Below the pieces are notes generated by a model. The model saw nothing but the letters and a program-made list of their open reading frames with translations. It did no database searches and was not told the origin of the DNA. Shown here in pieces: positions 1 through 64,000 of a DNA stretch of 64,000 bases (within the stretch, counting starts at the first letter, position 1; each line of letters opens with the position of its first letter). Location: NCBI GenBank assembly GCA_035524955.1, contig DATLFG010000072.1:66173-130172 (forward strand), read 5' to 3'. The translations under genes were made by a program, and so were the position numbers. The DNA comes from Candidatus Limnocylindria bacterium. GTDB taxonomy: Bacteria; Methylomirabilota; Methylomirabilia; Rokubacteriales; CSP1-6.

Positions 1-1162
1 GTAATCCGGTGAGAACGGAGCGGGTGTGCTCCCCGACCCGGTAGGGCGCCGGCCCCGCCGGCGTGACCGCGCGGCCGTCGAACTGAAACGGCGCGGCGGT
101 GACCCGTACTTCGCCGCGGGCCGGATGGGGCACCGTCGGAAAGGCGCCGCGTGCCGCGAGATGCGGATGCGCGACGACCTCCTCGGGCATGAGCACCGCG
201 GCCGCGGGAATGCGGGCGCCGCGCAGGGCTTCCAGCGCCGCGTCCACGGTGGGGAAGCGCGCGATCCACTCGCCGATGATGTCGCGCAGCGCGGGCCAGT
301 TGCGCCGGCGCTGATCCGGCGTCGCGAACCGCGGATCGGTGGCCAGCTCGGGCCGGCCGAGCAGCGCCTGCAGCCGGGGCCACAGCGCGGCGGCGCCGCC
401 GGTCTGGAGCGCGAGATGTCGGCCTCCCACCGCGAAGACGCCCATGGCCGGACGCGGGGAGCCCTGCGTCTCGCCGCCGTTGAGCACCGCCGCGTAGGAG
501 ACGTCGTCGGCCGCGATCAGGGCCTCCAGCATCGAGACGTCGAGGTAGGCGCCCCGACCGGTGCGGTCGCGCCGCCGCAGGGCGGCCAGGATGGCGCCGA
601 AGGCGTGGGTGCCCGCCAGCACGTCGGCGGCCTGGAGATTCGATGCGCGGGGCGACGGCTGATCGCCCTGGTCGAGGTGCATCATGCCGGAGGCCGCGTT
701 GATGATGTGGGCGAAGGCCTGCCGCTCCCGCCACGGGCCGGTCTGGCCGAATCCCGAGATCGAGCAGTAGACGAGATCGGGCTTGATCGCGGCCATCGCG
801 GGGTAGCCCAGACCGAGCTTCTCGACGACACCGGGCGCGAAGTTCTCGACGAAGACGTCGGCGACCCGGCACAGATCGGCCACGACCCCGCGACCCTGCG
901 GGTGGCCGAGGTCCACCGCGACGCTCTCCTTGCCCGCGTTGATGCGAATGAAGTACGTGGACTGGTCGGCGCGGCCCGGCTCGATCTGGAGGTGGTTCTT
1001 CCGCATGTCGTCGCCCTCACCGGGGCGCTCGATCTTGACCACCCGCGCGCCCAGATCGGCGAGCAGGCGGGTGCAGTAGGGGCCGGCGAGCACGCGGGTG
1101 AGATCGAGGACTACGAGATCGGACAGGGGAGGATCGGAGAGCGGGCCGGGGGCGCGCACCGG
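1..1162 (-). CDS. CoA-transferase family III (CaiB/BaiF-like). The C-terminal end runs off the left window edge.
   Basis: Reverse-strand translation from a GTG at ~1160-1162 reads VRAPGPLSDPPLSDLVVLDLTRVLAGPYCTRLLADLGARVVKIERPGEGDD...GLGYPAMAAIKPDLVYCSISGFGQTGPW, the characteristic family III N-terminal region. It is missing from the ORF track because it has no stop inside the window. Confidence 0.75.
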
Positions 1163-1361
1163 GCGAGTATAGCGCGGTGATCGACGGGGCGCACCTGCCC
1201 CGCCGGCTGCTGAAAAGGGCCCATTTGCGGGAGTGCGGCGCCCTTGGTCGGGCGCTCAACGTACAGAGAGTACGCCTCGCGCCCGATCATCGGGCGCCGC
1301 CTCGCACCTGGACCTTCTTGAGCAGCCTGCGAGTCGCCGCGCATCCTGCTAGACTCGGCGC

Positions 1362-2156
1362 ATGCGACCCAATCGACTCCGGGAGCTGCTGCGGGCGGGA
1401 CGACCCACGCTGGGCACGCACATCCATTCGGCGTGGCCCGCGGTGGTGGAGCTGGCCGGGCACGCGGGGGTCTTCGACTACGTGGAGTTCGCGGGCGAGT
1501 ACGCCCCGTACGATCTCTTCGCGCTCGAAAACCTCGGGCGGGCGGTGAACACCTTCGACCACATGTCGGCCATGTTCAAGGTCGAGCAGCAGCCGCGCAC
1601 CTACCTCGCGGTGCGGGCCATCGGGTCGGGGATCCAGAACCTGCTCTTCGCCGATCCACGCACCCCCGACGACGTCCGCGAGTGCGTGCGGAGCGTGCGG
1701 GCGGAGACGCCCGAGGCGGGCGGACTCCACGGCGTGGGCATGCGGCGCGACGTGGGCTACGTGATGGACGTGGGCTCACCCGCCTTCGTGCGGGCGCTCG
1801 ACGACGCGGTGGTGGCGGTGATGATCGAGAAGGCCTCCGCGGTGGAGAACGTGGACGCGATGCTTTCGGTGAAAGGGGTGGACATGGTGCAGTTCGGCCC
1901 TGCCGACTACTCGATGAGCATCGGCCTGCCGGGTCAATGGAATCACCCTCGCGTGATCGAGGCGGAGCGGCACGTGATCCAGACCGCGCTGCGGCTGGGC
2001 ATCGCCCCGCGAGCCGAGATCTCGCACCCGAGCGAGGCCAAGGTCTACCTCGACCTGGGCGTCCGGCACTTCTGCATGGGCTGGGATGTGAGCGTGCTGT
2101 TCGACTATTTCAAGACCGAGGGCGGGACCCTGCGCGACATGCTGGGCGCGGGGTAG
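1362..2156 (+). CDS. HpcH/HpaI-family aldolase (2-keto-3-deoxy sugar acid aldolase-like)
   Basis: 264 aa. TIM-barrel HpcH/HpaI-like sequence (…VEFAGEYAPYDLFALENLGRA…MIEKASAVENVDAMLSVKGVDMVQFGPADYSMSIGLPGQ…). ATG with an upstream GC-rich context. Confidence 0.75.
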   Translation: MRPNRLRELLRAGRPTLGTHIHSAWPAVVELAGHAGVFDYVEFAGEYAPYDLFALENLGRAVNTFDHMSAMFKVEQQPRTYLAVRAIGSGIQNLLFADPRTPDDVRECVRSVRAETPEAGGLHGVGMRRDVGYVMDVGSPAFVRALDDAVVAVMIEKASAVENVDAMLSVKGVDMVQFGPADYSMSIGLPGQWNHPRVIEAERHVIQTALRLGIAPRAEISHPSEAKVYLDLGVRHFCMGWDVSVLFDYFKTEGGTLRDMLGAG

Positions 2157-2174
2157 CGCACGGGGCTGTCGCCC

Positions 2175-3476
2175 ATGGCGCCCCGTCCGGCGCGCGCCGC
2201 GGCCGCCGGCCTCTTCCTGCCGCTCCTCCTCGCCCTGTCGGCAGGCGGCTGCGGCGAGCGTCCCGGGGCGGGCGCGCCGATCACGCTGGTCTTCAAGCAC
2301 GCCAAGATCCTCGGACCCGCCGATCCGATGCCCGGGCTCCTCCGGCGCTTCGAGGCGGATCACCCGGGCGTGCGTGTGCAGAGCGAGGCGCTCACCTGGA
2401 GCTCGGACGAGCAGCACCAGTTCTACGTCATCAACCTCGAAGGCGGTGGTCCGCCCTTCGACGTGATGATGCTCGACGTGATCTGGGTGCCCGAGTTCGC
2501 GCGCGCGGGCTGGATCCTGGACCTCACCTCGTCCGTGCCCCCGGCCGAGCGCGACGCCCATTTCCCGACCGCGATCGCGCCCGCCATGCAGGACGGTCGG
2601 CTCTGGGCCCTGCCGTGGTTCATGAACGTGGGCCTGCTCTACTACCGCGCCGATCTGCTGGCGAAGTACGGCTTCGGCGCGCCGCCCGAGACGTACGAGG
2701 AGCTGACCGCGCAGGTGCGGCGGATCCGCGCGGGGGAGCGCGATCCGAGTCTTGACGGCTACCTCTGGCAGGGCAAGCAGTACGAGGGTGGCATGGTCAA
2801 CGTGCTGGAGGCGCTCTGGGCCAACGGGGCGCGGCTCCTCGACGAGGCGGGGCGGCCGTTCCCCGAGGCCGAGCGCGCGCGCGAGTCGCTCGCCTTCCTC
2901 CGCGGCCTCATCGAGAGCGGGGTGAGCCCGGCCTGGGTCACCGCGGCGGACGAGGAGCTGACCCGCCGGCCCTTCGGCGACGGGCGCGCGATCTTCCTCC
3001 GGAGCTGGCCCTACGCGCTGGATCTGTTCGAGCTGCCGGACTCGCGCGTGCGCGGCAAGGTGGGGGTCGCGCCGATTCCGCGCCTGCGCCACGGCCCGGT
3101 CGGCGCGGCCTCCACCGGCGGTGCGCACCTGGCGGTGAGCGCGCGCACGCGCCACCGGGACCTGGCGGTGGCGCTCGCGCGCTTTCTCACCAGCGAGACC
3201 GCCCAGCGGGCGATGACGGAGGGCGCCGCGCTGCGTCCCTCGCGCCCGGCGCTCTATCGTGACGCGGGGCTGATCGCGCGAGACCCGAGCCTGCCCGCGC
3301 TCCACGGGCTGATGCTCCGCGGCCACCCGCGTCCCATCACGCCCTACTACCTGATGCTCTCCACCACGCTCCAGCCCGAGTTCTCCGCGGTCCTGGTCGG
3401 CCGCAAGTCCCCCGCGCGCGCGATGCGCGACGCCACCGCCCAGGTCGAGCACCTCCTGCGCTCGGTGACGCCGTGA
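2175..3476 (+). CDS. ABC transporter extracellular solute-binding protein (family 1, sugar type), lipoprotein
   Basis: Signal peptide with lipobox (LLLALSAGGC). Family-1 SBP-like sequence. Immediately followed by two permease genes. Confidence 0.8.
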   Translation: MAPRPARAAAAGLFLPLLLALSAGGCGERPGAGAPITLVFKHAKILGPADPMPGLLRRFEADHPGVRVQSEALTWSSDEQHQFYVINLEGGGPPFDVMMLDVIWVPEFARAGWILDLTSSVPPAERDAHFPTAIAPAMQDGRLWALPWFMNVGLLYYRADLLAKYGFGAPPETYEELTAQVRRIRAGERDPSLDGYLWQGKQYEGGMVNVLEALWANGARLLDEAGRPFPEAERARESLAFLRGLIESGVSPAWVTAADEELTRRPFGDGRAIFLRSWPYALDLFELPDSRVRGKVGVAPIPRLRHGPVGAASTGGAHLAVSARTRHRDLAVALARFLTSETAQRAMTEGAALRPSRPALYRDAGLIARDPSLPALHGLMLRGHPRPITPYYLMLSTTLQPEFSAVLVGRKSPARAMRDATAQVEHLLRSVTP

Positions 3477-4330
3477 GCGACCGCGGCCTGGCCTGGCTTC
3501 TCCTGTCCCCGGCCTTGCTGGTCCTCGCCACCCTCACCGTGTATCCCGCGCTCTGGGTGCTGTGGCTCGCGTTCCAGTACCGCATCCCGGTATTCGGCAT
3601 CTCGCGCTGGGCCGGGCTCGACCACTTCGCGTTCCTCGCGGAGGGCACGCGCTTCTGGAACGCGGCGTGGGTCACCGGCGTATTCACGGTGACATCGGTC
3701 GCGCTGGAGAGCGCGCTGGGCCTGGCCATCGCGGTGGCGCTGCGGGGGCAGCGCGGCGGCCGGCGCACCGCCCTGGCCCTGCTGCTCCTGGCCTGGGCGC
3801 TGCCGTCGGTGGTGACGGCCAAGATGTTCGAGTGGCTCTATCACCCCGCGGGCGGACTCGTGAACTTCCTGCTGGGCGACCGCGCCATCAACTGGCTCGG
3901 CGACCCCGCCCTCGCCCTGCCGTCGCTGATCCTGGCCGACGTGTGGCGCGCCACCCCGTTCGTGGCCCTACTCTGCTACGCGCGTCTCCTGACGATTCCG
4001 CCGGATCTCTACGAGGCCGCCGAGGTGGACGGCGCCGCGGGGCTCCAGGCCTTCGCCCGCATCACCTGGCCGCTCGTGCGGCCGATCCTCCTCGTGACGA
4101 TGCTCTTCCGCACGCTGGACGCGATCCGCGCCTTCGACATCATGTTCGTGCTGACGGGCGGGGGGCCGGCGGGCAGCACCGAGTCGCTCACGGTATACGC
4201 CTACCGGGCCCTGTTCCAGACCCTCCAGATCGGCCTCGGCTCCGCGATCGGCGTGGTGGTGTTCGCGCTCGTGATGGTCGTCGCCGCGGTGTATCTGCGG
4301 CTGATCGGCCGACCGGAGCGAACGGCGTGA
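3473..4330 (+). CDS. ABC transporter permease (MalF/UgpA-like)
   Basis: 6-TM permease with an EAA-like loop (…YEAAEVDGAAGLQAFARITWPLVRP…). Start overlaps the upstream stop. Confidence 0.85.
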   Translation: MSDRGLAWLLLSPALLVLATLTVYPALWVLWLAFQYRIPVFGISRWAGLDHFAFLAEGTRFWNAAWVTGVFTVTSVALESALGLAIAVALRGQRGGRRTALALLLLAWALPSVVTAKMFEWLYHPAGGLVNFLLGDRAINWLGDPALALPSLILADVWRATPFVALLCYARLLTIPPDLYEAAEVDGAAGLQAFARITWPLVRPILLVTMLFRTLDAIRAFDIMFVLTGGGPAGSTESLTVYAYRALFQTLQIGLGSAIGVVVFALVMVVAAVYLRLIGRPERTA

Positions 4331-5142
4331 GGGCGGGCCGGCGGCGCGACGCGGTGGTGCTCCTCGCGCTGTCGCTCTACGCCGCGCCCTTCTTCTGGCA
4401 GGCGCTCACCTCGGTGCGGCCCGACGCCGAGCTGCTGCCCCTGACCCGGCTCCTGCCGAGCCGTCTCACGTGGGCCCACTACGACGTGGTGCTCCGTCAG
4501 AGCCTGATGCCGCGCGCCCTGATCAACAGCCTGGGCATCGCCCTCCTCAGCACCCTGCTGGCGATCGGGCTCGGGGCGCTCGCCGCCTATGCGCTCGCGC
4601 GGCTGCCGGTGCGGGGCCGCGGCGTGATCCTGCTCGCCATGGTCGCGGCCACCGCGTTCCCCCAGATCGCCACCGTGAGCCCGCTCTACCTGCTGATGCG
4701 CGCGCTGGGCCTGCGCGACACGTGGCTGGCGCTGATCCTCGCGAACGGCTCGTTCGCGCTGCCGCTGGTGATCTGGCTGCTCACCGGCTTCATCCGCGAG
4801 ATCCCGCGCGCGCTCGAGGAGGCGGCGGCGGTGGACGGCGCCGACCGGCTGGCGATTCTCAGATGGGTTGTTCTACCGCTGGTGGCGCCGGGCATGGCCT
4901 CGGCGGCGCTGCTCGCGTTCCTCTTCTCGTGGAACGAGTTCCTCTTCGCCTACAGCTTCACGGCCACCGAGGCCAGCCGCACGGTCCCGGTCGCGCTGGC
5001 CCTCTTCCCCGGCGTCTTCGAGGTGCCCTGGGGCGACATCGCGGCCGCCTCGCTGCTGGCGAGTCTGCCGCCGATCCTGATCGTGGTGGGCTTCCAGCGC
5101 TACCTGGTCCGCGGTCTCCTGGCCGGCGCCCTGCGCGAATGA
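4327..5142 (+). CDS. ABC transporter permease (MalG/UgpE-like)
   Basis: GTG at 4327 overlaps the upstream TGA (GTGA). EAA motif (…EEAAAVDGADRLAILRWVVLPLVAPG…). The track's 3562..5142 ORF is an over-extension in the same frame. Confidence 0.8.
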   Translation: MRAGRRRDAVVLLALSLYAAPFFWQALTSVRPDAELLPLTRLLPSRLTWAHYDVVLRQSLMPRALINSLGIALLSTLLAIGLGALAAYALARLPVRGRGVILLAMVAATAFPQIATVSPLYLLMRALGLRDTWLALILANGSFALPLVIWLLTGFIREIPRALEEAAAVDGADRLAILRWVVLPLVAPGMASAALLAFLFSWNEFLFAYSFTATEASRTVPVALALFPGVFEVPWGDIAAASLLASLPPILIVVGFQRYLVRGLLAGALRE

Positions 5143-5144
5143 CA

Positions 5145-5191
5145 CCCTCTCCCCTCGGGGGAGAGGGCAGCGTGAGGGGCGGGGTGAGGCG
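5145..5191. repeat. REP-like palindromic element, family 2 (CCCTCTCCCC-tcg-GGGGAGAGGG followed by GTGAGGGG-type repeats). Probable terminator.
   Basis: Perfect 10-bp stem directly after the permease stop. The same palindrome with flanking CCCTCAC repeats recurs at 51043-51135 in opposite orientation. Confidence 0.5.
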
Positions 5192-5200
5192 TTTGGGGCG

Positions 5201-5698
5201 CTACGGCTCCGACACCAGCCCCGGCGTGACCGTCGCCCCCGGCAGCCCGCGGAACACCTCCGGCGAGATCTTCACCTTCAGCGAGCGGCTGCCGCCACCC
5301 AGGATGATCCAGGGGAAGGACATCAGCCCATCGTCCACGTAGATCGGCAGATCCGCGGGCAGGGCGAAGACGGTGACGCCGCCCAGCATCATGCCCGTGA
5401 GTGCGCGGGTCTCCTCCGGGTCGGCGAAGGAGAGCCGGGACACGCCGAGCAGCCTTCGCACCGTGTGGTTGACGTCCACCCGCCGCGTGGCGCGGACCAC
5501 GCAGGCGCAGTAGCGCTTCGGCTCCTTCTTCGAGCCGACGATGATGGTGTTGGCCGACTGCTCCGCCGGGTAGCCGTACTGCGCGCAGAAGGCGGCGGTG
5601 TCGGCGTACTGAGGGTCGATCGCGACCATCTCGTGGGGCAGGCCGAGCCCGTCCAGAACCTGCCGCACCCGCTGCTCGATCTCGTCCGGGGTGATCAC
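5201..5698 (-). CDS. YbaK/ProX-family aminoacyl-tRNA deacylase
   Basis: YbaK/EbsC-like sequence (…ANTIIVGSKKEPKRYCACVVRATRRVDVNHTVRRLLGVSRLSFADPEETRALTGMMLGGVTVFAL…). Start placed at the GTG preceded by GGAGGA; the track ORF extends further upstream. Confidence 0.65.
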   Translation of the reverse strand: MITPDEIEQRVRQVLDGLGLPHEMVAIDPQYADTAAFCAQYGYPAEQSANTIIVGSKKEPKRYCACVVRATRRVDVNHTVRRLLGVSRLSFADPEETRALTGMMLGGVTVFALPADLPIYVDDGLMSFPWIILGGGSRSLKVKISPEVFRGLPGATVTPGLVSEP

Positions 5699-5930
5699 CG
5701 GTACCGATCCTCCGATCAGGATGTGGATTCGCGCGGCCCGCCGAGCATACCGCGCGCCGGCGTCGGGTCGGCGCGGAAGAATCGCTAGGCGAACGCGGTC
5801 GCGCCGGCGTCGCGGCAGACGCGGAGCCACCCCATCGCCTGCCTCGCCGTCCGGCCTTCATTGTACAATCACCCGTCCACGCTTCGGATTCCTCACGACG
5901 ATCCGGCGGCGCCGCCGGAGGAGAGCCACG

Positions 5931-6725
5931 ATGAGCACGGATCTGCTCGAGCAGGTGAAGGACGGAGTGGCTGTGCTGACCCTCAACCGCCCCGACCGGC
6001 TGAATGCGATGTCGCGGCCGATGCTGGACGCCCTGCTGGAAGCCCTGCCGCGGCTGGCCGAGGATCCGGAGGTCGGGGTGGTCGTCCTCACCGGGGCCGG
6101 TCGCGGCTTCTGCGCGGGTGGCGACGTCAAGGCCATGGCCGAGGGCACCGAGCTGGGCGGCCAGACCATGGAAGAGCGGGCCCAGGCGCTGCGCTCGCGC
6201 ATGGAGACCTCGCGGTGGCTCCACGAGATGCCCAAGCCCACCATCGCGATGATGCGGGGGCCGGCCGCGGGTGCCGGGCTCTCGCTGGCGATGGCCTGCG
6301 ACATGCGCATCGCGAGCGACACCGTGAAGCTCGGCACCGCCTTCGCCCGGGTCGGCTACTCCGGCGACTTCGGCGGCAGCTACTACCTGACCCAGCTCGT
6401 AGGCACCGCCAAGGCGCGCGAGCTCTACTTCACCGCGGACCTGCTCGACGCCCAGCAGGCGCTCGGGCTGGGCCTGGTCAACCGGGTGGTAGCCGACGCG
6501 CGCCTCGAGGAGGAGACGATGGGGCTGGCCGCCCGCCTGGCCCGCGGGCCGCGCGTGGCCTATCGCTACATGAAGCGCAACATGAACGCGGCAGAGCACG
6601 CCTCGCTCGAGCAGATGCTCGACCTCGAGGCGTGGCACCACACGCGCACCGGCATGACCGAGGACCACCGCGAGGCCGCGCGCGCCTTCGTGGAGAAGCG
6701 CGAGCCCCACTTCAAGGGCCGCTAG
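5931..6725 (+). CDS. Enoyl-CoA hydratase/isomerase (crotonase family)
   Basis: MSTDLLEQVKDGVAVLTLNRPDRLNAMS…GAGRGFCAGGDVKAM… is a canonical crotonase oxyanion-hole region. The track ORF from 5691 over-extends. Confidence 0.85.
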   Translation: MSTDLLEQVKDGVAVLTLNRPDRLNAMSRPMLDALLEALPRLAEDPEVGVVVLTGAGRGFCAGGDVKAMAEGTELGGQTMEERAQALRSRMETSRWLHEMPKPTIAMMRGPAAGAGLSLAMACDMRIASDTVKLGTAFARVGYSGDFGGSYYLTQLVGTAKARELYFTADLLDAQQALGLGLVNRVVADARLEEETMGLAARLARGPRVAYRYMKRNMNAAEHASLEQMLDLEAWHHTRTGMTEDHREAARAFVEKREPHFKGR

Positions 6726-6803
6726 ATCTTGCCCTGGCACCCCGCCCCCGTGTAGGCTCCGCGCTGTGATGGACACCCTGGTCTCGGGAGGTGGGGGCGG
6801 GTG

Positions 6804-7151
6804 ATGCGGGCCTTCTTGACCCCCACCCCGACCCCCGCCCGGGCCGCCGCGATCCTCCGGCGGGTCTTCGGCAGCTTGCCCGCCTCGTTCGCCTTCCGGC
6901 TCTGGGACGGCCAGGAAGTGCACTTCGGCCAGGACCGGCCCGAGTGCATCACGGTGATCAAGAGCCCGGAGACGTTCCTCTCGCTGATCCGCGACCCTTC
7001 GCCGTACAATTTCGCCGAGGCCTACGTGCAGAGCCGGATCGACCTGGAAGGTGATCTGTTCCGCGCGATGGACGTGGCCAACGTGGTCGAGGAGCTGAAG
7101 GTGACGCCGCTGCAGAAGCTGTCCATCCTCCTGTCGCTGTGGAGGCGGTGA
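6804..7151 (+). CDS. Stand-alone homolog of the N-terminal (dimerisation/lipid-binding) domain of cyclopropane-fatty-acyl-phospholipid synthase
   Basis: …SPETFLSLIRDPSPYNFAEAYVQSRIDLEGDLFRAM… resembles the Cfa N-terminal domain (E. coli …DFFKRVLQEGSLGLGESYMDGWWECDRLDMFF…). SD GGGAGGTGGGGG. The stop overlaps the next start (ATGA). Confidence 0.55.
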   Translation: MRAFLTPTPTPARAAAILRRVFGSLPASFAFRLWDGQEVHFGQDRPECITVIKSPETFLSLIRDPSPYNFAEAYVQSRIDLEGDLFRAMDVANVVEELKVTPLQKLSILLSLWRR

Positions 7152-8275
7152 TGGGCTGGGACGCGATCGTGGTCGGGGGCGGGCCGGGCGGGAGCACCGC
7201 GGCCTGGCGCCTGGCCCTGGCGGGCCTGCGCCCCCTCGTGCTCGACGCCGCGGTCTTCCCGCGGGTGAAGATCTGCGCGGGCTGGGTGACCCCGGAAGCG
7301 CTCGCGGACCTCGAGGTGGATCCCGACAAGTACCCGCTGACCATCCAGCCGTTCGACCAGTGCGTGCTCGAGTTCGCGGGCGCCCGCCACCAGACGGGCT
7401 GGCGGCGGCCCACCAGCTACGGCATCATCCGCCGCGAGTTCGATCACTACCTGCTCGGGCGCGCGGCCGCCGCGGGCGCGGACGTGCGCTGGGGCATCCG
7501 GGTCACCGAGGTGGCCGAGCAGGCCGACCGGGTGCGCGTCGAGACCGATCGCGGCGTGTTCGAGGCGCCGGTGGTGATCGGCGCGGGTGGCCATCGCTGC
7601 CCGGTGGCGCGGGTCCTCGGGCAGGTCTCCGGCCGCGAGGAGGTCGTGGTGGCGCAGGAGAGCGAGACGCGGCTGCCACCCGAGTGGGTCGCGCGCCTCG
7701 AGCCGTTCCTGCGCGCGCCCGAGCTCTACGTCGAGCCCGACCTGCGCGGCTACGGCTGGTACTTCCCGAAGCGCGACTTCGTCAATATCGGCGTTGGATG
7801 CACCCAGGGCGGCGACGGCAGCCTGCCCCGCCGGCGCGACGCGCTGGTGGCGAGCCTGCGCGCTTCCGGCCGGCTGCCCGAGGAGCTCGCGATCGAGCCG
7901 TTCAAGGGCCACGCGTACGTGGTGCGGCGCCAGGCGCCGCGGCGCCTGGCCGGGGCCCGCTTCTGCCTGGTCGGCGATGCGGCCGGGCTCGCCCGCGACC
8001 TGTCGGGCGAGGGGATCGGGCCCGCCATCCGGAGCGGCCGGCTGGCCGCCCTCGCGGTGACCACCCTGATCCGCGAGGGCGCGCCGCTCGACGGCTACGC
8101 GCGGCAGATCGTGGCGCGCTACGGCCCCGGCGAGCTCGGCTGGCTCCCGCGGAAGCTCTCGAATCTCCCGGACGTGCTGGCCCGGCTCGGGGTCCGGATG
8201 GTTCTGGGCTCGGCGGCGGCGCGGCGACGGATCGTGTTCGACTCCATCTTCGGCATGCGAGAGGTGGCGCCATGA
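7151..8275 (+). CDS. Geranylgeranyl-reductase-family FAD-dependent oxidoreductase
   Basis: N-terminal DAIVVGGGPGGSTAAW Rossmann motif. GG-reductase-like middle and C-terminal regions (…GDAAGLARDLSGEGI…). Translationally coupled on both sides (ATGA). Confidence 0.8.
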   Translation: MGWDAIVVGGGPGGSTAAWRLALAGLRPLVLDAAVFPRVKICAGWVTPEALADLEVDPDKYPLTIQPFDQCVLEFAGARHQTGWRRPTSYGIIRREFDHYLLGRAAAAGADVRWGIRVTEVAEQADRVRVETDRGVFEAPVVIGAGGHRCPVARVLGQVSGREEVVVAQESETRLPPEWVARLEPFLRAPELYVEPDLRGYGWYFPKRDFVNIGVGCTQGGDGSLPRRRDALVASLRASGRLPEELAIEPFKGHAYVVRRQAPRRLAGARFCLVGDAAGLARDLSGEGIGPAIRSGRLAALAVTTLIREGAPLDGYARQIVARYGPGELGWLPRKLSNLPDVLARLGVRMVLGSAAARRRIVFDSIFGMREVAP

Positions 8276-9174
8276 CACAGGCTCGATCCAAGGAGCACGA
8301 CGTCCGATCGATCGCGCACCACTACGACGTCTCGAACGACTTCTACGCGCTGTTCCTCGACCCCCTGATGGTCTACACCTGCGCCTACTACCGCGACGCG
8401 GACGGCAAGCTCGAGCAGGCGCAGGAGGACAAGCTCGATCTGGTCTGCCGCAAGCTGCGGCTGCAGGCCGGCGAGCGGGTGCTCGACATCGGCTGCGGCT
8501 GGGGCGGTTTCAGCATCTGGGCCGCCCAGCACTACGGCGTCCGCGCCCACGGGGTCACGCTCTCGAAGGCGCAGGCGGAGTGGGCGGCCGCGCGGATCAA
8601 GCGGGAGGGGCTCGAGGAGCAGTGCCTGGTCGAGTACCGCGACGTCCGGGACCTGCCCGCGGACGCCCGCTACGACAAGATCGCGGCGATCGGGGTCATC
8701 GAGCACGTGGGCATCCCGAACTACCCGTCTTTCTTCGGGCGCGTGAAGGAGATGCTGGTGGACGGGGGGCTCTACCTCAACCACGGCATCCACCACGAGT
8801 TCCACTGGAAGCGCACGAGCCAGACCGATTTCCTGTATCGCCACGTGTTCCCGAACGGCGATCTCTCGGGAGTGACCGAGACGCTCACCGAGATGGAGCG
8901 GGCGGGCTGGGAGCTGCTGGACCTGGAGAACCTGCGGCCGCACTACGCGCGGACGTGCCGCGAGTGGGCGGAGCGCCTCAAGGCCCGCGCGGACGAGGCG
9001 CGCGCGATCGTGGGCGAGCAGATCTACCGGACCTGGCTGCTCTACCTCACGTGCTCGTCGGTGGCTTTCGCAAGCGGCTCCATCGGCCTCTATCAGGTGC
9101 TGATGCAGAAGCAGTGGGACCGCGCGCGCGGCCCCGCGCCCACGACCCGCGAGGACATCTACGCCGGCTGGTAA
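8272..9174 (+). CDS. Cfa-like SAM-dependent methyltransferase (catalytic domain of cyclopropane/methylene fatty-acid synthase, mycolic acid cyclopropane synthetase fold)
   Basis: …HYDVSNDFYALFLDPLMVYTCAYY…VLDIGCGWGGFSIWAA…IAAIGVIEHVG…YRHVFPNGDL… carries the CMAS/Cfa hallmarks. ATG overlaps the upstream TGA. Confidence 0.85.
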   Translation: MTQARSKEHDVRSIAHHYDVSNDFYALFLDPLMVYTCAYYRDADGKLEQAQEDKLDLVCRKLRLQAGERVLDIGCGWGGFSIWAAQHYGVRAHGVTLSKAQAEWAAARIKREGLEEQCLVEYRDVRDLPADARYDKIAAIGVIEHVGIPNYPSFFGRVKEMLVDGGLYLNHGIHHEFHWKRTSQTDFLYRHVFPNGDLSGVTETLTEMERAGWELLDLENLRPHYARTCREWAERLKARADEARAIVGEQIYRTWLLYLTCSSVAFASGSIGLYQVLMQKQWDRARGPAPTTREDIYAGW

Positions 9175-9268
9175 CTATCGGAGGGGGCCTCGGCGGCCCC
9201 CTCCGGGCCTCCCCCCGGTAGCTTGCGCCGGCAAAGGCCGGCGTTCGAACGAAAGCAACGAATGGAGG

Positions 9269-9724
9269 CTAGCGGCGGGCGAGGGCCTGCTCGACCTCGT
9301 CGAGGTGCTCCCGCCGGTGCTCGGCGCGTAGCGGGTTGATGGGATGGCCGCCGGCCGCGATTGCGGCCAGTTGTGCTTCCGACAGGCCGGCGACCCGATC
9401 GTCGGCCGCGACAGCGGCGTCGACGGCGATCCGGGCCGCGACGCGAGGGGGCAGGGCGAGGCAGAGTGGCTTGCTGGCGTCGTTGATCCAGTCCACTGCC
9501 GCCTGGTCGTAGGCGGGTGGGGGGGTGCCCAGACCGCCGGCCCAGCGGTCGACCAGCGTGACGATCCGCTGATCCCAGAAGGCCAGGTGCGCGAGCACGC
9601 CGGCCACCGTCCAGCCCGCCTCCATCGGCCCGGTCAGCTCGCGGTCGCGCAGCTTGTCGACGAGGGCCCGGAGCCGCTCGAGCTGCGCTTGGTTCTCGGA
9701 CACGTACGACCGGTCGATTGCCAT
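9269..9724 (-). CDS. DinB/YfiT-like (DinB_2) metal-dependent hydrolase-fold protein
   Basis: MAIDRSYVSENQAQLERLRALVDKLRDRELTGPMEAGWTVAGVLAHLAFWDQ… is DinB_2-like. Internal ATG chosen as the start. Confidence 0.55.
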   Translation of the reverse strand: MAIDRSYVSENQAQLERLRALVDKLRDRELTGPMEAGWTVAGVLAHLAFWDQRIVTLVDRWAGGLGTPPPAYDQAAVDWINDASKPLCLALPPRVAARIAVDAAVAADDRVAGLSEAQLAAIAAGGHPINPLRAEHRREHLDEVEQALARR

Positions 9725-9843
9725 AGAGGTCCTCCTGATCCTGCCGTGATGGCGCCTATATTGCCTCGACACCGGCCGGGCGCGAACGTGAAACGCGCGG
9801 ACGTTGCCACCTCCGCCCGATTCATGCTACACACGCGGGAGCG

Positions 9844-11373
9844 ATGGACGTGCTCGCCGCGCACGCCGCCCGGCATCCCGAGAAGCCCGCTCTCCTCGAA
9901 GACGAGCGCGTCTGGAGCTGGGCCGAGCTCATCGCGCGGCGCAACCGGCTGGGCCATGGCCTCGTCGGACTCGGGCTGCCGCCCGGCGGCCACGTCATCG
10001 TCTACGCGGAGAACTCGCTGGAGCACTACCTGGCCAGCACGGCCGCACGGGCGGCCGGGCTCATCCCCGCGCCCATGAATCACCGGCTGGTGGCCGAGGA
10101 GGTCGTCTACATCCTCGACCACTCCGACGCGGTCGGGGTGCTGGTGAGCGATCGCTTCCTGCCCGTGGTCGAGGCCATCCGCGCCCAGGCCGGGAAGGTG
10201 CGGCAGTGGATCCTGCTCGGAACCCAGCGGCGACCGTGGGGCGTGCACGTGGACGACCTGCTGGCCGCCGGGCGGCCCGATCCGGTGGAGCCGCGGGTGG
10301 GCGAGGGCTTCGGCGCGTCCGTCATCTATACGGGCGGCACCACCGGGAAGCCCAAGGGGGCCCTGCGCCGGGGGATCGATCCGCAAGACCTGATGGACAC
10401 GCTGCGCGCCATGGACCTACTCGACCCGGCCCACGTGCACCTGGTGGCCGGGCCCATGTACCACTCGGCGCCGGGCGGCCTCGCACTCTACACACACCTG
10501 GTCGGCGGCACCGTGGTCATCATGCCGAAGTTCGACCCGGAGCAGGCGCTGGCCCAGATCGAGCGGCACCGCTGCACCAGCACCTTCATGGCCCCGACCC
10601 TCCTCAAGCGCATCGTGGACCTGCCCGCGGCGGCCCGCGGGCGCTACGACGTCTCCTCGATGCGCGCCATCATCATGGCGGCGGCCCCGTGTCCGATGAG
10701 CGTGAAAGAGAGCGTGGTGGCCCACTTCGGGCCCACGCTCTACGAGTTCTACGGCTCGAGCGAGCTCGGGGTGAACACGGTGTTGCGCCCGGAGGACGTG
10801 CTGCGCAAGCCCGGCTCGTGCGGGCGCGCGGCGCCGGGCAGGGAGATCGCGCTGCTCGATGACGACGGGCGCCCGGTGCCGACCGGCGAGCCGGGCGAGC
10901 TCTACGTGCGCCGGTTCCCCGGAATTCTCGACGAGTACTACCGCGATCCCGAGGCCACCGAGAAGATGCGCCGGGGCGACTGGTACACGGTGGGTGACGT
11001 GGCCTACGTGGACGCGGACGGCTTCTACTACATCTGCGACCGCAAGCGCGACATGATCATCTCGGCGGGTGTCAACATCTACCCGGCCGAGATCGAGGAC
11101 GTGCTGCACCGCCACCCCGAGGTGCTCGACGCCGCCGTCTTCGGGGTGCCCGACGACGAGTGGGGCGAGCGCGTGCACGCCGCGGTCCATGTGCGGCCCG
11201 GGCAGCACCTCACCGCGGAAGAGATCACCGCGTTCTGCCGGGAGCACATGGCCGGCTACAAGGTGCCCCGCGAGGTCTCCTTCCACGACGTCTTCCCGCG
11301 CGACGCGGCGGGCAAGCTGCTCAAGCGCCAGCTCCGCGAGCCCTACTGGGCCGGGCGCGCCGCGCGCGTCTGA
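9844..11373 (+). CDS. AMP-dependent synthetase/ligase (acyl-CoA synthetase)
   Basis: AMP-binding motifs IYTGGTTGKPKG and …YGSSELG…, plus a C-terminal …GDWYTVGDVAYVDADGFYYICDRKRDMIISAGVNIYPAEIE…. Confidence 0.85.
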   Translation: MDVLAAHAARHPEKPALLEDERVWSWAELIARRNRLGHGLVGLGLPPGGHVIVYAENSLEHYLASTAARAAGLIPAPMNHRLVAEEVVYILDHSDAVGVLVSDRFLPVVEAIRAQAGKVRQWILLGTQRRPWGVHVDDLLAAGRPDPVEPRVGEGFGASVIYTGGTTGKPKGALRRGIDPQDLMDTLRAMDLLDPAHVHLVAGPMYHSAPGGLALYTHLVGGTVVIMPKFDPEQALAQIERHRCTSTFMAPTLLKRIVDLPAAARGRYDVSSMRAIIMAAAPCPMSVKESVVAHFGPTLYEFYGSSELGVNTVLRPEDVLRKPGSCGRAAPGREIALLDDDGRPVPTGEPGELYVRRFPGILDEYYRDPEATEKMRRGDWYTVGDVAYVDADGFYYICDRKRDMIISAGVNIYPAEIEDVLHRHPEVLDAAVFGVPDDEWGERVHAAVHVRPGQHLTAEEITAFCREHMAGYKVPREVSFHDVFPRDAAGKLLKRQLREPYWAGRAARV

Positions 11374-11384
11374 GTCCTCCACGC

Positions 11385-12977
11385 ATGCGCTTCCGCCTCA
11401 CCGTCAAGATCACGGTCCTGATCATCCTGGTCCTGATCATCGGGTTCGGGGTCGCGACCGTCCTCACCATCAAGCGGGAGAGCGAGCTGCTCGTCGAGCA
11501 GAACAAGATGGCGGCACGCCAGCTCATCGGCACGCTGGTCTCGAGCATCGAGACCGCCATGCTCTCCGAGCGGCCCGACATCACCCGCGGCCTCATCGAC
11601 GATTTGCGCAGTTCAAAATTGGTCCAGGGCCTGGTCGTCTACCGGCGTAATGGCGTGGAGGCCTTCACCGACCTGGCCACGCTCCGGGAGGTGTCGAAGG
11701 AAGCCGACCTCCCCAGTGGCGTGACGGCCTCGATCGAGAAGATGCGCCGCGAGCCGGGGCGCACGATGGCGGGGCCGCTCTTCACGCGGGCGCTCGAGAC
11801 GCTCCAGACCCAGGAAGCGCTCGAGGCGCGCGACGGAGCCGCGGTGTTCACGGTGTACCAGCCGATCCCCAACCGGGAGCGGTGCCAGGGCTGCCACGGC
11901 TCGGACCACACAGTGCGTGCGGTGGTCCAGGCCGCGACCTCGATGGAGCCGGTGCTGGCCGAGGTGCGCAAGCAGCGGAACCGCCAGATCATGATCGGCC
12001 TCATGACCATCGTGGCGGCGGCCGCGGTGCTCGCGGTGGCCATGCGCTACGTCGTGGTCCGGCCGATCCACGAGCTGGCCGCGGTGGCTCGACGCATCGG
12101 CGAGGGCGACTTCGCGGTGCGGGCCCGCGCCGGCTCCAGTGACGAGGTGGCCGAGCTGGGCGGCGCGCTCAACGATATGACCGGCCATCTTGAACGAGCC
12201 CAGCAGAACCTGGCCGCCCGCAATACCGAGCTGGCCACCGCGCTCGAGAATCTGCAGGCATCGCGGCAGCGGCTCGAGGTGCTCGAGCAGCTCAAGGGCG
12301 AGCTCTCCAAGTTCGTGCCCGACGCGGTGAAGGAGCTGCTCGAGCGGGATCCCAGCGCGACCAGCCTCGAGAAGCGGAACGAGGAGGTCTCGGTGCTCTT
12401 CCTCGACATCGCGGGCTACACGCGACTCTCCGAGCAGCTCGAGGCCAAGCGGCTCAACCAGCTCGTGCAGACCTACTTCTCGAGCTTCCTCGAGATCATC
12501 CGCCGGCACCACGGCGACGTGAACGAGACGGCGGGCGACGGGCTCATGGTGATCTTCCAGAAGCAGCCGCGCGGACCCGGTGGCGGTGACGAGGACCACG
12601 CGCTGAACGCGACCCGGGCCGCCTTCGCGATCCGCCAGAAGACGACCGCGCTGAACGAGGAGTATGGGGGGGTCTTCCCGGCCATCGCGCTACACATGGG
12701 GATCAATACCGGGCAGGCGCTGGTGGGCGCCACCAAGCTCGGCGGGGCCGCCTCCCAGCGCTGGACCTTCACCGCCACCGGGCCCACCACCAACATCGCG
12801 GCGCGGTTCGCGGGCGCCGCCGAGGGTGGGGACATCGTGGTGGGGCAGGTGACCGCCGACCGCATCGCCGGGCTCTTCGTGCTGGAATCCCTCGGCGAGC
12901 GCAGCTTCAAGAATGTCTCGCAGCCGCTCCCGATCTACCGGGTGATCCCGCCCGGCGTCTACAGCAAGGTCACGTAG
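11385..12977 (+). CDS. Membrane-bound class III adenylate/guanylate cyclase with a periplasmic sensor domain (carries a CxxCH), a HAMP domain and a CHD cyclase domain
   Basis: TM1 (ITVLIILVLIIGFGV) and a ~190-aa periplasmic domain containing ERCQGCHGSDH. TM2, then HAMP (…RPIHELAAVARRIGEGDFAVRA…), a coiled coil, then CHD (…VSVLFLDIAGYTRLSE…ETAGDGLMVIF…). Confidence 0.8.
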   Translation: MRFRLTVKITVLIILVLIIGFGVATVLTIKRESELLVEQNKMAARQLIGTLVSSIETAMLSERPDITRGLIDDLRSSKLVQGLVVYRRNGVEAFTDLATLREVSKEADLPSGVTASIEKMRREPGRTMAGPLFTRALETLQTQEALEARDGAAVFTVYQPIPNRERCQGCHGSDHTVRAVVQAATSMEPVLAEVRKQRNRQIMIGLMTIVAAAAVLAVAMRYVVVRPIHELAAVARRIGEGDFAVRARAGSSDEVAELGGALNDMTGHLERAQQNLAARNTELATALENLQASRQRLEVLEQLKGELSKFVPDAVKELLERDPSATSLEKRNEEVSVLFLDIAGYTRLSEQLEAKRLNQLVQTYFSSFLEIIRRHHGDVNETAGDGLMVIFQKQPRGPGGGDEDHALNATRAAFAIRQKTTALNEEYGGVFPAIALHMGINTGQALVGATKLGGAASQRWTFTATGPTTNIAARFAGAAEGGDIVVGQVTADRIAGLFVLESLGERSFKNVSQPLPIYRVIPPGVYSKVT

Positions 12978-12989
12978 CTCCCTCGATCC

Positions 12990-13391
12990 CTACGACCCGC
13001 CGCCGCCCCCTCCGCCTTTCCAGTCGAACGAGGTCACGGTGACCCGGTAGGACGCGCCGGCCGCCTTGAGCGGCACCTCGAAGTAGGTGCGAGCGTTGAA
13101 CTGGACGACGCCGTGCACGAAGCCGATCGTCTTCGCGATCACCGCGCCAGAGGCGTCGAGCGTCTCCACCAGCAGACGGACGTCGGCGGCCGCCCGGCCG
13201 TAGTCGTTGTAGACGTAGCCCCGGATCACCGGCTTGCCCCCGCGCCTGGTTCCCGCCTCCCAGTCGAGCCGGATCCGCGGATCGATGCCCGACGGTGCGC
13301 TCACCGCGGCCGCCGGCGGCGTCGGCGTCGCGACCGGGCCCAGGGCCAGGATCGCCGCGCTCGCCAGTACGAGCGCCTTGATGGTCGTCAT
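12990..13391 (-). CDS. Small secreted hypothetical protein with a poly-Gly C-terminus
   Basis: Signal peptide (MTTIKALVLASAAILALGP), a β-rich body and a GGGGGGGS tail. Lies convergent to the cyclase gene. Confidence 0.45.
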   Translation of the reverse strand: MTTIKALVLASAAILALGPVATPTPPAAAVSAPSGIDPRIRLDWEAGTRRGGKPVIRGYVYNDYGRAAADVRLLVETLDASGAVIAKTIGFVHGVVQFNARTYFEVPLKAAGASYRVTVTSFDWKGGGGGGGS

Positions 13392-13448
13392 CGTCGCGTG
13401 CCTCCCGCCCCCTATGATGCGCGGGGGAGGGCCCGGGATGCGGACGAT

Positions 13449-14666
13449 TCAGCCCCGGCCGCCCGCCAGGAGCCGGGCCTCGGGCATGGCCCGCAGCCGC
13501 GCCATGGCGAGCACCCCCAGCGCCGGCCCCACCGCCAGCACCGCGAAGGCCCAGCGCCAGCCGGCCCATGCCGCCACCGGAGGAATCAGCCAGATTGAGA
13601 CCATGGTCAGCGCGAAGCCGAGGCAGGTCTGACTGGTGAGCGCGGTGCCGACATAGGCCGCGGGCGCCAGCTCGGTGACCGCGGTGGAGAACTGGGCCGA
13701 GTCGGCGATCACCGTGACGCCCCAGACCACCGCCACCAGCAAGGTCAGGACGGGTGGCCCGCCGAACGTGAGCCCGATCAGGATGGCGCACAGGCCGGAG
13801 AGCGCCATGGCCGCGATGGTCAGCGTGGTGCGGCCCCAGCGGTCGGCGAGCGCGCCTCCCGCCCAGGCGCCGACGCCCCCGGCCAGCCCCACGCAGACGA
13901 AGGTGGCCGCGCTGGCATTGAGCCCCGCGTAGCTGCCGCCGCCGCGGGCCTCGAGGCTCGCGGCCAGGAACGTCGCCAGCCAGGCCCACATTGCGTAGAG
14001 CTCCCACATGTGACCGAAGTAGCCGAAGCAGGCGAGCCGGGGTCCGCGGTCGCGCAGCACCGCGGCGGCCATGCGCAGGTCGAAGCGGGCCGGCGGAAAG
14101 CGATGCGGGCCCTCGGTGATCAGCGTGACTGCGAGGGCGCCGAGCGTCGCCGCCAGCGAGGCGGCGAGCAGGGTGTGGCGCCAGGGCAGCTCGGTGAGGC
14201 CGCGGATGAGGTGCGGGGCGGCCGAGCCCACCGTGAGCGCGGCCACGAGGAGCCCGATGGCGAGCCCGCGGCCCTCGCGGAACCAGGTGGCCGCGATCTT
14301 CATCGCGGGCGGGTAGGTGCCGGCCAGGCAGATCCCGGTGAGAAAGCGCAGGACGAGCGCGGGGGTCAGGTGCTCGACCCAGAGCGCCAGTATCGCGTTC
14401 GCGACCGCGCCCGCCAGCGCTCCCCACATCATGAGCGCGCGGGCGGGCACGATGTCCGGCAAGTTGGTGAGCGCCGCGGCGAGGGTGCCGGCGATGAAGC
14501 CGGCCTGCACCGCGATGGTCAGGCCCGCGCGCCCGCCGTCGCCCAGGGCCCACTCGCGGGAGAGCGCGGGCAGCACCGCGGAGGCGGTGAACCAGAGCGA
14601 GAGCACGAGCAGCTCGGCCAGCGACAGCAGGCCGAGCACCCTCCAGCGAGCCGATCCCCCGTCCAT
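13449..14666 (-). CDS. MFS transporter
   Basis: 12 predicted TM segments with an MFS-like pattern. Confidence 0.8.
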   Translation of the reverse strand: MDGGSARWRVLGLLSLAELLVLSLWFTASAVLPALSREWALGDGGRAGLTIAVQAGFIAGTLAAALTNLPDIVPARALMMWGALAGAVANAILALWVEHLTPALVLRFLTGICLAGTYPPAMKIAATWFREGRGLAIGLLVAALTVGSAAPHLIRGLTELPWRHTLLAASLAATLGALAVTLITEGPHRFPPARFDLRMAAAVLRDRGPRLACFGYFGHMWELYAMWAWLATFLAASLEARGGGSYAGLNASAATFVCVGLAGGVGAWAGGALADRWGRTTLTIAAMALSGLCAILIGLTFGGPPVLTLLVAVVWGVTVIADSAQFSTAVTELAPAAYVGTALTSQTCLGFALTMVSIWLIPPVAAWAGWRWAFAVLAVGPALGVLAMARLRAMPEARLLAGGRG

Positions 14667-14707
14667 GATCTGAGCATCTAAGCACAGGTCCGCAAGAGGT
14701 GTGCGTG

Positions 14708-14736
14708 TTGACTGAGTACCGATGATCGTCTAGCAT
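14708..14736 (+). promoter_or_regulatory. Candidate sigma70-type promoter (TTGACT-N17-TAGCAT) upstream of the FBPase gene
   Basis: TTGACT at 14708-14713, a 17-nt spacer, and TAGCAT at 14731-14736. The ATG is at 14789. Confidence 0.35.
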
Positions 14737-14788
14737 CATCGCGAGGCGCCCTGCATCGCGCCATCCGACTCCACGACGAGAGGATTCC

Positions 14789-15790
14789 ATGGCCGATTCG
14801 CCGATGACGCTATCGGAACATCTCTCGACCCAGCAGGCCTCTCTCTCGACCGAGCATGCTCGGAACGTGGCGGCTGTCCTCGGCCGGATCGGGCGTGTCG
14901 CCGCGGTGATCGCGCAGGAGCTGGCCCATGCCGCGCTGCGCGACCGGCTCGGCTACGTGGGCGGCGCCAACGCCAGCGGCGACCAGGTCAAGAAGCTCGA
15001 CGTCTGGGGCCACGACACCATGGTGAGCGCGCTCCGGGAGACCGGCGCGTGCGCCGCGCTGATCTCCGAGGAGGCCGCGGAGCCCATCGAGATGGACGCG
15101 GGCGGCACCCACGCCCTCGTGGTCTGCGCGGATCCGGTGGACGGGTCCTCGAATCTCGACGTCAACGGGGCGGTGGGCACGATCTTCTCGCTGCGGCCCT
15201 CGAGGGGGAAGACGCCCGCGGGTCCGGTCGCGCTCGGCCGCGGCACCGATCAGATCGCGGCGGGCTACGTGATGTACGGCCCCGCCGCCATGCTCGTCTA
15301 CACGGTGGGGCAGGGCACGCACGGTTTCACCCTCGCGCCGGAGTCCGGCGAGTTCCTGCTCACGCATCCGGACATGCGGATTCCCCGGCGCGGCAAGGCT
15401 TACGGGATCAACGAGGGCAACGTCCATTCGTGGCACCCCGGCCAGCGCGCCTTCGTCGAGCATCTGAAGACACCGGACAAGGCGGCCGGCCGACCGTACT
15501 CTCTCCGCTACTCGGGGGCGATGGTGGCCGACGTCCACCGCACCCTGCTGGACGGCGGGCTCTTCATGTACCCTGCGGACTGGAGCGACCCGAAGAAGCC
15601 AAAGGCCAAGCTGCGGCTGCTCTACGAGGTCGCGCCGATGGCCCTGATCTGCGAGCAGGCGGGCGGCCGCGCGAGCACCGGGCTCGAGCGCGTGCTCGAT
15701 CTGGTCGCCACCGAATATCATCAGCGAGCGGCGGTCATCCTCGGCAGCACCGAGGACGTCGAGACGGCCGACGCGTTCTACCGTCGCTGA
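14789..15790 (+). CDS. fbp: Fructose-1,6-bisphosphatase class 1
   Basis: FBPase class I motifs (…DPVDGSSNLDVNGAVGTIFS…, …AAGYVMYGPAAMLVYT…, …GKLRLLYEVAPMA…). Confidence 0.9.
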   Translation: MADSPMTLSEHLSTQQASLSTEHARNVAAVLGRIGRVAAVIAQELAHAALRDRLGYVGGANASGDQVKKLDVWGHDTMVSALRETGACAALISEEAAEPIEMDAGGTHALVVCADPVDGSSNLDVNGAVGTIFSLRPSRGKTPAGPVALGRGTDQIAAGYVMYGPAAMLVYTVGQGTHGFTLAPESGEFLLTHPDMRIPRRGKAYGINEGNVHSWHPGQRAFVEHLKTPDKAAGRPYSLRYSGAMVADVHRTLLDGGLFMYPADWSDPKKPKAKLRLLYEVAPMALICEQAGGRASTGLERVLDLVATEYHQRAAVILGSTEDVETADAFYRR

Positions 15791-15821
15791 CCTTCGAGCC
15801 GGGAAAGGAGCGGGCACACCC

Positions 15822-16748
15822 ATGGAATCGCGAGTGAAGGAGATCCTGAGCTGGTACGGCAGCGACAATCCGGGCACGCTCACCAACATCTCCCGGCTCC
15901 TGAATCACGGACGCCTGGCCGGCACCGGGAAGCTGGTCATCCTTCCGGTGGACCAGGGCTTCGAACACGGCCCCGCGCGCAGCTTCGCGGTGAACGCGCC
16001 CGCCTACGACCCGTCGTACCACTTCCGGCTCGCGATCGACGCCGGCTGCAACGCCTACGCGGCGCCGCTCGGCTTCCTGGAGGCGGGCGCCGCCGAGTTC
16101 GCGGGCCAGGTCCCACTCATCCTCAAGATGAACAACCACGACGTGCTCCACGACGAGAAGGACCCGCTGTCCGCGGTGACCGGCTCGGTGAAGGACGCGC
16201 TCCGGCTCGGCTGCGTGGCGGTGGGCTTCACGATTTACCCGGGGTCGTCCCAGGCCCAGATCATGTACCAGCAGTGCCGCGAGATGATCCAGGAGGCCAA
16301 GGCCAGCGGGCTGGCCGCAGTGGTGTGGTCCTACCCGCGCGGGACGGACGTGAGCAAGGCGGGTGAAACGGGGTTGGACGTCGTCGCCTACGCGGCCCAG
16401 ATCGCGGCCCAGCTCGGCGCCCACGTCATCAAGGTGAAGCCGCCCACCGAGCACATCGAGCAGGCCGAGGCCAAGAAGGCCTACGAGAAAGCCAAGGTAC
16501 CGATGGCCACGCTGAGCGAGCGGGTGCGCCACGTGGTGCAGTCCGCCTTCGACGGGCGTCGCATCGTGATCTTCTCGGGCGGGGCCACCAAGGAGAACGA
16601 CGAGGCGATCTTCGACGAGTGCCGCGGCATCCGCGACGGCGGCGGCTTCGGCTCCATCATCGGGCGCAACTCGTTCCAGCGGCCGCGCGACCACGCGCTG
16701 CGGTTCCTGGACACCGTGATGAAGATCTACTCGGGCGAGAAGAAGTAG
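15822..16748 (+). CDS. Class I fructose-bisphosphate aldolase (DhnA/FbaB archaeal type)
   Basis: …GKLVILPVDQGFEHGP… then …HVIKVKPP… and …IFSGGATKENDEAIFDE… are DhnA-family hallmarks. Adjacent to fbp. Confidence 0.8.
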   Translation: MESRVKEILSWYGSDNPGTLTNISRLLNHGRLAGTGKLVILPVDQGFEHGPARSFAVNAPAYDPSYHFRLAIDAGCNAYAAPLGFLEAGAAEFAGQVPLILKMNNHDVLHDEKDPLSAVTGSVKDALRLGCVAVGFTIYPGSSQAQIMYQQCREMIQEAKASGLAAVVWSYPRGTDVSKAGETGLDVVAYAAQIAAQLGAHVIKVKPPTEHIEQAEAKKAYEKAKVPMATLSERVRHVVQSAFDGRRIVIFSGGATKENDEAIFDECRGIRDGGGFGSIIGRNSFQRPRDHALRFLDTVMKIYSGEKK

Positions 16749-16841
16749 CGCCCGCGGAGGTGACCGTCCGCGAGTCCGCCAAGCCTCGAGGACCCGGCCG
16801 CGCTCGGGCCCGGCAACCCCGCCCGGGGGTTGGAGAATTCC

Positions 16842-17366
16842 ATGGCGGCTGGGAAATGGGGCTGGCATATACTCGGGGCCATGGAGCGGCGCACCTCCTG
16901 GTTCCAGCTCGTGGCGGTGATCCTGGTCCTCGTCGGCCTGGTCACGCTGGCCGCGCCGGAGCCCGCGCAGGCGATGGATCCCCAGATGATGCTGGCCTTG
17001 GCCTCCGCGGCGGGAGCCATCGCGCTGATCGTGGGATACCTCATCGTGGCCAATGGCCGCGAGAAGCAGCGCGCCGCGTCACTGGAAGGGATCTACGCCT
17101 GCGGTGACCAGGAGGCCTCGGGCCCGATGGGCTGCGGCACGCCCTCCGGATCCGCCTTCACCGCTGTCGCGGTCGCGCCGGACGGCCCCATGCCGGGCGA
17201 CGGGCGGGTGGCCTCGCGGACCGACGTCCTCGCGGCCGTGACCGATGCGTGCCCGGCCGGCCAGGCCGCGGGTCCGATGGGCTGCGGCGGCCCGACGAGC
17301 CTTGAGCCCGCCGCCTCCGCCGCCTCCGCCCCCGGCACGCTTCCCTCCGCCGTCCAGGGCCAGTAA
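16842..17366 (+). CDS. Hypothetical membrane protein with a repeated Cys-containing GPMGCG motif
   Basis: ATG at 16842 preceded by GGAG. Two TM helices, then ASGPMGCGTPSG … AAGPMGCGGPTS. Codon usage is consistent with the genome. No recognised family. Confidence 0.4.
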   Translation: MAAGKWGWHILGAMERRTSWFQLVAVILVLVGLVTLAAPEPAQAMDPQMMLALASAAGAIALIVGYLIVANGREKQRAASLEGIYACGDQEASGPMGCGTPSGSAFTAVAVAPDGPMPGDGRVASRTDVLAAVTDACPAGQAAGPMGCGGPTSLEPAASAASAPGTLPSAVQGQ

Positions 17367-17385
17367 CGGGGTCCGGGCAAGAAGC

Positions 17386-17419
17386 GACCGGCGGGGGAGA
17401 CCCCGCCGGTCTTGTTTCG
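17386..17419 (+). terminator. Rho-independent terminator candidate
   Basis: GACCGGCGGGG-GAGA-CCCCGCCGGTC perfect 11-bp stem followed by TTGTTTCG. Lies between convergent genes. Confidence 0.5.
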
Positions 17420-17436
17420 CGGATCCGGCTGGCTGC

Positions 17437-18657
17437 CTATTTGCGGAAGGCGTCCAGGACCTCGCCGAAGAGCGCCCACTTCTCGCCGTCGAACTTGGCG
17501 AGCTGCTCCTGCTCGATCGGGGCGTGGTCGGTCGGGCTCGTGTTGACCTTGATGCCGGGCAGCAGCAGGGGGAGCTCGACGTTCTTGAGGTTCGCCGCCT
17601 GCTTGATGATGTTCTCGCGGGAGAGATCGTTGCCGCACTGCTTGATCGTGTGCGCGACCAGGATGGCCACGTTGTACGCGTAGGCGTTGGCCTGGTCGTC
17701 GAGCGCGCCCTCCGGATAGTACTTCTTCATGAAGGCGACCCACTCGAGGAAGCCCTTGTCGTTCTTCCACTGGGGGTCGGTGATCTCCTTCATGTAGAGC
17801 GCGGTGAGCAGGCCTCGGGAGGCCTCGAGGCCGGCCGGCTTCAGCACGGTGCCGAGCGAGCTCGACACGTTGTTCAGGAAGTGCAGCGGCTTCCAGCCGA
17901 TGTCGTTGGACTTCTTGATGGCCTGCACCGCGAACTTCGGGATCGTGACGTTGAAGAACACGTTGGCGCCGCTGTTCTTGAGGTTGACGATCTGGGAGTC
18001 GATCGTGGGGTCGGTCACCTCGTAGCTCTGCTTCAAGACGATCAGCTTCTTGGCCGCGTCGCCGAGCCCGTCCTCGAAGCCCTTGAGGTAGTCCTTGCCG
18101 TAGTCGTCATTCTGGTACAGGATTCCGACCTTCGCGTTGGGCACGTTCTTCAGCACGTACGCCGCGTAGATCCGGCCCTCCGTCTGGTAGTTGGGCTGGT
18201 AGCCCATCGTCCACGGGAAGCTCTTTGGGTCGTTCCACTTGGTGGCCCCGGTGGCCACGAAGATGTGCGGGACCTTTTGCTGATTCACGTACTTGTGAAT
18301 GGCGCTGTTGGGGGGCGTGCCCAGGGTTTGAAAGAGGAACGCGACCTGGTCCTGCTCGACGAGCCGGCGCACCATCTCCACCGTCTTGGGCGGGCTGTAC
18401 TGGTCGTCGTAGGTGATATAGTTGATCTTGCGGCCGTTGATCCCGCCCTCGTCGTTGACCTTCTTGAAGTAGGCGCCGAGGGCCTTGCCGATGGTCCCGT
18501 AGGCGGACGCCGGGCCGCTGTAGGGGTTGGTGTTACCGATCTTGATCTCGGTGGCGGTGACGCCGACCACCGTCTGGGCCGCCGCCGCGCCGGCGCCGGC
18601 CAGGGCGGCCAGGCCGCCCACCAGAAGCAGCGCAATGAACCGCGTGAACAGACTCAT
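17437..18657 (-). CDS. livK: Branched-chain amino-acid ABC transporter substrate-binding protein (LivJ/LivK family)
   Basis: Signal peptide and Leu/Ile/Val-binding-protein-like sequence. Last gene of a livGFHMK-type operon. Confidence 0.85.
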   Translation of the reverse strand: MSLFTRFIALLLVGGLAALAGAGAAAAQTVVGVTATEIKIGNTNPYSGPASAYGTIGKALGAYFKKVNDEGGINGRKINYITYDDQYSPPKTVEMVRRLVEQDQVAFLFQTLGTPPNSAIHKYVNQQKVPHIFVATGATKWNDPKSFPWTMGYQPNYQTEGRIYAAYVLKNVPNAKVGILYQNDDYGKDYLKGFEDGLGDAAKKLIVLKQSYEVTDPTIDSQIVNLKNSGANVFFNVTIPKFAVQAIKKSNDIGWKPLHFLNNVSSSLGTVLKPAGLEASRGLLTALYMKEITDPQWKNDKGFLEWVAFMKKYYPEGALDDQANAYAYNVAILVAHTIKQCGNDLSRENIIKQAANLKNVELPLLLPGIKVNTSPTDHAPIEQEQLAKFDGEKWALFGEVLDAFRK

Positions 18658-18714
18658 GTTCGCCTCCCGTTCAGGTTGAGGGGTGGGACTTCCGGACGGG
18701 CCACCGGCCCCGGC

Positions 18715-19761
18715 TCACCGGCCCGGCTCTCTTGAAACTGCCGACGTGGTCAGCCGGATCCACACGAGGTGCACGAAGCCGGCGATACCGCGGGGCATGA
18801 CGTACATGAAGAGGATGAGGAGAGCGCCAAAGATCGCCCAGGGGGCAGCCTTCGAGATGTCCTGGGCCCAGGTGGGCACGAACTGGATGAACAGGGCGCC
18901 GTAGATGGCGCCGGAGATGGTCCCGAAGCCGCCGATGACGATCCCGGTCAGGAGCGTGATGGACAGGAAGACGTCGAAGGTGTCGGGGGCCACGAAGGCG
19001 ATGGCGATGGCGCTCAGCCCGCCCGCAATGCCGGTGTAGGCCGCGCTCACCCCGAACACGACCGACTTGTAGAGAGCGTTGTTGACGCCCATGGCCTCGG
19101 CGGCGATGTGGTTGTCCCGGATGGCCACGATGGCGCGACCCACCCGGCCGCGGAGGAGATTCCAGGCCAGGACGAAGAGGACGATGGTGACCGCGAGGGT
19201 CAAGTAGTAGAGCCACTGATCCTCGGTGAGGCGCAGCCCGAAGGGAGCCTTGGGCTTGCTCAGCACGATGCCCTGCGAGCCGCCCGTCCAGTGCTCGAAG
19301 TACTTGAAGATCTGCGGGACCGCCAGGGCCAGGGAGAACGTGGCCAGGGCCAGGTAGAGGCCCTCGAGCCGCAGGGCGGGCCGGCCGAAGAGGAAGCCCA
19401 CGACGAGGCACACGATCCCGGCGGCGAGGATCGTCCAGGCGTACCCGATGTCCCAGCGGTCGATCATGATGGCGGTCGTGTACGCCCCGATGCCGTAGAA
19501 GGCCCCATGGCCGAGCGAGAACTGGCCGTTGTAGCCGGTCAGCATGTTCAGGCCGAGCAGGGCGATGGCGTAGATCAGGACCTGAGTGAACTGAAAGAGC
19601 CGGAAGCCGCTCACGAAGAAGGGGAGCGCCGCCGCCACCGTCAGGATCACCAGCACCGTGGTGACGCCCACCGGCCGGGTCGCGCGCGCGGTGGCGTGAG
19701 GGTGGGCGACGCCGCCCTCCGGCCGACTCGCCGCCGTCGCCTCGCCGGGCCGAGAGTCCAC
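18715..19761 (-). CDS. livM: Branched-chain amino-acid ABC transporter permease LivM
   Basis: LivM-like TM core (…LGHGAFYGIGAYTTAIM…). Start set at the GTG 9 nt downstream of the livH stop. The track ORF over-extends N-terminally (Arg/Gly-rich). Confidence 0.75.
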   Translation of the reverse strand: MDSRPGEATAASRPEGGVAHPHATARATRPVGVTTVLVILTVAAALPFFVSGFRLFQFTQVLIYAIALLGLNMLTGYNGQFSLGHGAFYGIGAYTTAIMIDRWDIGYAWTILAAGIVCLVVGFLFGRPALRLEGLYLALATFSLALAVPQIFKYFEHWTGGSQGIVLSKPKAPFGLRLTEDQWLYYLTLAVTIVLFVLAWNLLRGRVGRAIVAIRDNHIAAEAMGVNNALYKSVVFGVSAAYTGIAGGLSAIAIAFVAPDTFDVFLSITLLTGIVIGGFGTISGAIYGALFIQFVPTWAQDISKAAPWAIFGALLILFMYVMPRGIAGFVHLVWIRLTTSAVSREPGR

Positions 19762-19769
19762 CGTCGTGC

Positions 19770-20651
19770 CTAGACCCGGCGCACGGTGGTGCGACCGAAG
19801 AGGCCGCTGGGTCTCACGAGCAACACGATGATGATCATGGCGAGGGCGACGGTCAGCTTGAGCTCGGTCCCGATGAAGGACACGTAGGTCCCGACCAGGT
19901 TCTCCGTCACCCCCACCAGGAAGCCGCCGACCACCGCGCCGAGCGGGCTCGTGAAGCCGCCGACCGTCGCCGCCGCGAAGGCATAGATCTGGATGCCGCC
20001 CATCATGTTCGGGTCCAGGAAGACCACCGGGGCGACCATCATCCCCGCCACCGCGCCGAAGGCGGCGGCCAGCCCCCACCCGAGCCCGAGCATCCAGCTC
20101 ACGCGGATGCCGCAGAGCCGGCTCGAGACGGGGTTCTGCGCGGCGGCGCGCATGGCGAGCCCGAGCGTCGTGTAGCGGAAGAAGAGGAAGAGCAGAAGCA
20201 GCACGACGAGCGTGATGCCGATCGCCCCCAGGTCGTGAGCGCCGAAGACGATGTTACCGATTTTGATCGGCCTGGACGGGAAGGGGCTCGGGAACGGCTT
20301 CTGGATGTACGAGTAGATCCAGCCGGCCACGCTGGTGAAGATGACGAGCAGCCCCAGGGTCACGATCACGATGGTGAGGATGGGGGCGCCCTCGACCGGT
20401 CGGATCACCACCCGCTCGATCAGCAGCCCACCCACGAAGGCGATGACCACCGTCGCGCCGAACGTCACCCAATAGGGCACACCCGCCTGCAGCAGCGACC
20501 AGGCGATATACGTGCTGAACATCGCCATGTTGCCCTGGGCGAAGTTCACGACGTCGGTGGCCTGGTAGATCATCACGAGGGCCAGGGCCAGGCTCGCGTA
20601 GATGCCCCCCGTCGCGAGCCCGGAGACGACTTGCTGGATGAAGATGTCCAT
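19770..20651 (-). CDS. livH: Branched-chain amino-acid ABC transporter permease LivH
   Basis: MDIFIQQVVSGLATGGIYASLALALVMIY… is LivH-like. Confidence 0.85.
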   Translation of the reverse strand: MDIFIQQVVSGLATGGIYASLALALVMIYQATDVVNFAQGNMAMFSTYIAWSLLQAGVPYWVTFGATVVIAFVGGLLIERVVIRPVEGAPILTIVIVTLGLLVIFTSVAGWIYSYIQKPFPSPFPSRPIKIGNIVFGAHDLGAIGITLVVLLLLFLFFRYTTLGLAMRAAAQNPVSSRLCGIRVSWMLGLGWGLAAAFGAVAGMMVAPVVFLDPNMMGGIQIYAFAAATVGGFTSPLGAVVGGFLVGVTENLVGTYVSFIGTELKLTVALAMIIIVLLVRPSGLFGRTTVRRV

Positions 20652-20653
20652 TT

Positions 20654-20895
20654 TAACTGGGGGGGAGCGGGCGCCGCTCCTCCCCCAGACCCCTCCACCG
20701 CTTCGTACGCGACCCAGACTGGTTCATCGTCCTTAACCGGGGGGGAGCGGGCGCCGCTCCTCCCCCCAGACCCCCCCACCGCTCCGTACGCGACCCCGCC
20801 TGGTTCATCGTCCTTAACCGGGGGGGGGAGCGGGCGCCGCTCCTCCCCCCCAGCCCCCCCGCTCCGAGGCGGATGCTGATCGGTTCATGTTCGGT
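20654..20895. repeat. Tandem direct repeat (~80-bp unit, about 3 copies). Each copy carries a GC-rich hairpin with variable homopolymer G/C tracts. Lies inside the liv operon between livF and livH.
   Basis: Unit ~TAACYGGGGGGGAGCGGGCGCCGCTCCTCCCCCCAGACCCCCCCACCGCTYCGTACGCGACCCNGMCTGGTTCATCGTCCT. G-tract lengths are 7, 7 and 9. A further GGTTCATG motif recurs at 20883 and 20932. Confidence 0.8.
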
Positions 20896-20954
20896 TGCGT
20901 CCGCCTCACGCTTTGGTGCCGCATGCCGGTCGGTTCATGGTGGTCGCTGTCTCC

Positions 20955-21668
20955 TCAGTAGCCGAGATAGGAGCGCCGGATCGCGTCATTCTTCTTCAGA
21001 TCGGCGGCGGGGCCGGACATCACCACCCGTCCGGTCTCGAGCAGGTAGGCGTGGCCGGCCAGATCGAGCGCCATCGCCGCGTTCTGCTCCACCAGCAGCA
21101 CGCTCACGCCCTCCTGCTGGTTGATGGTCTGCACGATGCGGAAGATCTCCCGGACCACGAGGGGGGCCAGGCCGAGCGAGGGCTCGTCGAGCAGCAGGAG
21201 CCGCGGGCGCGACATGAGCGCGCGCGCCACCGCGAGCATCTGCTGCTCGCCACCCGAGAGCGTCCCCGCCTGCTGGCGGCGGCGCTGCGCGAGCACGGGG
21301 AAATACTCGTAGATCTTCTCGTAGTCCTCCGCGAGGCCGGACTTGTCCCGGCGCGCGTAGGCGCCGAGCTTCAGGTTCTCCTCCACCGAGAGATCCACGA
21401 AGGTTCCCCGGCCCTCGGGGGTGTGGGCGATGCCGAGCCGGACGATGTCCTCGGTGGTCTTGCCGTCGATGCGCCGGCCGTCGAAGCGCACCTGGCCGCT
21501 GGTCCGGATCATCTTGCAAACCGCCCGGAGCGTGGTCGTCTTGCCGGCCCCATTGGCACCCAGGATCGTGGTGATCCCGCCCGCTTCCACCCCGAAGGAG
21601 AGCCCGTGCAGGACCTTGGTCGATCCGTACTGCGCCTCCAGGTCCTGCGCCTCCAGCAGGGCCGGCAT
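20955..21668 (-). CDS. livF: Branched-chain amino-acid ABC transporter ATP-binding protein LivF
   Basis: Walker A (GANGAGKTT), LSGGEQQ signature and C-terminal …RRSYLGY. Confidence 0.85.
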   Translation of the reverse strand: MPALLEAQDLEAQYGSTKVLHGLSFGVEAGGITTILGANGAGKTTTLRAVCKMIRTSGQVRFDGRRIDGKTTEDIVRLGIAHTPEGRGTFVDLSVEENLKLGAYARRDKSGLAEDYEKIYEYFPVLAQRRRQQAGTLSGGEQQMLAVARALMSRPRLLLLDEPSLGLAPLVVREIFRIVQTINQQEGVSVLLVEQNAAMALDLAGHAYLLETGRVVMSGPAADLKKNDAIRRSYLGY

Positions 21669-22450
21669 CAGGCCGCGCTCCCGAGATAGGCGCGGATCAC
21701 TTCGGGATCGCGTTGCACCGCGGCGGGTGGCCCCTCCGCGATTTTGCGGCCGAAGTCGAGGACCACCACCCGGTCGGACACCTGCATGACCAGACTCATG
21801 TGGTGCTCGACGAGGAGCACGGTCACACCCCGTCGATCGCGGATGGCCCGGAGGATGGCGCCGAGCGCGGCGACCTCCTCGTGGTTCAGGCCGCCCGCCG
21901 GCTCGTCGGCGAGCAGGAGCTTGGGCGTGCCCGCGAGCGCCCGCGCCAGCTCCACGCGCTTCAGCGTGCCGAACGGCAGGCCCGCGGCGCGATGCGCGGC
22001 GACGCGCTCGAGCTCGAGGAAGGCGATGACCTCCATCGCGACCTCTCGCATCATGCGCTCCTCGCGGCCGACCGACGGCAGGCGGAGCGCGTTGCTCAGG
22101 AAATCGCTTCCGGTGCGCGCGTGCACGCCCACCATCACGTTCTGCAGCACGCTCATGCTGGGGAAGAGCGCGAGGTTCTGGAAGGTGCGGCCGATGCCGA
22201 GGGCGGCCACGTGATGCGGGGTGTCGCGGATGATCGACTTGCCCTCGAAGACCAGGTCGCCGCTGTTCGGCGTGTACAGCCGGCTCACGCAGTTGAACAG
22301 CGTGGTCTTGCCCGCCCCGTTCGGGCCGATCAGCCCGACGATGTGGCCCGCCGCCATGTTGAAGGAGACGTCGTCGAGAGCGACGATACCCCCGAAACGC
22401 ATCGAGACGTTCCGCACGGACAGAATATCGGCGCCCACGGCCGCAGTCAC
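21668..22450 (-). CDS. livG: Branched-chain amino-acid ABC transporter ATP-binding protein LivG
   Basis: …MRFGGIVALDDVSF…[15 protein letters not shown]…LADEPAGGLN… is LivG-like. Start at a GTG. The stop overlaps the livF start (ATGA). The track ORF 21668..24784 is a large over-extension. Confidence 0.8.
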   Translation of the reverse strand: MTAAVGADILSVRNVSMRFGGIVALDDVSFNMAAGHIVGLIGPNGAGKTTLFNCVSRLYTPNSGDLVFEGKSIIRDTPHHVAALGIGRTFQNLALFPSMSVLQNVMVGVHARTGSDFLSNALRLPSVGREERMMREVAMEVIAFLELERVAAHRAAGLPFGTLKRVELARALAGTPKLLLADEPAGGLNHEEVAALGAILRAIRDRRGVTVLLVEHHMSLVMQVSDRVVVLDFGRKIAEGPPAAVQRDPEVIRAYLGSAA

Positions 22451-22459
22451 GGTTCGTAT

Positions 22460-22489
22460 CTTATAGGGGGTGGGCGGCGCTTTTGTCAA
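22460..22489 (-). promoter_or_regulatory. Candidate sigma70 promoter for the liv operon (TTGACA-N18-TATAAG). It would give a near-leaderless transcript.
   Basis: On the minus strand, TTGACA lies at 22489-22484 and TATAAG at 22465-22460, about 9 nt upstream of the GTG start. Confidence 0.35.
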
Positions 22490-22525
22490 TCCTAAACGCC
22501 ACTTCGCTGGTATGATCCGGGGTCT

Positions 22526-24205
22526 ATGGCGCACCAGTACATCTTCGTGATGAAGGACCTGAAGAAGATCGTCCCGCCCAAGCGGGAGATCCTGAAGGGC
22601 ATCTGGCTGTCGTTCTACCCCGGGGCCAAGATCGGCGTGATCGGTGGTAACGGCGCGGGCAAGAGCACGCTGCTGCGCATCATGGCCGGCGTGGACACGG
22701 ACTTCCTGGGCGAGGCGTGGCCCGCCGACGGCGTACGGGTGGGCTATCTGCCGCAGGAGCCCCGGCTCGATCCCGCGAAGGACGTCCGCGGCAACGTCGA
22801 GGACGGCGTCGCCGATGTCCGCGGCCTGCTGACCCGCTTCGACGAGATCAACGCCAAGCTGGGCGAGCCCCTCGACGATGAGGGCATGGAGAAGCTTCTC
22901 GCCGACCAGGCGCGGGTGCAGGACGCCATCGAGGCGGCCAACGGCTGGGACCTGGACCGGACGGTCGAGATCGCGATGGACGCCCTCCGGTGCCCGCCGG
23001 GTGACGCGGACGTGGGGACCCTGTCCGGCGGCGAGGTCCGGCGCGTCGCCCTCTGCCGCCTGCTGCTCCAGAAGCCCGATCTCCTGCTGCTGGACGAGCC
23101 CACCAACCACCTCGACGCGGAGTCGGTGGCCTGGCTCGAGCGGTTCCTCAAGGAGTACCCGGGCACGGTGGTGGCGATCACCCACGACCGCTACTTCCTG
23201 GACAACGTGGCGGGCTGGATCCTCGAGCTGGACCGCGGCGCGGGCATCCCGTGGGAGGGCAACTACACCTCCTGGCTCGATCAGAAGAAGCAGCGCCTCG
23301 CCGTCGAGGAGAAGCAGGAGACCGCGCGGCAGCGCACGCTCGAGCGCGAGCTCGAGTGGGTGCGCATGTCGCCGCGCGCGCGCCAGGCCAAGTCCAAGTC
23401 GCGGCTGCAGGCCTACGAGCAGCTGCTCGCGGAGGGCGGCAGCGACCGCGAGGGGCAGGCCGAGATCATCATCCCGGCCGGGCCGCGCCTCGGCGACGTG
23501 GTGGTGCAGGCCGAGCACCTCGTCAAGGGCTACGGCGACCGGCTGCTGATCGAGGATCTCTCGTTCAGCCTCCCGCGGGGTGGCATCGTCGGCGTCATCG
23601 GCCCCAACGGGGCGGGCAAGACCACGCTCTTCCGCATGATCACCGGCCAGGAGAAGCCCGACCGCGGCAGCCTCCAGGTGGGGGAGACCGTGCGCCTGGC
23701 CTCCGTGGACCAGAGCCGCGACTCCCTCGATCCGTCCAAGAACGTCTGGGAGGAGATCTCGGGCGGCGCCGAGCAGCTCCAGCTCGGCACGCGCCAGATG
23801 GCCTCGCGCGCCTACGTGGCCTCCTTCAACTTCAAGGGCTCCGACCAGCAGAAGAAGGTGGGCGATCTCTCCGGGGGCGAGCGCAACCGCGTGCACCTGG
23901 CCACCCTGCTCAAGAGCGGCGGCAACCTGCTGCTCCTCGACGAGCCCACCAACGACCTCGACGTGGACACCCTGCGAGCCCTCGAGGACGCGCTGCTGTC
24001 CTTCGCGGGTTGCGCGGTGGTGATCAGCCACGACCGCTGGTTCCTCGACCGGGTCGCCACCCACATGCTGGCCTTCGAGGGCGACAGCCGGGTGGCCTGG
24101 TTCGAGGGCAACTATGAAGACTACGAGGCCGACCGGCACAAGCGGCTGGGCGCGGCCGCCGACACCCCGCACCGCATCCGGTACAAGCCGCTCACCCGCG
24201 GCTAG
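22526..24205 (+). CDS. ettA: ABC-F family translational throttle ATPase EttA (YjjK)
   Basis: [55 protein letters not shown]…. Two ABC domains, with an EttA-specific arm and linker. Confidence 0.9.
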
Positions 24206-24224
24206 CCTCGGGGAGGGCCCCGCC

Positions 24225-24857
24225 ATGTTCAAGGACACCGTGACGTCCCGGGAGGAGCTCCGCGCCATCTTCGGGGCACCCATGGAGCGCGCCGTGCTCA
24301 AGGAGCGCGCGAGCCTCGACGTCCACTCTCGTGCCTTCATCGCCGCCGCGCCCTTCGTGCTGATCGCCACCTCGGGCGCGGCCGGGCGCTGCGACGTCTC
24401 GCCCAAGGGCGACGCGCCCGGCTTCGTGCTGGTGGTGGATGACCACCACCTGGTAGTGCCCGACCGCCCCGGCAACAACCGCATCGACGGGTTCACCAAT
24501 ATCGTGGAGAACCCGCACGTGGGTATGATCTTCCTGATCCCCGGCCGCGAGGATACTTTGCGCGTCAACGGCCGCGCCTGCATCGCACGGGACGCGGAGA
24601 TCCTGGCGCGGCTCGCGGTGCAGGGCAAGCGGCCCAAGGTCGCGATCGGAGTGGAGGTGGAGGAGTGCTTCCTGCACTGCGCGAAGGCCTTCAAGCGCTC
24701 CGGCCTCTGGGAGCGGGAGCACTGGCCCGACGTGGCCGGGCTGCCCTCGATGGCGCGGATGCTGTGGGACCAGATCGAGGCCAAGCCGGCCGGGCACGCC
24801 TGCGTCGAGGACTACGAGCGCGACCAGCAGGAGCGCTTGCGGAAGACGCTCTATTGA
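24225..24857 (+). CDS. PPOX-class (pyridoxamine 5'-phosphate oxidase-like) FMN-binding protein
   Basis: …FIAAAPFVLIATSGAAGRCDVSPKGDAPGFVLVVDDHHLVVPDRPGNNR… is an MSMEG_1061-type flavoprotein sequence. Confidence 0.6.
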   Translation: MFKDTVTSREELRAIFGAPMERAVLKERASLDVHSRAFIAAAPFVLIATSGAAGRCDVSPKGDAPGFVLVVDDHHLVVPDRPGNNRIDGFTNIVENPHVGMIFLIPGREDTLRVNGRACIARDAEILARLAVQGKRPKVAIGVEVEECFLHCAKAFKRSGLWEREHWPDVAGLPSMARMLWDQIEAKPAGHACVEDYERDQQERLRKTLY

Positions 24858-24869
24858 TCTGACCGCTCG

Positions 24870-26000
24870 ATGAGCCCCGATCTCCCGCGCAGCGCCGACG
24901 TCGTGATCATCGGGGCCGGCGCCATCGGCGCTAGCATCGCCTACCAGCTCGGGCGGCGCGGCGTCCGCGACGTGGTGGTGCTCGAGCGCGACGCGGTCGG
25001 CGCCGGGTCGACGAGCAAGGCGGCGGGCGGGATCCGGGTGCAGTTCGCGACCCGGGTGGAGATCGAGCTCTCGCTCCGCGGCATCGCTTTCTTCAAGCGC
25101 TTCGAGGACGAGATGGGGGTGCCCTGCGATTTCCACCAGGAGGGCTACCTCTTCGTGGTCACCGACGAGCCGACCCTGGCGCGCTTTCGCGACAACGTGG
25201 CGCTCCAGCGGAGCATGGGCGCGGACGTGCGGGTGATCGCCCCCGACGACGCCCGTGCCCTGGTGCCTTCGCTCAACATGGACGATGCTCTCGCCGCGGT
25301 CTGGGGGCCCATGGACGGCCACGCCTCGCCCAACGACGTGGTGCAGGCCTACGCCGCCCAGGCGCGGGCCCGCGGCGTCCGCATCGTGGAGGACTCCCCG
25401 GTGACCGGGATCGTGGTCGAGCGCGGGCGGGTGGCGGGCGTCGTCACCCCGGCCGGCGCCATCGCCACCCGGCTCGTGGTCAACGCCGCCGGACCCTGGG
25501 CCCCGCTGGTCGCCCGGATGGCCGGGCTCGACCTGCCGGTGGACCCGCGCCGACGGCACATCTTCGTGACCGACGCCTTCGACGGCATCCGCCATCCGCT
25601 GCCGCTCGTCACCGATACCGGCAGCGGCTTCTACTGCCGGAGCGAGCAGGGGGCCATCCTGATGAGCCCGGGCGACATCGGAGCCACCACCGAGTACGAG
25701 GCGCGGGTGGACTGGAGCGTGCTGGAGCTGGCGGTGGAGAAGGCGATCCGGCGGATCCCCGCGCTCGAGCGCGCCCAGGTGCGCCACGCGTGGGCCGGGC
25801 TCCGGCCGCTCACCCCCGACGGGCGCGCCATCCTGGACTGGGCTCCCGGGGTCGAGGGCCTCTACCTGGCGGTGGGGTTCTGCGGCCACGGCTTCCAGCA
25901 CTCCCCCGGGGTGGGCGAGACGGTGGCCGAGCTGCTGCTCGACGGCCGCTCGGCGCTCGACGTCCACGACCTGCGCCTCGGCCGCTTTGCGTCGGCTTGA
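24870..26000 (+). CDS. FAD-dependent oxidoreductase (DAO family; glycine/sarcosine oxidase beta-like)
   Basis: N-terminal ADVVIIGAGAIGASIAYQL. DAO-like C-terminus (…GFCGHGFQHSPGVGE…). Confidence 0.8.
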   Translation: MSPDLPRSADVVIIGAGAIGASIAYQLGRRGVRDVVVLERDAVGAGSTSKAAGGIRVQFATRVEIELSLRGIAFFKRFEDEMGVPCDFHQEGYLFVVTDEPTLARFRDNVALQRSMGADVRVIAPDDARALVPSLNMDDALAAVWGPMDGHASPNDVVQAYAAQARARGVRIVEDSPVTGIVVERGRVAGVVTPAGAIATRLVVNAAGPWAPLVARMAGLDLPVDPRRRHIFVTDAFDGIRHPLPLVTDTGSGFYCRSEQGAILMSPGDIGATTEYEARVDWSVLELAVEKAIRRIPALERAQVRHAWAGLRPLTPDGRAILDWAPGVEGLYLAVGFCGHGFQHSPGVGETVAELLLDGRSALDVHDLRLGRFASA

Positions 26001-26039
26001 CACGGCGGCATCGGGCCGCTAACGTCCGAGTCCGCGGCG

Positions 26040-28754
26040 ATGCAGAACGTCTCCCTCGACCGTCTCCGGCAGGTGGCGAACCTGGCCCGCTCCGTGGCGA
26101 GCGCGCTCGACGTGGACACCGTCCTCCGCCAGGTCGTGGAGGCGGTGCTCTCGCTACGGCCGCGCGCCTTCTGCGTGGTGCGCCTGGTGGACCTGGAGCG
26201 GGGCGGTTACCGGCTCGCGGCCAAGGGCGGGTCCGGCGAGGACGCGACGGACTTCGAGAGCGTGGCCGAGATCATCCCCTTCGGGAGCGGGATCACCCAT
26301 GCGGTCGCGCAGAGCGGACAGCCGGTGCTGTTGCCGGACGCGCTCGGCGATCCGCGGCTCGTCTCGGCGATGTGGCGCGAGGAGCGAGGCCTCAAGGTCT
26401 ACTACGGCGTGCCGATCAGCGCGGGCGGTGAGCTGATGGGCGTGCTCAACGTGGCACTCTCCGAGACCGCGCCACCCACCGCGGAGGAGCGGGAGATCGT
26501 GGACCTGCTGGCGAGCCACGCGGCGGTCGCGATCGGCAACGCGCGGCTCTTCGCGGAGAGCGAGACCCGGCGCCGGACCGCGGAGGCCCTCGCGGAGGTC
26601 TGGCGCTTCCTCTCCGAGACGTTCGACGTGGCCGCGCTCGGCCAGCGCATCGCCGACGTCGTGCTGCGCGCCCTGCGGGTGCGGGCGGCCGTGCTCTACC
26701 GCCTCCTGCCCGGGTCGGGGGATCTTGCGGTGATCGGCCGCTCGGGGGAGGCGGAGCGATTATTCGATCCCGGTGTCGTGCTGCCCGCGGGTCACGGCGT
26801 GGTCGGCCTGGCCGTGAACCGCCGGCAGCCGGTGGTCACGCCCGACGTGCGGGTGGATAGCCGCATCGTCTCACCCGCGAGCATGCGCCCCGGACAGACC
26901 CTGTGCCCGTCGGTGCTCTCGCTGCCCCTGGTGGTGAAGGGGCAGGTGGTGGGCGGCTTCACGGTGGGCGACTTCCTCGGGCGCGTCTACACCGACGAGG
27001 ATCTCCGATTGGCCCAGACCTTCGCGGACCAGGCGGCGGTGGCGCTCGAGAACGCGCGGCTGTTCGCGGAGACGGAGCGGCGGCGGCGCGAGAGCCTGGC
27101 GCTCGGCAACGTGAGCCAGACGCTCGCGCAGTCGCTGCATCCCGGCGCGGTCGCCCAGCGCGCGGTGGACTGTGTGCGAGACCTGGTCGGGGTGCTCGCG
27201 GCCTCCGTCTTCCGCCTCGAGCCCGAGTCGGGCGCGCTGGAGGAGACGGCCTCCTCGGGGCTGTCCTCCTTCCGCGACCGGCCGCCGCGGTTCCTGCGCG
27301 GCACCGGGGTGGTCGGGCTGGCGGTCGCCGAGCGGCGGGCGGTGGTCTCGAATGATGTCCTCGCCGACCCGCGGCTGCGGTTCCCCCCCGAGGTGCGCGC
27401 GTTCCTCGAGGTCTCGCAGATCCGCGCCATCCTCGCGGTGCCGCTCATCGTGAAGGAGCAGGTGATCGGCGCCCTCGGGCTGGTGGACGCGAGCGGCCGG
27501 GTCTTCGCGGAGGACGACGTGCGGCTCGCCCAGGCCTTCGCGGACCAGGCGGCGGTGGCGCTCGAGAACGCGCGGCTCTACGCGGACGCAGAGCGGCGGC
27601 GGGTCGAGGCCGAGACGCTCGCCGGCCTGGTGCGCACCATCACCGCCACGCTCGATCCCGCGCTGGTCCTGCGCCGGGTGGTGGCGGCCGCCCGGGAGCT
27701 GTGCGGGAGCGACTCCGCCCACATCCTGCTGCGCGATGCCGAGACCGACACGATGTTCACCCGCTACGGCGTGGGCCAGGCGGTGGGCGACGCGGACGCG
27801 CCGCGCATCACGCGCGGCCGCGGCGCGGGGGGGCAAGCGTGGAGCACGGGCCGGCCCTTCCGCACCGCGAACCGGCCCGACGACCCGCGGGTGCGGGACG
27901 ACTATCCGGAGGCGATCAGGCGGGAAGGTGTCATCGCCACCCTCGTGGTCCCGATCTGGATCGGCGGCCAGGTCGAAGGGCTCCTCTACGTCTCCAACCG
28001 CGCCGACCGGTCGTTCACCGACCGTGACGAGGCGATCCTGATCCGACTGGCCGACCACGCGGCGATCGCGATCCAGAACGCGACCCTGTACAGCCGTCTG
28101 CAGGCGCTCTCCGGGCGCCTGATGGAGGTCCAGGAGGCGGAGCGGCGGCACCTGGCCCGCGAGCTCCACGACGAGATCGGCCAGCTCCTCACCGGGCTGC
28201 GCCTCACCCTCGACGTCCCCGAGCCGCCGTCGCCCGCGCTTGGCCTGCGGCTCGGGCAGGCCCAGGCCCTGGTGCAAGAGCTGCTCGAGCGGATCCGCGC
28301 GCTGTCGCTCGACCTGCGGCCGAGCATCCTGGACGACCTGGGCGTGCTGCCCGCGCTGCTCGACAACGTCGAGCGGTACATGAGCCAGACCAAGATCCGC
28401 GTGCACCTCGAGCACAGCGGGCTCGACCGGCGCTTCGCCCCCGAGACCGAGACCGGCGTCTACCGCATCGTCCAGGAAGCGCTGACCAACGTGGCGCGCC
28501 ACGGCCGCGTGGACGAGGTGACGGTGCGCCTGTGGGCCACCGACGACGTGCTCGGCGTCCAGGTCGAGGACCACGGCGCCGGGTTCGACCCGGACGCGGT
28601 GCTCGCGGCCGGCCGGAGCGGCGGGCTCGCGGGCCTGCGCGAGCGGGCGGCCCTGCTGAACGGCCACCTCACGGTGGAGACGCATCCGGGCCGTGGCGTG
28701 CGGCTGACCGCCGAGGTCCCCCTCAACGGCTCGCTCAGGCGGCCCGGTGAGTGA
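26040..28754 (+). CDS. Sensor histidine kinase with four tandem GAF domains, a HisKA_3 dimerisation domain and a HATPase domain (NarX/LiaS type)
   Basis: Four repeated …FADQAAVALENARLFAE(S/T)E(T)RRR… GAF-terminal segments. Phospho-acceptor site ERRHLARELHDEIGQLLTGL. ATP-binding G-box motifs. Confidence 0.85.
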   Translation: MQNVSLDRLRQVANLARSVASALDVDTVLRQVVEAVLSLRPRAFCVVRLVDLERGGYRLAAKGGSGEDATDFESVAEIIPFGSGITHAVAQSGQPVLLPDALGDPRLVSAMWREERGLKVYYGVPISAGGELMGVLNVALSETAPPTAEEREIVDLLASHAAVAIGNARLFAESETRRRTAEALAEVWRFLSETFDVAALGQRIADVVLRALRVRAAVLYRLLPGSGDLAVIGRSGEAERLFDPGVVLPAGHGVVGLAVNRRQPVVTPDVRVDSRIVSPASMRPGQTLCPSVLSLPLVVKGQVVGGFTVGDFLGRVYTDEDLRLAQTFADQAAVALENARLFAETERRRRESLALGNVSQTLAQSLHPGAVAQRAVDCVRDLVGVLAASVFRLEPESGALEETASSGLSSFRDRPPRFLRGTGVVGLAVAERRAVVSNDVLADPRLRFPPEVRAFLEVSQIRAILAVPLIVKEQVIGALGLVDASGRVFAEDDVRLAQAFADQAAVALENARLYADAERRRVEAETLAGLVRTITATLDPALVLRRVVAAARELCGSDSAHILLRDAETDTMFTRYGVGQAVGDADAPRITRGRGAGGQAWSTGRPFRTANRPDDPRVRDDYPEAIRREGVIATLVVPIWIGGQVEGLLYVSNRADRSFTDRDEAILIRLADHAAIAIQNATLYSRLQALSGRLMEVQEAERRHLARELHDEIGQLLTGLRLTLDVPEPPSPALGLRLGQAQALVQELLERIRALSLDLRPSILDDLGVLPALLDNVERYMSQTKIRVHLEHSGLDRRFAPETETGVYRIVQEALTNVARHGRVDEVTVRLWATDDVLGVQVEDHGAGFDPDAVLAAGRSGGLAGLRERAALLNGHLTVETHPGRGVRLTAEVPLNGSLRRPGE

Positions 28755-29415
28755 GCCGGTGAAGACGATCAGCGTGGTGCTGGCCGAGGATCACCACGTG
28801 GTGCGGCAGGGCCTCCGCGCCCTCCTCGCGGCCGAGCCCGATCTCGAGGTGGTGGGCGAGGCGGCGAGCGGCCTCGACGTGGGCGACCTGGTGGAGCGGG
28901 TGAAGCCCGACGTGCTGGTGGTGGACTTCGTGATGCCCGGCCTGAATGCGCCCGACATCATCCGGCGGGTGGCCCGGGTCTCCCCGCCCACGCGCGCCCT
29001 CGTGCTCTCCATGCACGCCAATCCCGCCTACGTCGTCGAGGCCATCCAGAGCGGCGCCGCCGGCTACGTGCTGAAGGGCTCGAGCGCGGCCGAGCTGGTG
29101 CGGGCGATCCGGGCGGTCGCGGAAGGCTCCCGGCACCTGAGCCCGCCGCTGTCCGAGGAGATGGTCGAGGCCTACGCGCAGCGCGCGGTGCCGACCGGCC
29201 TCGATCTCTACCGCACGCTCACCCAGCGGGAGCGAGAGGTGCTGCACCTCGCGGCGGAGGGGCAGACCAGCGGGCAGATCGGGGCTCGACTGAATATCAG
29301 CCCGCGCACGGTGGAGGTCCACCGGGCGAACTTGCTCCGCAAGCTGCGGCTCCGCGGCCAGAGCGACCTGGTCCGCTACGCGGTCGGGCGTGGGATCCTC
29401 ACGGTGGACGGCTGA
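28747..29415 (+). CDS. NarL/LuxR-family response regulator
   Basis: REC domain (…VLAEDHHVVRQGLRALL…DVLVVDFVMPG…) plus a LuxR HTH (…LTQREREVLHLAAEGQTSGQIGARLNISPRTVEVHR…). GTG overlaps the kinase stop. Confidence 0.85.
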   Translation: MSEPVKTISVVLAEDHHVVRQGLRALLAAEPDLEVVGEAASGLDVGDLVERVKPDVLVVDFVMPGLNAPDIIRRVARVSPPTRALVLSMHANPAYVVEAIQSGAAGYVLKGSSAAELVRAIRAVAEGSRHLSPPLSEEMVEAYAQRAVPTGLDLYRTLTQREREVLHLAAEGQTSGQIGARLNISPRTVEVHRANLLRKLRLRGQSDLVRYAVGRGILTVDG

Positions 29416-29521
29416 GCCGCGGGCCCGAATTACGTACCTGTACGAATAGACGAGGGCGCGGTCATGCGCGCAACGTTGCGGGCGGTGACGACGCGGTCCT
29501 CGGGAGTGTGCCCGCTCCGCC

Positions 29522-29908
29522 ATGCCTGATCCGGAGATTCGTCCGGCCACCATCCTGGTCGTCGAGGACGAGGAAGAAGTGCGCGCGCTCGCCCGCGACG
29601 TCCTCGAGATGAACGGGTACCGGGTGCTGGAGGCGCTCGACGTAGCGGACGCCACGCGGCTCTCCGAGACTCATCCCGGCACGATCGACCTGCTGATCAC
29701 CGACGTGGTGATGCCGGGCACGAGCGGCCCGGAGCTCGCGCGGCGGCTGCGCGTGCATCGCCCCGGGCTCCGCGTGCTCTGCATGTCGGGCTACCCGGAG
29801 AGCGCGGACCAGCGGATCGAGGGCGAGGCGGGCTGGAACGCCTGGCTGCAGAAGCCCTTCACGCCCGACGTCCTGATGGAAAAGGTGCGCGACTGCCTCA
29901 CCAGCTGA
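29522..29908 (+). CDS. Single-domain CheY-like response regulator
   Basis: ILVVEDEEEVRAL…DLLITDVVMPGTSGPELA…KPF is a receiver domain only. Confidence 0.8.
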   Translation: MPDPEIRPATILVVEDEEEVRALARDVLEMNGYRVLEALDVADATRLSETHPGTIDLLITDVVMPGTSGPELARRLRVHRPGLRVLCMSGYPESADQRIEGEAGWNAWLQKPFTPDVLMEKVRDCLTS

Positions 29909-30150
29909 GGACGCCGGTCTTCCAGTAGCCCACGAGCTGCCAGAGGATCCCGCCCACGAACATGACGAGCCCGAGCCCCGCGAGCGCCCGGAACGCGGTG
30001 GGCGCCGGGGTCCCGCGGCGCCACTCGCCCGCGAAGGAGAACCAGAGCGCGGCCAGCAGCAGGGCGCCGACTCCCGCGGCCTGGAGCAGCCAGCCCGCCA
30101 TCACCCCTATCGTGAACTGCGGATCGAAGAAGATCGTCGGATGATACATG
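29898..30150 (-). CDS. Small hypothetical membrane protein (2 TM)
   Basis: MYHPTIFFDPQFTIGVMAGWLLQAAGVGALLLAALWFSF…. It is the only plausible part of the 429-aa track ORF. Confidence 0.35.
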
Positions 30151-30163
30151 GTCGCTCCTGTGC

Positions 30164-30931
30164 TCAGCGGGGCTGCATGCGGATGGCGCCGTCCAGGCGG
30201 ATGATCTCGCCGTTGAGCATCGGGTTCTCGATGATGTGGGCCGCGAGGGCGGCGTACTCGACCGGCCGCCCGAGACGGGGCGGGAAGGGAACCTGCTTGC
30301 CCAGCGAGAGCCGCGCGGGCTCGGGCAGGCCGGCCAGCATCGGCGTCTCGAAGAGGCCGGGGGCGATCGTCATGACCCGGATGCCCAGCTCGGCCAGGTC
30401 GCGGGCGATCGGCAGCGTCATGCCGACTACGCCGCCCTTGGAGGCGGAGTAGGCGGCCTGGCCGATCTGGCCGTCGAAGGCGGCCACGGAGGCGGTGTTG
30501 ATCACCACCCCGCGCTCGCCCTCGGCGTTGGGCGCGTTCTTGGCCATCTGGGCGGCGGCGAGCCGGATGCAGTTGAAGGTACCGATCAGGTTGACCTGGA
30601 TGGTGCGGGCGAAGCCGGCCAGGTCGGCGGGCCCCCGCTTGCCGAAGGTCTTGTCCGCGGTGCCGATGCCCGCGCAGTTGACGAGCGCGCTGACCGCCCC
30701 GAACCGCGCCACCGCCGCCGCGAGCGCCGCGGCGACCTCGTCGGCGCTGGTGACGTCGGCGGGCCCGAAGAGAGCCCGCTCGCCGAGCGCCGCGGCGACC
30801 TGCGCGCCAGGCGACTTCGCGAGGTCGAGCAGTACCACGGCGCCACCGCCGCCGTGCAGGCGCTCCGCGGTCGCCCGGCCGAGGCCGGACGCGCCGCCCG
30901 TGATCACCGTGGTCGATCCCGCGATCTGCAT
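30164..30931 (-). CDS. Short-chain dehydrogenase (3-hydroxyacyl-CoA dehydrogenase type-2 / HSD17B10-like)
   Basis: [25 protein letters not shown]…NCAGI…[39 protein letters not shown] lies upstream of the internal ATG. Confidence 0.8.
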
Positions 30932-30988
30932 GCCGTCCTCCTCCTCCGGGGGCTCTGTCGCCGACGGTGTAGTATAACCGAGCCGACG

Positions 30989-32125
30989 ATGCCGCTTCCC
31001 CTCTGGATCCGGACCCCCGAAGCCCTGGAGATGCTGGCCCGCGAGCTCGAAGGCGCGGGCGCGCTGGCCATCGACACCGAGGCCGACAGCCTGCATCACT
31101 ACCCCGGCAAGCTCTGCCTGGTGCAGGTGGCCGACGCGCGCGGGCGCGGGCACCTGGTGGATCCGCTCGCGCTGCGCGACCTCTCACCCCTCGGGCCCGT
31201 GCTGGCGGATCCGGGTACCCTCAAGGTCCTGCACGCCGCCGACAACGACCTGGCCTATCTCAAGCGCCTGTACGGCGTGACGGTGGTCTCGCTCTTCGAT
31301 ACCGCGGTGGCCGCGCGGTTCCTCGGTGCCCCCGCGCTCGGGCTCGAAGGGCTGCTCACCCAGTACCTGGGGGTGACCGCGGTGAAGTCGCGCCAGAAGG
31401 ACGACTGGTCCCGGCGGCCGCTGACCGCCGCGCAGGAGGATTACGCCCTCGACGACGTGCTCCATCTCATCCCGCTGCGGGAGCGCCTGCTCGAAGCCCT
31501 CCACGCGATCGGGCGGGCGCAGTGGGTGGAGGAGGAGTGCGCGGGGCTGGCCGCGCTGGTGGTGCCCGACAAGCCGGTGGATCCCGACGCCTACATGAAG
31601 CTCAAGGGCGCCCGCGAGCTGGACGCGCGCGGGCTCGCGGTGCTGCGCGAGCTGAACGCCGCGCGCGAGATCCTGGCGCTGCGCCTCGATCGCCCGCCGT
31701 TCATGATCGTGGGCAACGAGAGCCTGGTGGCCCTCGCGGCCCGCCGGCCCCTGGACGCCGAGGGCATCCTGGCGGTGCCGGGCTGCACCCCGCCGGTGGT
31801 ACGCCGCGCCGGCCCCGCCATCCTCGACGCGATCGCGCGCGGGCTCGCGCTGCCCGACGCGGACCTCCCGGCCTACCGCCCGAGCCCTCGGCCCCACGTG
31901 CCCGGGGTGGTGCGGCGGCGCGCGGAGGCCCTACGCGAGTGGCGGGCCAAGGCGGCGAAGGAGATCGGCCTCGAGCCGGGCGTGCTCTTTCCCCAGCGCC
32001 TCATCGACCGGCTCGCCGCGACGCCGCCCGCCGATCTTGGCGCGCTGCGACAGGTCGAGGGCGTGCGCGACTGGCGCGTCGGCCTGTTCGGCGCCGATCT
32101 GCTGAAGGCGCTCGCGGTCCCCTGA
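30989..32125 (+). CDS. rnd: Ribonuclease D (DEDDy 3'-5' exonuclease plus HRDC)
   Basis: …[23 protein letters not shown]… gives exo motif I. Exo motifs …[11 protein letters not shown]… and …YALDDVLHL… follow, then an HRDC-like C-terminus. Confidence 0.8.
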
Positions 32126-32214
32126 CGCTGCGGCTCCCGCCCGCTTGCCCTCGGTACCGGTTGGTGGTACCGGTGGGGTCACGATCCGGATCTGCAGTGG
32201 AAGGGAGGATTCCC

Positions 32215-33171
32215 ATGGCCTCCGATTCCCGGTATTTCCGCGAGGGTATCATCGCCGGCCTGATCGGTGCCGCGCTCGTGGCCGTCTGGTTCCTCATCTA
32301 CGACGCGGCGCTCGGCCGGCCGTTCCGCACGCCCTCGCTGCTCGGCGCCGCCGCATTCCAGGGAGTGAGCGATCCGGCGGCGGTGCCCACCGCGGCCCAG
32401 CTGGTCGTGCAGTACACCGTGCTGCACGGCGTGGTGTTCGCTCTGATCGGCGTGCTCATCGCGTACCTGATCGTCTCGGCCCAGCGCGAGCCGAGCCGCG
32501 TGCTGACCCTGTTCATCGCGCTGCTGTGCTTCGAGGTGTTCTTCCTGGCGGTGCTCACGTGGCTCGCCCACCCGGTGCTCGGCGAGCTCGCCTGGTGGAC
32601 GATCCTCACCGCCAACGCGCTGGCCGCCGGCGGCATGCTCATCTACCTCTTCGTGGGCCACCGCGCGCTCGGGCGCGCCCTGCTGGGGCCGCTCTGGACG
32701 GGCGTCGTGCGCGAGGGCATCGTCGGGGCGCTGCTGGGCGCGGTCGCGGTCGCGCTCTGGTTCCTGGCCTACGACGCGGCGGCGGGGGCGCCGCTGCGCA
32801 CGCCGGCCCTGCTGGGCGCCGCGGTGTTCCACGGCCTGCGTGACCCGGGCGCGCTCGTGATCACGATGCCCCTGGTGCTGCAGTACACGGTGGTTCACGG
32901 CGCCGTCTTCATCCTCTTCGGTCTCGCGGCGGCCGGAATGCTGGCGCTGGCCGATCGCGAGCCGCGGCTGCTCTTCGCCTTCGTCATGCTCTTCTGCTGC
33001 TTCGAGGTCTTCTTCGCGGCGATGCTGGCGATCCTCGCCGAGTGGATGCTCGAGGTGGTCCCCTGGTGGAGCATCCTCGCGGGCAACCTGCTCGCTGCCG
33101 TCGTCATGATGGGCTACTTCTTCCGCGGCCATCGGGTCACCTGGCACGAGTTCATCCACGCGCGCCGCTAG
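32215..33171 (+). CDS. Hypothetical integral membrane protein with an internal tandem duplication (two ~155-aa homologous halves)
   Basis: Half 1 (…IIAGLIGAALVAVWFLIYDAALGRPFRTPSLLGAAAFQGV…QYTVLHGVVFALIG…) and half 2 (…IVGALLGAVAVALWFLAYDAAAGAPLRTPALLGAAVFHGL…QYTVVHGAVFILFG…). SD AAGGGAGG. Confidence 0.55.
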   Translation: MASDSRYFREGIIAGLIGAALVAVWFLIYDAALGRPFRTPSLLGAAAFQGVSDPAAVPTAAQLVVQYTVLHGVVFALIGVLIAYLIVSAQREPSRVLTLFIALLCFEVFFLAVLTWLAHPVLGELAWWTILTANALAAGGMLIYLFVGHRALGRALLGPLWTGVVREGIVGALLGAVAVALWFLAYDAAAGAPLRTPALLGAAVFHGLRDPGALVITMPLVLQYTVVHGAVFILFGLAAAGMLALADREPRLLFAFVMLFCCFEVFFAAMLAILAEWMLEVVPWWSILAGNLLAAVVMMGYFFRGHRVTWHEFIHARR

Positions 33172-33176
33172 CTCCG

Positions 33177-33260
33177 GGGTCAGGTCTTACATTCCGACAT
33201 TTTGGAACGTGAGGGCCGGCCCGCGCCTCGCGAAAATGTCGGAATGTAAGACCTGACCCC
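33177..33260. repeat. Perfect 28-bp inverted repeat flanking a 28-nt loop
   Basis: GGGGTCAGGTCTTACATTCCGACATTTT … AAAATGTCGGAATGTAAGACCTGACCCC. Markedly AT-richer than the surrounding sequence. Confidence 0.8.
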
Positions 33261-33314
33261 AATGTAGACTTCTGCCACGACGCGACACACGACACTGGTG
33301 AGGAGGCGAGCATC

Positions 33315-34079
33315 GTGGCCGACGGGGCGCTGAAGGGGCGGGTGGCGGTGGTGACAGGTGGCAACGGGGGGATCGGCCTCGGCATGGCCCGGGGGTTCGC
33401 GGCCGCCGGCGCGGCGGTCGTGGTCTCGGGGCGCAACGCGGAGAAGAGCCGGGGTGCGGTCGCCGAGCTCACCAAGCTGGGCGCTTCGGCGGTGGCGATC
33501 GAGGCCGACGTGGCCGACGAGGCCGCGGTGAACGCGCTGGTGGGCGCCACCGTGGATCGCTTCGGCCGCCTCGACGTCCTCGTCAACAACGCGGGCATGA
33601 ACATCCGCAAGCCGGTGCACGAGCTGACTCTCGGGGAGTGGCGCCAGGTGCTCGACACCAACCTCACCAGCGCCTTCCTGACGAGCCGCGCGGTGTACCC
33701 GATCATGAAGAAGAACGGGGGCGGGAAGATCATCAACATCGGGTCCATGATGTCGATCTTCGGCGCCTCCTTCGCGCCCGCCTACGCCGCCTCCAAGGGC
33801 GGCATCGTCCAGCTCACCAAGGCGACCGCGTCGGCGTGGGCCCGCGACAACATCCAGGTCAACGCGGTGCTGCCCGGCTGGATCGACACCGAGCTCACCA
33901 CCAACGCGCGGCGTGAGGTCCAGGGCCTCCACGAGCGCGTGCTCGCGCGCACGCCCGCCGCGCGCTGGGGCGTGCCCGACGATCTCTCCGGCATCGCGGT
34001 GTTTCTCGGCGGTCCCGCCTCCGATTTCGTCACCGGTACCGCGATTCCCGTGGACGGAGGCTATTCGATCCAGGGCTGA
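33315..34079 (+). CDS. Short-chain dehydrogenase/reductase (FabG / gluconate-5-dehydrogenase-like)
   Basis: VTGGNGGIGLG…NNAG…SMMSIFGASFAPAYAASKGG…. SD GAGGAGG lies before the GTG. Confidence 0.85.
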   Translation: MADGALKGRVAVVTGGNGGIGLGMARGFAAAGAAVVVSGRNAEKSRGAVAELTKLGASAVAIEADVADEAAVNALVGATVDRFGRLDVLVNNAGMNIRKPVHELTLGEWRQVLDTNLTSAFLTSRAVYPIMKKNGGGKIINIGSMMSIFGASFAPAYAASKGGIVQLTKATASAWARDNIQVNAVLPGWIDTELTTNARREVQGLHERVLARTPAARWGVPDDLSGIAVFLGGPASDFVTGTAIPVDGGYSIQG

Positions 34080-34104
34080 AGTGCGGTACACTGCACGACG
34101 CGTG

Positions 34105-34878
34105 ATGTGGGCGTCGGCACGACTCTTCCTGCTGGCCGTGGTGGTGTCCGGCTGTGCGTCGGCCGCCCCGATCGACGCGGCGGTCCGCCGCCCGGCCCCG
34201 CCCGACCTGCTGCGCTTCGGGGTGGATACCTTCGCGTTCGCCAACGAGAGCCGCAGCAAGAATCGCGGCAAGCCCGACCTCTACGCCAACTACTGCTTCG
34301 TGATGGCGCGGGGCGTGACGCAGTTCCAGCGCTTCGCCCGCTTCGATCCGGCCGCGCCCCGGCTCACCGCCGAGGAGTACGTGGCGCGCGTCCGGCAGGT
34401 GGTCGCCAATGCGCCCTGGGCCGAGTCGTGGCCCCCCGACCGCCGCATCGTGATCCCCGGCTACGCCTCGCTGCACGAGTTCTCCCGCGCCCAGGAGGCG
34501 GCGGTGAAGACGGGGATGGTCGGGCGATTCTGGACGCTCGTGCACTGGACCAACTGGCGGGTGGTGTTCCCGTTCCCGCGCTGGCAGCAGGAGCGCGTCG
34601 CGCGCGAGGCGCTCGCCGAGCTGAGCGAAGGGCGGCCGGTGCAGCTCCTCGTGACGAACTTCCCGACGTGGGAGCTCAACCACACCGTGCTCGCCTACGC
34701 GTACGAGCTCGACGCGGCGGGCAACGTGCGGTTCACGGTCTACGACCCGAACGATCCCGCCCGCGCCGGGCGCGTCACCTTCGATCGGACCGCGCGCCGC
34801 TTCGAGGCGACCCGGCTCCACGACACGGAGCGGGGGCCGATCCGCGCGTTCCGCATGTACTACTGGGCCCTGCTCTAG
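34105..34878 (+). CDS. Hypothetical lipoprotein
   Basis: Signal peptide with lipobox (LLAVVVSGC). No family recognised. First gene of the lipid island. Confidence 0.5.
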   Translation: MWASARLFLLAVVVSGCASAAPIDAAVRRPAPPDLLRFGVDTFAFANESRSKNRGKPDLYANYCFVMARGVTQFQRFARFDPAAPRLTAEEYVARVRQVVANAPWAESWPPDRRIVIPGYASLHEFSRAQEAAVKTGMVGRFWTLVHWTNWRVVFPFPRWQQERVAREALAELSEGRPVQLLVTNFPTWELNHTVLAYAYELDAAGNVRFTVYDPNDPARAGRVTFDRTARRFEATRLHDTERGPIRAFRMYYWALL

Positions 34879-34882
34879 GCCG

Positions 34883-35791
34883 ATGGCGAGCGAGCCCGCC
34901 GCGCCCGACTGGTATTCGCATGGACTCAACCGGGTGGCCTACTACCGGCTGGCGAGCGCCGCCGCGGCGGCGCTGCCTCGCTCCGCGCGCCTGCGGATCG
35001 CGCGCGCGCTCGGCCGGCTGCTCGCGCGCGCGCTGCCCGCGGAGCGCCGGGCGGTGCGGAGCAACCTCGGGCGCGTGCTCGCGGGATCGGGGCCCGCCCT
35101 GATCGAGGCGCAGGTGGCGGAGACGTTCGCCAACTTCGGGGCCTTCTTCGCGGATCTCCTCACCCTCAACCGCCGCCCGGGCGCTGACCTCCGCGCCTTC
35201 GTCGCGTCCGCCGACGGGGAGCATCACCTCGACGCGGGCCTCGTGTCCGGGCGGGGCGTGGTGCTGCTCACCGCACACCTCGGCAACTGGGAGCTCGCGG
35301 GGCGGCTCCTGTCGTCCCGCGGCGGCCGCACCGCCCACGTGGTGCTCTCCGCCGAGCAGGACGCCGCGCTCGAGCGTTACCTCCGTCTCGACGGCCCGCA
35401 GCTCCGCTTCGTGACGCGCCACCACGCCACCTCCACGCTCGGCCTGCTCGCCGCGCTCCGGCGCGCCGAGCTGGTGGCGATGCAGGCAGACCGGCCCAGC
35501 GGCGGGCGGGGCGACGCGATCGTGCCCTTCTTCGGCGAGCCCGCCGCGTTTCCGCTGGGGCCCTTCGTGCTGGCCCGGGCGGCGGGCGCGGCGGTGGTGC
35601 CCGCCTTCTGTGCGATGGCGCCGAGCGGCCGCTATCGGCTCGAGATCGATCCGCCGATCTGGGTCAAGCCCGGCGAGGAGCAGGCCGGCCTCACCACCGT
35701 GGTCGCCGCGCTGGAGCGCGTGATCCGCGCGCAGCCCACCCAGTGGTTCAACTTCTTCGACGCATGGAGCCCGCCCGGTGGCCACCCCTGA
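34883..35791 (+). CDS. LpxL/HtrB-family (lipid A biosynthesis lauroyl/myristoyl) acyltransferase
   Basis: LPLAT_LABLAT-like with an HX4E motif (TAHLGNWELAG) and …QADRPSGGRGDAIVPFFGEPAAFPLGPFVLA…. Confidence 0.75.
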   Translation: MASEPAAPDWYSHGLNRVAYYRLASAAAAALPRSARLRIARALGRLLARALPAERRAVRSNLGRVLAGSGPALIEAQVAETFANFGAFFADLLTLNRRPGADLRAFVASADGEHHLDAGLVSGRGVVLLTAHLGNWELAGRLLSSRGGRTAHVVLSAEQDAALERYLRLDGPQLRFVTRHHATSTLGLLAALRRAELVAMQADRPSGGRGDAIVPFFGEPAAFPLGPFVLARAAGAAVVPAFCAMAPSGRYRLEIDPPIWVKPGEEQAGLTTVVAALERVIRAQPTQWFNFFDAWSPPGGHP

Positions 35792-36959
35792 GCGCGTGGT
35801 GGTCGCCGCCGCCGGGGTCGTGACCCCGATCGGTCAGGACCTCGAGGCGTTCTGGTCCTCGCTGGTCACCGGGGCCTCGGGCATCTCGCAGATCGAGCGC
35901 GTGCCGGTGGCCGACCTGCGCGTGCAGCGGGGCGGCGAGGTCAAGAAGCTCGGCCGCATCAAGGACTGGCGCGGCGTGCCCGAGTGCCGCGCGAGCCGCC
36001 TCCTGATCGCGGCCGCCGACGACCTCTGCGCGCAGGCCGGCTTCCGCCCGCTCCCGCTGGATCCGGCGCGGGTTGGGGTGGTGGTCGGCACCGCCCTGGG
36101 CGGCGTGGAGGAGGGGGAGAAGGCGCTCGCGGGCGACCGCGGGCGTCGGCGGCTGCCGCAGGCGCTCTATGACGGCCCCGGCTGGGCGCTCGCGCGGTGG
36201 CTCGGCGCGCGCGGGCCGGTGATCACGGTGTCCACCGCGTGCGCCTCGGGCGCCACCGCGATGGCGGTCGGCGCCGATCTGCTGCGCGCGGGCGAGGCCG
36301 ACGCGGTGGTGGCGGGAGGCTACGACGCGCTCTGCCGGTTCGTGCTGCGCGGCTTCGACGCCCTCCGATCGCTCACGCGCGACGAGGTCCGGCCGTTCGA
36401 TCGCCGCCGCAGCGGCCTGCTTCTGGGCGAGGCGGGCGCGCTCGCCCTGCTGGTGCGCGAGCGGGACGCGCGGGGCCCGCGGCTCGGCACCCTGCTGGGT
36501 TACGGCAGCGCCAGCGACGGCTTCCACATCGCGGCGCCCGAGCCGGAGGGTCGCGGCCTCGAGCGGGCGATCCGCGCCGCGCTCGCCGACGCGCGCGTCT
36601 CGGCCGCGGACATCGACCTGGTGAGCGCGCACGGTACCGCCACCCCGCTCAACGACCCGATCGAGACGGCCGCGCTCAAGCGGGCGCTGGGGCGGCGGGC
36701 CCACGAGATCCCGATCAACTCCATCAAGGGTAGCCTGGGGCACACCATGGGCGCCGCCGCCGCGCTCGAGGCCTTCATGTGTCTGCTGTCGGCGCAGCGG
36801 GGCCTGATCCCGCCCACCCTGCACCTGGAGGAGCCCGATCCGGTGTGCGATCTCGACTACGTGCCGGGCCGGGCGCGTCCGGGGCGGCCCCGCGTCATGC
36901 TGAGCACGTCCATGGGGTTCGGCGGCTGCAACGGGGCCCTCGTGCTCGAGGCCGCCTGA
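35778..36959 (+). CDS. Beta-ketoacyl-ACP synthase (FabF/KAS II-like)
   Basis: Active-site TACASG, His motifs (HGTATP… and …GHTMGAAAAL…) and a C-terminal GFGGCNGALVLE. Confidence 0.85.
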   Translation: MATPERVVVAAAGVVTPIGQDLEAFWSSLVTGASGISQIERVPVADLRVQRGGEVKKLGRIKDWRGVPECRASRLLIAAADDLCAQAGFRPLPLDPARVGVVVGTALGGVEEGEKALAGDRGRRRLPQALYDGPGWALARWLGARGPVITVSTACASGATAMAVGADLLRAGEADAVVAGGYDALCRFVLRGFDALRSLTRDEVRPFDRRRSGLLLGEAGALALLVRERDARGPRLGTLLGYGSASDGFHIAAPEPEGRGLERAIRAALADARVSAADIDLVSAHGTATPLNDPIETAALKRALGRRAHEIPINSIKGSLGHTMGAAAALEAFMCLLSAQRGLIPPTLHLEEPDPVCDLDYVPGRARPGRPRVMLSTSMGFGGCNGALVLEAA

Positions 36960-37026
36960 TGGGCGCTCCCGCGATCCGGGGCCTCGGCGTCCTGTCCGGG
37001 GCAGAGGCAAGGTCCGCCACGACAGG

Positions 37027-37125
37027 GTCCGCGGACGGGGGGAGTGCGGGGGCCAATTGCGGCGATTCCACCCAGGTAAAGTCCGCGGACGGGGGGAGTG
37101 CGGGGGCCATTTCTGGGCCCCCGCA
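37027..37125. repeat. REP-like element family 1, two tandem copies (54-nt period). Core GGGAGTGCGGGGGCC-ATTTCT-GGCCCCCGCA.
   Basis: Copy 1 at 37027-37064 is degenerate in its right arm. Copy 2 at 37081-37125 is intact. Related copies lie at 45343-45413 and 48855-48886. Confidence 0.7.
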
Positions 37126-37129
37126 TACA

Positions 37130-37876
37130 ATGGGCCTAAAGAACGAAACGGTAGACCGCAAACTCGAGATTCTTACGCTCCCCCGCCCGGACCGCCCGGG
37201 CGACCGCTTCCGGCGGTCCACCCGGGAATGCCTCCTGGCCCTTGCGGCCGTGGACGCGATGCTTGAAGATGGGAAGGCCTCGCGCGAGGCGATCGCGGGC
37301 GAGCGGACGGCCCTGCTGTACGTGACCGCCGCGGCCTACGGCGCTGCCAACCGCGCGTTCATCGAGCGGCGGGGCGGGGTGATGCACTTCGCCTACACCG
37401 CGCCCGCTGTGGTGCCGGCGGAGGTGGCGATCGAGTTCGGGGTGGCGGGTCCGTACGGCATCCTGATCGGCGGCGCGCCCGCGACGCTCCGGGCCATCGC
37501 GCAGGCGGCCCGGCTGCTGGAGGCCGGCGGCTGCGATCGGGTGCTGGTGCTGGCGGTCGAGATCTTCGAGGAGTGCGCGGATCTCTACACGCGTCATCGC
37601 CGGGCCTATCGGTGGCCGCTGGTGGAGACCGCGGCGTGCCTGTGGCTGGAGCGCGGCGCGGGGGCGATCTCGCTCGAGTCCGCGCGCGGCGGCCGCCCGG
37701 CGGCCGGGCCGGCCGGCGGGGGCGAGCGCTTTGCGGCGGGCCCGCTCGCCGATCTGCGCGACTGGCGCGCGCGGGCGACGGCCGGTCCGGTCGAGCTGTC
37801 GGGACGCTGGCGGGGAGAGCATGCGCGGCTCCACTGGAGCCGAGAAATTGTCCACGCGCGCGGCAGCGCGGCGTGA
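37130..37876 (+). CDS. Small KS-like protein lacking the catalytic Cys (chain-length-factor-like partner). The start is ambiguous (37130 or 36959).
   Basis: …LLYVTAAAYGAANRAFIERRGGVMHFAYTAPAVVPAEVAIEFGVAGPYGILIGGAPATLRAIAQAARLLEAGGCDRVLVLAVE… is a thiolase-fold N-terminal half with GGAPA in place of TACAS. An in-frame ATG at 36959 overlaps the upstream TGA but would translate the REP copies. Confidence 0.55.
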   Translation: MGLKNETVDRKLEILTLPRPDRPGDRFRRSTRECLLALAAVDAMLEDGKASREAIAGERTALLYVTAAAYGAANRAFIERRGGVMHFAYTAPAVVPAEVAIEFGVAGPYGILIGGAPATLRAIAQAARLLEAGGCDRVLVLAVEIFEECADLYTRHRRAYRWPLVETAACLWLERGAGAISLESARGGRPAAGPAGGGERFAAGPLADLRDWRARATAGPVELSGRWRGEHARLHWSREIVHARGSAA

Positions 37877-37892
37877 AACGGAGGTCGTGTTG

Positions 37893-38168
37893 ATGACCCA
37901 GAAGGAAGTCCTGGACGAGCTGAAGGGGCTCGTCGTCGAGCGGCTGAAGTTCGATCCGCGCCGGGCGGCCGAGATGACGCTCGAGACGACGCTGCCCAAG
38001 GGCGTCGACGGCTCGCTGGGCCTGGACTCGCTCGACTTCATCGAGCTGTCGGTCGCCATCGAGGAGCGCTTCGGGATCGTGATCGACGAGAGTCGCGATC
38101 TCACGGACGAGTTTCTCTCGCTCGACTCCCTCTCCCGGTTCATCCTGGCCAAGAACGGCCAGGCCTGA
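37893..38168 (+). CDS. Acyl carrier protein (dedicated)
   Basis: …GLDSLDFIELSVAIEERFG… carries the phosphopantetheine-attachment Ser in a DSL motif. 91 aa. Confidence 0.85.
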   Translation: MTQKEVLDELKGLVVERLKFDPRRAAEMTLETTLPKGVDGSLGLDSLDFIELSVAIEERFGIVIDESRDLTDEFLSLDSLSRFILAKNGQA

Positions 38169-38203
38169 GGGCTCGAGGCGCAGCCCCGGGCGATGAGCGC
38201 GGC

Positions 38204-39478
38204 ATGAGCCGGTCGGCGGCGCGCGACGGCCGGCCCGACGTCGTCGTCAGCGGCCTCGGGGTCGTGAGCCCCTACGGGGCCGGCGCGAAGAGCTTCTGGA
38301 GCGGGCTCGCCGCGGGTGCCTGCGCGATCAAGCCCATCACGGTCATCGAGACCGAGGGCTTCCGCTCGCGCATCGCCGCCGAGATCCCCGCCGAGGCCAT
38401 GAGCGCGCTGGGCGCCTCGCGCCGCCGCTCGCGCGCGGATCGGATCGCCCTCGCGGCGGCGCGCGAGGCCCTGGCCGACGCGGGCCTGGAGGGCGCCGCG
38501 CGCCGGGAGGCCGCCCTCCTGATCGGCGCGGTCGGGGGCGGCATGCTCGAGGGGGAGGACTGGTACTGGGAGGTCGCGCGCGGCCGCCCGTCGTCACGGA
38601 TGGGCGCGCTGCGCTCGATCCTGCCGTTCTCGCACGCCGAGACCCTCGGCTGGCGGCTCGGCCTCACCGGGCCCAAGGAGACGGTGGTCATGGCCTGTGC
38701 CTCCGGTGCCGCCTCGATCGCGCTGGGGGCCGATCTGATCCGTGGGGGCGTGACGCCCACCGCGCTGGTGGGCGGCGTGGATGCGCTGACCCACATCTGC
38801 TTCATGGGCTTCAACGCGCTCAAGCTGCTCGATCCCACCCCGTGCCGGCCCTTCGACCGTGAGCGGCGCGGCATGTCGATCGGGGAGGCCGCCGCCTTCC
38901 TGGTCATCGAGGACGCGGAGCACTGCCGGGCGCGGGGCGGGCGAGCGCACGCGCGCCTCGCCGGCTACGGCATGACCACCGACGCGTACCACGTCACCGC
39001 GCCGCATCCCGAAGGCGAGGGGATGATCCACGCGATGCGGCAGGCCCTGGCGGACGCCGGGCTCGCGGCGGCCGACATCGGCTACGTGAACGCCCACGGC
39101 ACCGGCACCCCGCAGAACGACCGCGCGGAGGCGCTCGCCCTCCGGCGCGTCTTCGGCGAGGGCGGGGTGCTGGTCAGCTCCACCAAGTCGCTGGTGGGCC
39201 ACACGATGGCGGCGGCGGGCAGCGTGGAGGCGGCCGCCACGATCCTGGCGCTCCAGCACGGGCTCCTGCCGCCGACCGCGAACCTCGACCAGGCGGATCC
39301 CGAGGTGCCCTTCGACTGCCTGCCGGGCGTCGCGCGTGCCGCCGAGGTGGCCGCCGCGCTGTCGAACTCGTTCGGCTTCGGCGGCCAGAACGTGAGCCTC
39401 GTGTTCGAGCTTGGCGAGGTGCACGTGCCGGGCGAGGCGCAGGCGAGCCGAGTGAATACAAGAGAGACGCTCCCGTGA
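38204..39478 (+). CDS. Beta-ketoacyl-ACP synthase II-like
   Basis: Active-site Cys (VVMACASGA), YHVTAPHPEG and NAHGTGTPQND. Confidence 0.85.
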   Translation: MSRSAARDGRPDVVVSGLGVVSPYGAGAKSFWSGLAAGACAIKPITVIETEGFRSRIAAEIPAEAMSALGASRRRSRADRIALAAAREALADAGLEGAARREAALLIGAVGGGMLEGEDWYWEVARGRPSSRMGALRSILPFSHAETLGWRLGLTGPKETVVMACASGAASIALGADLIRGGVTPTALVGGVDALTHICFMGFNALKLLDPTPCRPFDRERRGMSIGEAAAFLVIEDAEHCRARGGRAHARLAGYGMTTDAYHVTAPHPEGEGMIHAMRQALADAGLAAADIGYVNAHGTGTPQNDRAEALALRRVFGEGGVLVSSTKSLVGHTMAAAGSVEAAATILALQHGLLPPTANLDQADPEVPFDCLPGVARAAEVAAALSNSFGFGGQNVSLVFELGEVHVPGEAQASRVNTRETLP

Positions 39479-40614
39479 GCGCGGACCGCCGCGTCGTCGT
39501 CACCGGGATCGGCACCGTCAACGCCTCGACCGCCGGCGGCCGGGAAGCGCTGGCGCGGGCGCTGGCCCTCGGCCGCTCCGCGATCGCCCCGGTCCGCGCG
39601 TTCGACACTGCGGCGATGTCGAGCCGGCTCGCCGCCGAGGTGGACGAGGCGACGCTCGCCTCGCTCGTGGATCGCGACGCGGGCCGGCGGCTCTCGCGCA
39701 TCTGTCGCCTCGCCCTCGGAGCCTGCCTGCTCGCGGTGCGCGACGCGGACGTGGCGGGGGGGCCCGGGCTCGGTATCGTGGTGGGCACCGAGCACGGGGA
39801 CTTCACCTCGAGCCACGACTTCGCCCAGGGCTTCCTGCGCCGGGGCCCGGCCGGCCTCTCGCCGATGATTTTCCCCAATACCGTGATGAACACGATGGCC
39901 TCCATCGCGGCCATCGCGATCGGGGCAAAGGCCCCGTCGGTCACGGTGAACCAGGCCACCCTCGCGGGCGATCTCGCGGTCGTGCGCGGGGCGCGCCTGA
40001 TCACCGACGGTCACGCGGAGGCGGTGGTGGCGGGCGGCGTGGACGAGCTGTTCCACGACGTGTACGAGCGCCTGGCCCAGATGGGGGCGCTCTCCCCGAT
40101 GCGCGGCCGGGGCCAAGAGGGATGCCGGCCCTTCGCGGCCGATCACAACGGGCCGGTGCTGGGCGAGGGCGCCACGTTCCTGGTGCTGGAGGAGCGGGAG
40201 GCCGCGCGGGTGCGCGGCGCGCGGGTCATGGCCGAGATCACCGCGACCGCCTCGGGCAACGTGCCGGCCGCGCCCCACACCGGGCGGGCCGCGCGGGTCG
40301 ATGCCGGCTCCCCGGTGGCGCGCCTGATCCGCGGGCGCGGGGCGCCCGGCGTCGCGCGGTGCTACGGCGCCGGCAACGGCGACCCCGCGCTGGACGACTG
40401 GGAGCGCGCGCTGCTGGGCCGCGACCTGGCCGCGGCCGCCGCTCTGCTCCCACCGGTCTCGCTGGCCCCGCTCTTCGGGCAGCACGGCGGGCTCGGCGCG
40501 CTGCGCGTGGGCGCGGCCGCCCTGGACGCCTCACGCGGGACGGCGGCGGTACTCGTGCACGGCATCGCGCGCGGCGGCTGCCGGACCGCGATGATCGTGG
40601 AGCCCGCCCCTTGA
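39475..40614 (+). CDS. KS-beta / chain-length-factor-like protein with the active-site Cys replaced by Gln (KSQ)
   Basis: SVTVNQATLAGD where a KS has TACASG. Start overlaps the upstream stop. Typical type II PKS / aryl-polyene-like KS:CLF arrangement. Confidence 0.7.
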   Translation: MSADRRVVVTGIGTVNASTAGGREALARALALGRSAIAPVRAFDTAAMSSRLAAEVDEATLASLVDRDAGRRLSRICRLALGACLLAVRDADVAGGPGLGIVVGTEHGDFTSSHDFAQGFLRRGPAGLSPMIFPNTVMNTMASIAAIAIGAKAPSVTVNQATLAGDLAVVRGARLITDGHAEAVVAGGVDELFHDVYERLAQMGALSPMRGRGQEGCRPFAADHNGPVLGEGATFLVLEEREAARVRGARVMAEITATASGNVPAAPHTGRAARVDAGSPVARLIRGRGAPGVARCYGAGNGDPALDDWERALLGRDLAAAAALLPPVSLAPLFGQHGGLGALRVGAAALDASRGTAAVLVHGIARGGCRTAMIVEPAP

Positions 40615-42959
40615 ATCCGGTCAGCGAGCCCCTGATCGTCATCCCGGTTTTCAACGAGGCCCCCACCATCGGCGACATCGTGGAGCGCGCCCGGCTGCAC
40701 GGACCGGTGCTGGTGGTGGACGACGGCTCGACCGATCAGAGCGCCGCGGTGGCCGCGAGGGCCGGAGCCGAGGTGCTCTCGCTGGGCGGGCGCCGGGGCA
40801 AGGGCGCGGCGCTGCGACGCGCCTTCGCCGAGGGGCGGAGGCGCAAAGCCGAGTGGGTGGTGACCCTGGACGGCGACGGCCAGCACGATCCCGACGACAT
40901 CCCGCGGCTGCTCAAGGCGGCGATCGAGGAGCCGGGAGCCTTCGTGATCGGCGGGCGCCTGGGCGGGCTCGGGGCCGCGCCGACGCGGGTGATGCCCGCC
41001 GGGCGCCTCGCGGCCCTGCGCGTGGCGGGGTTCTTCATCGACTGGCTGGGCGGTGTCCCGGTCGCCGACACCCAGTCCGGCTTCCGCGTCTACCCGGCGC
41101 GCCTCCTCGCCACGGTGACGCCGCGTCACGGCGGATTCGTGCTGGAGAGCGAGATGCTGTTGCGCGCGGCCGCCCTGGGTTGGCGGGTCCTCGAGGTCCC
41201 GATCACGCCGATCCACTTCGAGGATCGCCGCAGCCGGTTCCGCCCGGCGCGCGACGGCCTCGCGGTCGGGGCCTTCCTGGCCGGCCGCATCGTGACGCGC
41301 TGGGCGCGCGAGAGCACCGCGGGCGCGCGCTACCTCCTCGGGATCTTCAGCCCGTCGCGCCTCCGGGCGCGACACCGCGAGATGTACGCGTTCGCGGCGC
41401 CGCATCGCGCTAACCCCTCCGGCTGGACGCTCGCCGTCGGCGCGTTCATCGCGGATCGCGCGATCCGGTCCGTCGAGGACGGCTGGCGCTCCCCGCACGC
41501 GCGCGGGCTGCGCCTGGCCGCGCTGGCCACCGCTGCGACCCCGCTCATGCTCGGACTCGCGCTGAGCCGGAGCGCGCTCGCCGCAGTCGGCATCGACTGG
41601 CTTGGCCCGGCGGCCCGGCGTCTCTATCGCCAGGAGGCCCTGGCGGGCACGCTGGAGGCGCCCGCGCGCCGGCGCGCCGCGGCCGCTCGTCCGGCGGACT
41701 ACGACGTGCTGGTGGTAGGCGGCGGTCCCGGCGGGTCGAGCGCGGCCACGTTCCTCTCGCGCGGCGGCCTGCGGGTGGCGGTGGCCGAGCGCGAGACCTT
41801 CCCGCGCTTCCACGTGGGCGAGTCGCTGCTGCCCGCCAACATGACGGTGCTCGAGCGCCTGGGCGTCCTCGACGAGGTGAAGGCGCACGGCTTCATCGTG
41901 AAGTCCGGCGCCTACTTCGCGGACCAGGAGATGGGCCTCGGCTACCAGTTCTTCTTCCGGGAGGGCAAGCCCTGGCCGCCCTACACCTACGAGGTGTCGC
42001 GCGGCGAGTTCGACAAGATCCTGCTCGATCACGCGGCCCGGCAGCCGAACGTGACCCTGCTCCAGCCCGCGAGCGTGGAGCGCGCGGCCTTCGACGACGA
42101 GGGCGTGACGGTGACCGTCTCCGAGGCCGCGGGGTCGCGCGAGATCCGCGCCCGCTTCCTGGTGGACGCGAGCGGGCGCGACGCGTTCATCGCCTCGCGG
42201 CACGGTCGGCGCCGCCCCATCGAGGGGCTGGGCAAGGTGGCGCTGTTCGCCCACTTCCGCGGCGGACGCCGCTGGCCCGGGAAGGAAGAGGGCAATATCC
42301 GCATCTTCATCTTCGAGCCGGGCTGGTTCTGGTACATCCCGTTCGTCAACGGCACGAGCAGCGTCGGCTGCGTGCTGCACGCGCGCACGGTGCGCGGGCG
42401 CGAGGGCAACCTGGAGCAGCTCTACGACTCGCTGATCGCCCGCTGCCAGGGGCTCGCCGAGGCGCTCGACGGCGCCCCCCGCATCACCGCGGTGCACCGC
42501 GCGGCGAACTTCTCGTACCGGACCGACCCGGCCATCGGCGACCGGTTCCTCTGCGTGGGCGACGCCATCGCGTTCGTGGATCCGATCTTCTCCTCCGGCG
42601 TCTACATCGCGACCCAGTCGGCGGAGCTCTCCTCGGCGGAGATCCTCAGGGCGTTCCGGGACAATCGCTTCGAGGCCCGCCGCTTCCGCGGCTACGAGCG
42701 CCGCATCCGCCGCGGGATGAAGCCCTTCCAGCGCTTCATCCGGAACTTCTACGATCCCTCGTTCATCGAGATGTTCCTCAAGCCGCGCGAGTTTGCGGGC
42801 ATGGTGGACAGCGTCACCGGGGTGCTGGCGGGCGGCGCCTTCCTCCGCTGCTCCCTCCGGATGCGGCTGTCGCTGGAGGTGTTCTTCACCGTCGTTCGCA
42901 TCAACCGCTGGGTCCGCCGGCGCCGGGGCCTGCCCACGGAATCCCGCTTCGAATGGTAG
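40611..42959 (+). CDS. Fusion protein: N-terminal GT2 polyprenyl-phosphate glycosyltransferase (ArnC/DPM1-like), a TM linker, and a C-terminal flavin-dependent halogenase-like domain
   Basis: GT2 region (…IVIPVFNEAPTIGDIVERA…VVDDGSTDQS…LDGDGQHDP…). Halogenase region (…YDVLVVGGGPGGSSAA…FHVGESLLP…EPGWFWYIPF…) with GxGxxG and WxWxIP motifs. One continuous frame. TTG start overlaps the upstream TGA. Confidence 0.65.
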   Translation: MNPVSEPLIVIPVFNEAPTIGDIVERARLHGPVLVVDDGSTDQSAAVAARAGAEVLSLGGRRGKGAALRRAFAEGRRRKAEWVVTLDGDGQHDPDDIPRLLKAAIEEPGAFVIGGRLGGLGAAPTRVMPAGRLAALRVAGFFIDWLGGVPVADTQSGFRVYPARLLATVTPRHGGFVLESEMLLRAAALGWRVLEVPITPIHFEDRRSRFRPARDGLAVGAFLAGRIVTRWARESTAGARYLLGIFSPSRLRARHREMYAFAAPHRANPSGWTLAVGAFIADRAIRSVEDGWRSPHARGLRLAALATAATPLMLGLALSRSALAAVGIDWLGPAARRLYRQEALAGTLEAPARRRAAAARPADYDVLVVGGGPGGSSAATFLSRGGLRVAVAERETFPRFHVGESLLPANMTVLERLGVLDEVKAHGFIVKSGAYFADQEMGLGYQFFFREGKPWPPYTYEVSRGEFDKILLDHAARQPNVTLLQPASVERAAFDDEGVTVTVSEAAGSREIRARFLVDASGRDAFIASRHGRRRPIEGLGKVALFAHFRGGRRWPGKEEGNIRIFIFEPGWFWYIPFVNGTSSVGCVLHARTVRGREGNLEQLYDSLIARCQGLAEALDGAPRITAVHRAANFSYRTDPAIGDRFLCVGDAIAFVDPIFSSGVYIATQSAELSSAEILRAFRDNRFEARRFRGYERRIRRGMKPFQRFIRNFYDPSFIEMFLKPREFAGMVDSVTGVLAGGAFLRCSLRMRLSLEVFFTVVRINRWVRRRRGLPTESRFEW

Positions 42960-42972
42960 GTGCCCGCCTCGC

Positions 42973-44163
42973 ATGGTAGACGTGCGCCGGCTCCTCCCGC
43001 GGGGCTACCTCTTCACGGTGCTGGGTATCGCGGTCGGCGTGGCCGGGCTCGTCGCGCTGGGCGCCATGGCGGAGCGCATCACGCGCTTCATCGACGGGGG
43101 CGACCGCTTCGTGCTTGGCCAGATCTCGGTGGCCGGCGAGGGCATGGGCATGGGCACCGGCTTCACCGCGGGCGGCCTGTTGCGCGCGTCCAAGATCGAG
43201 GAGATCGCGCGGGTATCCGGGGTGGCCGCGGTACAGGGGCAGGTGATGCTGCCGCTCAATCCCACCACGTCGCAGTTCCTGACCCTCACCCAGGAGCTGA
43301 TCCTGGGCGTGGATCCGGCGGTGCGCGTCTCCAACCGCGAGTTCCGCGAGCTCCCGGTGCGCGACGGGCGCGCCCTGCGCGAAGGCGATCGCGGGGTGGT
43401 GGTGGTCGGCGCCGACTTCGCGGCCTCGCGCGGCCTGCGGGCGGGCGGGACGCTCGACCTGGCGACCGGCCGGAGCTTCCAGGTGGTGGGGGTGCTCGAC
43501 AAGACGCTCACCGCGCCCGATCGCTTCGCGATCGTGCCCCTCGACGACGCCCGCGATCTCTGGCTGCGGCGCGACCCGCTGCTCGTGCAGGTCTTCACGG
43601 GGGGCGCGGGCGGCCTCGGCCGCCGCGACCTGAACACCGGCGCGGCGGTGGCGTGGGCGGACGGGGTGGATCCGGACGCGCTCGCGCGCCGCATCCAGGC
43701 CGAGGTGCCCGGCCTCAACGTCACGATCCCCGGTGAGCTGAGCCGCCTGCTGCGGCAGTCCACCGCGTTCTTCTCGGCGCTGCTCTTCGGCATCGGGGTG
43801 CTGGGGCTCGTGATCGGCGGGCTCTCGCTCTCCAACACGGTGACGGCGGCGGTCTTCGAGCGTATCCGCGACTTCGGCATCAAGCGGGCGCTCGGCGCCA
43901 CTGACGGGCAGCTCCTGCGCGAGATCCTGGGCGAGGCCCTCGGCGTGTCCATGTCGGGGGGACTGCTCGGGGTAGGGCTGGCCCTCGCGGTCGGCACCCT
44001 GGTGGACGCGCGGGGCGGAGGCCAGCAGCTCTTCCTCTTCTCGCCCCGCCTGCTCGGCTTCGCGCTCGCCTTCTCGATCGTCCTGGGCGGACTCGCCGCC
44101 ACCTACGCCACCCTCCGGATCGTGCGGCTGTCGCCCGCCGAGGCCATCCGGCGCGGAGCCTGA
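42973..44163 (+). CDS. ABC transporter permease, FtsX/MacB/LolE family
   Basis: N-terminal TM, a large periplasmic domain and a C-terminal 3-TM FtsX-like region (…LGATDGQLLREIL…). Confidence 0.8.
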   Translation: MVDVRRLLPRGYLFTVLGIAVGVAGLVALGAMAERITRFIDGGDRFVLGQISVAGEGMGMGTGFTAGGLLRASKIEEIARVSGVAAVQGQVMLPLNPTTSQFLTLTQELILGVDPAVRVSNREFRELPVRDGRALREGDRGVVVVGADFAASRGLRAGGTLDLATGRSFQVVGVLDKTLTAPDRFAIVPLDDARDLWLRRDPLLVQVFTGGAGGLGRRDLNTGAAVAWADGVDPDALARRIQAEVPGLNVTIPGELSRLLRQSTAFFSALLFGIGVLGLVIGGLSLSNTVTAAVFERIRDFGIKRALGATDGQLLREILGEALGVSMSGGLLGVGLALAVGTLVDARGGGQQLFLFSPRLLGFALAFSIVLGGLAATYATLRIVRLSPAEAIRRGA

Positions 44164-44164
44164 G

Positions 44165-44857
44165 GTGGTCGTCCGCGCGCGCGGGCTCAGCAAGACGTTC
44201 CGGGGTCCCGACGGCCGGCCGGTTCCGGTGCTCCGCGGCGTGGACGTGGCCGTGGAGGCGGGCGAGTTCGTGGCGGTGGCGGGGCCGTCCGGCTGCGGCA
44301 AGACCACCCTGCTGAACCTGCTCGGCCTGCTCGAGCCGGCCGACGCGGGCGAGATCTGGCTCGACGAGGTCTGTGTGAATCGGCTCTCGCGCCGGGCCCA
44401 GTGCGGGGTGCGGGGGCGCTCGATCGGCTACGTGTTCCAGTCGTTCCTGCTGATCGCCGGCCTCACCGCGCTCGAGAACGTGCTGCTCGCCGCACGCTAC
44501 GTCGGGCGTCCGCGGCCGTCGGCGCTGGCGGAGGCGCGGGTCCTGATGGAGCGGCTCGGGGTCGCCCACCGCGCGGACCACTACCCGGCGCAGCTCTCGG
44601 GCGGCGAGCAGCAGCGGGTGGCCTATTGCCGGGCGGTGCTCAACACTCCGCCGCTCGTGCTGGCCGACGAGCCGACCGGCAACCTGGACGAAGGCCACGC
44701 CGCGGTGATCCTGGCGGAGTTGCGCGCGCTCTGCCGCGGGCGTGGGACCTCGGTCATCCTGGTCACGCATCGGGCCGATGCGGCCGCCCGCGCGGACCGC
44801 GCCCTGCGCCTGCGCGAGGGTCGGCTCGAAGCGTCGGGAGGCGACGGGCCCGCATGA
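44165..44857 (+). CDS. ABC transporter ATP-binding protein (MacB/LolD-like)
   Basis: Walker A (GPSGCGKTT), LSGGEQQRVA signature and Walker B (LVLADEPTGNLD). Confidence 0.85.
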   Translation: MVVRARGLSKTFRGPDGRPVPVLRGVDVAVEAGEFVAVAGPSGCGKTTLLNLLGLLEPADAGEIWLDEVCVNRLSRRAQCGVRGRSIGYVFQSFLLIAGLTALENVLLAARYVGRPRPSALAEARVLMERLGVAHRADHYPAQLSGGEQQRVAYCRAVLNTPPLVLADEPTGNLDEGHAAVILAELRALCRGRGTSVILVTHRADAAARADRALRLREGRLEASGGDGPA

Positions 44858-44873
44858 TCGGCCGCCCCCTCTA

Positions 44874-46715
44874 GTGGGGAGGCTTCGCGGCGCCGGCGTC
44901 GCCGTCCTCCTGGTCGTGGCCCTGGCCGCGGCGCTGCTCGCCCCGGGCCTGGGCCGGGCGCCCTTCGACGATCCGGGCGAAGGCCAGCACGCGGAGATCG
45001 CCCGGGAGATGCTGGGTGGGAGCTGGCTCACGCCGCGCCTGAACGGTGTGCGCTACTTCGACAAGCCCCCGTTGCTCTACTGGCTAACCGGGATCTCCTT
45101 CTCGCTCTTCGGCTTGACCGAAGGCGCCGCGCGCCTGGCCCCTCTGCTGGGCGCGCTGCTCGCCGTGGCGGCCACGGCGGTGCTGGGCGCCAGGTTGCTG
45201 GGACCCGCCGGCGGCGCGCTGGCTGGCCTGGCGCTCTTGTCCTGCGCCCTCTTCGCGGCGTTTGCGCGGTACGTGCGGCCGGAGAGCCTGTTCGTGGCCG
45301 CTATGGCCTGGGGCTTTACGGGGCTTCTTGTGCATATGCGGGGGCCCAACTCTCTTAATCCTCTCGCCTCGCCGGCGCCTGCGGCTCGCCAAGCGGGCCC
45401 CCGCACTCCCCCAACCGCGGACGCTCGTTCCGGCGCTGCCTGGGCCTTGCTCGGCTGCGCGGCGCTCGGGGTCGCGGCGCTCGCCAAGGATCCGCTGGGG
45501 TTGATCGGGCCGCTGGCGGCGATCGCGGTCGCGGCGGGGCTGGCGGGGCGGCTGCGGCCGGTGCGCGCCTGGCTGCCGCCGCTCGGGGTGGCGCTCCTCG
45601 TCATCATCGGGTTCGGCTGGTACGTGGTGGCCGCGCTGATCGAGCCCGCGTTCCTCTGGTACACGGTGGTCGACAACCATCTGCTGAACGTCGCGCGGAT
45701 GCGGCAGTTCCCCGACGAGGACGTGCCGCTCTCCGCGCTCGAGTTCCTCACCGCGGCCTCCTTCGGGGCCTTTCCCTGGATCGTGGCGGCCGCGGTGGCG
45801 GTGGGTGCGCTCATCCGCGGGCGCGCCTGGCGTGATCCCGCGGAGCTGCCGTGGGTCGCTCTGGCCCTCTGGATGGTGGGCGTGCTCGCGCTCTTCACGA
45901 TCTCGCCGTTCAAGCTGCCGCACTACGGCCTGCCCGCCTATCCCGCGCTGGCCCTGCTCGCGGCACGCGCGTGGCGCGACGCCGCGCCGCGGCCGCGCGG
46001 GCTGATCGCGGCCCACCTGGTACTCTTCGCCCTCGCGGGCGCGGGCTGCGCCTGGGCCGCGGCGGGCGACGGGCAGGCGTTCACCGAGGCGGTGTTCGGC
46101 GTCTCCGACGTGTACTCGCGGAAGGAGGCGGCGTGGGGACAGGCGTCGCCCTATCCCGCGTGGTCGGCGCTCCAGCCGCTGGTGAGGTGGGCGGCGGTGG
46201 TGCTGCTCGCGGGCGCGGCGGGTCTGGCGGCGGCGGCGGCGCGCCGCTCGGCGCGCGCCGGGGCCTGGACGGTGGCGGCGGCGATGCTCCTGCTCACGCC
46301 GGTGGTGGCGATGGGGCTCACGGTGACCTCGTCGGCCCGCGCGGTCACCGTGATGGCGGCGGAGATCCGGGCCCGGCTGGCGCCGGACGACGTGCTCGTG
46401 CTCGAGGGCCCCATCGAGAACGCGGGCGCGGTGGAATTCTACTCGGGGCGCCGGCCGGCCCTGCTCGACGCCTCCCGCAGCGTGCTCGGCATCGGGGCCA
46501 CCTTCGCGGACGCGGCGGACACCTTCTGGAGCGCTCCGCGTTTCGCGGAAGCGTGGGCGTCGTCGCGACCGCCCTATCTGCTGACCACGCGCGAGCCGGG
46601 ACGGGGCATCGTGGCCTCCCTGCCGCCCGCGAGCGCCCGGTTGCTCTTCGCCCACAACGGCCGCTGGCTCTACGGCCGCGCCCCCGCCGGTGACGCGGCG
46701 CCGGCCTCGCGCTGA
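44874..46715 (+). CDS. GT-C family glycosyltransferase (GT39/GT83 ArnT/PMT-like; a lipid-linked sugar is the predicted donor)
   Basis: …RYFDKPPLLYWLTGISFSLFG… is an ArnT-like motif. Multi-TM N-terminus plus a periplasmic C-terminal domain. GTG start. Confidence 0.75.
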   Translation: MGRLRGAGVAVLLVVALAAALLAPGLGRAPFDDPGEGQHAEIAREMLGGSWLTPRLNGVRYFDKPPLLYWLTGISFSLFGLTEGAARLAPLLGALLAVAATAVLGARLLGPAGGALAGLALLSCALFAAFARYVRPESLFVAAMAWGFTGLLVHMRGPNSLNPLASPAPAARQAGPRTPPTADARSGAAWALLGCAALGVAALAKDPLGLIGPLAAIAVAAGLAGRLRPVRAWLPPLGVALLVIIGFGWYVVAALIEPAFLWYTVVDNHLLNVARMRQFPDEDVPLSALEFLTAASFGAFPWIVAAAVAVGALIRGRAWRDPAELPWVALALWMVGVLALFTISPFKLPHYGLPAYPALALLAARAWRDAAPRPRGLIAAHLVLFALAGAGCAWAAAGDGQAFTEAVFGVSDVYSRKEAAWGQASPYPAWSALQPLVRWAAVVLLAGAAGLAAAAARRSARAGAWTVAAAMLLLTPVVAMGLTVTSSARAVTVMAAEIRARLAPDDVLVLEGPIENAGAVEFYSGRRPALLDASRSVLGIGATFADAADTFWSAPRFAEAWASSRPPYLLTTREPGRGIVASLPPASARLLFAHNGRWLYGRAPAGDAAPASR

Positions 46716-46718
46716 CCG

Positions 46719-47309
46719 GTGCTGACCGAGCTGATCGGCCACTTCACGTATCCGGGGGTGTTCCTGGTTCTGCTCGCCACCGGCCTGGGCCTGCCGATCC
46801 CGGAGGAGCTGCCGATCGTCATCGCGGCCATGATGTCGCGCTGGGAGGTGATGCACTGGTGGGGCGCGCTCCTGTCCTGCCTGGGCGGCGTGCTGGCCGG
46901 CGACATGCTGCTCTACGCGGTGGGCCGGCAGTTTGGCCGGCGCATCCTCGAGTGGCCCGCCGCGCGGCGCATCCTGACTCCGAAGCGGGAGGCGCGGGTC
47001 ATGGAGGCCTACCATCGCCACGGCCTCAAGTTCTTGATCCTGGCTCGGCTCGTGATGGGGCTGCGGGCGGCCGCCTTCCTGACCGCGGGGCTGGTCCGGG
47101 TGCCGTTCCTCCGCTTCCTCCTGGTGGACGTCGCCGCGGTGCTGGTGAGCGTCACGCTAGCGTTCGGCCTGGCCTACGCGGTCGCGGACTCGGTGGCGGT
47201 GGCGCTCGCCCACGTGCACGAGCTGCAGCTCTGGGTCGGCGGCGCCGTCCTGCTGGCCGCGGCCGCATGGATCCTCGTCCTGTGGCGCCGCCACCGCCGG
47301 CGGGGCTAG
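46719..47309 (+). CDS. DedA/TVP38-family membrane protein
   Basis: …VFLVLLATGLGLPIPEELPIVIAA…HGLKFLILARLVMGLRAAAFLTAG… are DedA hallmarks. Confidence 0.8.
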   Translation: MLTELIGHFTYPGVFLVLLATGLGLPIPEELPIVIAAMMSRWEVMHWWGALLSCLGGVLAGDMLLYAVGRQFGRRILEWPAARRILTPKREARVMEAYHRHGLKFLILARLVMGLRAAAFLTAGLVRVPFLRFLLVDVAAVLVSVTLAFGLAYAVADSVAVALAHVHELQLWVGGAVLLAAAAWILVLWRRHRRRG

Positions 47310-47358
47310 TGGCCGGGACCGGTGGCCGCGCCGGCGGCTGTGGTATCGTGAGCCAACC

Positions 47359-48777
47359 GTGACCGACTACCAGCGTACGCTGTTTCTCCATCCGCCCGCG
47401 GTGGCCGGCTTCGACGGCGGCGCGGGCTCGCGCTACCAGGCCCGGCGCGAGATCCGGTCCTTCTGGTACCCGACCTGGCTGGCCCAGCCGGCCGCGCTGG
47501 TGCCGGGCTCGAGGCTCGTGGACGCCCCGCCGGACGGCCTCACCCTGGACGACGTGCTGCCGCTGGCCCGGGGCTACGACCTCTGCGTCATGCACACCAG
47601 CACGCCGTCGTTCGCCTCGGACGTGCGCGTGGCCGAGGCGCTCAAGGCCGAGAACCCCGCGCTCATCATCGGGCTCGTGGGGGCCGCGGTGGCGGTGGCT
47701 CCGGAGGCCTCGCTCCGGGCGAGCGCCGCGCTCTCCTTCGCGGCCCGGAGCGAGTTCGACTTCACGATCCAGGAGGTGGCTCAGGGCCGGCGCTTCGCCG
47801 ACGTCCGCGGGCTCTCCTACCGGGTCAACGGCCATGTGGAGCACACGCCGGAGCGTCCCCCGCTCGAGAACATGGACGCGCTGCCCTTCGTGACGCCGAT
47901 CTACAAGCGCGACCTCACCGTCGAGCACTACGCGATCGGCTACCTCCAGCACCCCTACGTGTCGCTCTACACCGGGCGCGGCTGCCGCTCCCGGTGTACC
48001 TTCTGCCTCTGGCCGCAGACGGTGGGGGGGCAGCGCTATCGCACCCGCAGCACCGAGCACGTGGCCGAGGAGATGGCGCAGGCCGCGCGGATGTTCCCGC
48101 AGGTGCGCGAGTTCTTCTTCGACGACGACACGTTCACCGACGACCTGCCCCGCGCGGAGGCCATCGCGAAGCGGCTCGGGCGGCTCGGGGTCACCTGGTC
48201 GGTCAACGCCAAGGCCAACGTGCCCTACGCGACCCTGAAGGTGCTCAAGGACAACGGCCTCCGTCTCCTCCTGGTGGGCTACGAGTCAGGCAACCAGGCC
48301 ATCCTGAACAACGTCAAGAAGGGCGTGCGCCTCGACGTGGCACGGCGGTTCACCCGCGGCGCCAAGTCGCTCGGCATCGCCGTCCACGGCACCTTCATCC
48401 TGGGCCTACCCGGCGAGACGCCCGAGACCATCGCGGAGACCATCCGCTTCGCCACCGAGATCGACCCCGACACCATCCAGGTCTCGCTGGCCGCGCCGTA
48501 TCCGGGCACCGCGCTCTACGAGGAGGCGCAGCGCAACGGCTGGCTCGAGTCCGACGAGCTGGTGGACGGGGCCGGGGTCCAGGTGAGCGCGCTCGGCTAC
48601 CCGCATCTCTCGCGCCCCGAGATCTTCCGCTCGGTGGACCAGTTCTACCGCCGCTTTTACTTCCGCCCCCGCAAGATGCTCTCGCTGGGCTCCGAGATGC
48701 TCCGCGACCGCCGGGTGATGAAGCGCCGTCTGTCCGAGGGCCGCGAGTTCCTGCGGTTCCTCCGCACCCGCCGCTAG
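47359..48777 (+). CDS. B12-binding radical SAM protein (HpnJ-like class B)
   Basis: N-terminal B12-binding domain (…AGFDGGAGSRYQARREIRSFWYPTWLAQPAA…). Radical-SAM cluster motif (…GRGCRSRCTFCLWPQ…). Strongly resembles the hopanoid-associated HpnJ family, from memory. Confidence 0.75.
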   Translation: MTDYQRTLFLHPPAVAGFDGGAGSRYQARREIRSFWYPTWLAQPAALVPGSRLVDAPPDGLTLDDVLPLARGYDLCVMHTSTPSFASDVRVAEALKAENPALIIGLVGAAVAVAPEASLRASAALSFAARSEFDFTIQEVAQGRRFADVRGLSYRVNGHVEHTPERPPLENMDALPFVTPIYKRDLTVEHYAIGYLQHPYVSLYTGRGCRSRCTFCLWPQTVGGQRYRTRSTEHVAEEMAQAARMFPQVREFFFDDDTFTDDLPRAEAIAKRLGRLGVTWSVNAKANVPYATLKVLKDNGLRLLLVGYESGNQAILNNVKKGVRLDVARRFTRGAKSLGIAVHGTFILGLPGETPETIAETIRFATEIDPDTIQVSLAAPYPGTALYEEAQRNGWLESDELVDGAGVQVSALGYPHLSRPEIFRSVDQFYRRFYFRPRKMLSLGSEMLRDRRVMKRRLSEGREFLRFLRTRR

Positions 48778-48784
48778 AGGGTCC

Positions 48785-48936
48785 GGCGCGGTGACTGGGC
48801 GTTGCGCCCGGTTGCGGGCAGCCTCTCTATCCGCCTCGGTTGTCCGCGGATTGAGGGAGTGCGGGGGCCATTTCTGGGCCCCCGCATTGGATAGAGAAGC
48901 TCCCCGCATCCAGGCGCAACGCGCGGTCACCGCGCC
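48785..48936. repeat. Composite nested palindrome containing a REP family-1 copy
   Basis: Outer arms GGCGCGGTGACTGGGCGTTGCGCC / GGCGCAACGCGCGGTCACCGCGCC. Inner arms CTCTCTATCC / GGATAGAGAAG. Core GGGAGTGCGGGGGCCATTTCTGGGCCCCCGCA at 48855-48886. Confidence 0.7.
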
Positions 48937-49020
48937 AAAACCACCCGCCTCGACCCCGGTGGCCCGCGGACGACCCTGACCCGGCGTCCGAAACGCCGTG
49001 CGTGCTAGCATGTTCACGAG

Positions 49021-50607
49021 ATGAAGGTTCTCGTGATCGATACCGTCGCCCCCGAGGGGATCGCCTATCTGACCGAGCGCGGCTTTCAGGTTGACCAGGT
49101 CTCGAGCACGCTGCCCAGGGAGGATCTGCTCGCGCGGCTGGGCGACTACGAGGCGATCGTCACGCGCTCCTCCACCGCGGTGACCCCGGCGTTCCTGGGC
49201 CACGCGCGGCGGCTACGCATCCTCGGGCGGGCCGGGGTCGGCGTGGACAATATCGACGTGGACGCCTGCTCGCGCCAGGGCGTGGTGGTGGTCAACGCTC
49301 CCTACGGCAACGTGGTCTCCGCGGCCGAGCACACGGTGGGCATGCTGCTGGCCCTGGTCCGCCGGATCCCGGCGGCCCACGACTCGCTCAAGCAGCTCGA
49401 GTGGGACCGGGGCATCTACGGCTCCGAGCTCTATCGCAAGACGGCGGGCGTGCTGGGGCTCGGCAAGGTGGGCTCGCGGGTGGCCGCCCGGCTGCGGGCC
49501 TTCGACATGGAGATCCTGGTCTACGATCCGTTCATCCCGGAGAGTCGGGCGCGCGATCTGGGCGTGCGGTTGACCGATCTGCAGACCGTGCTGAGCCGCG
49601 CCGACATCCTGACCGTGCACGTGCCGCTCACCGACGAGACCGAGAACATGATCGGGGCGCCCGAGCTCGCCGCGCTGAAGCCGGGCGCGCGCGTGATCAA
49701 CTGCGCGCGCGGCGGCATCGTCAACGAGGTGGACCTGCTGGCCGCGCTCGACTCGGGCCACGTGGCGGGCGCCGCGGTGGACGTGTGGAGCGAGGAGCCG
49801 CCCCGATCCCCCGCGGTCAAGCGTCTGATCCAGCACCCGCGCGTGGTGGTCACGCCGCATCTGGGCGCCAACACCCAGGAGGCGCAGGTCAACGTGGCGG
49901 TGGACGTGGCGCGGCAGCTCGTGGCCTATCGCGACGGTGAGCTGGTCGAGCACGCGGTGAACATCCCGGTGGGCAACCGCGAGACCATGGTCGAGCAGCG
50001 CCCGTTCCTGTACCTGGCCGAGCTGCTGGGCCGCTTCCTCCGGCAGCTCGAGCCGGGGAACGTCGAGCGCGTGGAGATCGAGGTGGGCGGGCATCTGGCC
50101 CGCGTGGACACCGAGCTGCTGGGCCGGGCCGTGCTGAAGGGGCTGCTCGAAGGGGTGACCGCGCAGGCGGTGAACCTGGTCAACGCCCACCTGATCGCGC
50201 GCGACCGGGGGCTGTCGGTGGAGGTACGGGCCGACGCGGAGGCCGCCTCCGGCTACACGAACCTGATCACGGTCACGACCCAGGCGGGAACGGGGCGGAA
50301 GACGATCGCGGGGACAGTGTTCGACGGCGTCCCCCGCATCGTGCGGCTGCGCGACCTCCACATCGAGTTCATCCCGGAGGGGCATATCCTGGTGCTGGCC
50401 TACGAGGACCGGCCCGGCATGGTCGGCCGGCTCGGCTCGATCCTGGGCCGCCACAACGTCAACATCGCCTCGATGCACGTGGGCCGGCGCACGCGCCGGG
50501 GTCGCGCCATCGTGGTGCTGCTGCTGGACGACGACGTGCCCCCGGAGGTCGTGGAAGAGGTGAGCAAGAGCGTCGAGGCCGATTTCGCGCGGGTGATCCG
50601 GCTGTGA
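49021..50607 (+). CDS. serA: D-3-phosphoglycerate dehydrogenase (long form with ASB and ACT domains)
   Basis: D-2-hydroxyacid dehydrogenase motifs (…GVLGLGKVGSRVA…, …RGGIVNE…, …VVTPHLGANT…). 528 aa with a C-terminal ACT domain. Confidence 0.9.
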   Translation: MKVLVIDTVAPEGIAYLTERGFQVDQVSSTLPREDLLARLGDYEAIVTRSSTAVTPAFLGHARRLRILGRAGVGVDNIDVDACSRQGVVVVNAPYGNVVSAAEHTVGMLLALVRRIPAAHDSLKQLEWDRGIYGSELYRKTAGVLGLGKVGSRVAARLRAFDMEILVYDPFIPESRARDLGVRLTDLQTVLSRADILTVHVPLTDETENMIGAPELAALKPGARVINCARGGIVNEVDLLAALDSGHVAGAAVDVWSEEPPRSPAVKRLIQHPRVVVTPHLGANTQEAQVNVAVDVARQLVAYRDGELVEHAVNIPVGNRETMVEQRPFLYLAELLGRFLRQLEPGNVERVEIEVGGHLARVDTELLGRAVLKGLLEGVTAQAVNLVNAHLIARDRGLSVEVRADAEAASGYTNLITVTTQAGTGRKTIAGTVFDGVPRIVRLRDLHIEFIPEGHILVLAYEDRPGMVGRLGSILGRHNVNIASMHVGRRTRRGRAIVVLLLDDDVPPEVVEEVSKSVEADFARVIRL

Positions 50608-51032
50608 AGGCGCCCGGCAAGCGCGCGGGCGAGACCCCGGTGGGCGTCTTCGAGACGCGGCCCTGGGGCGGGTTCGTCACGGTGGAGGAGGGCCGCGGGT
50701 ACAAGGTCAAGCGGCTGTTCGTCCGCCCGGGCCGGCGGCTGAGCCTACAGCGGCACCGGTTCCGCGCCGAGCACTGGGTGGTGGTCTCGGGCTCGCCGCG
50801 CGTGATCATCTCGGGCCGCCCGAAGCGGCTCAAGCCCCGGGGCGCGGTCGACGTCCCGCGCGGGGCCTGGCACCGCATCGAGAACACCGGCCGGATCCCG
50901 GTGGTCCTCATCGAGGTCCAGCACGGGCCGTACCTCGGGGAGGACGACATCATTCGCCGCCAGGACGACTACGGCCGCGCCGCCCCCACCACGGCCACCC
51001 GGGCGCGGAAGCGTCGGCGCAGCGGACGCTAG
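50604..51032 (+). CDS. Cupin-domain protein (mannose-6-phosphate isomerase type II C-terminal-like)
   Basis: …RPWGGFVTVEEGRGYKVKRLFVRPGRRLSLQRHRFRAEHWVVVSG… is a cupin_2 sequence. GTG overlaps the serA stop. Confidence 0.6.
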   Translation: MKAPGKRAGETPVGVFETRPWGGFVTVEEGRGYKVKRLFVRPGRRLSLQRHRFRAEHWVVVSGSPRVIISGRPKRLKPRGAVDVPRGAWHRIENTGRIPVVLIEVQHGPYLGEDDIIRRQDDYGRAAPTTATRARKRRRSGR

Positions 51033-51042
51033 TCCGTCACAC

Positions 51043-51135
51043 TCACGCCTCACCACACCAACCCCCTCACCCCTCACCACACGAACCCCTCACCACACGA
51101 ACCCCTCACCCTACCCTCTCCCCTGAGGGGAGAGG
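51043..51135. repeat. REP-like element family 2 (CCTCACCACACGAAC direct repeats plus a CCCTCTCCCC-TGA-GGGGAGAGGG palindrome)
   Basis: Same palindrome as at 5145-5167, in opposite orientation relative to the GTGAGGGG-type flanks. Confidence 0.6.
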
Positions 51136-51157
51136 GGGAGACACGGAGCCGACCGCG

Positions 51158-51514
51158 ATGCCCATCCAGACCCGCTACCTCTTCAGCGCCGCCATGGATG
51201 TCGAGCCCTCCCAGGAGCGCCTCTTCAACGAGGTCTACGACCAGGAGCACGTGCCGAGCCTGCTCACCGTGCCCGGGGTGATCGCGGTGTCGCGCTACGA
51301 GATGCAGCCGCTCGCAATGAGCATCGGCGGGCAGCTCAGGACCATCGTCATCGAGGGCGCACCAAAGTATGGCGCCCTCTACGAAATCGAAACTCCCGAC
51401 GTGCTGGTGACCGAGGCGTGGGCCACCGCGGTCGAGAAGGGCCGCTGGCCGGCCCAGGTGCGGCCCCACACGCGCAACCGGCAGCACATCCTTTACCGCC
51501 GCATCGGGCCCTAG
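51158..51514 (+). CDS. Hypothetical protein (small alpha+beta; possibly EthD/Dabb-like)
   Basis: 118 aa. Genome-typical codon usage. No confident family assignment. Confidence 0.45.
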   Translation: MPIQTRYLFSAAMDVEPSQERLFNEVYDQEHVPSLLTVPGVIAVSRYEMQPLAMSIGGQLRTIVIEGAPKYGALYEIETPDVLVTEAWATAVEKGRWPAQVRPHTRNRQHILYRRIGP

Positions 51515-51527
51515 CCGCGGGCGCCCG

Positions 51528-52226
51528 TCAGCGCATCAGGCTCGAGATGCCCAGGTAGAGGGCGAGGAGCCCCAGGTACTCGTGCAGCACGGATTCGCTG
51601 CAGCGGCGGCGGCGCCACCAGGCGTCTCCGCCGCTGCACTCGTCCGGCACCCCGGCCAGCCGGGCCTCGATGGCGCCGCCGGTCTCGCGCCGCCAGATGG
51701 CCTGCACGCGGCGGGAATGGAACTCGGTCGTGACAAGCACGAGGCGCCGCCAGCCGCGGTCCCGGGCGACCGCGGCCACCAGGCGCAGCTCCGTCTCCGT
51801 GATCTCCACCGGCTGGTCGAGGATGACGATGGCGTCACGGGGCACACCGAATTGCTCCAGCGCGGCCACCGATTCGCCCTGGAAGTCCAGGCGGCGGATC
51901 CCCAGGTCGAGGAGGCGCTGGACCGGGGCGGGCACGAACTGCCGGGAGACCAGCACCCGCGGGGCCCGGCCCTCGCGGAACAACGCCGCCGCCGCCTCCT
52001 CCCGGTTGGGCGTGCGGCCGGCCACGACCACGATGGCGTCGGCCTGCTCGGGTGGATCGTCCACGACGAGGACCTGCCCCGCCGCGCGCAGCAGGGGCCG
52101 GTGGGCGAGGACGGCCAGTCCGGCCAGCGCGAGCAGGGCGATCAGCGCGATCCAAACCGGGCGCCGGCTCACCGGCGGGCCTCGCCCGTCGCGCGCGCTC
52201 CCAAAAGCTTGGGCCGGCGCCCCCAC
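51528..52226 (-). CDS. YdcF/ElyC (DUF218) family protein
   Basis: N-terminal TM, then …ADAIVVVAGRTPNREEAAAALFREGRAPRVLVS…LVTTEFHSRRVQAIWRRE…. The start is uncertain. Confidence 0.6.
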   Translation of the reverse strand: MGAPAQAFGSARDGRGPPVSRRPVWIALIALLALAGLAVLAHRPLLRAAGQVLVVDDPPEQADAIVVVAGRTPNREEAAAALFREGRAPRVLVSRQFVPAPVQRLLDLGIRRLDFQGESVAALEQFGVPRDAIVILDQPVEITETELRLVAAVARDRGWRRLVLVTTEFHSRRVQAIWRRETGGAIEARLAGVPDECSGGDAWWRRRRCSESVLHEYLGLLALYLGISSLMR

Positions 52227-52259
52227 GGACGGTACGATGACGGCCAGGAGGTACTACCC

Positions 52260-52670
52260 ATGCGACGTTTTCTCGTCCTGTCCCTGACCGTCGTCGCGCT
52301 GACCGCGTGCGCGTCGACGCCGCCCAAGGTGCAGCGCAGCGAGTTCGAGGACATCCCGGTGCCGAAGGGCCTCGCGGTGGACCTGAACCGCTCCACGATC
52401 ATCGAGTCGCCGACGGTGAAGGCGGCCCGCATCTTCTACAAGGGTCGCATCGAGCCGGACAGCCTTTCGGTCGCGTTCCGCACCACGCTCGAGGCCAACG
52501 GCTGGAAGCACCTGTCGTCGACGACCGCGTCCGACAAAGGCACCACGCAGGTGTACGAGAAGTCCGGCAGCTCGCTCCAGGTCCTGATCTACGAGAGCTG
52601 GTACTACACCTGGGTCGAGATGTCCGCGACGCGGATGGTGGGTCAGGCGTCGGCGCAGCTCAAGCCGTAG
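52260..52670 (+). CDS. Hypothetical lipoprotein
   Basis: Lipobox LTVVALTAC. SD GGAGG. Lower GC than neighbouring genes. Confidence 0.5.
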   Translation: MRRFLVLSLTVVALTACASTPPKVQRSEFEDIPVPKGLAVDLNRSTIIESPTVKAARIFYKGRIEPDSLSVAFRTTLEANGWKHLSSTTASDKGTTQVYEKSGSSLQVLIYESWYYTWVEMSATRMVGQASAQLKP

Positions 52671-52697
52671 TCCCGGCGCCACGGCGGCGGCGCCCGC

Positions 52698-54206
52698 TCA
52701 GGGGCGCCGCCAGCGCCGCCCGCTGCGCTCGATCAGCGTGTCGGCCTCGGCCGGGCCCCAGGTACCGGCCTCGTAGTTGGGGAACTTGCGCGGATCCCCT
52801 CCGGCCCAGGCGTCGAGCACGGGCTGCAGCAGCTCCCACGCCATCGTGACCCAGTCGCCCCGCGCGTAGAGGGTGGCGTCTCCCTTCATCGCGTCCAGCA
52901 ACAGCCGCTCGTAGGCCTCGGGGGGCTCGCCGCCGAAGGCCTTGCCGTAGTCGAACTCCATCTCCACCGGCTTGATCCGCAGCTCGGCGCCGGGCAGCTT
53001 GGCCCCGAAGGAGAGCGACATGCCCTCGTCGGGCTGGATACGGAGTACGAGCAGATTGGGCTCGGCCAGGATCTCCGGGTTGCGGCGGAACACGAGGTGC
53101 GGCGTGCGCCTGAACTGCACCGCGATCTCGCTCGCGCGCTTGGGCAGCCGCTTGCCGGTGCGCAGGTAGAAGGGCACGCCGGCCCACCGCCAGTTCTCGA
53201 CCTCGAGCCGGAGCGCCGCGAAGCTCTCGGTGAGGGAGCCGGCGGAGACGCCCTTCTCCTCGCGGTAGCCCACCACCCGCTGCCCGCCCACGAAGCCCGG
53301 CCCGTACTGGCCGCGGACCGCCACGCGGTCCACCTCGTCGGCCGCGATGGGCCGGATCGCGCGCATCACCTTGGTCTTCTCGTCGCGCACCGGATCGGAG
53401 TCGAAGGTGACCGGCGGCTCCATCGCGACCAGGCAGAGGAGCTGCAGGATGTGGTTCTGGATCATGTCGCGGAGCGCCCCCGATTCCTCGTAGTAGGCGC
53501 CGCGGCCCTCGACCCCGATGGACTCGCCCACCGTGATCTGCACGTGATCCACGTGATTGCGGTTCCACAGCGGCTCGAAGATGCCGTTGGCCCACCGGAA
53601 CACGAGGATGTTCTGGACCGTCTCCTTGCCCAGGTAGTGATCGATCCGATAGACCTGGTCCTCGGTGAACGCGGAGGCGACCACCTGGTTGAGCGCGCCC
53701 GCGGAGGCCAGGTCGCGGCCGAAGGGCTTCTCGATGATGATGCGCACCCAGCCGCCGGTGTGCTCGGTCGCGCGGTTGAGGCCCGCCTCGCCCAGGCGGG
53801 TGACGAGGTGTGGGTACACCGAGGGTGGGGTGGAGACGTAGAAGAGCCGGTTGCCGCTCGTGCCGCGCTCCTGCTCGACCTGCTTCAGGTAGGCCGCGAG
53901 CCCGGGGTACGTGCCGGTGTCGGCGGGATCGCCGGAGTAGTAGAAGAGGGCCTGCGCGAAGCGGTCCCACACGCGGGTCGAGGGCGGCTGCACGCGCGCG
54001 AAGTCGGAGACGGCCTCGCGCATGCGGGCCCGGAACTGCTCGTTGGTCATCTCCGAGCGCGCGACGCCGACCACCGCGAACGGCTCCGGGAGCACGCGGC
54101 TGCCGAACATGGACCACAGCGCGGGGATGAGCTTGCGCCGCGTGAGATCGCCCGAGGCACCGAAGATGACCAGCGCACAGGACTCGTCGGGGGTGGGAGT
54201 CGTCAT
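52698..54206 (-). CDS. zwf: Glucose-6-phosphate 1-dehydrogenase
   Basis: …LVIFGASGDLTRRKL… NADP-binding site. …RIDHYLGKE… active site. …LVLRIQPDEG…. Confidence 0.9.
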   Translation of the reverse strand: MTTPTPDESCALVIFGASGDLTRRKLIPALWSMFGSRVLPEPFAVVGVARSEMTNEQFRARMREAVSDFARVQPPSTRVWDRFAQALFYYSGDPADTGTYPGLAAYLKQVEQERGTSGNRLFYVSTPPSVYPHLVTRLGEAGLNRATEHTGGWVRIIIEKPFGRDLASAGALNQVVASAFTEDQVYRIDHYLGKETVQNILVFRWANGIFEPLWNRNHVDHVQITVGESIGVEGRGAYYEESGALRDMIQNHILQLLCLVAMEPPVTFDSDPVRDEKTKVMRAIRPIAADEVDRVAVRGQYGPGFVGGQRVVGYREEKGVSAGSLTESFAALRLEVENWRWAGVPFYLRTGKRLPKRASEIAVQFRRTPHLVFRRNPEILAEPNLLVLRIQPDEGMSLSFGAKLPGAELRIKPVEMEFDYGKAFGGEPPEAYERLLLDAMKGDATLYARGDWVTMAWELLQPVLDAWAGGDPRKFPNYEAGTWGPAEADTLIERSGRRWRRP

Positions 54207-54211
54207 GCGCG

Positions 54212-56530
54212 TCAGAGCCTCTTGGTCAGTCCCTGGACCAGCTGGAGCAGGTGCGGCAGGGCCTGGGACTGCTTGCCGGTGAGATGAAGCCGGATCACCC
54301 GGCGCGCTCCGTCGCGCAGACTCTGGAGATCGCCCAGCGCCTGGGCGGCCTTCAGGGTCGAGAAGCCGTATCCCGCGCCGGGAATGGCCGGGTCCTCACG
54401 GTCGTCCCCGGTGATCTGGATGAACAGGCCGCTCGTGGGCCCGCCCTTGTGGAGCTGGCCCGTCGAGTGGAGATAGCGCGGGCCCCAACCGACCGTGGTC
54501 GCGATGCGCAGCCGGTCGCGCAGAGCCACCCGGACCTCCTGGAGGATCCGCCACGCGTCCGAGGTCGGCGTGAGATAGGCCTGGATGGCCAGGTAGTCGC
54601 CGGGGACCGCCTGGGCCAGGTGCGCAGCCACGCCTCGGCTGACCGACGTCGGCTTCTTGTTCGACTTGGTCATGAGCACCAGGCCGTCTTCCTCGATGTC
54701 CGAGGGCCACTCGGGCAGGCGGCGCGAGCGCCGCCACTCGGTGAGCAGTGTGCTCGTCTGCTCCTTGCCGCGCGCCACGTCGGGCTCGTCGAAGGGATTC
54801 ACCCCGAGCACGGCGCCCGCGGTGGCGGTCGCCAGCTCCCAGCGGAAGAACTCGGCGCCGAGATCCATCGCATCCTTCAGCATGAGCCGCAGCACGGGGT
54901 GGCCCGCATCCGAGAGCGTCGCGAGAGCCGCGTCGTGGGTGGTATCGCCCTCGAGCACGATGGACACGAAGATTCGGTCGTCGCCGTACACGCTCGGCGC
55001 GCCGAGCGGCTCGTCCGCCACCGGCACGAGACCGGTGCCGTCCTTGCCGAGCGACTCGGCCAGGAGCTGCTCGATCCAGCTTCCGAGCGCGCGGATCTTC
55101 TCGGAGAGCACCAGCGTGACCTTGTCGCGGCCGGCGCGGGCGAGCCCGGCCAGCACCGCGCCGAGCTGGACCGCGGGATTACCGCGCACGCCTACCTCGT
55201 TGCCGCACGTCTCCACCATGCCGTGGGCGCGCTCGAGCAGGATCTTGATGTCCACGCCGATCATCGCCGCGGGCACCAGGCCGAAGAACGAGAGCGCGGA
55301 GAAGCGCCCGCCGATGGACGCGGGATTGAGGAAGGTGCGGCGGAAGCCGGTCTCGGTGGCCAGCTTGTCCAGCGGGCGCCCGGGGTCGGTGATGGCCACA
55401 AACTGCATGCCGGGGCGGGGCGACGCCGCGGCCTCGACCTGGCCGCGGAAGAACGAGTACGCGGCGAGGGTCTCCGCGGTGGTGCCGGACTTGCTCGAGA
55501 CCAAGAAGAGCGTGCGCCCCAGGTTGCAGGCGTCGAGAATGTGCTTGACCGCGCCCGGATCCGTGGAGTCGAGCACGAGCATGTCCGGGAAGCCCATCTT
55601 GGACCCGAAGGTCTCGTTCAGCACTTCGCCGGTCAAGGAGGAGCCGCCCATGCCCAGGAGGACCACCTGGGAGAATTGGAGCCGGCGGATCTCGTCGGCG
55701 AACGTGCGGATGTCCTCGGCGTGGCTGCGCATGATGGTGGGCGAGGTGAGCCAGCCGAGGCGATTGCGCACGGTGGCGGGGTCGCCCTTCCACAGCGTGG
55801 CGTCCTTTACCCAGAGGCGGTCCAGGAACTCGTGGGTCTCGAGGAAGCGCAGCGTCTCCTCCACCGCGGGCAGCTTGAGCGGGTCCGGCAGCACCAGCGC
55901 CGGGGTCGTGACTGCCGGCGCCGTCGGGCGCGGGGGCGGCGTCTCCGCCGGGGCGTCCGACTCCGCGCGCACGGCCACGGGTTGGCCCAGGGGCGGGGCC
56001 GGTTTCGCGGACACCGGCCTGGGCGTGGTGGCCCTCGGGCCTCCCTTTTCTTCCGCGGGCCGGAGCGGCGCCTTGTCGGCTCCGAGCAGCCCGGCCTCGA
56101 GTTGTCCGATCTTGGCCACGTGCCGCGACTGGGGCTCGCCCGCGGGGAACTGGCTGCCGATGAAGGCCTGGGCGATCTCGATGGCGGTCTTGGCCTCGAG
56201 CCCGGCCGCGGCAAGGCAGAGCACGTTGGCGTCCACCTCCTCGCGGCTCCGGCGGGCGGAATCGATGTCGTGACTCATCGTCGCGCGGATGCCCCGCATC
56301 TTGTTGGCCGCGACCACCCCGCCGGCCCCGCTGGCGCAGAGGAGCAGGCTCGCGTCCACGAAGCCCCGGAGCACCGCCTGGCCGACCGCCCGAGCGTAGT
56401 CCGGATAGTCCACGGGGTCGGTCGAGAAGGTGCCGAGGTCGAGGACGTCATGCCCGTCGGCCTCGAGGGCCGCCACGAGGGGCTCTTTGAGGGCCAAACC
56501 GGTGTCGTCACAGCCGATCGCGATTCGCAT
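54212..56530 (-). CDS. Fusion protein: N-terminal ribose-5-phosphate isomerase B (RpiB/LacAB), a Pro-rich linker, and a C-terminal glucose-6-phosphate isomerase (PGI, SIS-type)
   Basis: RpiB part (MRIAIGCDDTGLALKE…LLCASGAGGVVAANKMRGIRA…). PGI part (…LWKGDPATVRNRLGWL…MGGSSL…LVSSKSGTTAETL…SIGGRFSALS…). One 772-aa frame. Confidence 0.8.
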   Translation of the reverse strand: MRIAIGCDDTGLALKEPLVAALEADGHDVLDLGTFSTDPVDYPDYARAVGQAVLRGFVDASLLLCASGAGGVVAANKMRGIRATMSHDIDSARRSREEVDANVLCLAAAGLEAKTAIEIAQAFIGSQFPAGEPQSRHVAKIGQLEAGLLGADKAPLRPAEEKGGPRATTPRPVSAKPAPPLGQPVAVRAESDAPAETPPPRPTAPAVTTPALVLPDPLKLPAVEETLRFLETHEFLDRLWVKDATLWKGDPATVRNRLGWLTSPTIMRSHAEDIRTFADEIRRLQFSQVVLLGMGGSSLTGEVLNETFGSKMGFPDMLVLDSTDPGAVKHILDACNLGRTLFLVSSKSGTTAETLAAYSFFRGQVEAAASPRPGMQFVAITDPGRPLDKLATETGFRRTFLNPASIGGRFSALSFFGLVPAAMIGVDIKILLERAHGMVETCGNEVGVRGNPAVQLGAVLAGLARAGRDKVTLVLSEKIRALGSWIEQLLAESLGKDGTGLVPVADEPLGAPSVYGDDRIFVSIVLEGDTTHDAALATLSDAGHPVLRLMLKDAMDLGAEFFRWELATATAGAVLGVNPFDEPDVARGKEQTSTLLTEWRRSRRLPEWPSDIEEDGLVLMTKSNKKPTSVSRGVAAHLAQAVPGDYLAIQAYLTPTSDAWRILQEVRVALRDRLRIATTVGWGPRYLHSTGQLHKGGPTSGLFIQITGDDREDPAIPGAGYGFSTLKAAQALGDLQSLRDGARRVIRLHLTGKQSQALPHLLQLVQGLTKRL

Positions 56531-56550
56531 GGTCCCGCACGGCTATTCTC

Positions 56551-58020
56551 TCAGGACTGGTTAACGCCGACAATGTTGTCGTAGAGGCGTCGCTGCCGCT
56601 CGCGCGCGGCCCGGTACCGGGCATGCCGCTCCGCGACCGGATGGAGGAGCCGGGTGGGTGCCGGCGCCTCGGGAACGGCCACACCCAGGGTCTCGAGGGC
56701 CAGGAGGGCCGCTCCCCGGGTCGAGGCCTCCGCGTCCCCGCCCTGTGCCACCGGGACACCCAGGGCGTCGGTCACGATCTGGGCCCAGGCCGGTGAATGG
56801 GCCAGCGCCCCACCGGAGGCCACCACGACGTGATCGGCGCTCGCCAGCGGGCGCAGCCGGTCGTAGACGTCGGCCAGGCGGAACGCGACGCTCTCGAGGA
56901 GCGCCCGGGTGATCTCGACGGCCCCCGTGTCGAGCGAGAGGCCTGTGACGGCGGCCCGCGCCTCCGGCCGCCAGCCCGGGCTCCGCTCGCCGGCCAGGAA
57001 GGGGAGCGCGGTGAGCCCGTGTCCGTCCGGCGCGGCCGCGCCGAGTGCCGCCTCGAGGGCCGCGGGATCGGCGGGCAGGGCCAGGTGCCGGCGGCACCAG
57101 GCGAGCACGTTGCCGCCCTCCGATGTCGCGCCGCCGACCAGCGCGCGCCGGGCGTCCACCCGGTAGCGCCACAGTCCCCACGGCGTGACCGGGTGCGGGC
57201 CCAGGGGCTCCGCCAGGACCACGCGCAGAGCGGCGGAGGTCCCGACATTGAGCGCGACCCGCCGCGGGCCCCAGCAGCCGGAGCCCACGTTCGAGCACGC
57301 GCCGTCGCCGCGCGCCGGATGCCAGGGCACGCGCGCGAGCGCGGGCCAGCGCGCGGCGTGCGGGGTGATCAGGCCGGACGCGGTGGTGTCGTCGATGGGC
57401 GGCAGCTGCGCGGCGGTGATCCCGGCCGCGGCGAGCATGTCGGCGTCCCAGCCGCCGGCGATCTGATCCAGCAGGCCGGTGCCGGAGGCCATCGAGAGGC
57501 TCGTGGCGAGGCGGCCGGTCAGCCGCGCGTGCAGGTACTCGCCGAAGCCGCACCAGACGGCGGCACGCGCGAAGACCTCGGGGCGGCTCTCGCGCAGCCA
57601 GCGGAGCTTGGCGGGGAAGAACGCGGAGTGCAAGGGCGCCCCGGTGCGCGCGTGAATGCGGCGCTCGTCGTGGGCGCGCCGGAGCGCGGCGGCCGCGGGC
57701 CCGCTGCGGGTGTCGGCCCAGGTGATGACCGGCGTGAGCGGGCGACCGGCGCCGTCGAGCGCGAGCAGGCTGTGCCAGAAGACGGAGACGCCCACCGCCG
57801 CGATCTCCGGCGCGCGCGCGCCGCAGCCGGTGAGGGAGGTGTCGAGCGCGTTGGTCATCGCGGCCAGCAGGATATCGGCGTCCAGCTCGACGCCGCCGTC
57901 GGGCGTGGTACGTGGCTCGTAGGCGACCTGGCCCTCCGCGCCGGGCAGCGCGCGCCCGGCCCGGTCGAAGACGCGGACGCGGGCGGAGCTGGTGCCGACG
58001 TCCAGCGCCAGGACGAGCAT
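56551..58020 (-). CDS. FGGY-family carbohydrate kinase (gluconokinase/xylulokinase-like)
   Basis: MLVLALDVGTSSARVRVFD… N-terminal FGGY motif. …VASGGALAHSPAWAQIVTDALGVPV… C-terminal motif. The track ORF over-extends to 58611. Confidence 0.75.
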   Translation of the reverse strand: MLVLALDVGTSSARVRVFDRAGRALPGAEGQVAYEPRTTPDGGVELDADILLAAMTNALDTSLTGCGARAPEIAAVGVSVFWHSLLALDGAGRPLTPVITWADTRSGPAAAALRRAHDERRIHARTGAPLHSAFFPAKLRWLRESRPEVFARAAVWCGFGEYLHARLTGRLATSLSMASGTGLLDQIAGGWDADMLAAAGITAAQLPPIDDTTASGLITPHAARWPALARVPWHPARGDGACSNVGSGCWGPRRVALNVGTSAALRVVLAEPLGPHPVTPWGLWRYRVDARRALVGGATSEGGNVLAWCRRHLALPADPAALEAALGAAAPDGHGLTALPFLAGERSPGWRPEARAAVTGLSLDTGAVEITRALLESVAFRLADVYDRLRPLASADHVVVASGGALAHSPAWAQIVTDALGVPVAQGGDAEASTRGAALLALETLGVAVPEAPAPTRLLHPVAERHARYRAARERQRRLYDNIVGVNQS

Positions 58021-58096
58021 GTGCGATACTATACGACGCACTGGATCCGGGCTCGGGCCCGCTCCACGCCGTTCACCCGACAGGCAGGAGACCGAC

Positions 58097-58627
58097 ATGT
58101 CCCTCATCACGGTGCTGAGCCCGGTGGGCGAGCTCCGGACGGCGACCACGGCGATTCCGCCGCTGCCCGCCGATCTGCGCGGCCTCACGGTGGGCTTCCT
58201 CGACAACACCAAGCACAACTTCGACCGCCTGGTCACCGGCATCGGCGAGCGGCTCATGGAGCGCCACGGTGTCAAGCGTGTGGTGATCCTCCGGAAGGCC
58301 AACGCGGCCACCGGCGCCGCCCACGCGATCATCGAGGAGCTGTCGAAGGAGTGCGATCTCGTCTTCGCCGGATCCGCGGACTGAGGCTCCTGCACGTCGT
58401 GGAGTCTCCACGACTCGCTGGAGCTGGCGAAGGCGGGCACGCCCGCGGGCCTGATCACCACCACCGTGTTCCAGCGCCTGGCCCTGGGGGAGATGGCGGC
58501 GCTCGGCGCCACCGGGCTGCCGATGCTCGTCGTCCAGCATCCGCTGGGCGGTGAGGCGCCGGAAGGCGTGAGCCGCCGCATCGCGCAGGCGGTGGAGCAG
58601 CTCGGCGCCATGCTGGGCGCCCGGTGA
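58097..58627 (+). CDS. Candidate selenoprotein with in-frame TGA (Sec) in a U-G-S-C motif (UGSC-family-like). Alternatively a 95-aa protein ending at the TGA.
   Basis: The ORF reads …CDLVFAGSAD-TGA(58382-58384)-GSCTSWSLHDSLELAKAGTPAGLITTTVFQRLALGEMAALGATGLPMLVVQHPLGGEAPEGVSRRIAQAVEQLGAMLGAR*. The downstream 80 codons are well-formed and high-GC3 in the same frame. A hairpin lies 11 nt after the TGA. Confidence 0.55.
58396..58414 (+). promoter_or_regulatory. Candidate bacterial SECIS-like hairpin
   Basis: GUCGUGGAG-U-CUCCACGAC starts 11 nt after the UGA. A plausible apical loop is AGUCU, containing G and U. Confidence 0.4.
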
Positions 58628-58634
58628 GCCCGTC

Positions 58635-59684
58635 GTGAGCGAGGCGGTCGAGACGGCGCTGACCCTGCCGGAGGAAGACGTCTACGCGGAGTTCTGCAAA
58701 CGGGAGTGGTGCGACGGGCTCCCGTTCGTGCCGCCCACCGCGGAGCGCGTGCGCGCGATGCTGGCCGGGGCCAGGGCGAAGCCCGCCGAATCGCTCGGCG
58801 TGATGCCGCCGCTCTGGCGCGAGTGCGCGGTCGAGAAGCTCGCGGTCAACGCGGTGATGGCGGGCTGCGAGCCGGCGTGCTTCCCGGTGATCGTCGCGGC
58901 CACCCAGGCCCTGCTCGATCCCGCCTTCAATCTCTACGGCGTCCAGGCCACGACGCATCCGGTGGCGCCGCTGGTCGTCGTGACCGGGCCGTACGCGCGC
59001 GCGATCGGGCTGCACGCGGGCTCCGGCCTCTTCGGGCCTGGCTTCCGTGCCAATGCCACGATCGGGCGGGCGATCCGGCTGATCCTGATGAACGTGGGCG
59101 GCGGCTGGCCCGGCCGCGGCGACATGGCCACCCAGGGCAGCCCGGCCAAGTTCTCCTACGCGATCACCGAGCGCGAGGACTCGCCGTGGGAGCCGCTGCA
59201 CGTGGCGCTCGGCTTCAAGGCGGAGCAGAGCGTGGTCACCGTGTTCGGCGGCGAGGGCCCGCACAACGTCAACGACCACGTGTCGACCACCGCGACCGGC
59301 ATCCTCAACAACGTGGCCGACGTGGCCACCACGCTGGGCTCCAACGTCGGCTGGTACCTCTCGCAGAGCCAGCTGCTGGTCGTGCTCGGGCCGGAGCACG
59401 CCGCCACCATCGCCGCCGACGGGTTCACCCGCGCGGACGTGCAGCGCTTCGTCTTCGAGAACGCGCGCATGCCGCTCGGCCGCATGAAGCTGGGCGGCAT
59501 GTGGGGCATGCACGACTGGCCCACGTGGATGGCCAGGGAGACCGACGATTCGGTGCGGCTGCCACGCGTGCCCGCGGTGGAGGACGTCTACGTGATGGTG
59601 GGCGGCGGCTCGGGGAAGCACTCCTGCGTCGTCCCCAACTGCACGTTCAGCCGCGCGGTCAGCCGCGCCCTCGACCCGGCCTAA
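58635..59684 (+). CDS. Conserved hypothetical protein (no family recognised)
   Basis: 349 aa with good codon usage. GTG start 8 nt after the upstream stop. Confidence 0.5.
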   Translation: MSEAVETALTLPEEDVYAEFCKREWCDGLPFVPPTAERVRAMLAGARAKPAESLGVMPPLWRECAVEKLAVNAVMAGCEPACFPVIVAATQALLDPAFNLYGVQATTHPVAPLVVVTGPYARAIGLHAGSGLFGPGFRANATIGRAIRLILMNVGGGWPGRGDMATQGSPAKFSYAITEREDSPWEPLHVALGFKAEQSVVTVFGGEGPHNVNDHVSTTATGILNNVADVATTLGSNVGWYLSQSQLLVVLGPEHAATIAADGFTRADVQRFVFENARMPLGRMKLGGMWGMHDWPTWMARETDDSVRLPRVPAVEDVYVMVGGGSGKHSCVVPNCTFSRAVSRALDPA

Positions 59685-60589
59685 CGGCGGACGGTCGCGA
59701 GCAGCGCGATGGCGGCCAGGAGAAGGAGGGCGCCGGCGACGCCGAGCGGGCCCAGGCGCTCGCCGAAGACCACGAGGCCGAGCGTGGTGGCGGTGAGCGG
59801 CTCGAGCAGGGCGACGATGCCGGCGGTGGTGGCCGGCACGCGGTCCAGTCCCGCCGCGAACAGCGCGTAGGCCGCCGCGGTGGGCCCGAGCCCGAGGTAG
59901 AGCAGGAGCGGCCAGCCGGTCGCGATCGCGCGCCCGGGCGCGGCCTCGCCGAGCAACGCGGGCGCGAGGAGGAGCGCGGCCAGGGCGAAGGTGATCGCGG
60001 ACACCGCGAGCGGCGTCACGCGCGCCAGGAGCCCCTTTGCGGCCACCGCGTACACGGCGTAAGATATCCCCGCGCCGAACGCGAGAAGCGCCCCCAGTCC
60101 GAAGCGGCCCGCGATCTCGCCGAATCCGCGCGGGCCGACCAGGAGCAGCGCGGTCCCGGCGACTGCCATCCCGAGCGATAGCCGCACGAGCGGGGTCGAT
60201 CGCTCGCCGAGGAGGAGGGTCGCCAGCACCGCGATGAGGAGCGGGGCGGAGCAGATGGCGAGGAGCGCGGCGGGCGCCACGCCGACCAGGGTGACCGCGC
60301 GGAAGTAGCAGACCTGGTACGCGGCCATCGCCACGCCGAGCGCCGCGCAGAGCGGCAGATCGGCGAGCGAAGGCCAGGGGCGGCGCGACGGGTGGCGCAC
60401 GCCGAAGCGGCCGACGCCGGCGGCGGCGAGCACGAGAACCGGCGCGGCGATGGCGAGGCGGCTCCAGCCGACGAGGAGCGGCGACACGGCGGCCTCGCGC
60501 GAGAGTAGAGTCATGGTGGCACCGGTGGTGCCCCACGAGATGGCGGCGATCGCGATGAGAACCAGGCCGAGCAGCACGGCCCCGAGCAT
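59681..60589 (-). CDS. EamA/DMT-family transporter
   Basis: 10 TM segments in two EamA repeats. ATG at 60589. The track ORF extends to 61450. Confidence 0.75.
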   Translation of the reverse strand: MLGAVLLGLVLIAIAAISWGTTGATMTLLSREAAVSPLLVGWSRLAIAAPVLVLAAAGVGRFGVRHPSRRPWPSLADLPLCAALGVAMAAYQVCYFRAVTLVGVAPAALLAICSAPLLIAVLATLLLGERSTPLVRLSLGMAVAGTALLLVGPRGFGEIAGRFGLGALLAFGAGISYAVYAVAAKGLLARVTPLAVSAITFALAALLLAPALLGEAAPGRAIATGWPLLLYLGLGPTAAAYALFAAGLDRVPATTAGIVALLEPLTATTLGLVVFGERLGPLGVAGALLLLAAIALLATVRR

Positions 60590-60610
60590 ACAGGAGGCGC
60601 GACAGCAAGC

Positions 60611-61519
60611 ATGAGCGAGCAGATCGGCTTCATCGGGCTTGGCAACATGGGCGTGCCGATGGCGGGGCGTCTGATGGAGGGCGGGTGCGCGCTGGTCGTC
60701 AACGACATCCGGCAGGACGCCGCGCGCCCGCTCCTGGCCCGGGGCGCCACGTGGGCCGCATCGCCCGCCGAGGTCGCGGCCGCCGCGCAGACCGTCATCA
60801 CGATCCTGCCGACCTCGCGCGAGGTGCGGGACGTGCTGCTGGGGGCGAAGGGGCTGCTCGAGGCGCTGCGGCCGGGGAGCCTCGTAATCGAGATGACCTC
60901 GGCCGACCCCTCGGCCACCCGCGATCTGGAGCGCGAGGTCGCCGCGCGTGGCTCCGCCCTCATCGACGCGCCGGTCTCGGGCGGGGTGCGCGGGGCGGTC
61001 GAGGGTTCCCTCGCCATCATGGTCGGCGGCGATCCCGCGCTGCTCGAGCGCGCGCGCCCGGTGCTGGCCCGCATGGGCAAGAACATCTTCCACGCCGGTC
61101 CGGTCGGCGCGGGCCACGCGATCAAGCTCGTGAACAACATGTGCTCGGGCGGCATCCTCGCGCTCACCATCGAGGCGGTCGCGGTGGCGGCCCGGTCCGG
61201 GGTGGACCCGACGCGGGCGGTGGAGATCCTGCAGGCCTCCAGCGGACGCTCCAACGCGAGCGACAACAAGTTCCCGCGGTTCATCCTCAACGGCGCCTTC
61301 GACGCGGGCTTTGCGATCCGTCTCATGATGAAGGATCTCGACGGCTACGGCCGGCTCGCCCAGGAGTCGGGCGTGCCGTCGCCGGTGGCCCGCGCGGCCG
61401 CGGAGGTCTACCGCCTCGCCATGGCCCGCGGCATGGCCGAGCAGGACCACACCGCGATCGCCCGCATCATCGAGGAGTGGGCGGGCGTCTCGCTCCGATC
61501 CCGGGGAGGCACGGCATGA
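60611..61519 (+). CDS. NAD-binding 3-hydroxyisobutyrate dehydrogenase / 2-hydroxy-3-oxopropionate reductase family protein
   Basis: IGFIGLGNMGVPMAGRL… then …GHAIKLVNNM… and …MMKDLDGYG…. Confidence 0.85.
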   Translation: MSEQIGFIGLGNMGVPMAGRLMEGGCALVVNDIRQDAARPLLARGATWAASPAEVAAAAQTVITILPTSREVRDVLLGAKGLLEALRPGSLVIEMTSADPSATRDLEREVAARGSALIDAPVSGGVRGAVEGSLAIMVGGDPALLERARPVLARMGKNIFHAGPVGAGHAIKLVNNMCSGGILALTIEAVAVAARSGVDPTRAVEILQASSGRSNASDNKFPRFILNGAFDAGFAIRLMMKDLDGYGRLAQESGVPSPVARAAAEVYRLAMARGMAEQDHTAIARIIEEWAGVSLRSRGGTA

Positions 61520-62421
61520 CGCGCATCGGCTTCATCGGGGTGGGCACCATGGGGCTGCCCATGGCGAGGAACCTCGTGAAGAAGGGCTTCACGGTGACCG
61601 CGTTCGACTCCAATCCGGAGGCGGTGAAGGCCGCCGCGGCGGCGGGGATGACCGCGGCGGCCAGCGCGGCGGAGGCGGTGGCCACCGCGGACATCGTGGT
61701 GACGATGCTGCCCTCCTCGCCGCACGTGGAATCGGTGTACACCGGCGACGGCGGCGTGCTGGCGGCGGCGCGGAAGGGCACGCTGTGCGTGGACATGTCC
61801 ACCATCGACCCGGCGGTGTCGCAACGGGTGGCGAAGGCCGCGCAGGAGCGGGGCGTGCGCTTCGTGGACGCGCCCGTCTCGGGCGGGACGCCGCGGGCCA
61901 CCGACGGCACGCTCGCCATCATGGTGGGCGGGGCCGCCGCGGATTTCGAGGAGGCCAGGCCGGCGCTGGCCGCGATGGGGACCAACGTCATCCACGTGGG
62001 CGCGGTCGGGAGCGGAGAGGTCGTCAAGCTCTGCAACAATCTCATCGCGGGCGTCGTCGGAGTGGCGGTGAGCGAGGCCTTCCGCATCGCGGAAGGCTTC
62101 GGCATGGACCCCAAGGTCGTCACCGATGTCATCTCCAAGTCTTCCGGCAACACCTTCCTGATGGGCTTCATGCACCCGGTGCCGGGCATCATGCCGACCG
62201 CGGCCTCCAGCAACGAGTACAAGCCGGGCTTCATGACCGATCTCATGTGCAAGGACCTGGGGTTGGCGGTGGACGCGGCGCGGAACCTCAGGGTGCCACT
62301 CTTCGTGACGCCCGCGGCCCAGCAGGTCTACCGCCTCGCCTCCTCCCACGGACTCGGGCGCCGCGACTTCACGAGCGTCTATTCCTTCCTCAAGCCGTCC
62401 TCGAGTCGGGCCCCGGTCTAG
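61516..62421 (+). CDS. 3-hydroxyisobutyrate dehydrogenase family protein (tandem paralog)
   Basis: IGFIGVGTMGLPMARNL… then …GEVVKLCNNL… and …LMCKDLGLA…. ATG overlaps the upstream TGA. Confidence 0.85.
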   Translation: MTRIGFIGVGTMGLPMARNLVKKGFTVTAFDSNPEAVKAAAAAGMTAAASAAEAVATADIVVTMLPSSPHVESVYTGDGGVLAAARKGTLCVDMSTIDPAVSQRVAKAAQERGVRFVDAPVSGGTPRATDGTLAIMVGGAAADFEEARPALAAMGTNVIHVGAVGSGEVVKLCNNLIAGVVGVAVSEAFRIAEGFGMDPKVVTDVISKSSGNTFLMGFMHPVPGIMPTAASSNEYKPGFMTDLMCKDLGLAVDAARNLRVPLFVTPAAQQVYRLASSHGLGRRDFTSVYSFLKPSSSRAPV

Positions 62422-62427
62422 GCGGCG

Positions 62428-64000
62428 ATGCGCGAGATGAGCCGCCGGCAGAAGCGCTGGCTGATCGTCCTGGCCGCCTTGCTGGTGGTGGGCATCGCGT
62501 TCATCTGGACACTGCCCGAGATCGTCAAGTGGCAGGCGCTCAAGCAGATCCCGGCAATCACCGGGCGGGCCGTCGCGATCGAGGACATCGACATCAACCT
62601 GTTCACCGGGCGGGTGGCGATCAAGAACTTCCGCCTCGCGGAGCCGGATCCGGCCCAGGCCTTCGTCGAGCTCGAGCGGCTGGACGTGCGGGTGGTTCCG
62701 TGGTCGCCCATCTTCGGCCATGTCCGGGTCACGGAGCTGGTGCTCACCGCACCCACCGTGAAGCTGGTGCGCGTGAGCTCGACCGTGTTCAACTTCTCCG
62801 ACATCCTGGCCCGGCTCGCGACTACCGCGGGGCCACCGCCGCCGCCGCCCGCCGAGCCCGCGACCAAGTCGCGCTGGACGATCGGGATCGAGCGGTTCGC
62901 GCTGATCCGGGCCAATATCAACGCGACCGATCGCGCGGTCACCCCGGTGAGCGAGTGGAAGGTGCAGGACCTCTCGATCGACGCGGACAACCTCACGACC
63001 AAGCCCTCGGGGCCGGTCGGCCAGCTGGCGGTGCACGGCGCGCTCAACAACTCGCCGATCGAGTTCTCGGCCCAGGACATCGATCTGACGCCGACCTCGT
63101 TCGGCGGGAAGTTCTCGATCCAGAACTTCAGCCTGCTCCAGGTCCGGCCCTATCTCCCGCCCACGCTGCCCGCCTCGTTGGAGTCCGGCGTCGCGGGCGT
63201 GACCATGGCCGTCCAGCTCGAGCTGGGGCCGGGGGGCGGGCTCGCGGTCGGACTCGTCACCGGCGACGTGACGTTGACCGGCGTGGCGCTGGCCCAGCCC
63301 GGGAAGCCGACCCCGTTTCTCACGGTGCCGCGGATCGCGGTGGGGCTGAAGGAGGGCAACCTGGTCTCCCGCGTCGTCACCCTGTCGAGCGTGGACATCG
63401 AGGGGCTCGACCTCAAGGCGGTGCGCGACAAGCAGGAGACGATCGATCTGCTCCTGCTGACGAAGAAGCCGGATGGCGACGCCACCGGAGCTTCTGTTTC
63501 CAATGCGCTCGGCTCGCCTTCGGCTGCGCCTCGCAAACCCGGTGCGACGCCTCCCGCCGCTCCGAGCTCTCCCGCACCGGTGAAGCCGGAGGCGGAGTAC
63601 AAGATCACGGTGGAGAAGGTCGCGCTGAAGGGCGGCGCGACGTTCACGGACGAGGCGATCTCGGCGCCGCCGACCGTGCTGAAGCTCGGGGACCTCGCGG
63701 TGCAGCTGGACGACGTGACGTGGCCGAATATCCGGTCCATGAATCTGGCGGCGGCCGCGGAGCTGCCGGGTGGCGGCAAGGTCAACGCGAAGGGCGCGTT
63801 GAAGATCGAGCCGCTCGACCTGACCGTGACGCTCAACACCCGGAACGCGCCGATCGAGCCGTATCGGGCGTACTTTCCGTTCCCGGCGAGCTTCTCGGGG
63901 CGGTTCAACTCGGACAGCCAGAACCAGGTGCGCATCACCAACGGCAAGCTCACGGTGCGCTCCCGCGGCAAGAGCTGGGCCACCGACCTGGCCGTGAAGA
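62428..64000 (+). CDS. AsmA/DUF748-family protein. Partial: continues past the right window edge.
   Basis: N-terminal TM (RWLIVLAALLVVGIAFIW), then a long β-rich periplasmic region (…KNFRLAEPDPAQAFVELERLDVRVVPWSPIFGHVRVTELVLTAPTVKLV…). No stop before 64000, so it is absent from the track. Confidence 0.55.
   Translation, partial: MREMSRRQKRWLIVLAALLVVGIAFIWTLPEIVKWQALKQIPAITGRAVAIEDIDINLFTGRVAIKNFRLAEPDPAQAFVELERLDVRVVPWSPIFGHVRVTELVLTAPTVKLVRVSSTVFNFSDILARLATTAGPPPPPPAEPATKSRWTIGIERFALIRANINATDRAVTPVSEWKVQDLSIDADNLTTKPSGPVGQLAVHGALNNSPIEFSAQDIDLTPTSFGGKFSIQNFSLLQVRPYLPPTLPASLESGVAGVTMAVQLELGPGGGLAVGLVTGDVTLTGVALAQPGKPTPFLTVPRIAVGLKEGNLVSRVVTLSSVDIEGLDLKAVRDKQETIDLLLLTKKPDGDATGASVSNALGSPSAAPRKPGATPPAAPSSPAPVKPEAEYKITVEKVALKGGATFTDEAISAPPTVLKLGDLAVQLDDVTWPNIRSMNLAAAAELPGGGKVNAKGALKIEPLDLTVTLNTRNAPIEPYRAYFPFPASFSGRFNSDSQNQVRITNGKLTVRSRGKSWATDLAVK

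Follow-up and report, generated by a model that had tools for sequence, protein, structure and literature searches.

Xanthomonadin-type clusters contain a KS–CLF pair whose conserved neighbours, described in 2013, are a DPM-synthase-like GT2 glycosyltransferase and a halogenase (PMC3691225). In Lysobacter, ORF17-16-15 follow the order KS–CLF–GT2, and in other genomes halogenase genes flank the pair (PMC3691225). For ApeJ, it has been proposed that a glycerol-phosphate lipid is joined to GalNAc and that the sugar is then acylated with an ACP-bound chain (bioRxiv 10.1101/2020.12.19.423268).

Here we describe a locus in which GT2 and halogenase are encoded by one gene, within a 64,000-nucleotide stretch of Rokubacterial DNA (the window). 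An earlier note on this DNA knew of no described fusion of a polyprenyl-phosphate glycosyltransferase to a halogenase. Our analysis confirms the fusion as real, and it is conserved among soil Rokubacteria. The pairing as such is not new, given the neighbours described in 2013 (PMC3691225); in many Rokubacteria, moreover, the two genes are split.

A single reading frame

The gene (Table 1) is one continuous ORF, as the earlier note had stated. It begins with the TTG of the string TTGA, whose TGA (40612-40614) ends the upstream KS-like gene. Third-position GC in this frame is steady at 0.87-1.00 over codons 6-756, the presumed linker (aa 216-366) included, and collapses to either side of the ORF; there is therefore no frame change within the gene. 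Pfam assigns Glycos_transf_2 to aa 9-118 (72 bits, cutoff 23.3) and Trp_halogenase/FAD_binding_3 to aa 363-715 (100.5 bits, cutoff 21).

Nearly all of the best 120 listed homologue clusters (90% clustering, 73-99% identity, from JGI, ENA, NCBI and Logan) are full length, with 766-787 aa and few truncated entries. The exact protein of the window belongs to one 90% cluster with 16 members from the same four sources. A false read-through across two genes could arise by assembly or sequencing error: many relatives have two genes with a 4-bp overlap, where a one-base error could fake a fusion, and frameshift errors are evident in some long-read MAGs of the set (L023, L035, L039, L040). We consider such an artefact extremely improbable. 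Glycosyltransferase and halogenase occur in the same fused frame in at least 120 independent protein clusters, and 16 species-level genomes carry both, with the intervening region, in a single ORF; the junction peptide is kept within the main fused clade, and third-position GC is unbroken through the junction. The recurrence in independent assemblies rules the artefact out.

Table 1. Features of the fusion gene and its surroundings (window coordinates)
Feature	Position (nt)	Strand	Basis or remark
SDR ketoreductase (FabG/ApeQ-like)	33315-34079	+	
LpxL-like (Lip_A_acyltrans) acyltransferase	34883-35791	+	Homologous to ApeJ C-terminal half
Second KS (KS1)	35778-36959	+	
CLF1, degenerate KS-like partner of KS1	36959-37876	+	Gly at Cys position; without C-terminal KS domain
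Acyl carrier protein	37896-38168	+	35% identity to E. coli ApeE
Ketosynthase KS2	38204-39478	+	Active-site Cys present; 38% identical to E. coli ApeO
CLF-type KS-like protein (CLF2)	39475-40614	+	Gln for active-site Cys (TVNQATLAG); translationally coupled to fusion gene
Whole fusion gene	40611-42959	+	782 aa + stop; ORF, third-position GC, homologues
GT-A (GT2) catalytic domain, aa 5-211	40623-41243	+	Pfam, NCBIfam, ArnC alignment, conservation, AF2 models, Foldseek
DxDxQ (D87-G-D89-G-Q91)	40869-40883		
Four-helix C-terminal extension of GT, aa 212-345	41244-41645	+	AF2 models, hydropathy, conservation in GT-only relatives
Fusion junction, aa 346-362	41646-41696	+	Ala/Pro/Arg-rich; matches stop-start overlap of split relatives
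Flavin-dependent halogenase domain, aa 363-782	41697-42956	+	Pfam, NCBIfam, PDB alignment, conservation, fold match
GGGPGG (GxGxxG), aa 370-375	41718-41735		
E404 of GES	41820-41822		
Catalytic K431	41901-41903		
WxWxIP, aa 572-577	42324-42341		
MacB/FtsX-type ABC permease	42973-44163	+	Directly downstream of fusion gene
ABC ATPase of MacB-type system	44165-44857	+	
ArnT/PMT_2-type GT-C membrane glycosyltransferase	44742-46715	+	Start uncertain
DedA/VTT protein	46719-47309	+	

The glycosyltransferase and its helical extension

The GT2 half had been called ArnC-like, and its PDB sequence matches, ArnC (E=4e-8) and DPMS, bear this out. The same two proteins are the top Foldseek matches of the model of the glycosyltransferase with its extension, aligned over 320-380 columns, and GpgS and GtrB are also matched. 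The domain carries DDGSTD (aa 37-42), DxDxQ and TQSGFR (aa 154-159). DxDxQ is conserved among relatives, and in the ArnC alignment LDGDGQHDPDD of the window protein stands opposite LDADLQNPPEE. NCBIfam matches are to PpgS and AglJ-like models, with scores below the equivalog cutoffs (90 vs 370 for PpgS and 90 vs 325 for AglJ).

The region that follows had been read as a hydrophobic linker. The strings cited for it are present (GAFLAGRIVTRW at aa 220-231, LMLGLALS at aa 312-319), but the region is amphipathic and weakly hydrophobic: its best 19-aa Kyte-Doolittle mean is 1.65 (aa 300-318), well below the 2.0-2.8 of true membrane proteins encoded next door. Instead of a linker, the AF2 models place here a C-terminal extension of the glycosyltransferase with helices at aa 212-244, 248-265, 269-292 and 295-324 and two further short ones (pLDDT 87.7 for the whole protein; pLDDT 89 and pTM 0.83 for glycosyltransferase plus extension). 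The extension is also kept in relatives without any halogenase (L002, L036, L049). It is probably a membrane-interface module; membrane insertion is uncertain, since its helices are far less hydrophobic than the transmembrane helices of its neighbours. The two proteins are joined only by the ~15 variable residues of the junction, where pLDDT falls below 50 (aa 350-358), and their relative orientation in the full model is unreliable (pTM 0.61).

The halogenase domain

By its sequence, the C-terminal half belongs to the variant-B flavin-dependent halogenases, with ChlB4, CndH, PltA and CmlS as its nearest relatives. These four and Mpy16 are matched in the PDB at E=1e-54 to 1e-58, and the fold matches are Mpy16, ChlB4, PltA and 3nix, with target-normalised TM-scores of 0.84-0.90. 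Both signatures named in the earlier note, GxGxxG and WxWxIP (GWFWYIP, aa 571-577), are present, together with GES and the string GDAxAFVDPIFSSG (aa 650-663), in which FxxPxxSxG is conserved. The note had also asked whether the catalytic Lys and Glu of halogenases are conserved. K431, aligned to K76 of CndH and to the PltA Lys, is invariant in 41 of 41 halogenase-containing relatives, across which E404, W572, W574 and P577 are likewise invariant or nearly so. The domain ends in a conserved additional amphipathic tail (aa 716-782).

We consider it improbable that the domain is instead a flavin monooxygenase or reductase acting on a lipid, either a QhpG/LodB-like hydroxylase or an enzyme resembling geranylgeranyl reductase. 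Sub-threshold NCBIfam matches point in this direction (QhpG, 153 bits; LodB and the geranylgeranyl reductase family, 106 bits each), CmlS, the only halogenase equivalog model, scores 199.7 against a cutoff of 900, and WxWxIP also occurs in some non-halogenating relatives. On the other hand, the PDB matches down to E=1e-22 are all halogenases, save the uncharacterised flavoprotein 3nix, and monooxygenase and reductase structures match far worse (E=1e-11 or weaker by sequence; 17-20% identity by fold). The invariant catalytic Lys, accompanied by GES, WxWxIP and FxxPxxSxG, likewise argues for a halogenase.

The surrounding cluster

Throughout Rokubacteria, the cluster comprises KR, the LpxL-like acyltransferase, two KS/CLF pairs, ACP, GT2 with or without the halogenase, a MacB-type ABC exporter, an ArnT-like GT-C, DedA and HpnJ. 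By sequence, it is homologous to parts of the APE/xanthomonadin systems. E. coli ApeO/R, ApeQ, ApeE and both the N- and C-terminal halves of ApeJ match genes of the cluster, the C-terminal half being 32% identical to the LpxL-like acyltransferase over 193 aa (E=6e-16). KS2-CLF2(Gln)-GT2 stand in the same order as Lysobacter ORF17-16-15 and as the KS-CLF-GT2 genes of a Pseudoxanthomonas locus (L070), which also has KR, MMPL, LolA_3 and Lip_A_acyltrans. Outside Rokubacteria, the nearest relatives of the GT2 and the halogenase (36-46% identity) lie beside KS, SDR and LPLAT genes.

Unlike APE/xanthomonadin clusters, the conserved Rokubacterial cluster showed no ApeI/ApeP-type dehydratase, aryl-starter enzyme (XanB2, UbiC, TAL), acyl-AMP ligase, thioesterase, LolA or MMPL. 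These gaps leave a polyene or aryl product undemonstrated and the halogenase without an obvious electron-rich substrate. A flavin reductase is absent from the cluster as well. The MacB-type permease and ATPase are kept in every related cluster. With an ArnT-like GT-C and DedA encoded next to it, the cluster would also be consistent with a GT2 that makes a polyprenyl-P-sugar donor.

Fused, split and halogenase-less relatives

Relatives occur in three states: fused, as two genes with an ATGA/TGATG stop-start overlap, or with the halogenase absent. In the split state, found in many Rokubacteria, the separate glycosyltransferase and halogenase genes overlap by 4 bp. As a module of the cluster the halogenase is optional: it is missing from some syntenic clusters and present twice in others. 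In a neighbour-joining tree of halogenase domains, which carries no support values, fused forms fall into two clades with split forms between them. These observations suggest that the fusion arose, apparently twice, from loss of the 4-bp overlap between translationally coupled genes. Fusing overlapping genes takes only a one-base change, and the event could have been selectively neutral. A Deltaproteobacteria MAG (L042) has the halogenase and glycosyltransferase genes coupled the other way round, again through a 4-bp overlap.

Proposed function

We somewhat favour, over other readings, the proposal that the fusion is a bifunctional membrane-surface enzyme through which halogenation, an optional step, is linked to glycolipid anchoring. 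The lipid pathway would be type II PKS/FAS-like and related to APE/xanthomonadin; substrates, step order, membrane association and product are inferred. The coupling of halogenation to a membrane-associated glycosyl or lipid step, suggested by the earlier note, is a reasonable though putative reading. As an ArnC/DPMS/ApeJ-type enzyme, the GT2 would transfer a sugar from a nucleotide sugar to a lipid phosphate at the cytoplasmic membrane face, and the four-helix extension would keep it at the membrane. The acceptor could be polyprenyl phosphate, on the model of ArnC, or a lipid of the phosphatidyl type, which has been proposed for ApeJ. The halogenase would draw its FADH2 from an unlinked reductase and, with O2 and halide, form a hypohalous species at K431. 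Its target would then be an electron-rich group, either on the lipid-linked product or on the ACP-bound chain that the neighbouring KS/CLF/KR/ACP proteins build. The LpxL-like acyltransferase would join the chain to the glycolipid, and the MacB-type system would export it. Fusion would fix a 1:1 ratio and place halogenation beside the anchoring step.

Alternatively, with a lower but appreciable likelihood, the fusion is neutral in function, its halves serving different processes and sharing a protein merely through loss of the 4-bp overlap. An ArnC-type polyprenyl-phosphate sugar synthase would then feed the ArnT-like GT-C, which would glycosylate a periplasmic acceptor with DedA handling the carrier lipid, and the halogenase would separately tailor an ACP-bound polyketide. 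This would agree with the GT2 and its extension being matched best, in sequence and in structure, by ArnC and DPMS, with the presence of PMT_2 behind the cluster in all Rokubacterial loci and of DedA in the main fused clade, and with the ~250-aa length of proteobacterial APE-cluster GT2s, which have no helical extension; split and halogenase-less clusters, moreover, evidently work. However, the closest GT2 homologues outside the phylum belong to APE/xanthomonadin clusters (40-46% identity, vs 18-27% to ArnC), tight coupling recurs in reversed order in another phylum (L042), and the fusion, apparently formed twice, is stable through 16 species. The neutral and the coupled-function readings involve the same chemistry, sugar onto lipid phosphate, and hence are not fully exclusive.

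Comparison with known systems

ArnC, DPMS, GtrB and PpgS share with the window GT2 a GT-A domain followed by C-terminal helices, and DxDxQ; the nearby ArnT-like GT-C adds a likeness to the Arn system. Identity to these enzymes is just 18-27%, however, the window helices are far less hydrophobic than transmembrane helices, and the context is a PKS/FAS-like cluster rather than lipid A or O-antigen modification. The variant-B halogenases CndH, PltA, Mpy16, Bmp2, ChlB4 and CmlS resemble the C-terminal half in fold (target-normalised TM-score 0.8-0.9, ~30% identity) and in all catalytic motifs, and the ACP of the cluster fits carrier-protein-tethered substrates. These characterised enzymes have neither a glycosyltransferase partner nor a tether to a membrane-type module, and the conserved amphipathic tail further sets the window domain apart.

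ApeJ, the APE-lipid 'glycosyl/acyltransferase' of E. coli and Xenorhabdus, likewise fuses a GT2 to another pathway enzyme. Its N-terminal GT2 carries D-x-D-G-Q-H and is 25% identical to the window GT2 over 273 aa (E=3e-17); because identity is low, orthology is not established. The partner in ApeJ is an LpxL-like acyltransferase, which is a separate gene in the window, whereas the partner in the window protein is a halogenase.

The APE/xanthomonadin type II PKS clusters (Lysobacter ORF17-16-15, Azoarcus arc, E. coli and Xenorhabdus ape) share with the window KS with a Gln-type CLF, ACP, KR, a DPM-synthase-like GT2 right after the KS-CLF pair, an LpxL/LPLAT-type acyltransferase and, optionally, an adjoining flavin-dependent halogenase. 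Their products are lipid-anchored and exported to the envelope, as that of the Rokubacterial cluster would be. Rokubacteria differ in having two KS/CLF-like pairs, MacB-type ABC export followed by ArnT-like GT-C, DedA and HpnJ, and a GT2 with a four-helix extension, fused to the halogenase. The two genes united by the fusion were already known to lie side by side in pigment-lipid (aryl-polyene/xanthomonadin-like) clusters, and the fusion is an interesting variant of these rather than a new kind of system.

Integrity and recurrence of the fusion ORF

The fusion gene runs on the + strand to 42959. The start codon that makes biological sense is a TTG at 40611; it shares bases with the TGA stop of the preceding gene, the two forming TTGA. 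Because the GC content of the window is 72–76%, the third codon position is a sensitive indicator of the reading frame. Third-position GC in the frame of the fusion ORF is 0.87–1.00 in each 90-nt stretch between codons 6 and 756, the inter-domain region included, and falls to 0.4–0.67 directly outside the ORF. There is no frame change inside it. Pfam places Glycos_transf_2 at aa 9–118 and Trp_halogenase/FAD_binding_3 at aa 363–715, both far over threshold.

Among 5.8 billion proteins searched, 311 homologues were found. The top 120 clusters at 90% clustering, drawn from JGI, ENA, NCBI and Logan assemblies, show 73–99% identity to the fusion protein and are nearly all 766–787 aa long, with a few truncated entries; PF00535 and PF04820 occur together in all of them but two truncated entries. 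The codon-position GC and the recurrence in independent assemblies rule out a frameshift artefact. The single continuous ORF described in an earlier note on this DNA is thus borne out, and all the motif strings quoted there are present in the translation. When 1.84 billion representatives are clustered at 50%, essentially a single cluster holds the full-length fusion, and the next relatives are stand-alone halogenases of 424–431 aa (49–56% identity) and stand-alone glycosyltransferase (GT) proteins of 353–377 aa (46–58% identity).

The named entries among the best 120 clusters, annotated automatically as 'tryptophan 7-halogenase', are nearly all from Candidatus Rokuibacteriota or Methylomirabilota MAGs. 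The protein itself has the NCBI accession HUP36593.1; it is encoded on a contig of 131.6 kb from a MAG that bears the label Candidatus Limnocylindria, and its 90% cluster has 16 members. With relatives of this kind, the contig itself is most probably rokubacterial. Several other contigs carry the rokubacterial cluster at 64–91% identity under the labels of other taxa, namely Deferrimicrobiaceae, Dormiibacterota, Nitrosotalea, Acidoferrum, Verrucomicrobiia and Nitrosocosmicus (L003, L005, L007, L012, L013, L019 and L021). These off-taxon labels, including that of the window, probably reflect mis-binned contigs in soil MAG catalogues.

Candidates for distant, independent GT2–halogenase fusions were rejected, as the other long halogenase proteins carry an ABC ATPase, an SCP2 domain or an unknown N-terminal region, not a GT2. 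Such multi-domain proteins in metagenomes (P0218, P0237, P0161) comprise an ABC-ATPase plus halogenase protein of 706 aa, a halogenase with an SCP2 lipid-transfer domain of 520 aa, and a 738-aa protein with a 312-aa unknown N-terminal region before the halogenase.

The GT2 half and its four-helix extension

The GT2 domain, of GT-A fold, contains a DDGSTD motif and, as its DxD(x)Q motif for metal and nucleotide sugar, D87-G-D89-G-Q91-H, which is conserved in relatives and aligns with D-A-D-L-Q-N of ArnC. A model of the GT with its extension (pLDDT 89, pTM 0.83) retrieves ArnC and Pyrococcus DPMS first in Foldseek, followed by GpgS/MpgS and GtrB; the ArnC and DPMS alignments cover 320–380 columns at an rmsd of 10–19 Å. 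Motif and structure therefore agree with the earlier description of this half as ArnC-like. The same likeness bears on the main rival to the mechanism that we favour, in which the GT2 is a genuine polyprenyl-phosphate-sugar synthase feeding the ArnT-like enzyme of the cluster and the fusion is neutral; we regard this as fairly unlikely. In NCBIfam, the domain scores under every equivalog cutoff (PpgS, 90.4 vs 370; AglJ, 89.7 vs 325; DPhHxTase, 53 vs 375), and orthology to a named enzyme is not supported by these profiles.

AlphaFold2 predicts with high confidence four long helices at aa 212–244, 248–265, 269–292 and 295–324, followed by a disordered stretch at aa 350–358. Stand-alone GT proteins from clusters that have no halogenase carry this helical module too, in conserved form; the inter-domain segment is therefore not a simple linker and belongs to the GT. 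The earlier note had called it a hydrophobic linker, yet it is only weakly hydrophobic. The best 19-residue hydropathy mean in the extension is 1.65, compared with 2.0–2.8 in the neighbouring MacB, PMT_2, DedA and 8-TM proteins, and hydropathy accordingly gives no support to a classical transmembrane linker. We infer that the module is an amphipathic membrane-interface element.

The halogenase half

The C-terminal half matches PF04820 (Trp_halogenase) with 100.5 bits against a cutoff of 21. Both halogenase signatures recognized in the earlier note are present and conserved in relatives: GxGxxG as GGGPGG at aa 370–375, and WxWxIP as W572-F-W574-Y-I576-P577, in which both Trp and the Pro are invariant in 41/41 sequences and the Ile is found in 40/41. 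The GDAxAFxDPxFSSG motif is nearly invariant among the 41 halogenase-containing relatives.

In alignments to PDB sequences, K431 (IVKSGAYF) stands where CndH (chain position 76), PltA and ChlB4 have their catalytic Lys, a position that we take to be that of PrnA K79, CndH K76 and PltA K73. It is invariant in all 41 halogenase-containing sequences, so the absence of the lysine, which the earlier note named as a sign of a non-halogenating flavoprotein, is not what is found. E404 (HVGESLLP), conserved in 42/43 sequences, aligns with the GES of ChlB4, CndH and PltA; presumably this is the conserved Glu near the active site of CmlS/CndH-type (variant-B) enzymes, a role known from the CmlS literature. 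Both catalytic centres of the fusion protein are intact and conserved.

The best PDB-sequence matches of the halogenase half are ChlB4, CndH, PltA, CmlS, Mpy16, FasV and the Cytophaga flavoprotein 3nix (E=1e-50 to 1e-58), with monooxygenases and reductases appearing only at E=1e-11 or weaker. In the AlphaFold2 model of the fusion protein (mean pLDDT 87.7), the fold of this half matches Mpy16, ChlB4, PltA, 3nix and Bmp2 with target-normalised TM-scores of 0.82–0.90. Given these matches, the catalytic residues, their conservation and the fold, the halogenase half belongs, by every sequence criterion, among the true variant-B flavin-dependent halogenases. No characterised enzyme is its orthologue; a score of 199.7 bits against the CmlS equivalog (NCBIfam NF033113, cutoff 900) indicates a relative of CmlS, not its orthologue. 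No flavin reductase gene is seen among the cluster genes scanned.

Fused, split and halogenase-free loci

A scan of one genome per GTDB species yielded 79 loci, which were classified by ORF and BLAST analysis. GT and halogenase form one ORF in sixteen loci (L003–L018), and the helical segment is detected within it in all of these except L015. About twenty loci (L001, L019–L026, L028, L029, L031–L034, L041, L043, L044 and L046) have the two as separate genes; at nine of the 14 split junctions printed, the stop of the GT gene overlaps the start of the halogenase gene as ATGA or TGATG. The halogenase is absent from five loci (L002, L036, L037, L038 and L049), where the GT gene keeps its helical segment and the ABC transporter follows directly. 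Four loci from long-read MAGs (L023, L035, L039 and L040) were not used for fused or split calls; many of their cluster genes are broken into several frames, which points to assembly indel errors.

A second halogenase paralogue, 58–62% identical to the halogenase domain of the window, directly follows the first halogenase gene in some split loci (L019–L022 and L040), suggesting multiple halogenations.

In the fusion protein, the products of two translationally coupled genes are stably joined, and the loss of a 4-bp overlap is all that this requires. In a neighbour-joining tree of the halogenase domains, fused forms fall into two clades, a main clade including the window and a second of L016 and L018, separated by split forms. 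The junction peptides also differ between the two clades. Because the tree carries no support values, two separate fusion events are proposed provisionally.

The surrounding gene cluster

The fusion gene sits in a run of genes that encode ketosynthases (KS), chain-length factors (CLF), an acyl carrier protein, anchoring enzymes and export components.

Genes of the cluster around the fusion gene, in window coordinates
Gene or product	Position	Strand	Remarks
8-TM protein, 318 aa	32215–33171	+	no family match
SDR ketoreductase	33315–34079	+	
Lipoprotein	34105–34878	+	lipobox
LpxL-like acyltransferase	34883–35791	+	homologous to the C-terminal half of ApeJ
KS1	35778–36959	+	active-site Cys kept
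Degenerate KS-like protein (CLF1)	36959–37876	+	Gly at the active-site Cys position
ACP	37896–38168	+	
KS2	38204–39478	+	active-site Cys kept (ACASG)
CLF2	39475–40614	+	Gln at the active-site Cys position (NQATLAG)
GT2–halogenase fusion	40611–42959	+	
MacB/FtsX permease	42973–44163	+	
ABC ATPase	44165–44857	+	
ArnT-like PMT_2 GT-C	ends at 46715	+	
DedA	46719–47309	+	
HpnJ	47359–48777	+	radical-SAM, HpnJ equivalog 768 bits
SerA	49021–50607		

The ACASG of KS2 and the NQATLAG of CLF2 occupy the same alignment position, and Gln in place of the active-site Cys is the hallmark of a chain-length factor. CLF1, the partner of KS1, begins with low-complexity Gly/Ser/Ala sequence and lacks the C-terminal domain of a KS; its region is called as two small ORFs in some relatives.

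The 318-aa membrane protein, the first cluster gene in many rokubacterial loci, consists of two similar halves with about 4+4 hydrophobic helices. Neither it nor the lipoprotein has a match in the local Pfam-A/NCBIfam copies or the PDB profiles. The lipoprotein is conserved, 257 aa long, with a signal peptide and lipobox (LLAVVVSGCAS), and has many invariant columns, including C73, H156, H202 and D223 (residue numbers follow a 266-aa translation from nt 34078). Precomputed Pfam marks on its L002 homologue are DUF8321/DUF8322 only. One possible role is that of a periplasmic Cys-His-Asp enzyme in the pathway.

HpnJ is a hopanoid cyclitol-ether enzyme, and the radical-SAM product clears the HpnJ equivalog cutoff of 577.6 bits. 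Where a rokubacterial locus extends far enough, the HpnJ gene nearly always comes after PMT_2 and, if present, DedA; it may be a syntenic neighbour only, as SerA is. A preprint on hopanoid transport makes no mention of this cluster.

Further upstream, 21–25 kb from the cluster, a lipid-type gene run at 7139–11373 (+) encodes a FAD_binding_3 protein, a methyltransferase of the mycolic-acid cyclopropane-synthase family (302 bits) and an AMP-binding ligase; it lies beyond the 10-kb flanks compared in related loci. A few kb upstream of the cluster, 26040–29908 (+) encodes a 904-aa histidine kinase with four GAF domains, a LuxR-type response regulator and a stand-alone receiver domain.

Proposed mechanism and significance

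We consider it somewhat probable that the GT2 and the halogenase work together at the membrane surface, coupled with the anchoring and export functions of the cluster. The helical module would keep the GT2 at the membrane surface, where the enzyme would glycosylate a lipid phosphate. By analogy with its variant-B relatives, the halogenase would act on an electron-rich moiety of an ACP-tethered or lipid-linked chain, with FADH2 supplied by an unlinked reductase. The LpxL-like acyltransferase would attach the chain and the MacB system export the product, to which PMT_2 and DedA may add periplasmic glycosylation. The fusion itself would fix the stoichiometry and place halogenation at the anchoring step.

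A more specific picture, which as a whole we hold to be improbable, is that the cluster makes a previously unseen class of halogenated envelope glycolipid. At the place where a sugar-phosphate-lipid head group is built by the GT2, the membrane-tethered halogenase would have as its direct substrate a molecule bound to lipid rather than to a carrier protein; the ArnT-like GT-C would glycosylate the product in the periplasm and the MacB-type pump export it, with a possible link to hopanoid head-group chemistry via HpnJ.

Our literature search found no paper describing a GT2–halogenase fusion, in line with the earlier note, and none on a halogenase in Rokubacteria, while two papers that touch on both Rokubacteria and aryl polyenes do so with a single passing mention; public records of the protein bear automatic names only. 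The parts, their adjacency and the pathway family are already known, and as the components are ordinary and only a 4-bp overlap has to be lost, the surprise is moderate. As a natural 'Rosetta stone', the fusion nevertheless suggests that the halogenase works with the lipid-anchoring GT in aryl-polyene (APE)/xanthomonadin-like pathways, probably at the membrane; the cluster itself is found, in conserved form, throughout a soil phylum that is uncultured. The stable single chain offers a defined construct for testing the stage and carrier of pigment halogenation, and the fused, split, doubled and halogenase-free versions of the cluster give a comparative set in which to look for its product. To enzyme engineers, the fusion would be a flavin-dependent halogenase that nature has joined to a probable membrane-interface module, for which we found no precedent among characterised examples or in the literature searched.

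Comparison with aryl-polyene and xanthomonadin clusters

The window contains the APE/xanthomonadin core of KS, Gln-type CLF, ACP and ketoreductase (KR). In comparison with the ape cluster of E. coli CFT073 (L082), ApeO, ApeR, ApeQ and ApeE match the KS, KR and ACP genes, and a tblastn search with all 18 E. coli Ape proteins finds matches in the window only to KS, KR, ACP, the GT2 and the LpxL-like acyltransferase.

Other APE components are not detected. ApeI-like, ApeP-like and FabA Pfam models have no match in any cluster protein, although the same models do detect the E. coli dehydratases, and E. coli ApeI and ApeP have no tblastn match in the whole window. No aryl starter or activation enzyme (XanB2/UbiC/TAL and acyl-AMP ligase) is present among the conserved cluster genes, and ApeH has no tblastn match; the sole AMP-binding gene of the window (9844–11373) lies outside the conserved cluster, whose first gene (32215) is 22 kb further downstream. 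A thioesterase is likewise undetected in the rokubacterial cluster, and LolA-like and MMPL/RND export components are absent from it, the MacB/FtsX ABC system taking the place of the LolA/MMPL export of APE clusters. In its core and anchoring enzymes, the rokubacterial cluster therefore resembles APE clusters, but several defining aryl-polyene features are missing, and we do not file it as an aryl-polyene cluster.

The closest relatives outside Rokubacteria are in Proteobacteria (GT2, 39–46% identity; halogenase, 36–40%) and adjoin KS, SDR and LPLAT genes. The gene order KS2–CLF2–GT2 is that of Lysobacter ORF17-16-15 and of the xanthomonadin-type cluster of Pseudoxanthomonas (L070), where KS, a Ketoacyl-synt_2 CLF and GT2 are followed by KR, MMPL, LolA_3 and Lip_A_acyltrans. 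A Burkholderiales locus (L056) has KS, CLF, a 190-aa ORF that resembles ApeP only faintly (E=0.12), KR, halogenase, MipA and GT2, and in a deltaproteobacterial locus (L042) a halogenase gene overlaps the GT2 gene behind it by 4 bp, with ACP, LPLAT and KS next in line. The proteobacterial APE-type GT2s are about 250 aa long and do not have the helical module carried by the rokubacterial GT. Wang et al. 2013 (PMC3691225) described a conserved KS–CLF pair flanked by a dolichyl-phosphate-mannose-synthase-like gene and, in many genomes, also by a halogenase gene; the gene list of the Azoarcus arc cluster includes a glycosyltransferase, an acyltransferase and a halogenase.

A parallel to the fusion is ApeJ of E. 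coli CFT073 (L082, 41213–42889), which joins a GT2 to an LpxL-like domain; the window counterparts, at 40611–41300 and 34883–35791, are separate. The N-terminal half of ApeJ matches the window GT2, and its C-terminal half (aa 362–552), in which the local Pfam copy detects no LpxL-like domain, matches the LpxL-like acyltransferase gene with 32% identity (E=6e-16). Grammbitter et al. (bioRxiv 10.1101/2020.12.19.423268) proposed that ApeJ joins a glycerol-phosphate lipid to GalNAc via a sugar-1-phosphate link and then acylates the sugar with the ACP-bound polyene. The first of these reactions is of the same class as those of ArnC and DPMS on lipid phosphate. As ApeJ is itself a GT2 fused to another anchoring enzyme, this type of GT2 is a recurrent fusion partner.
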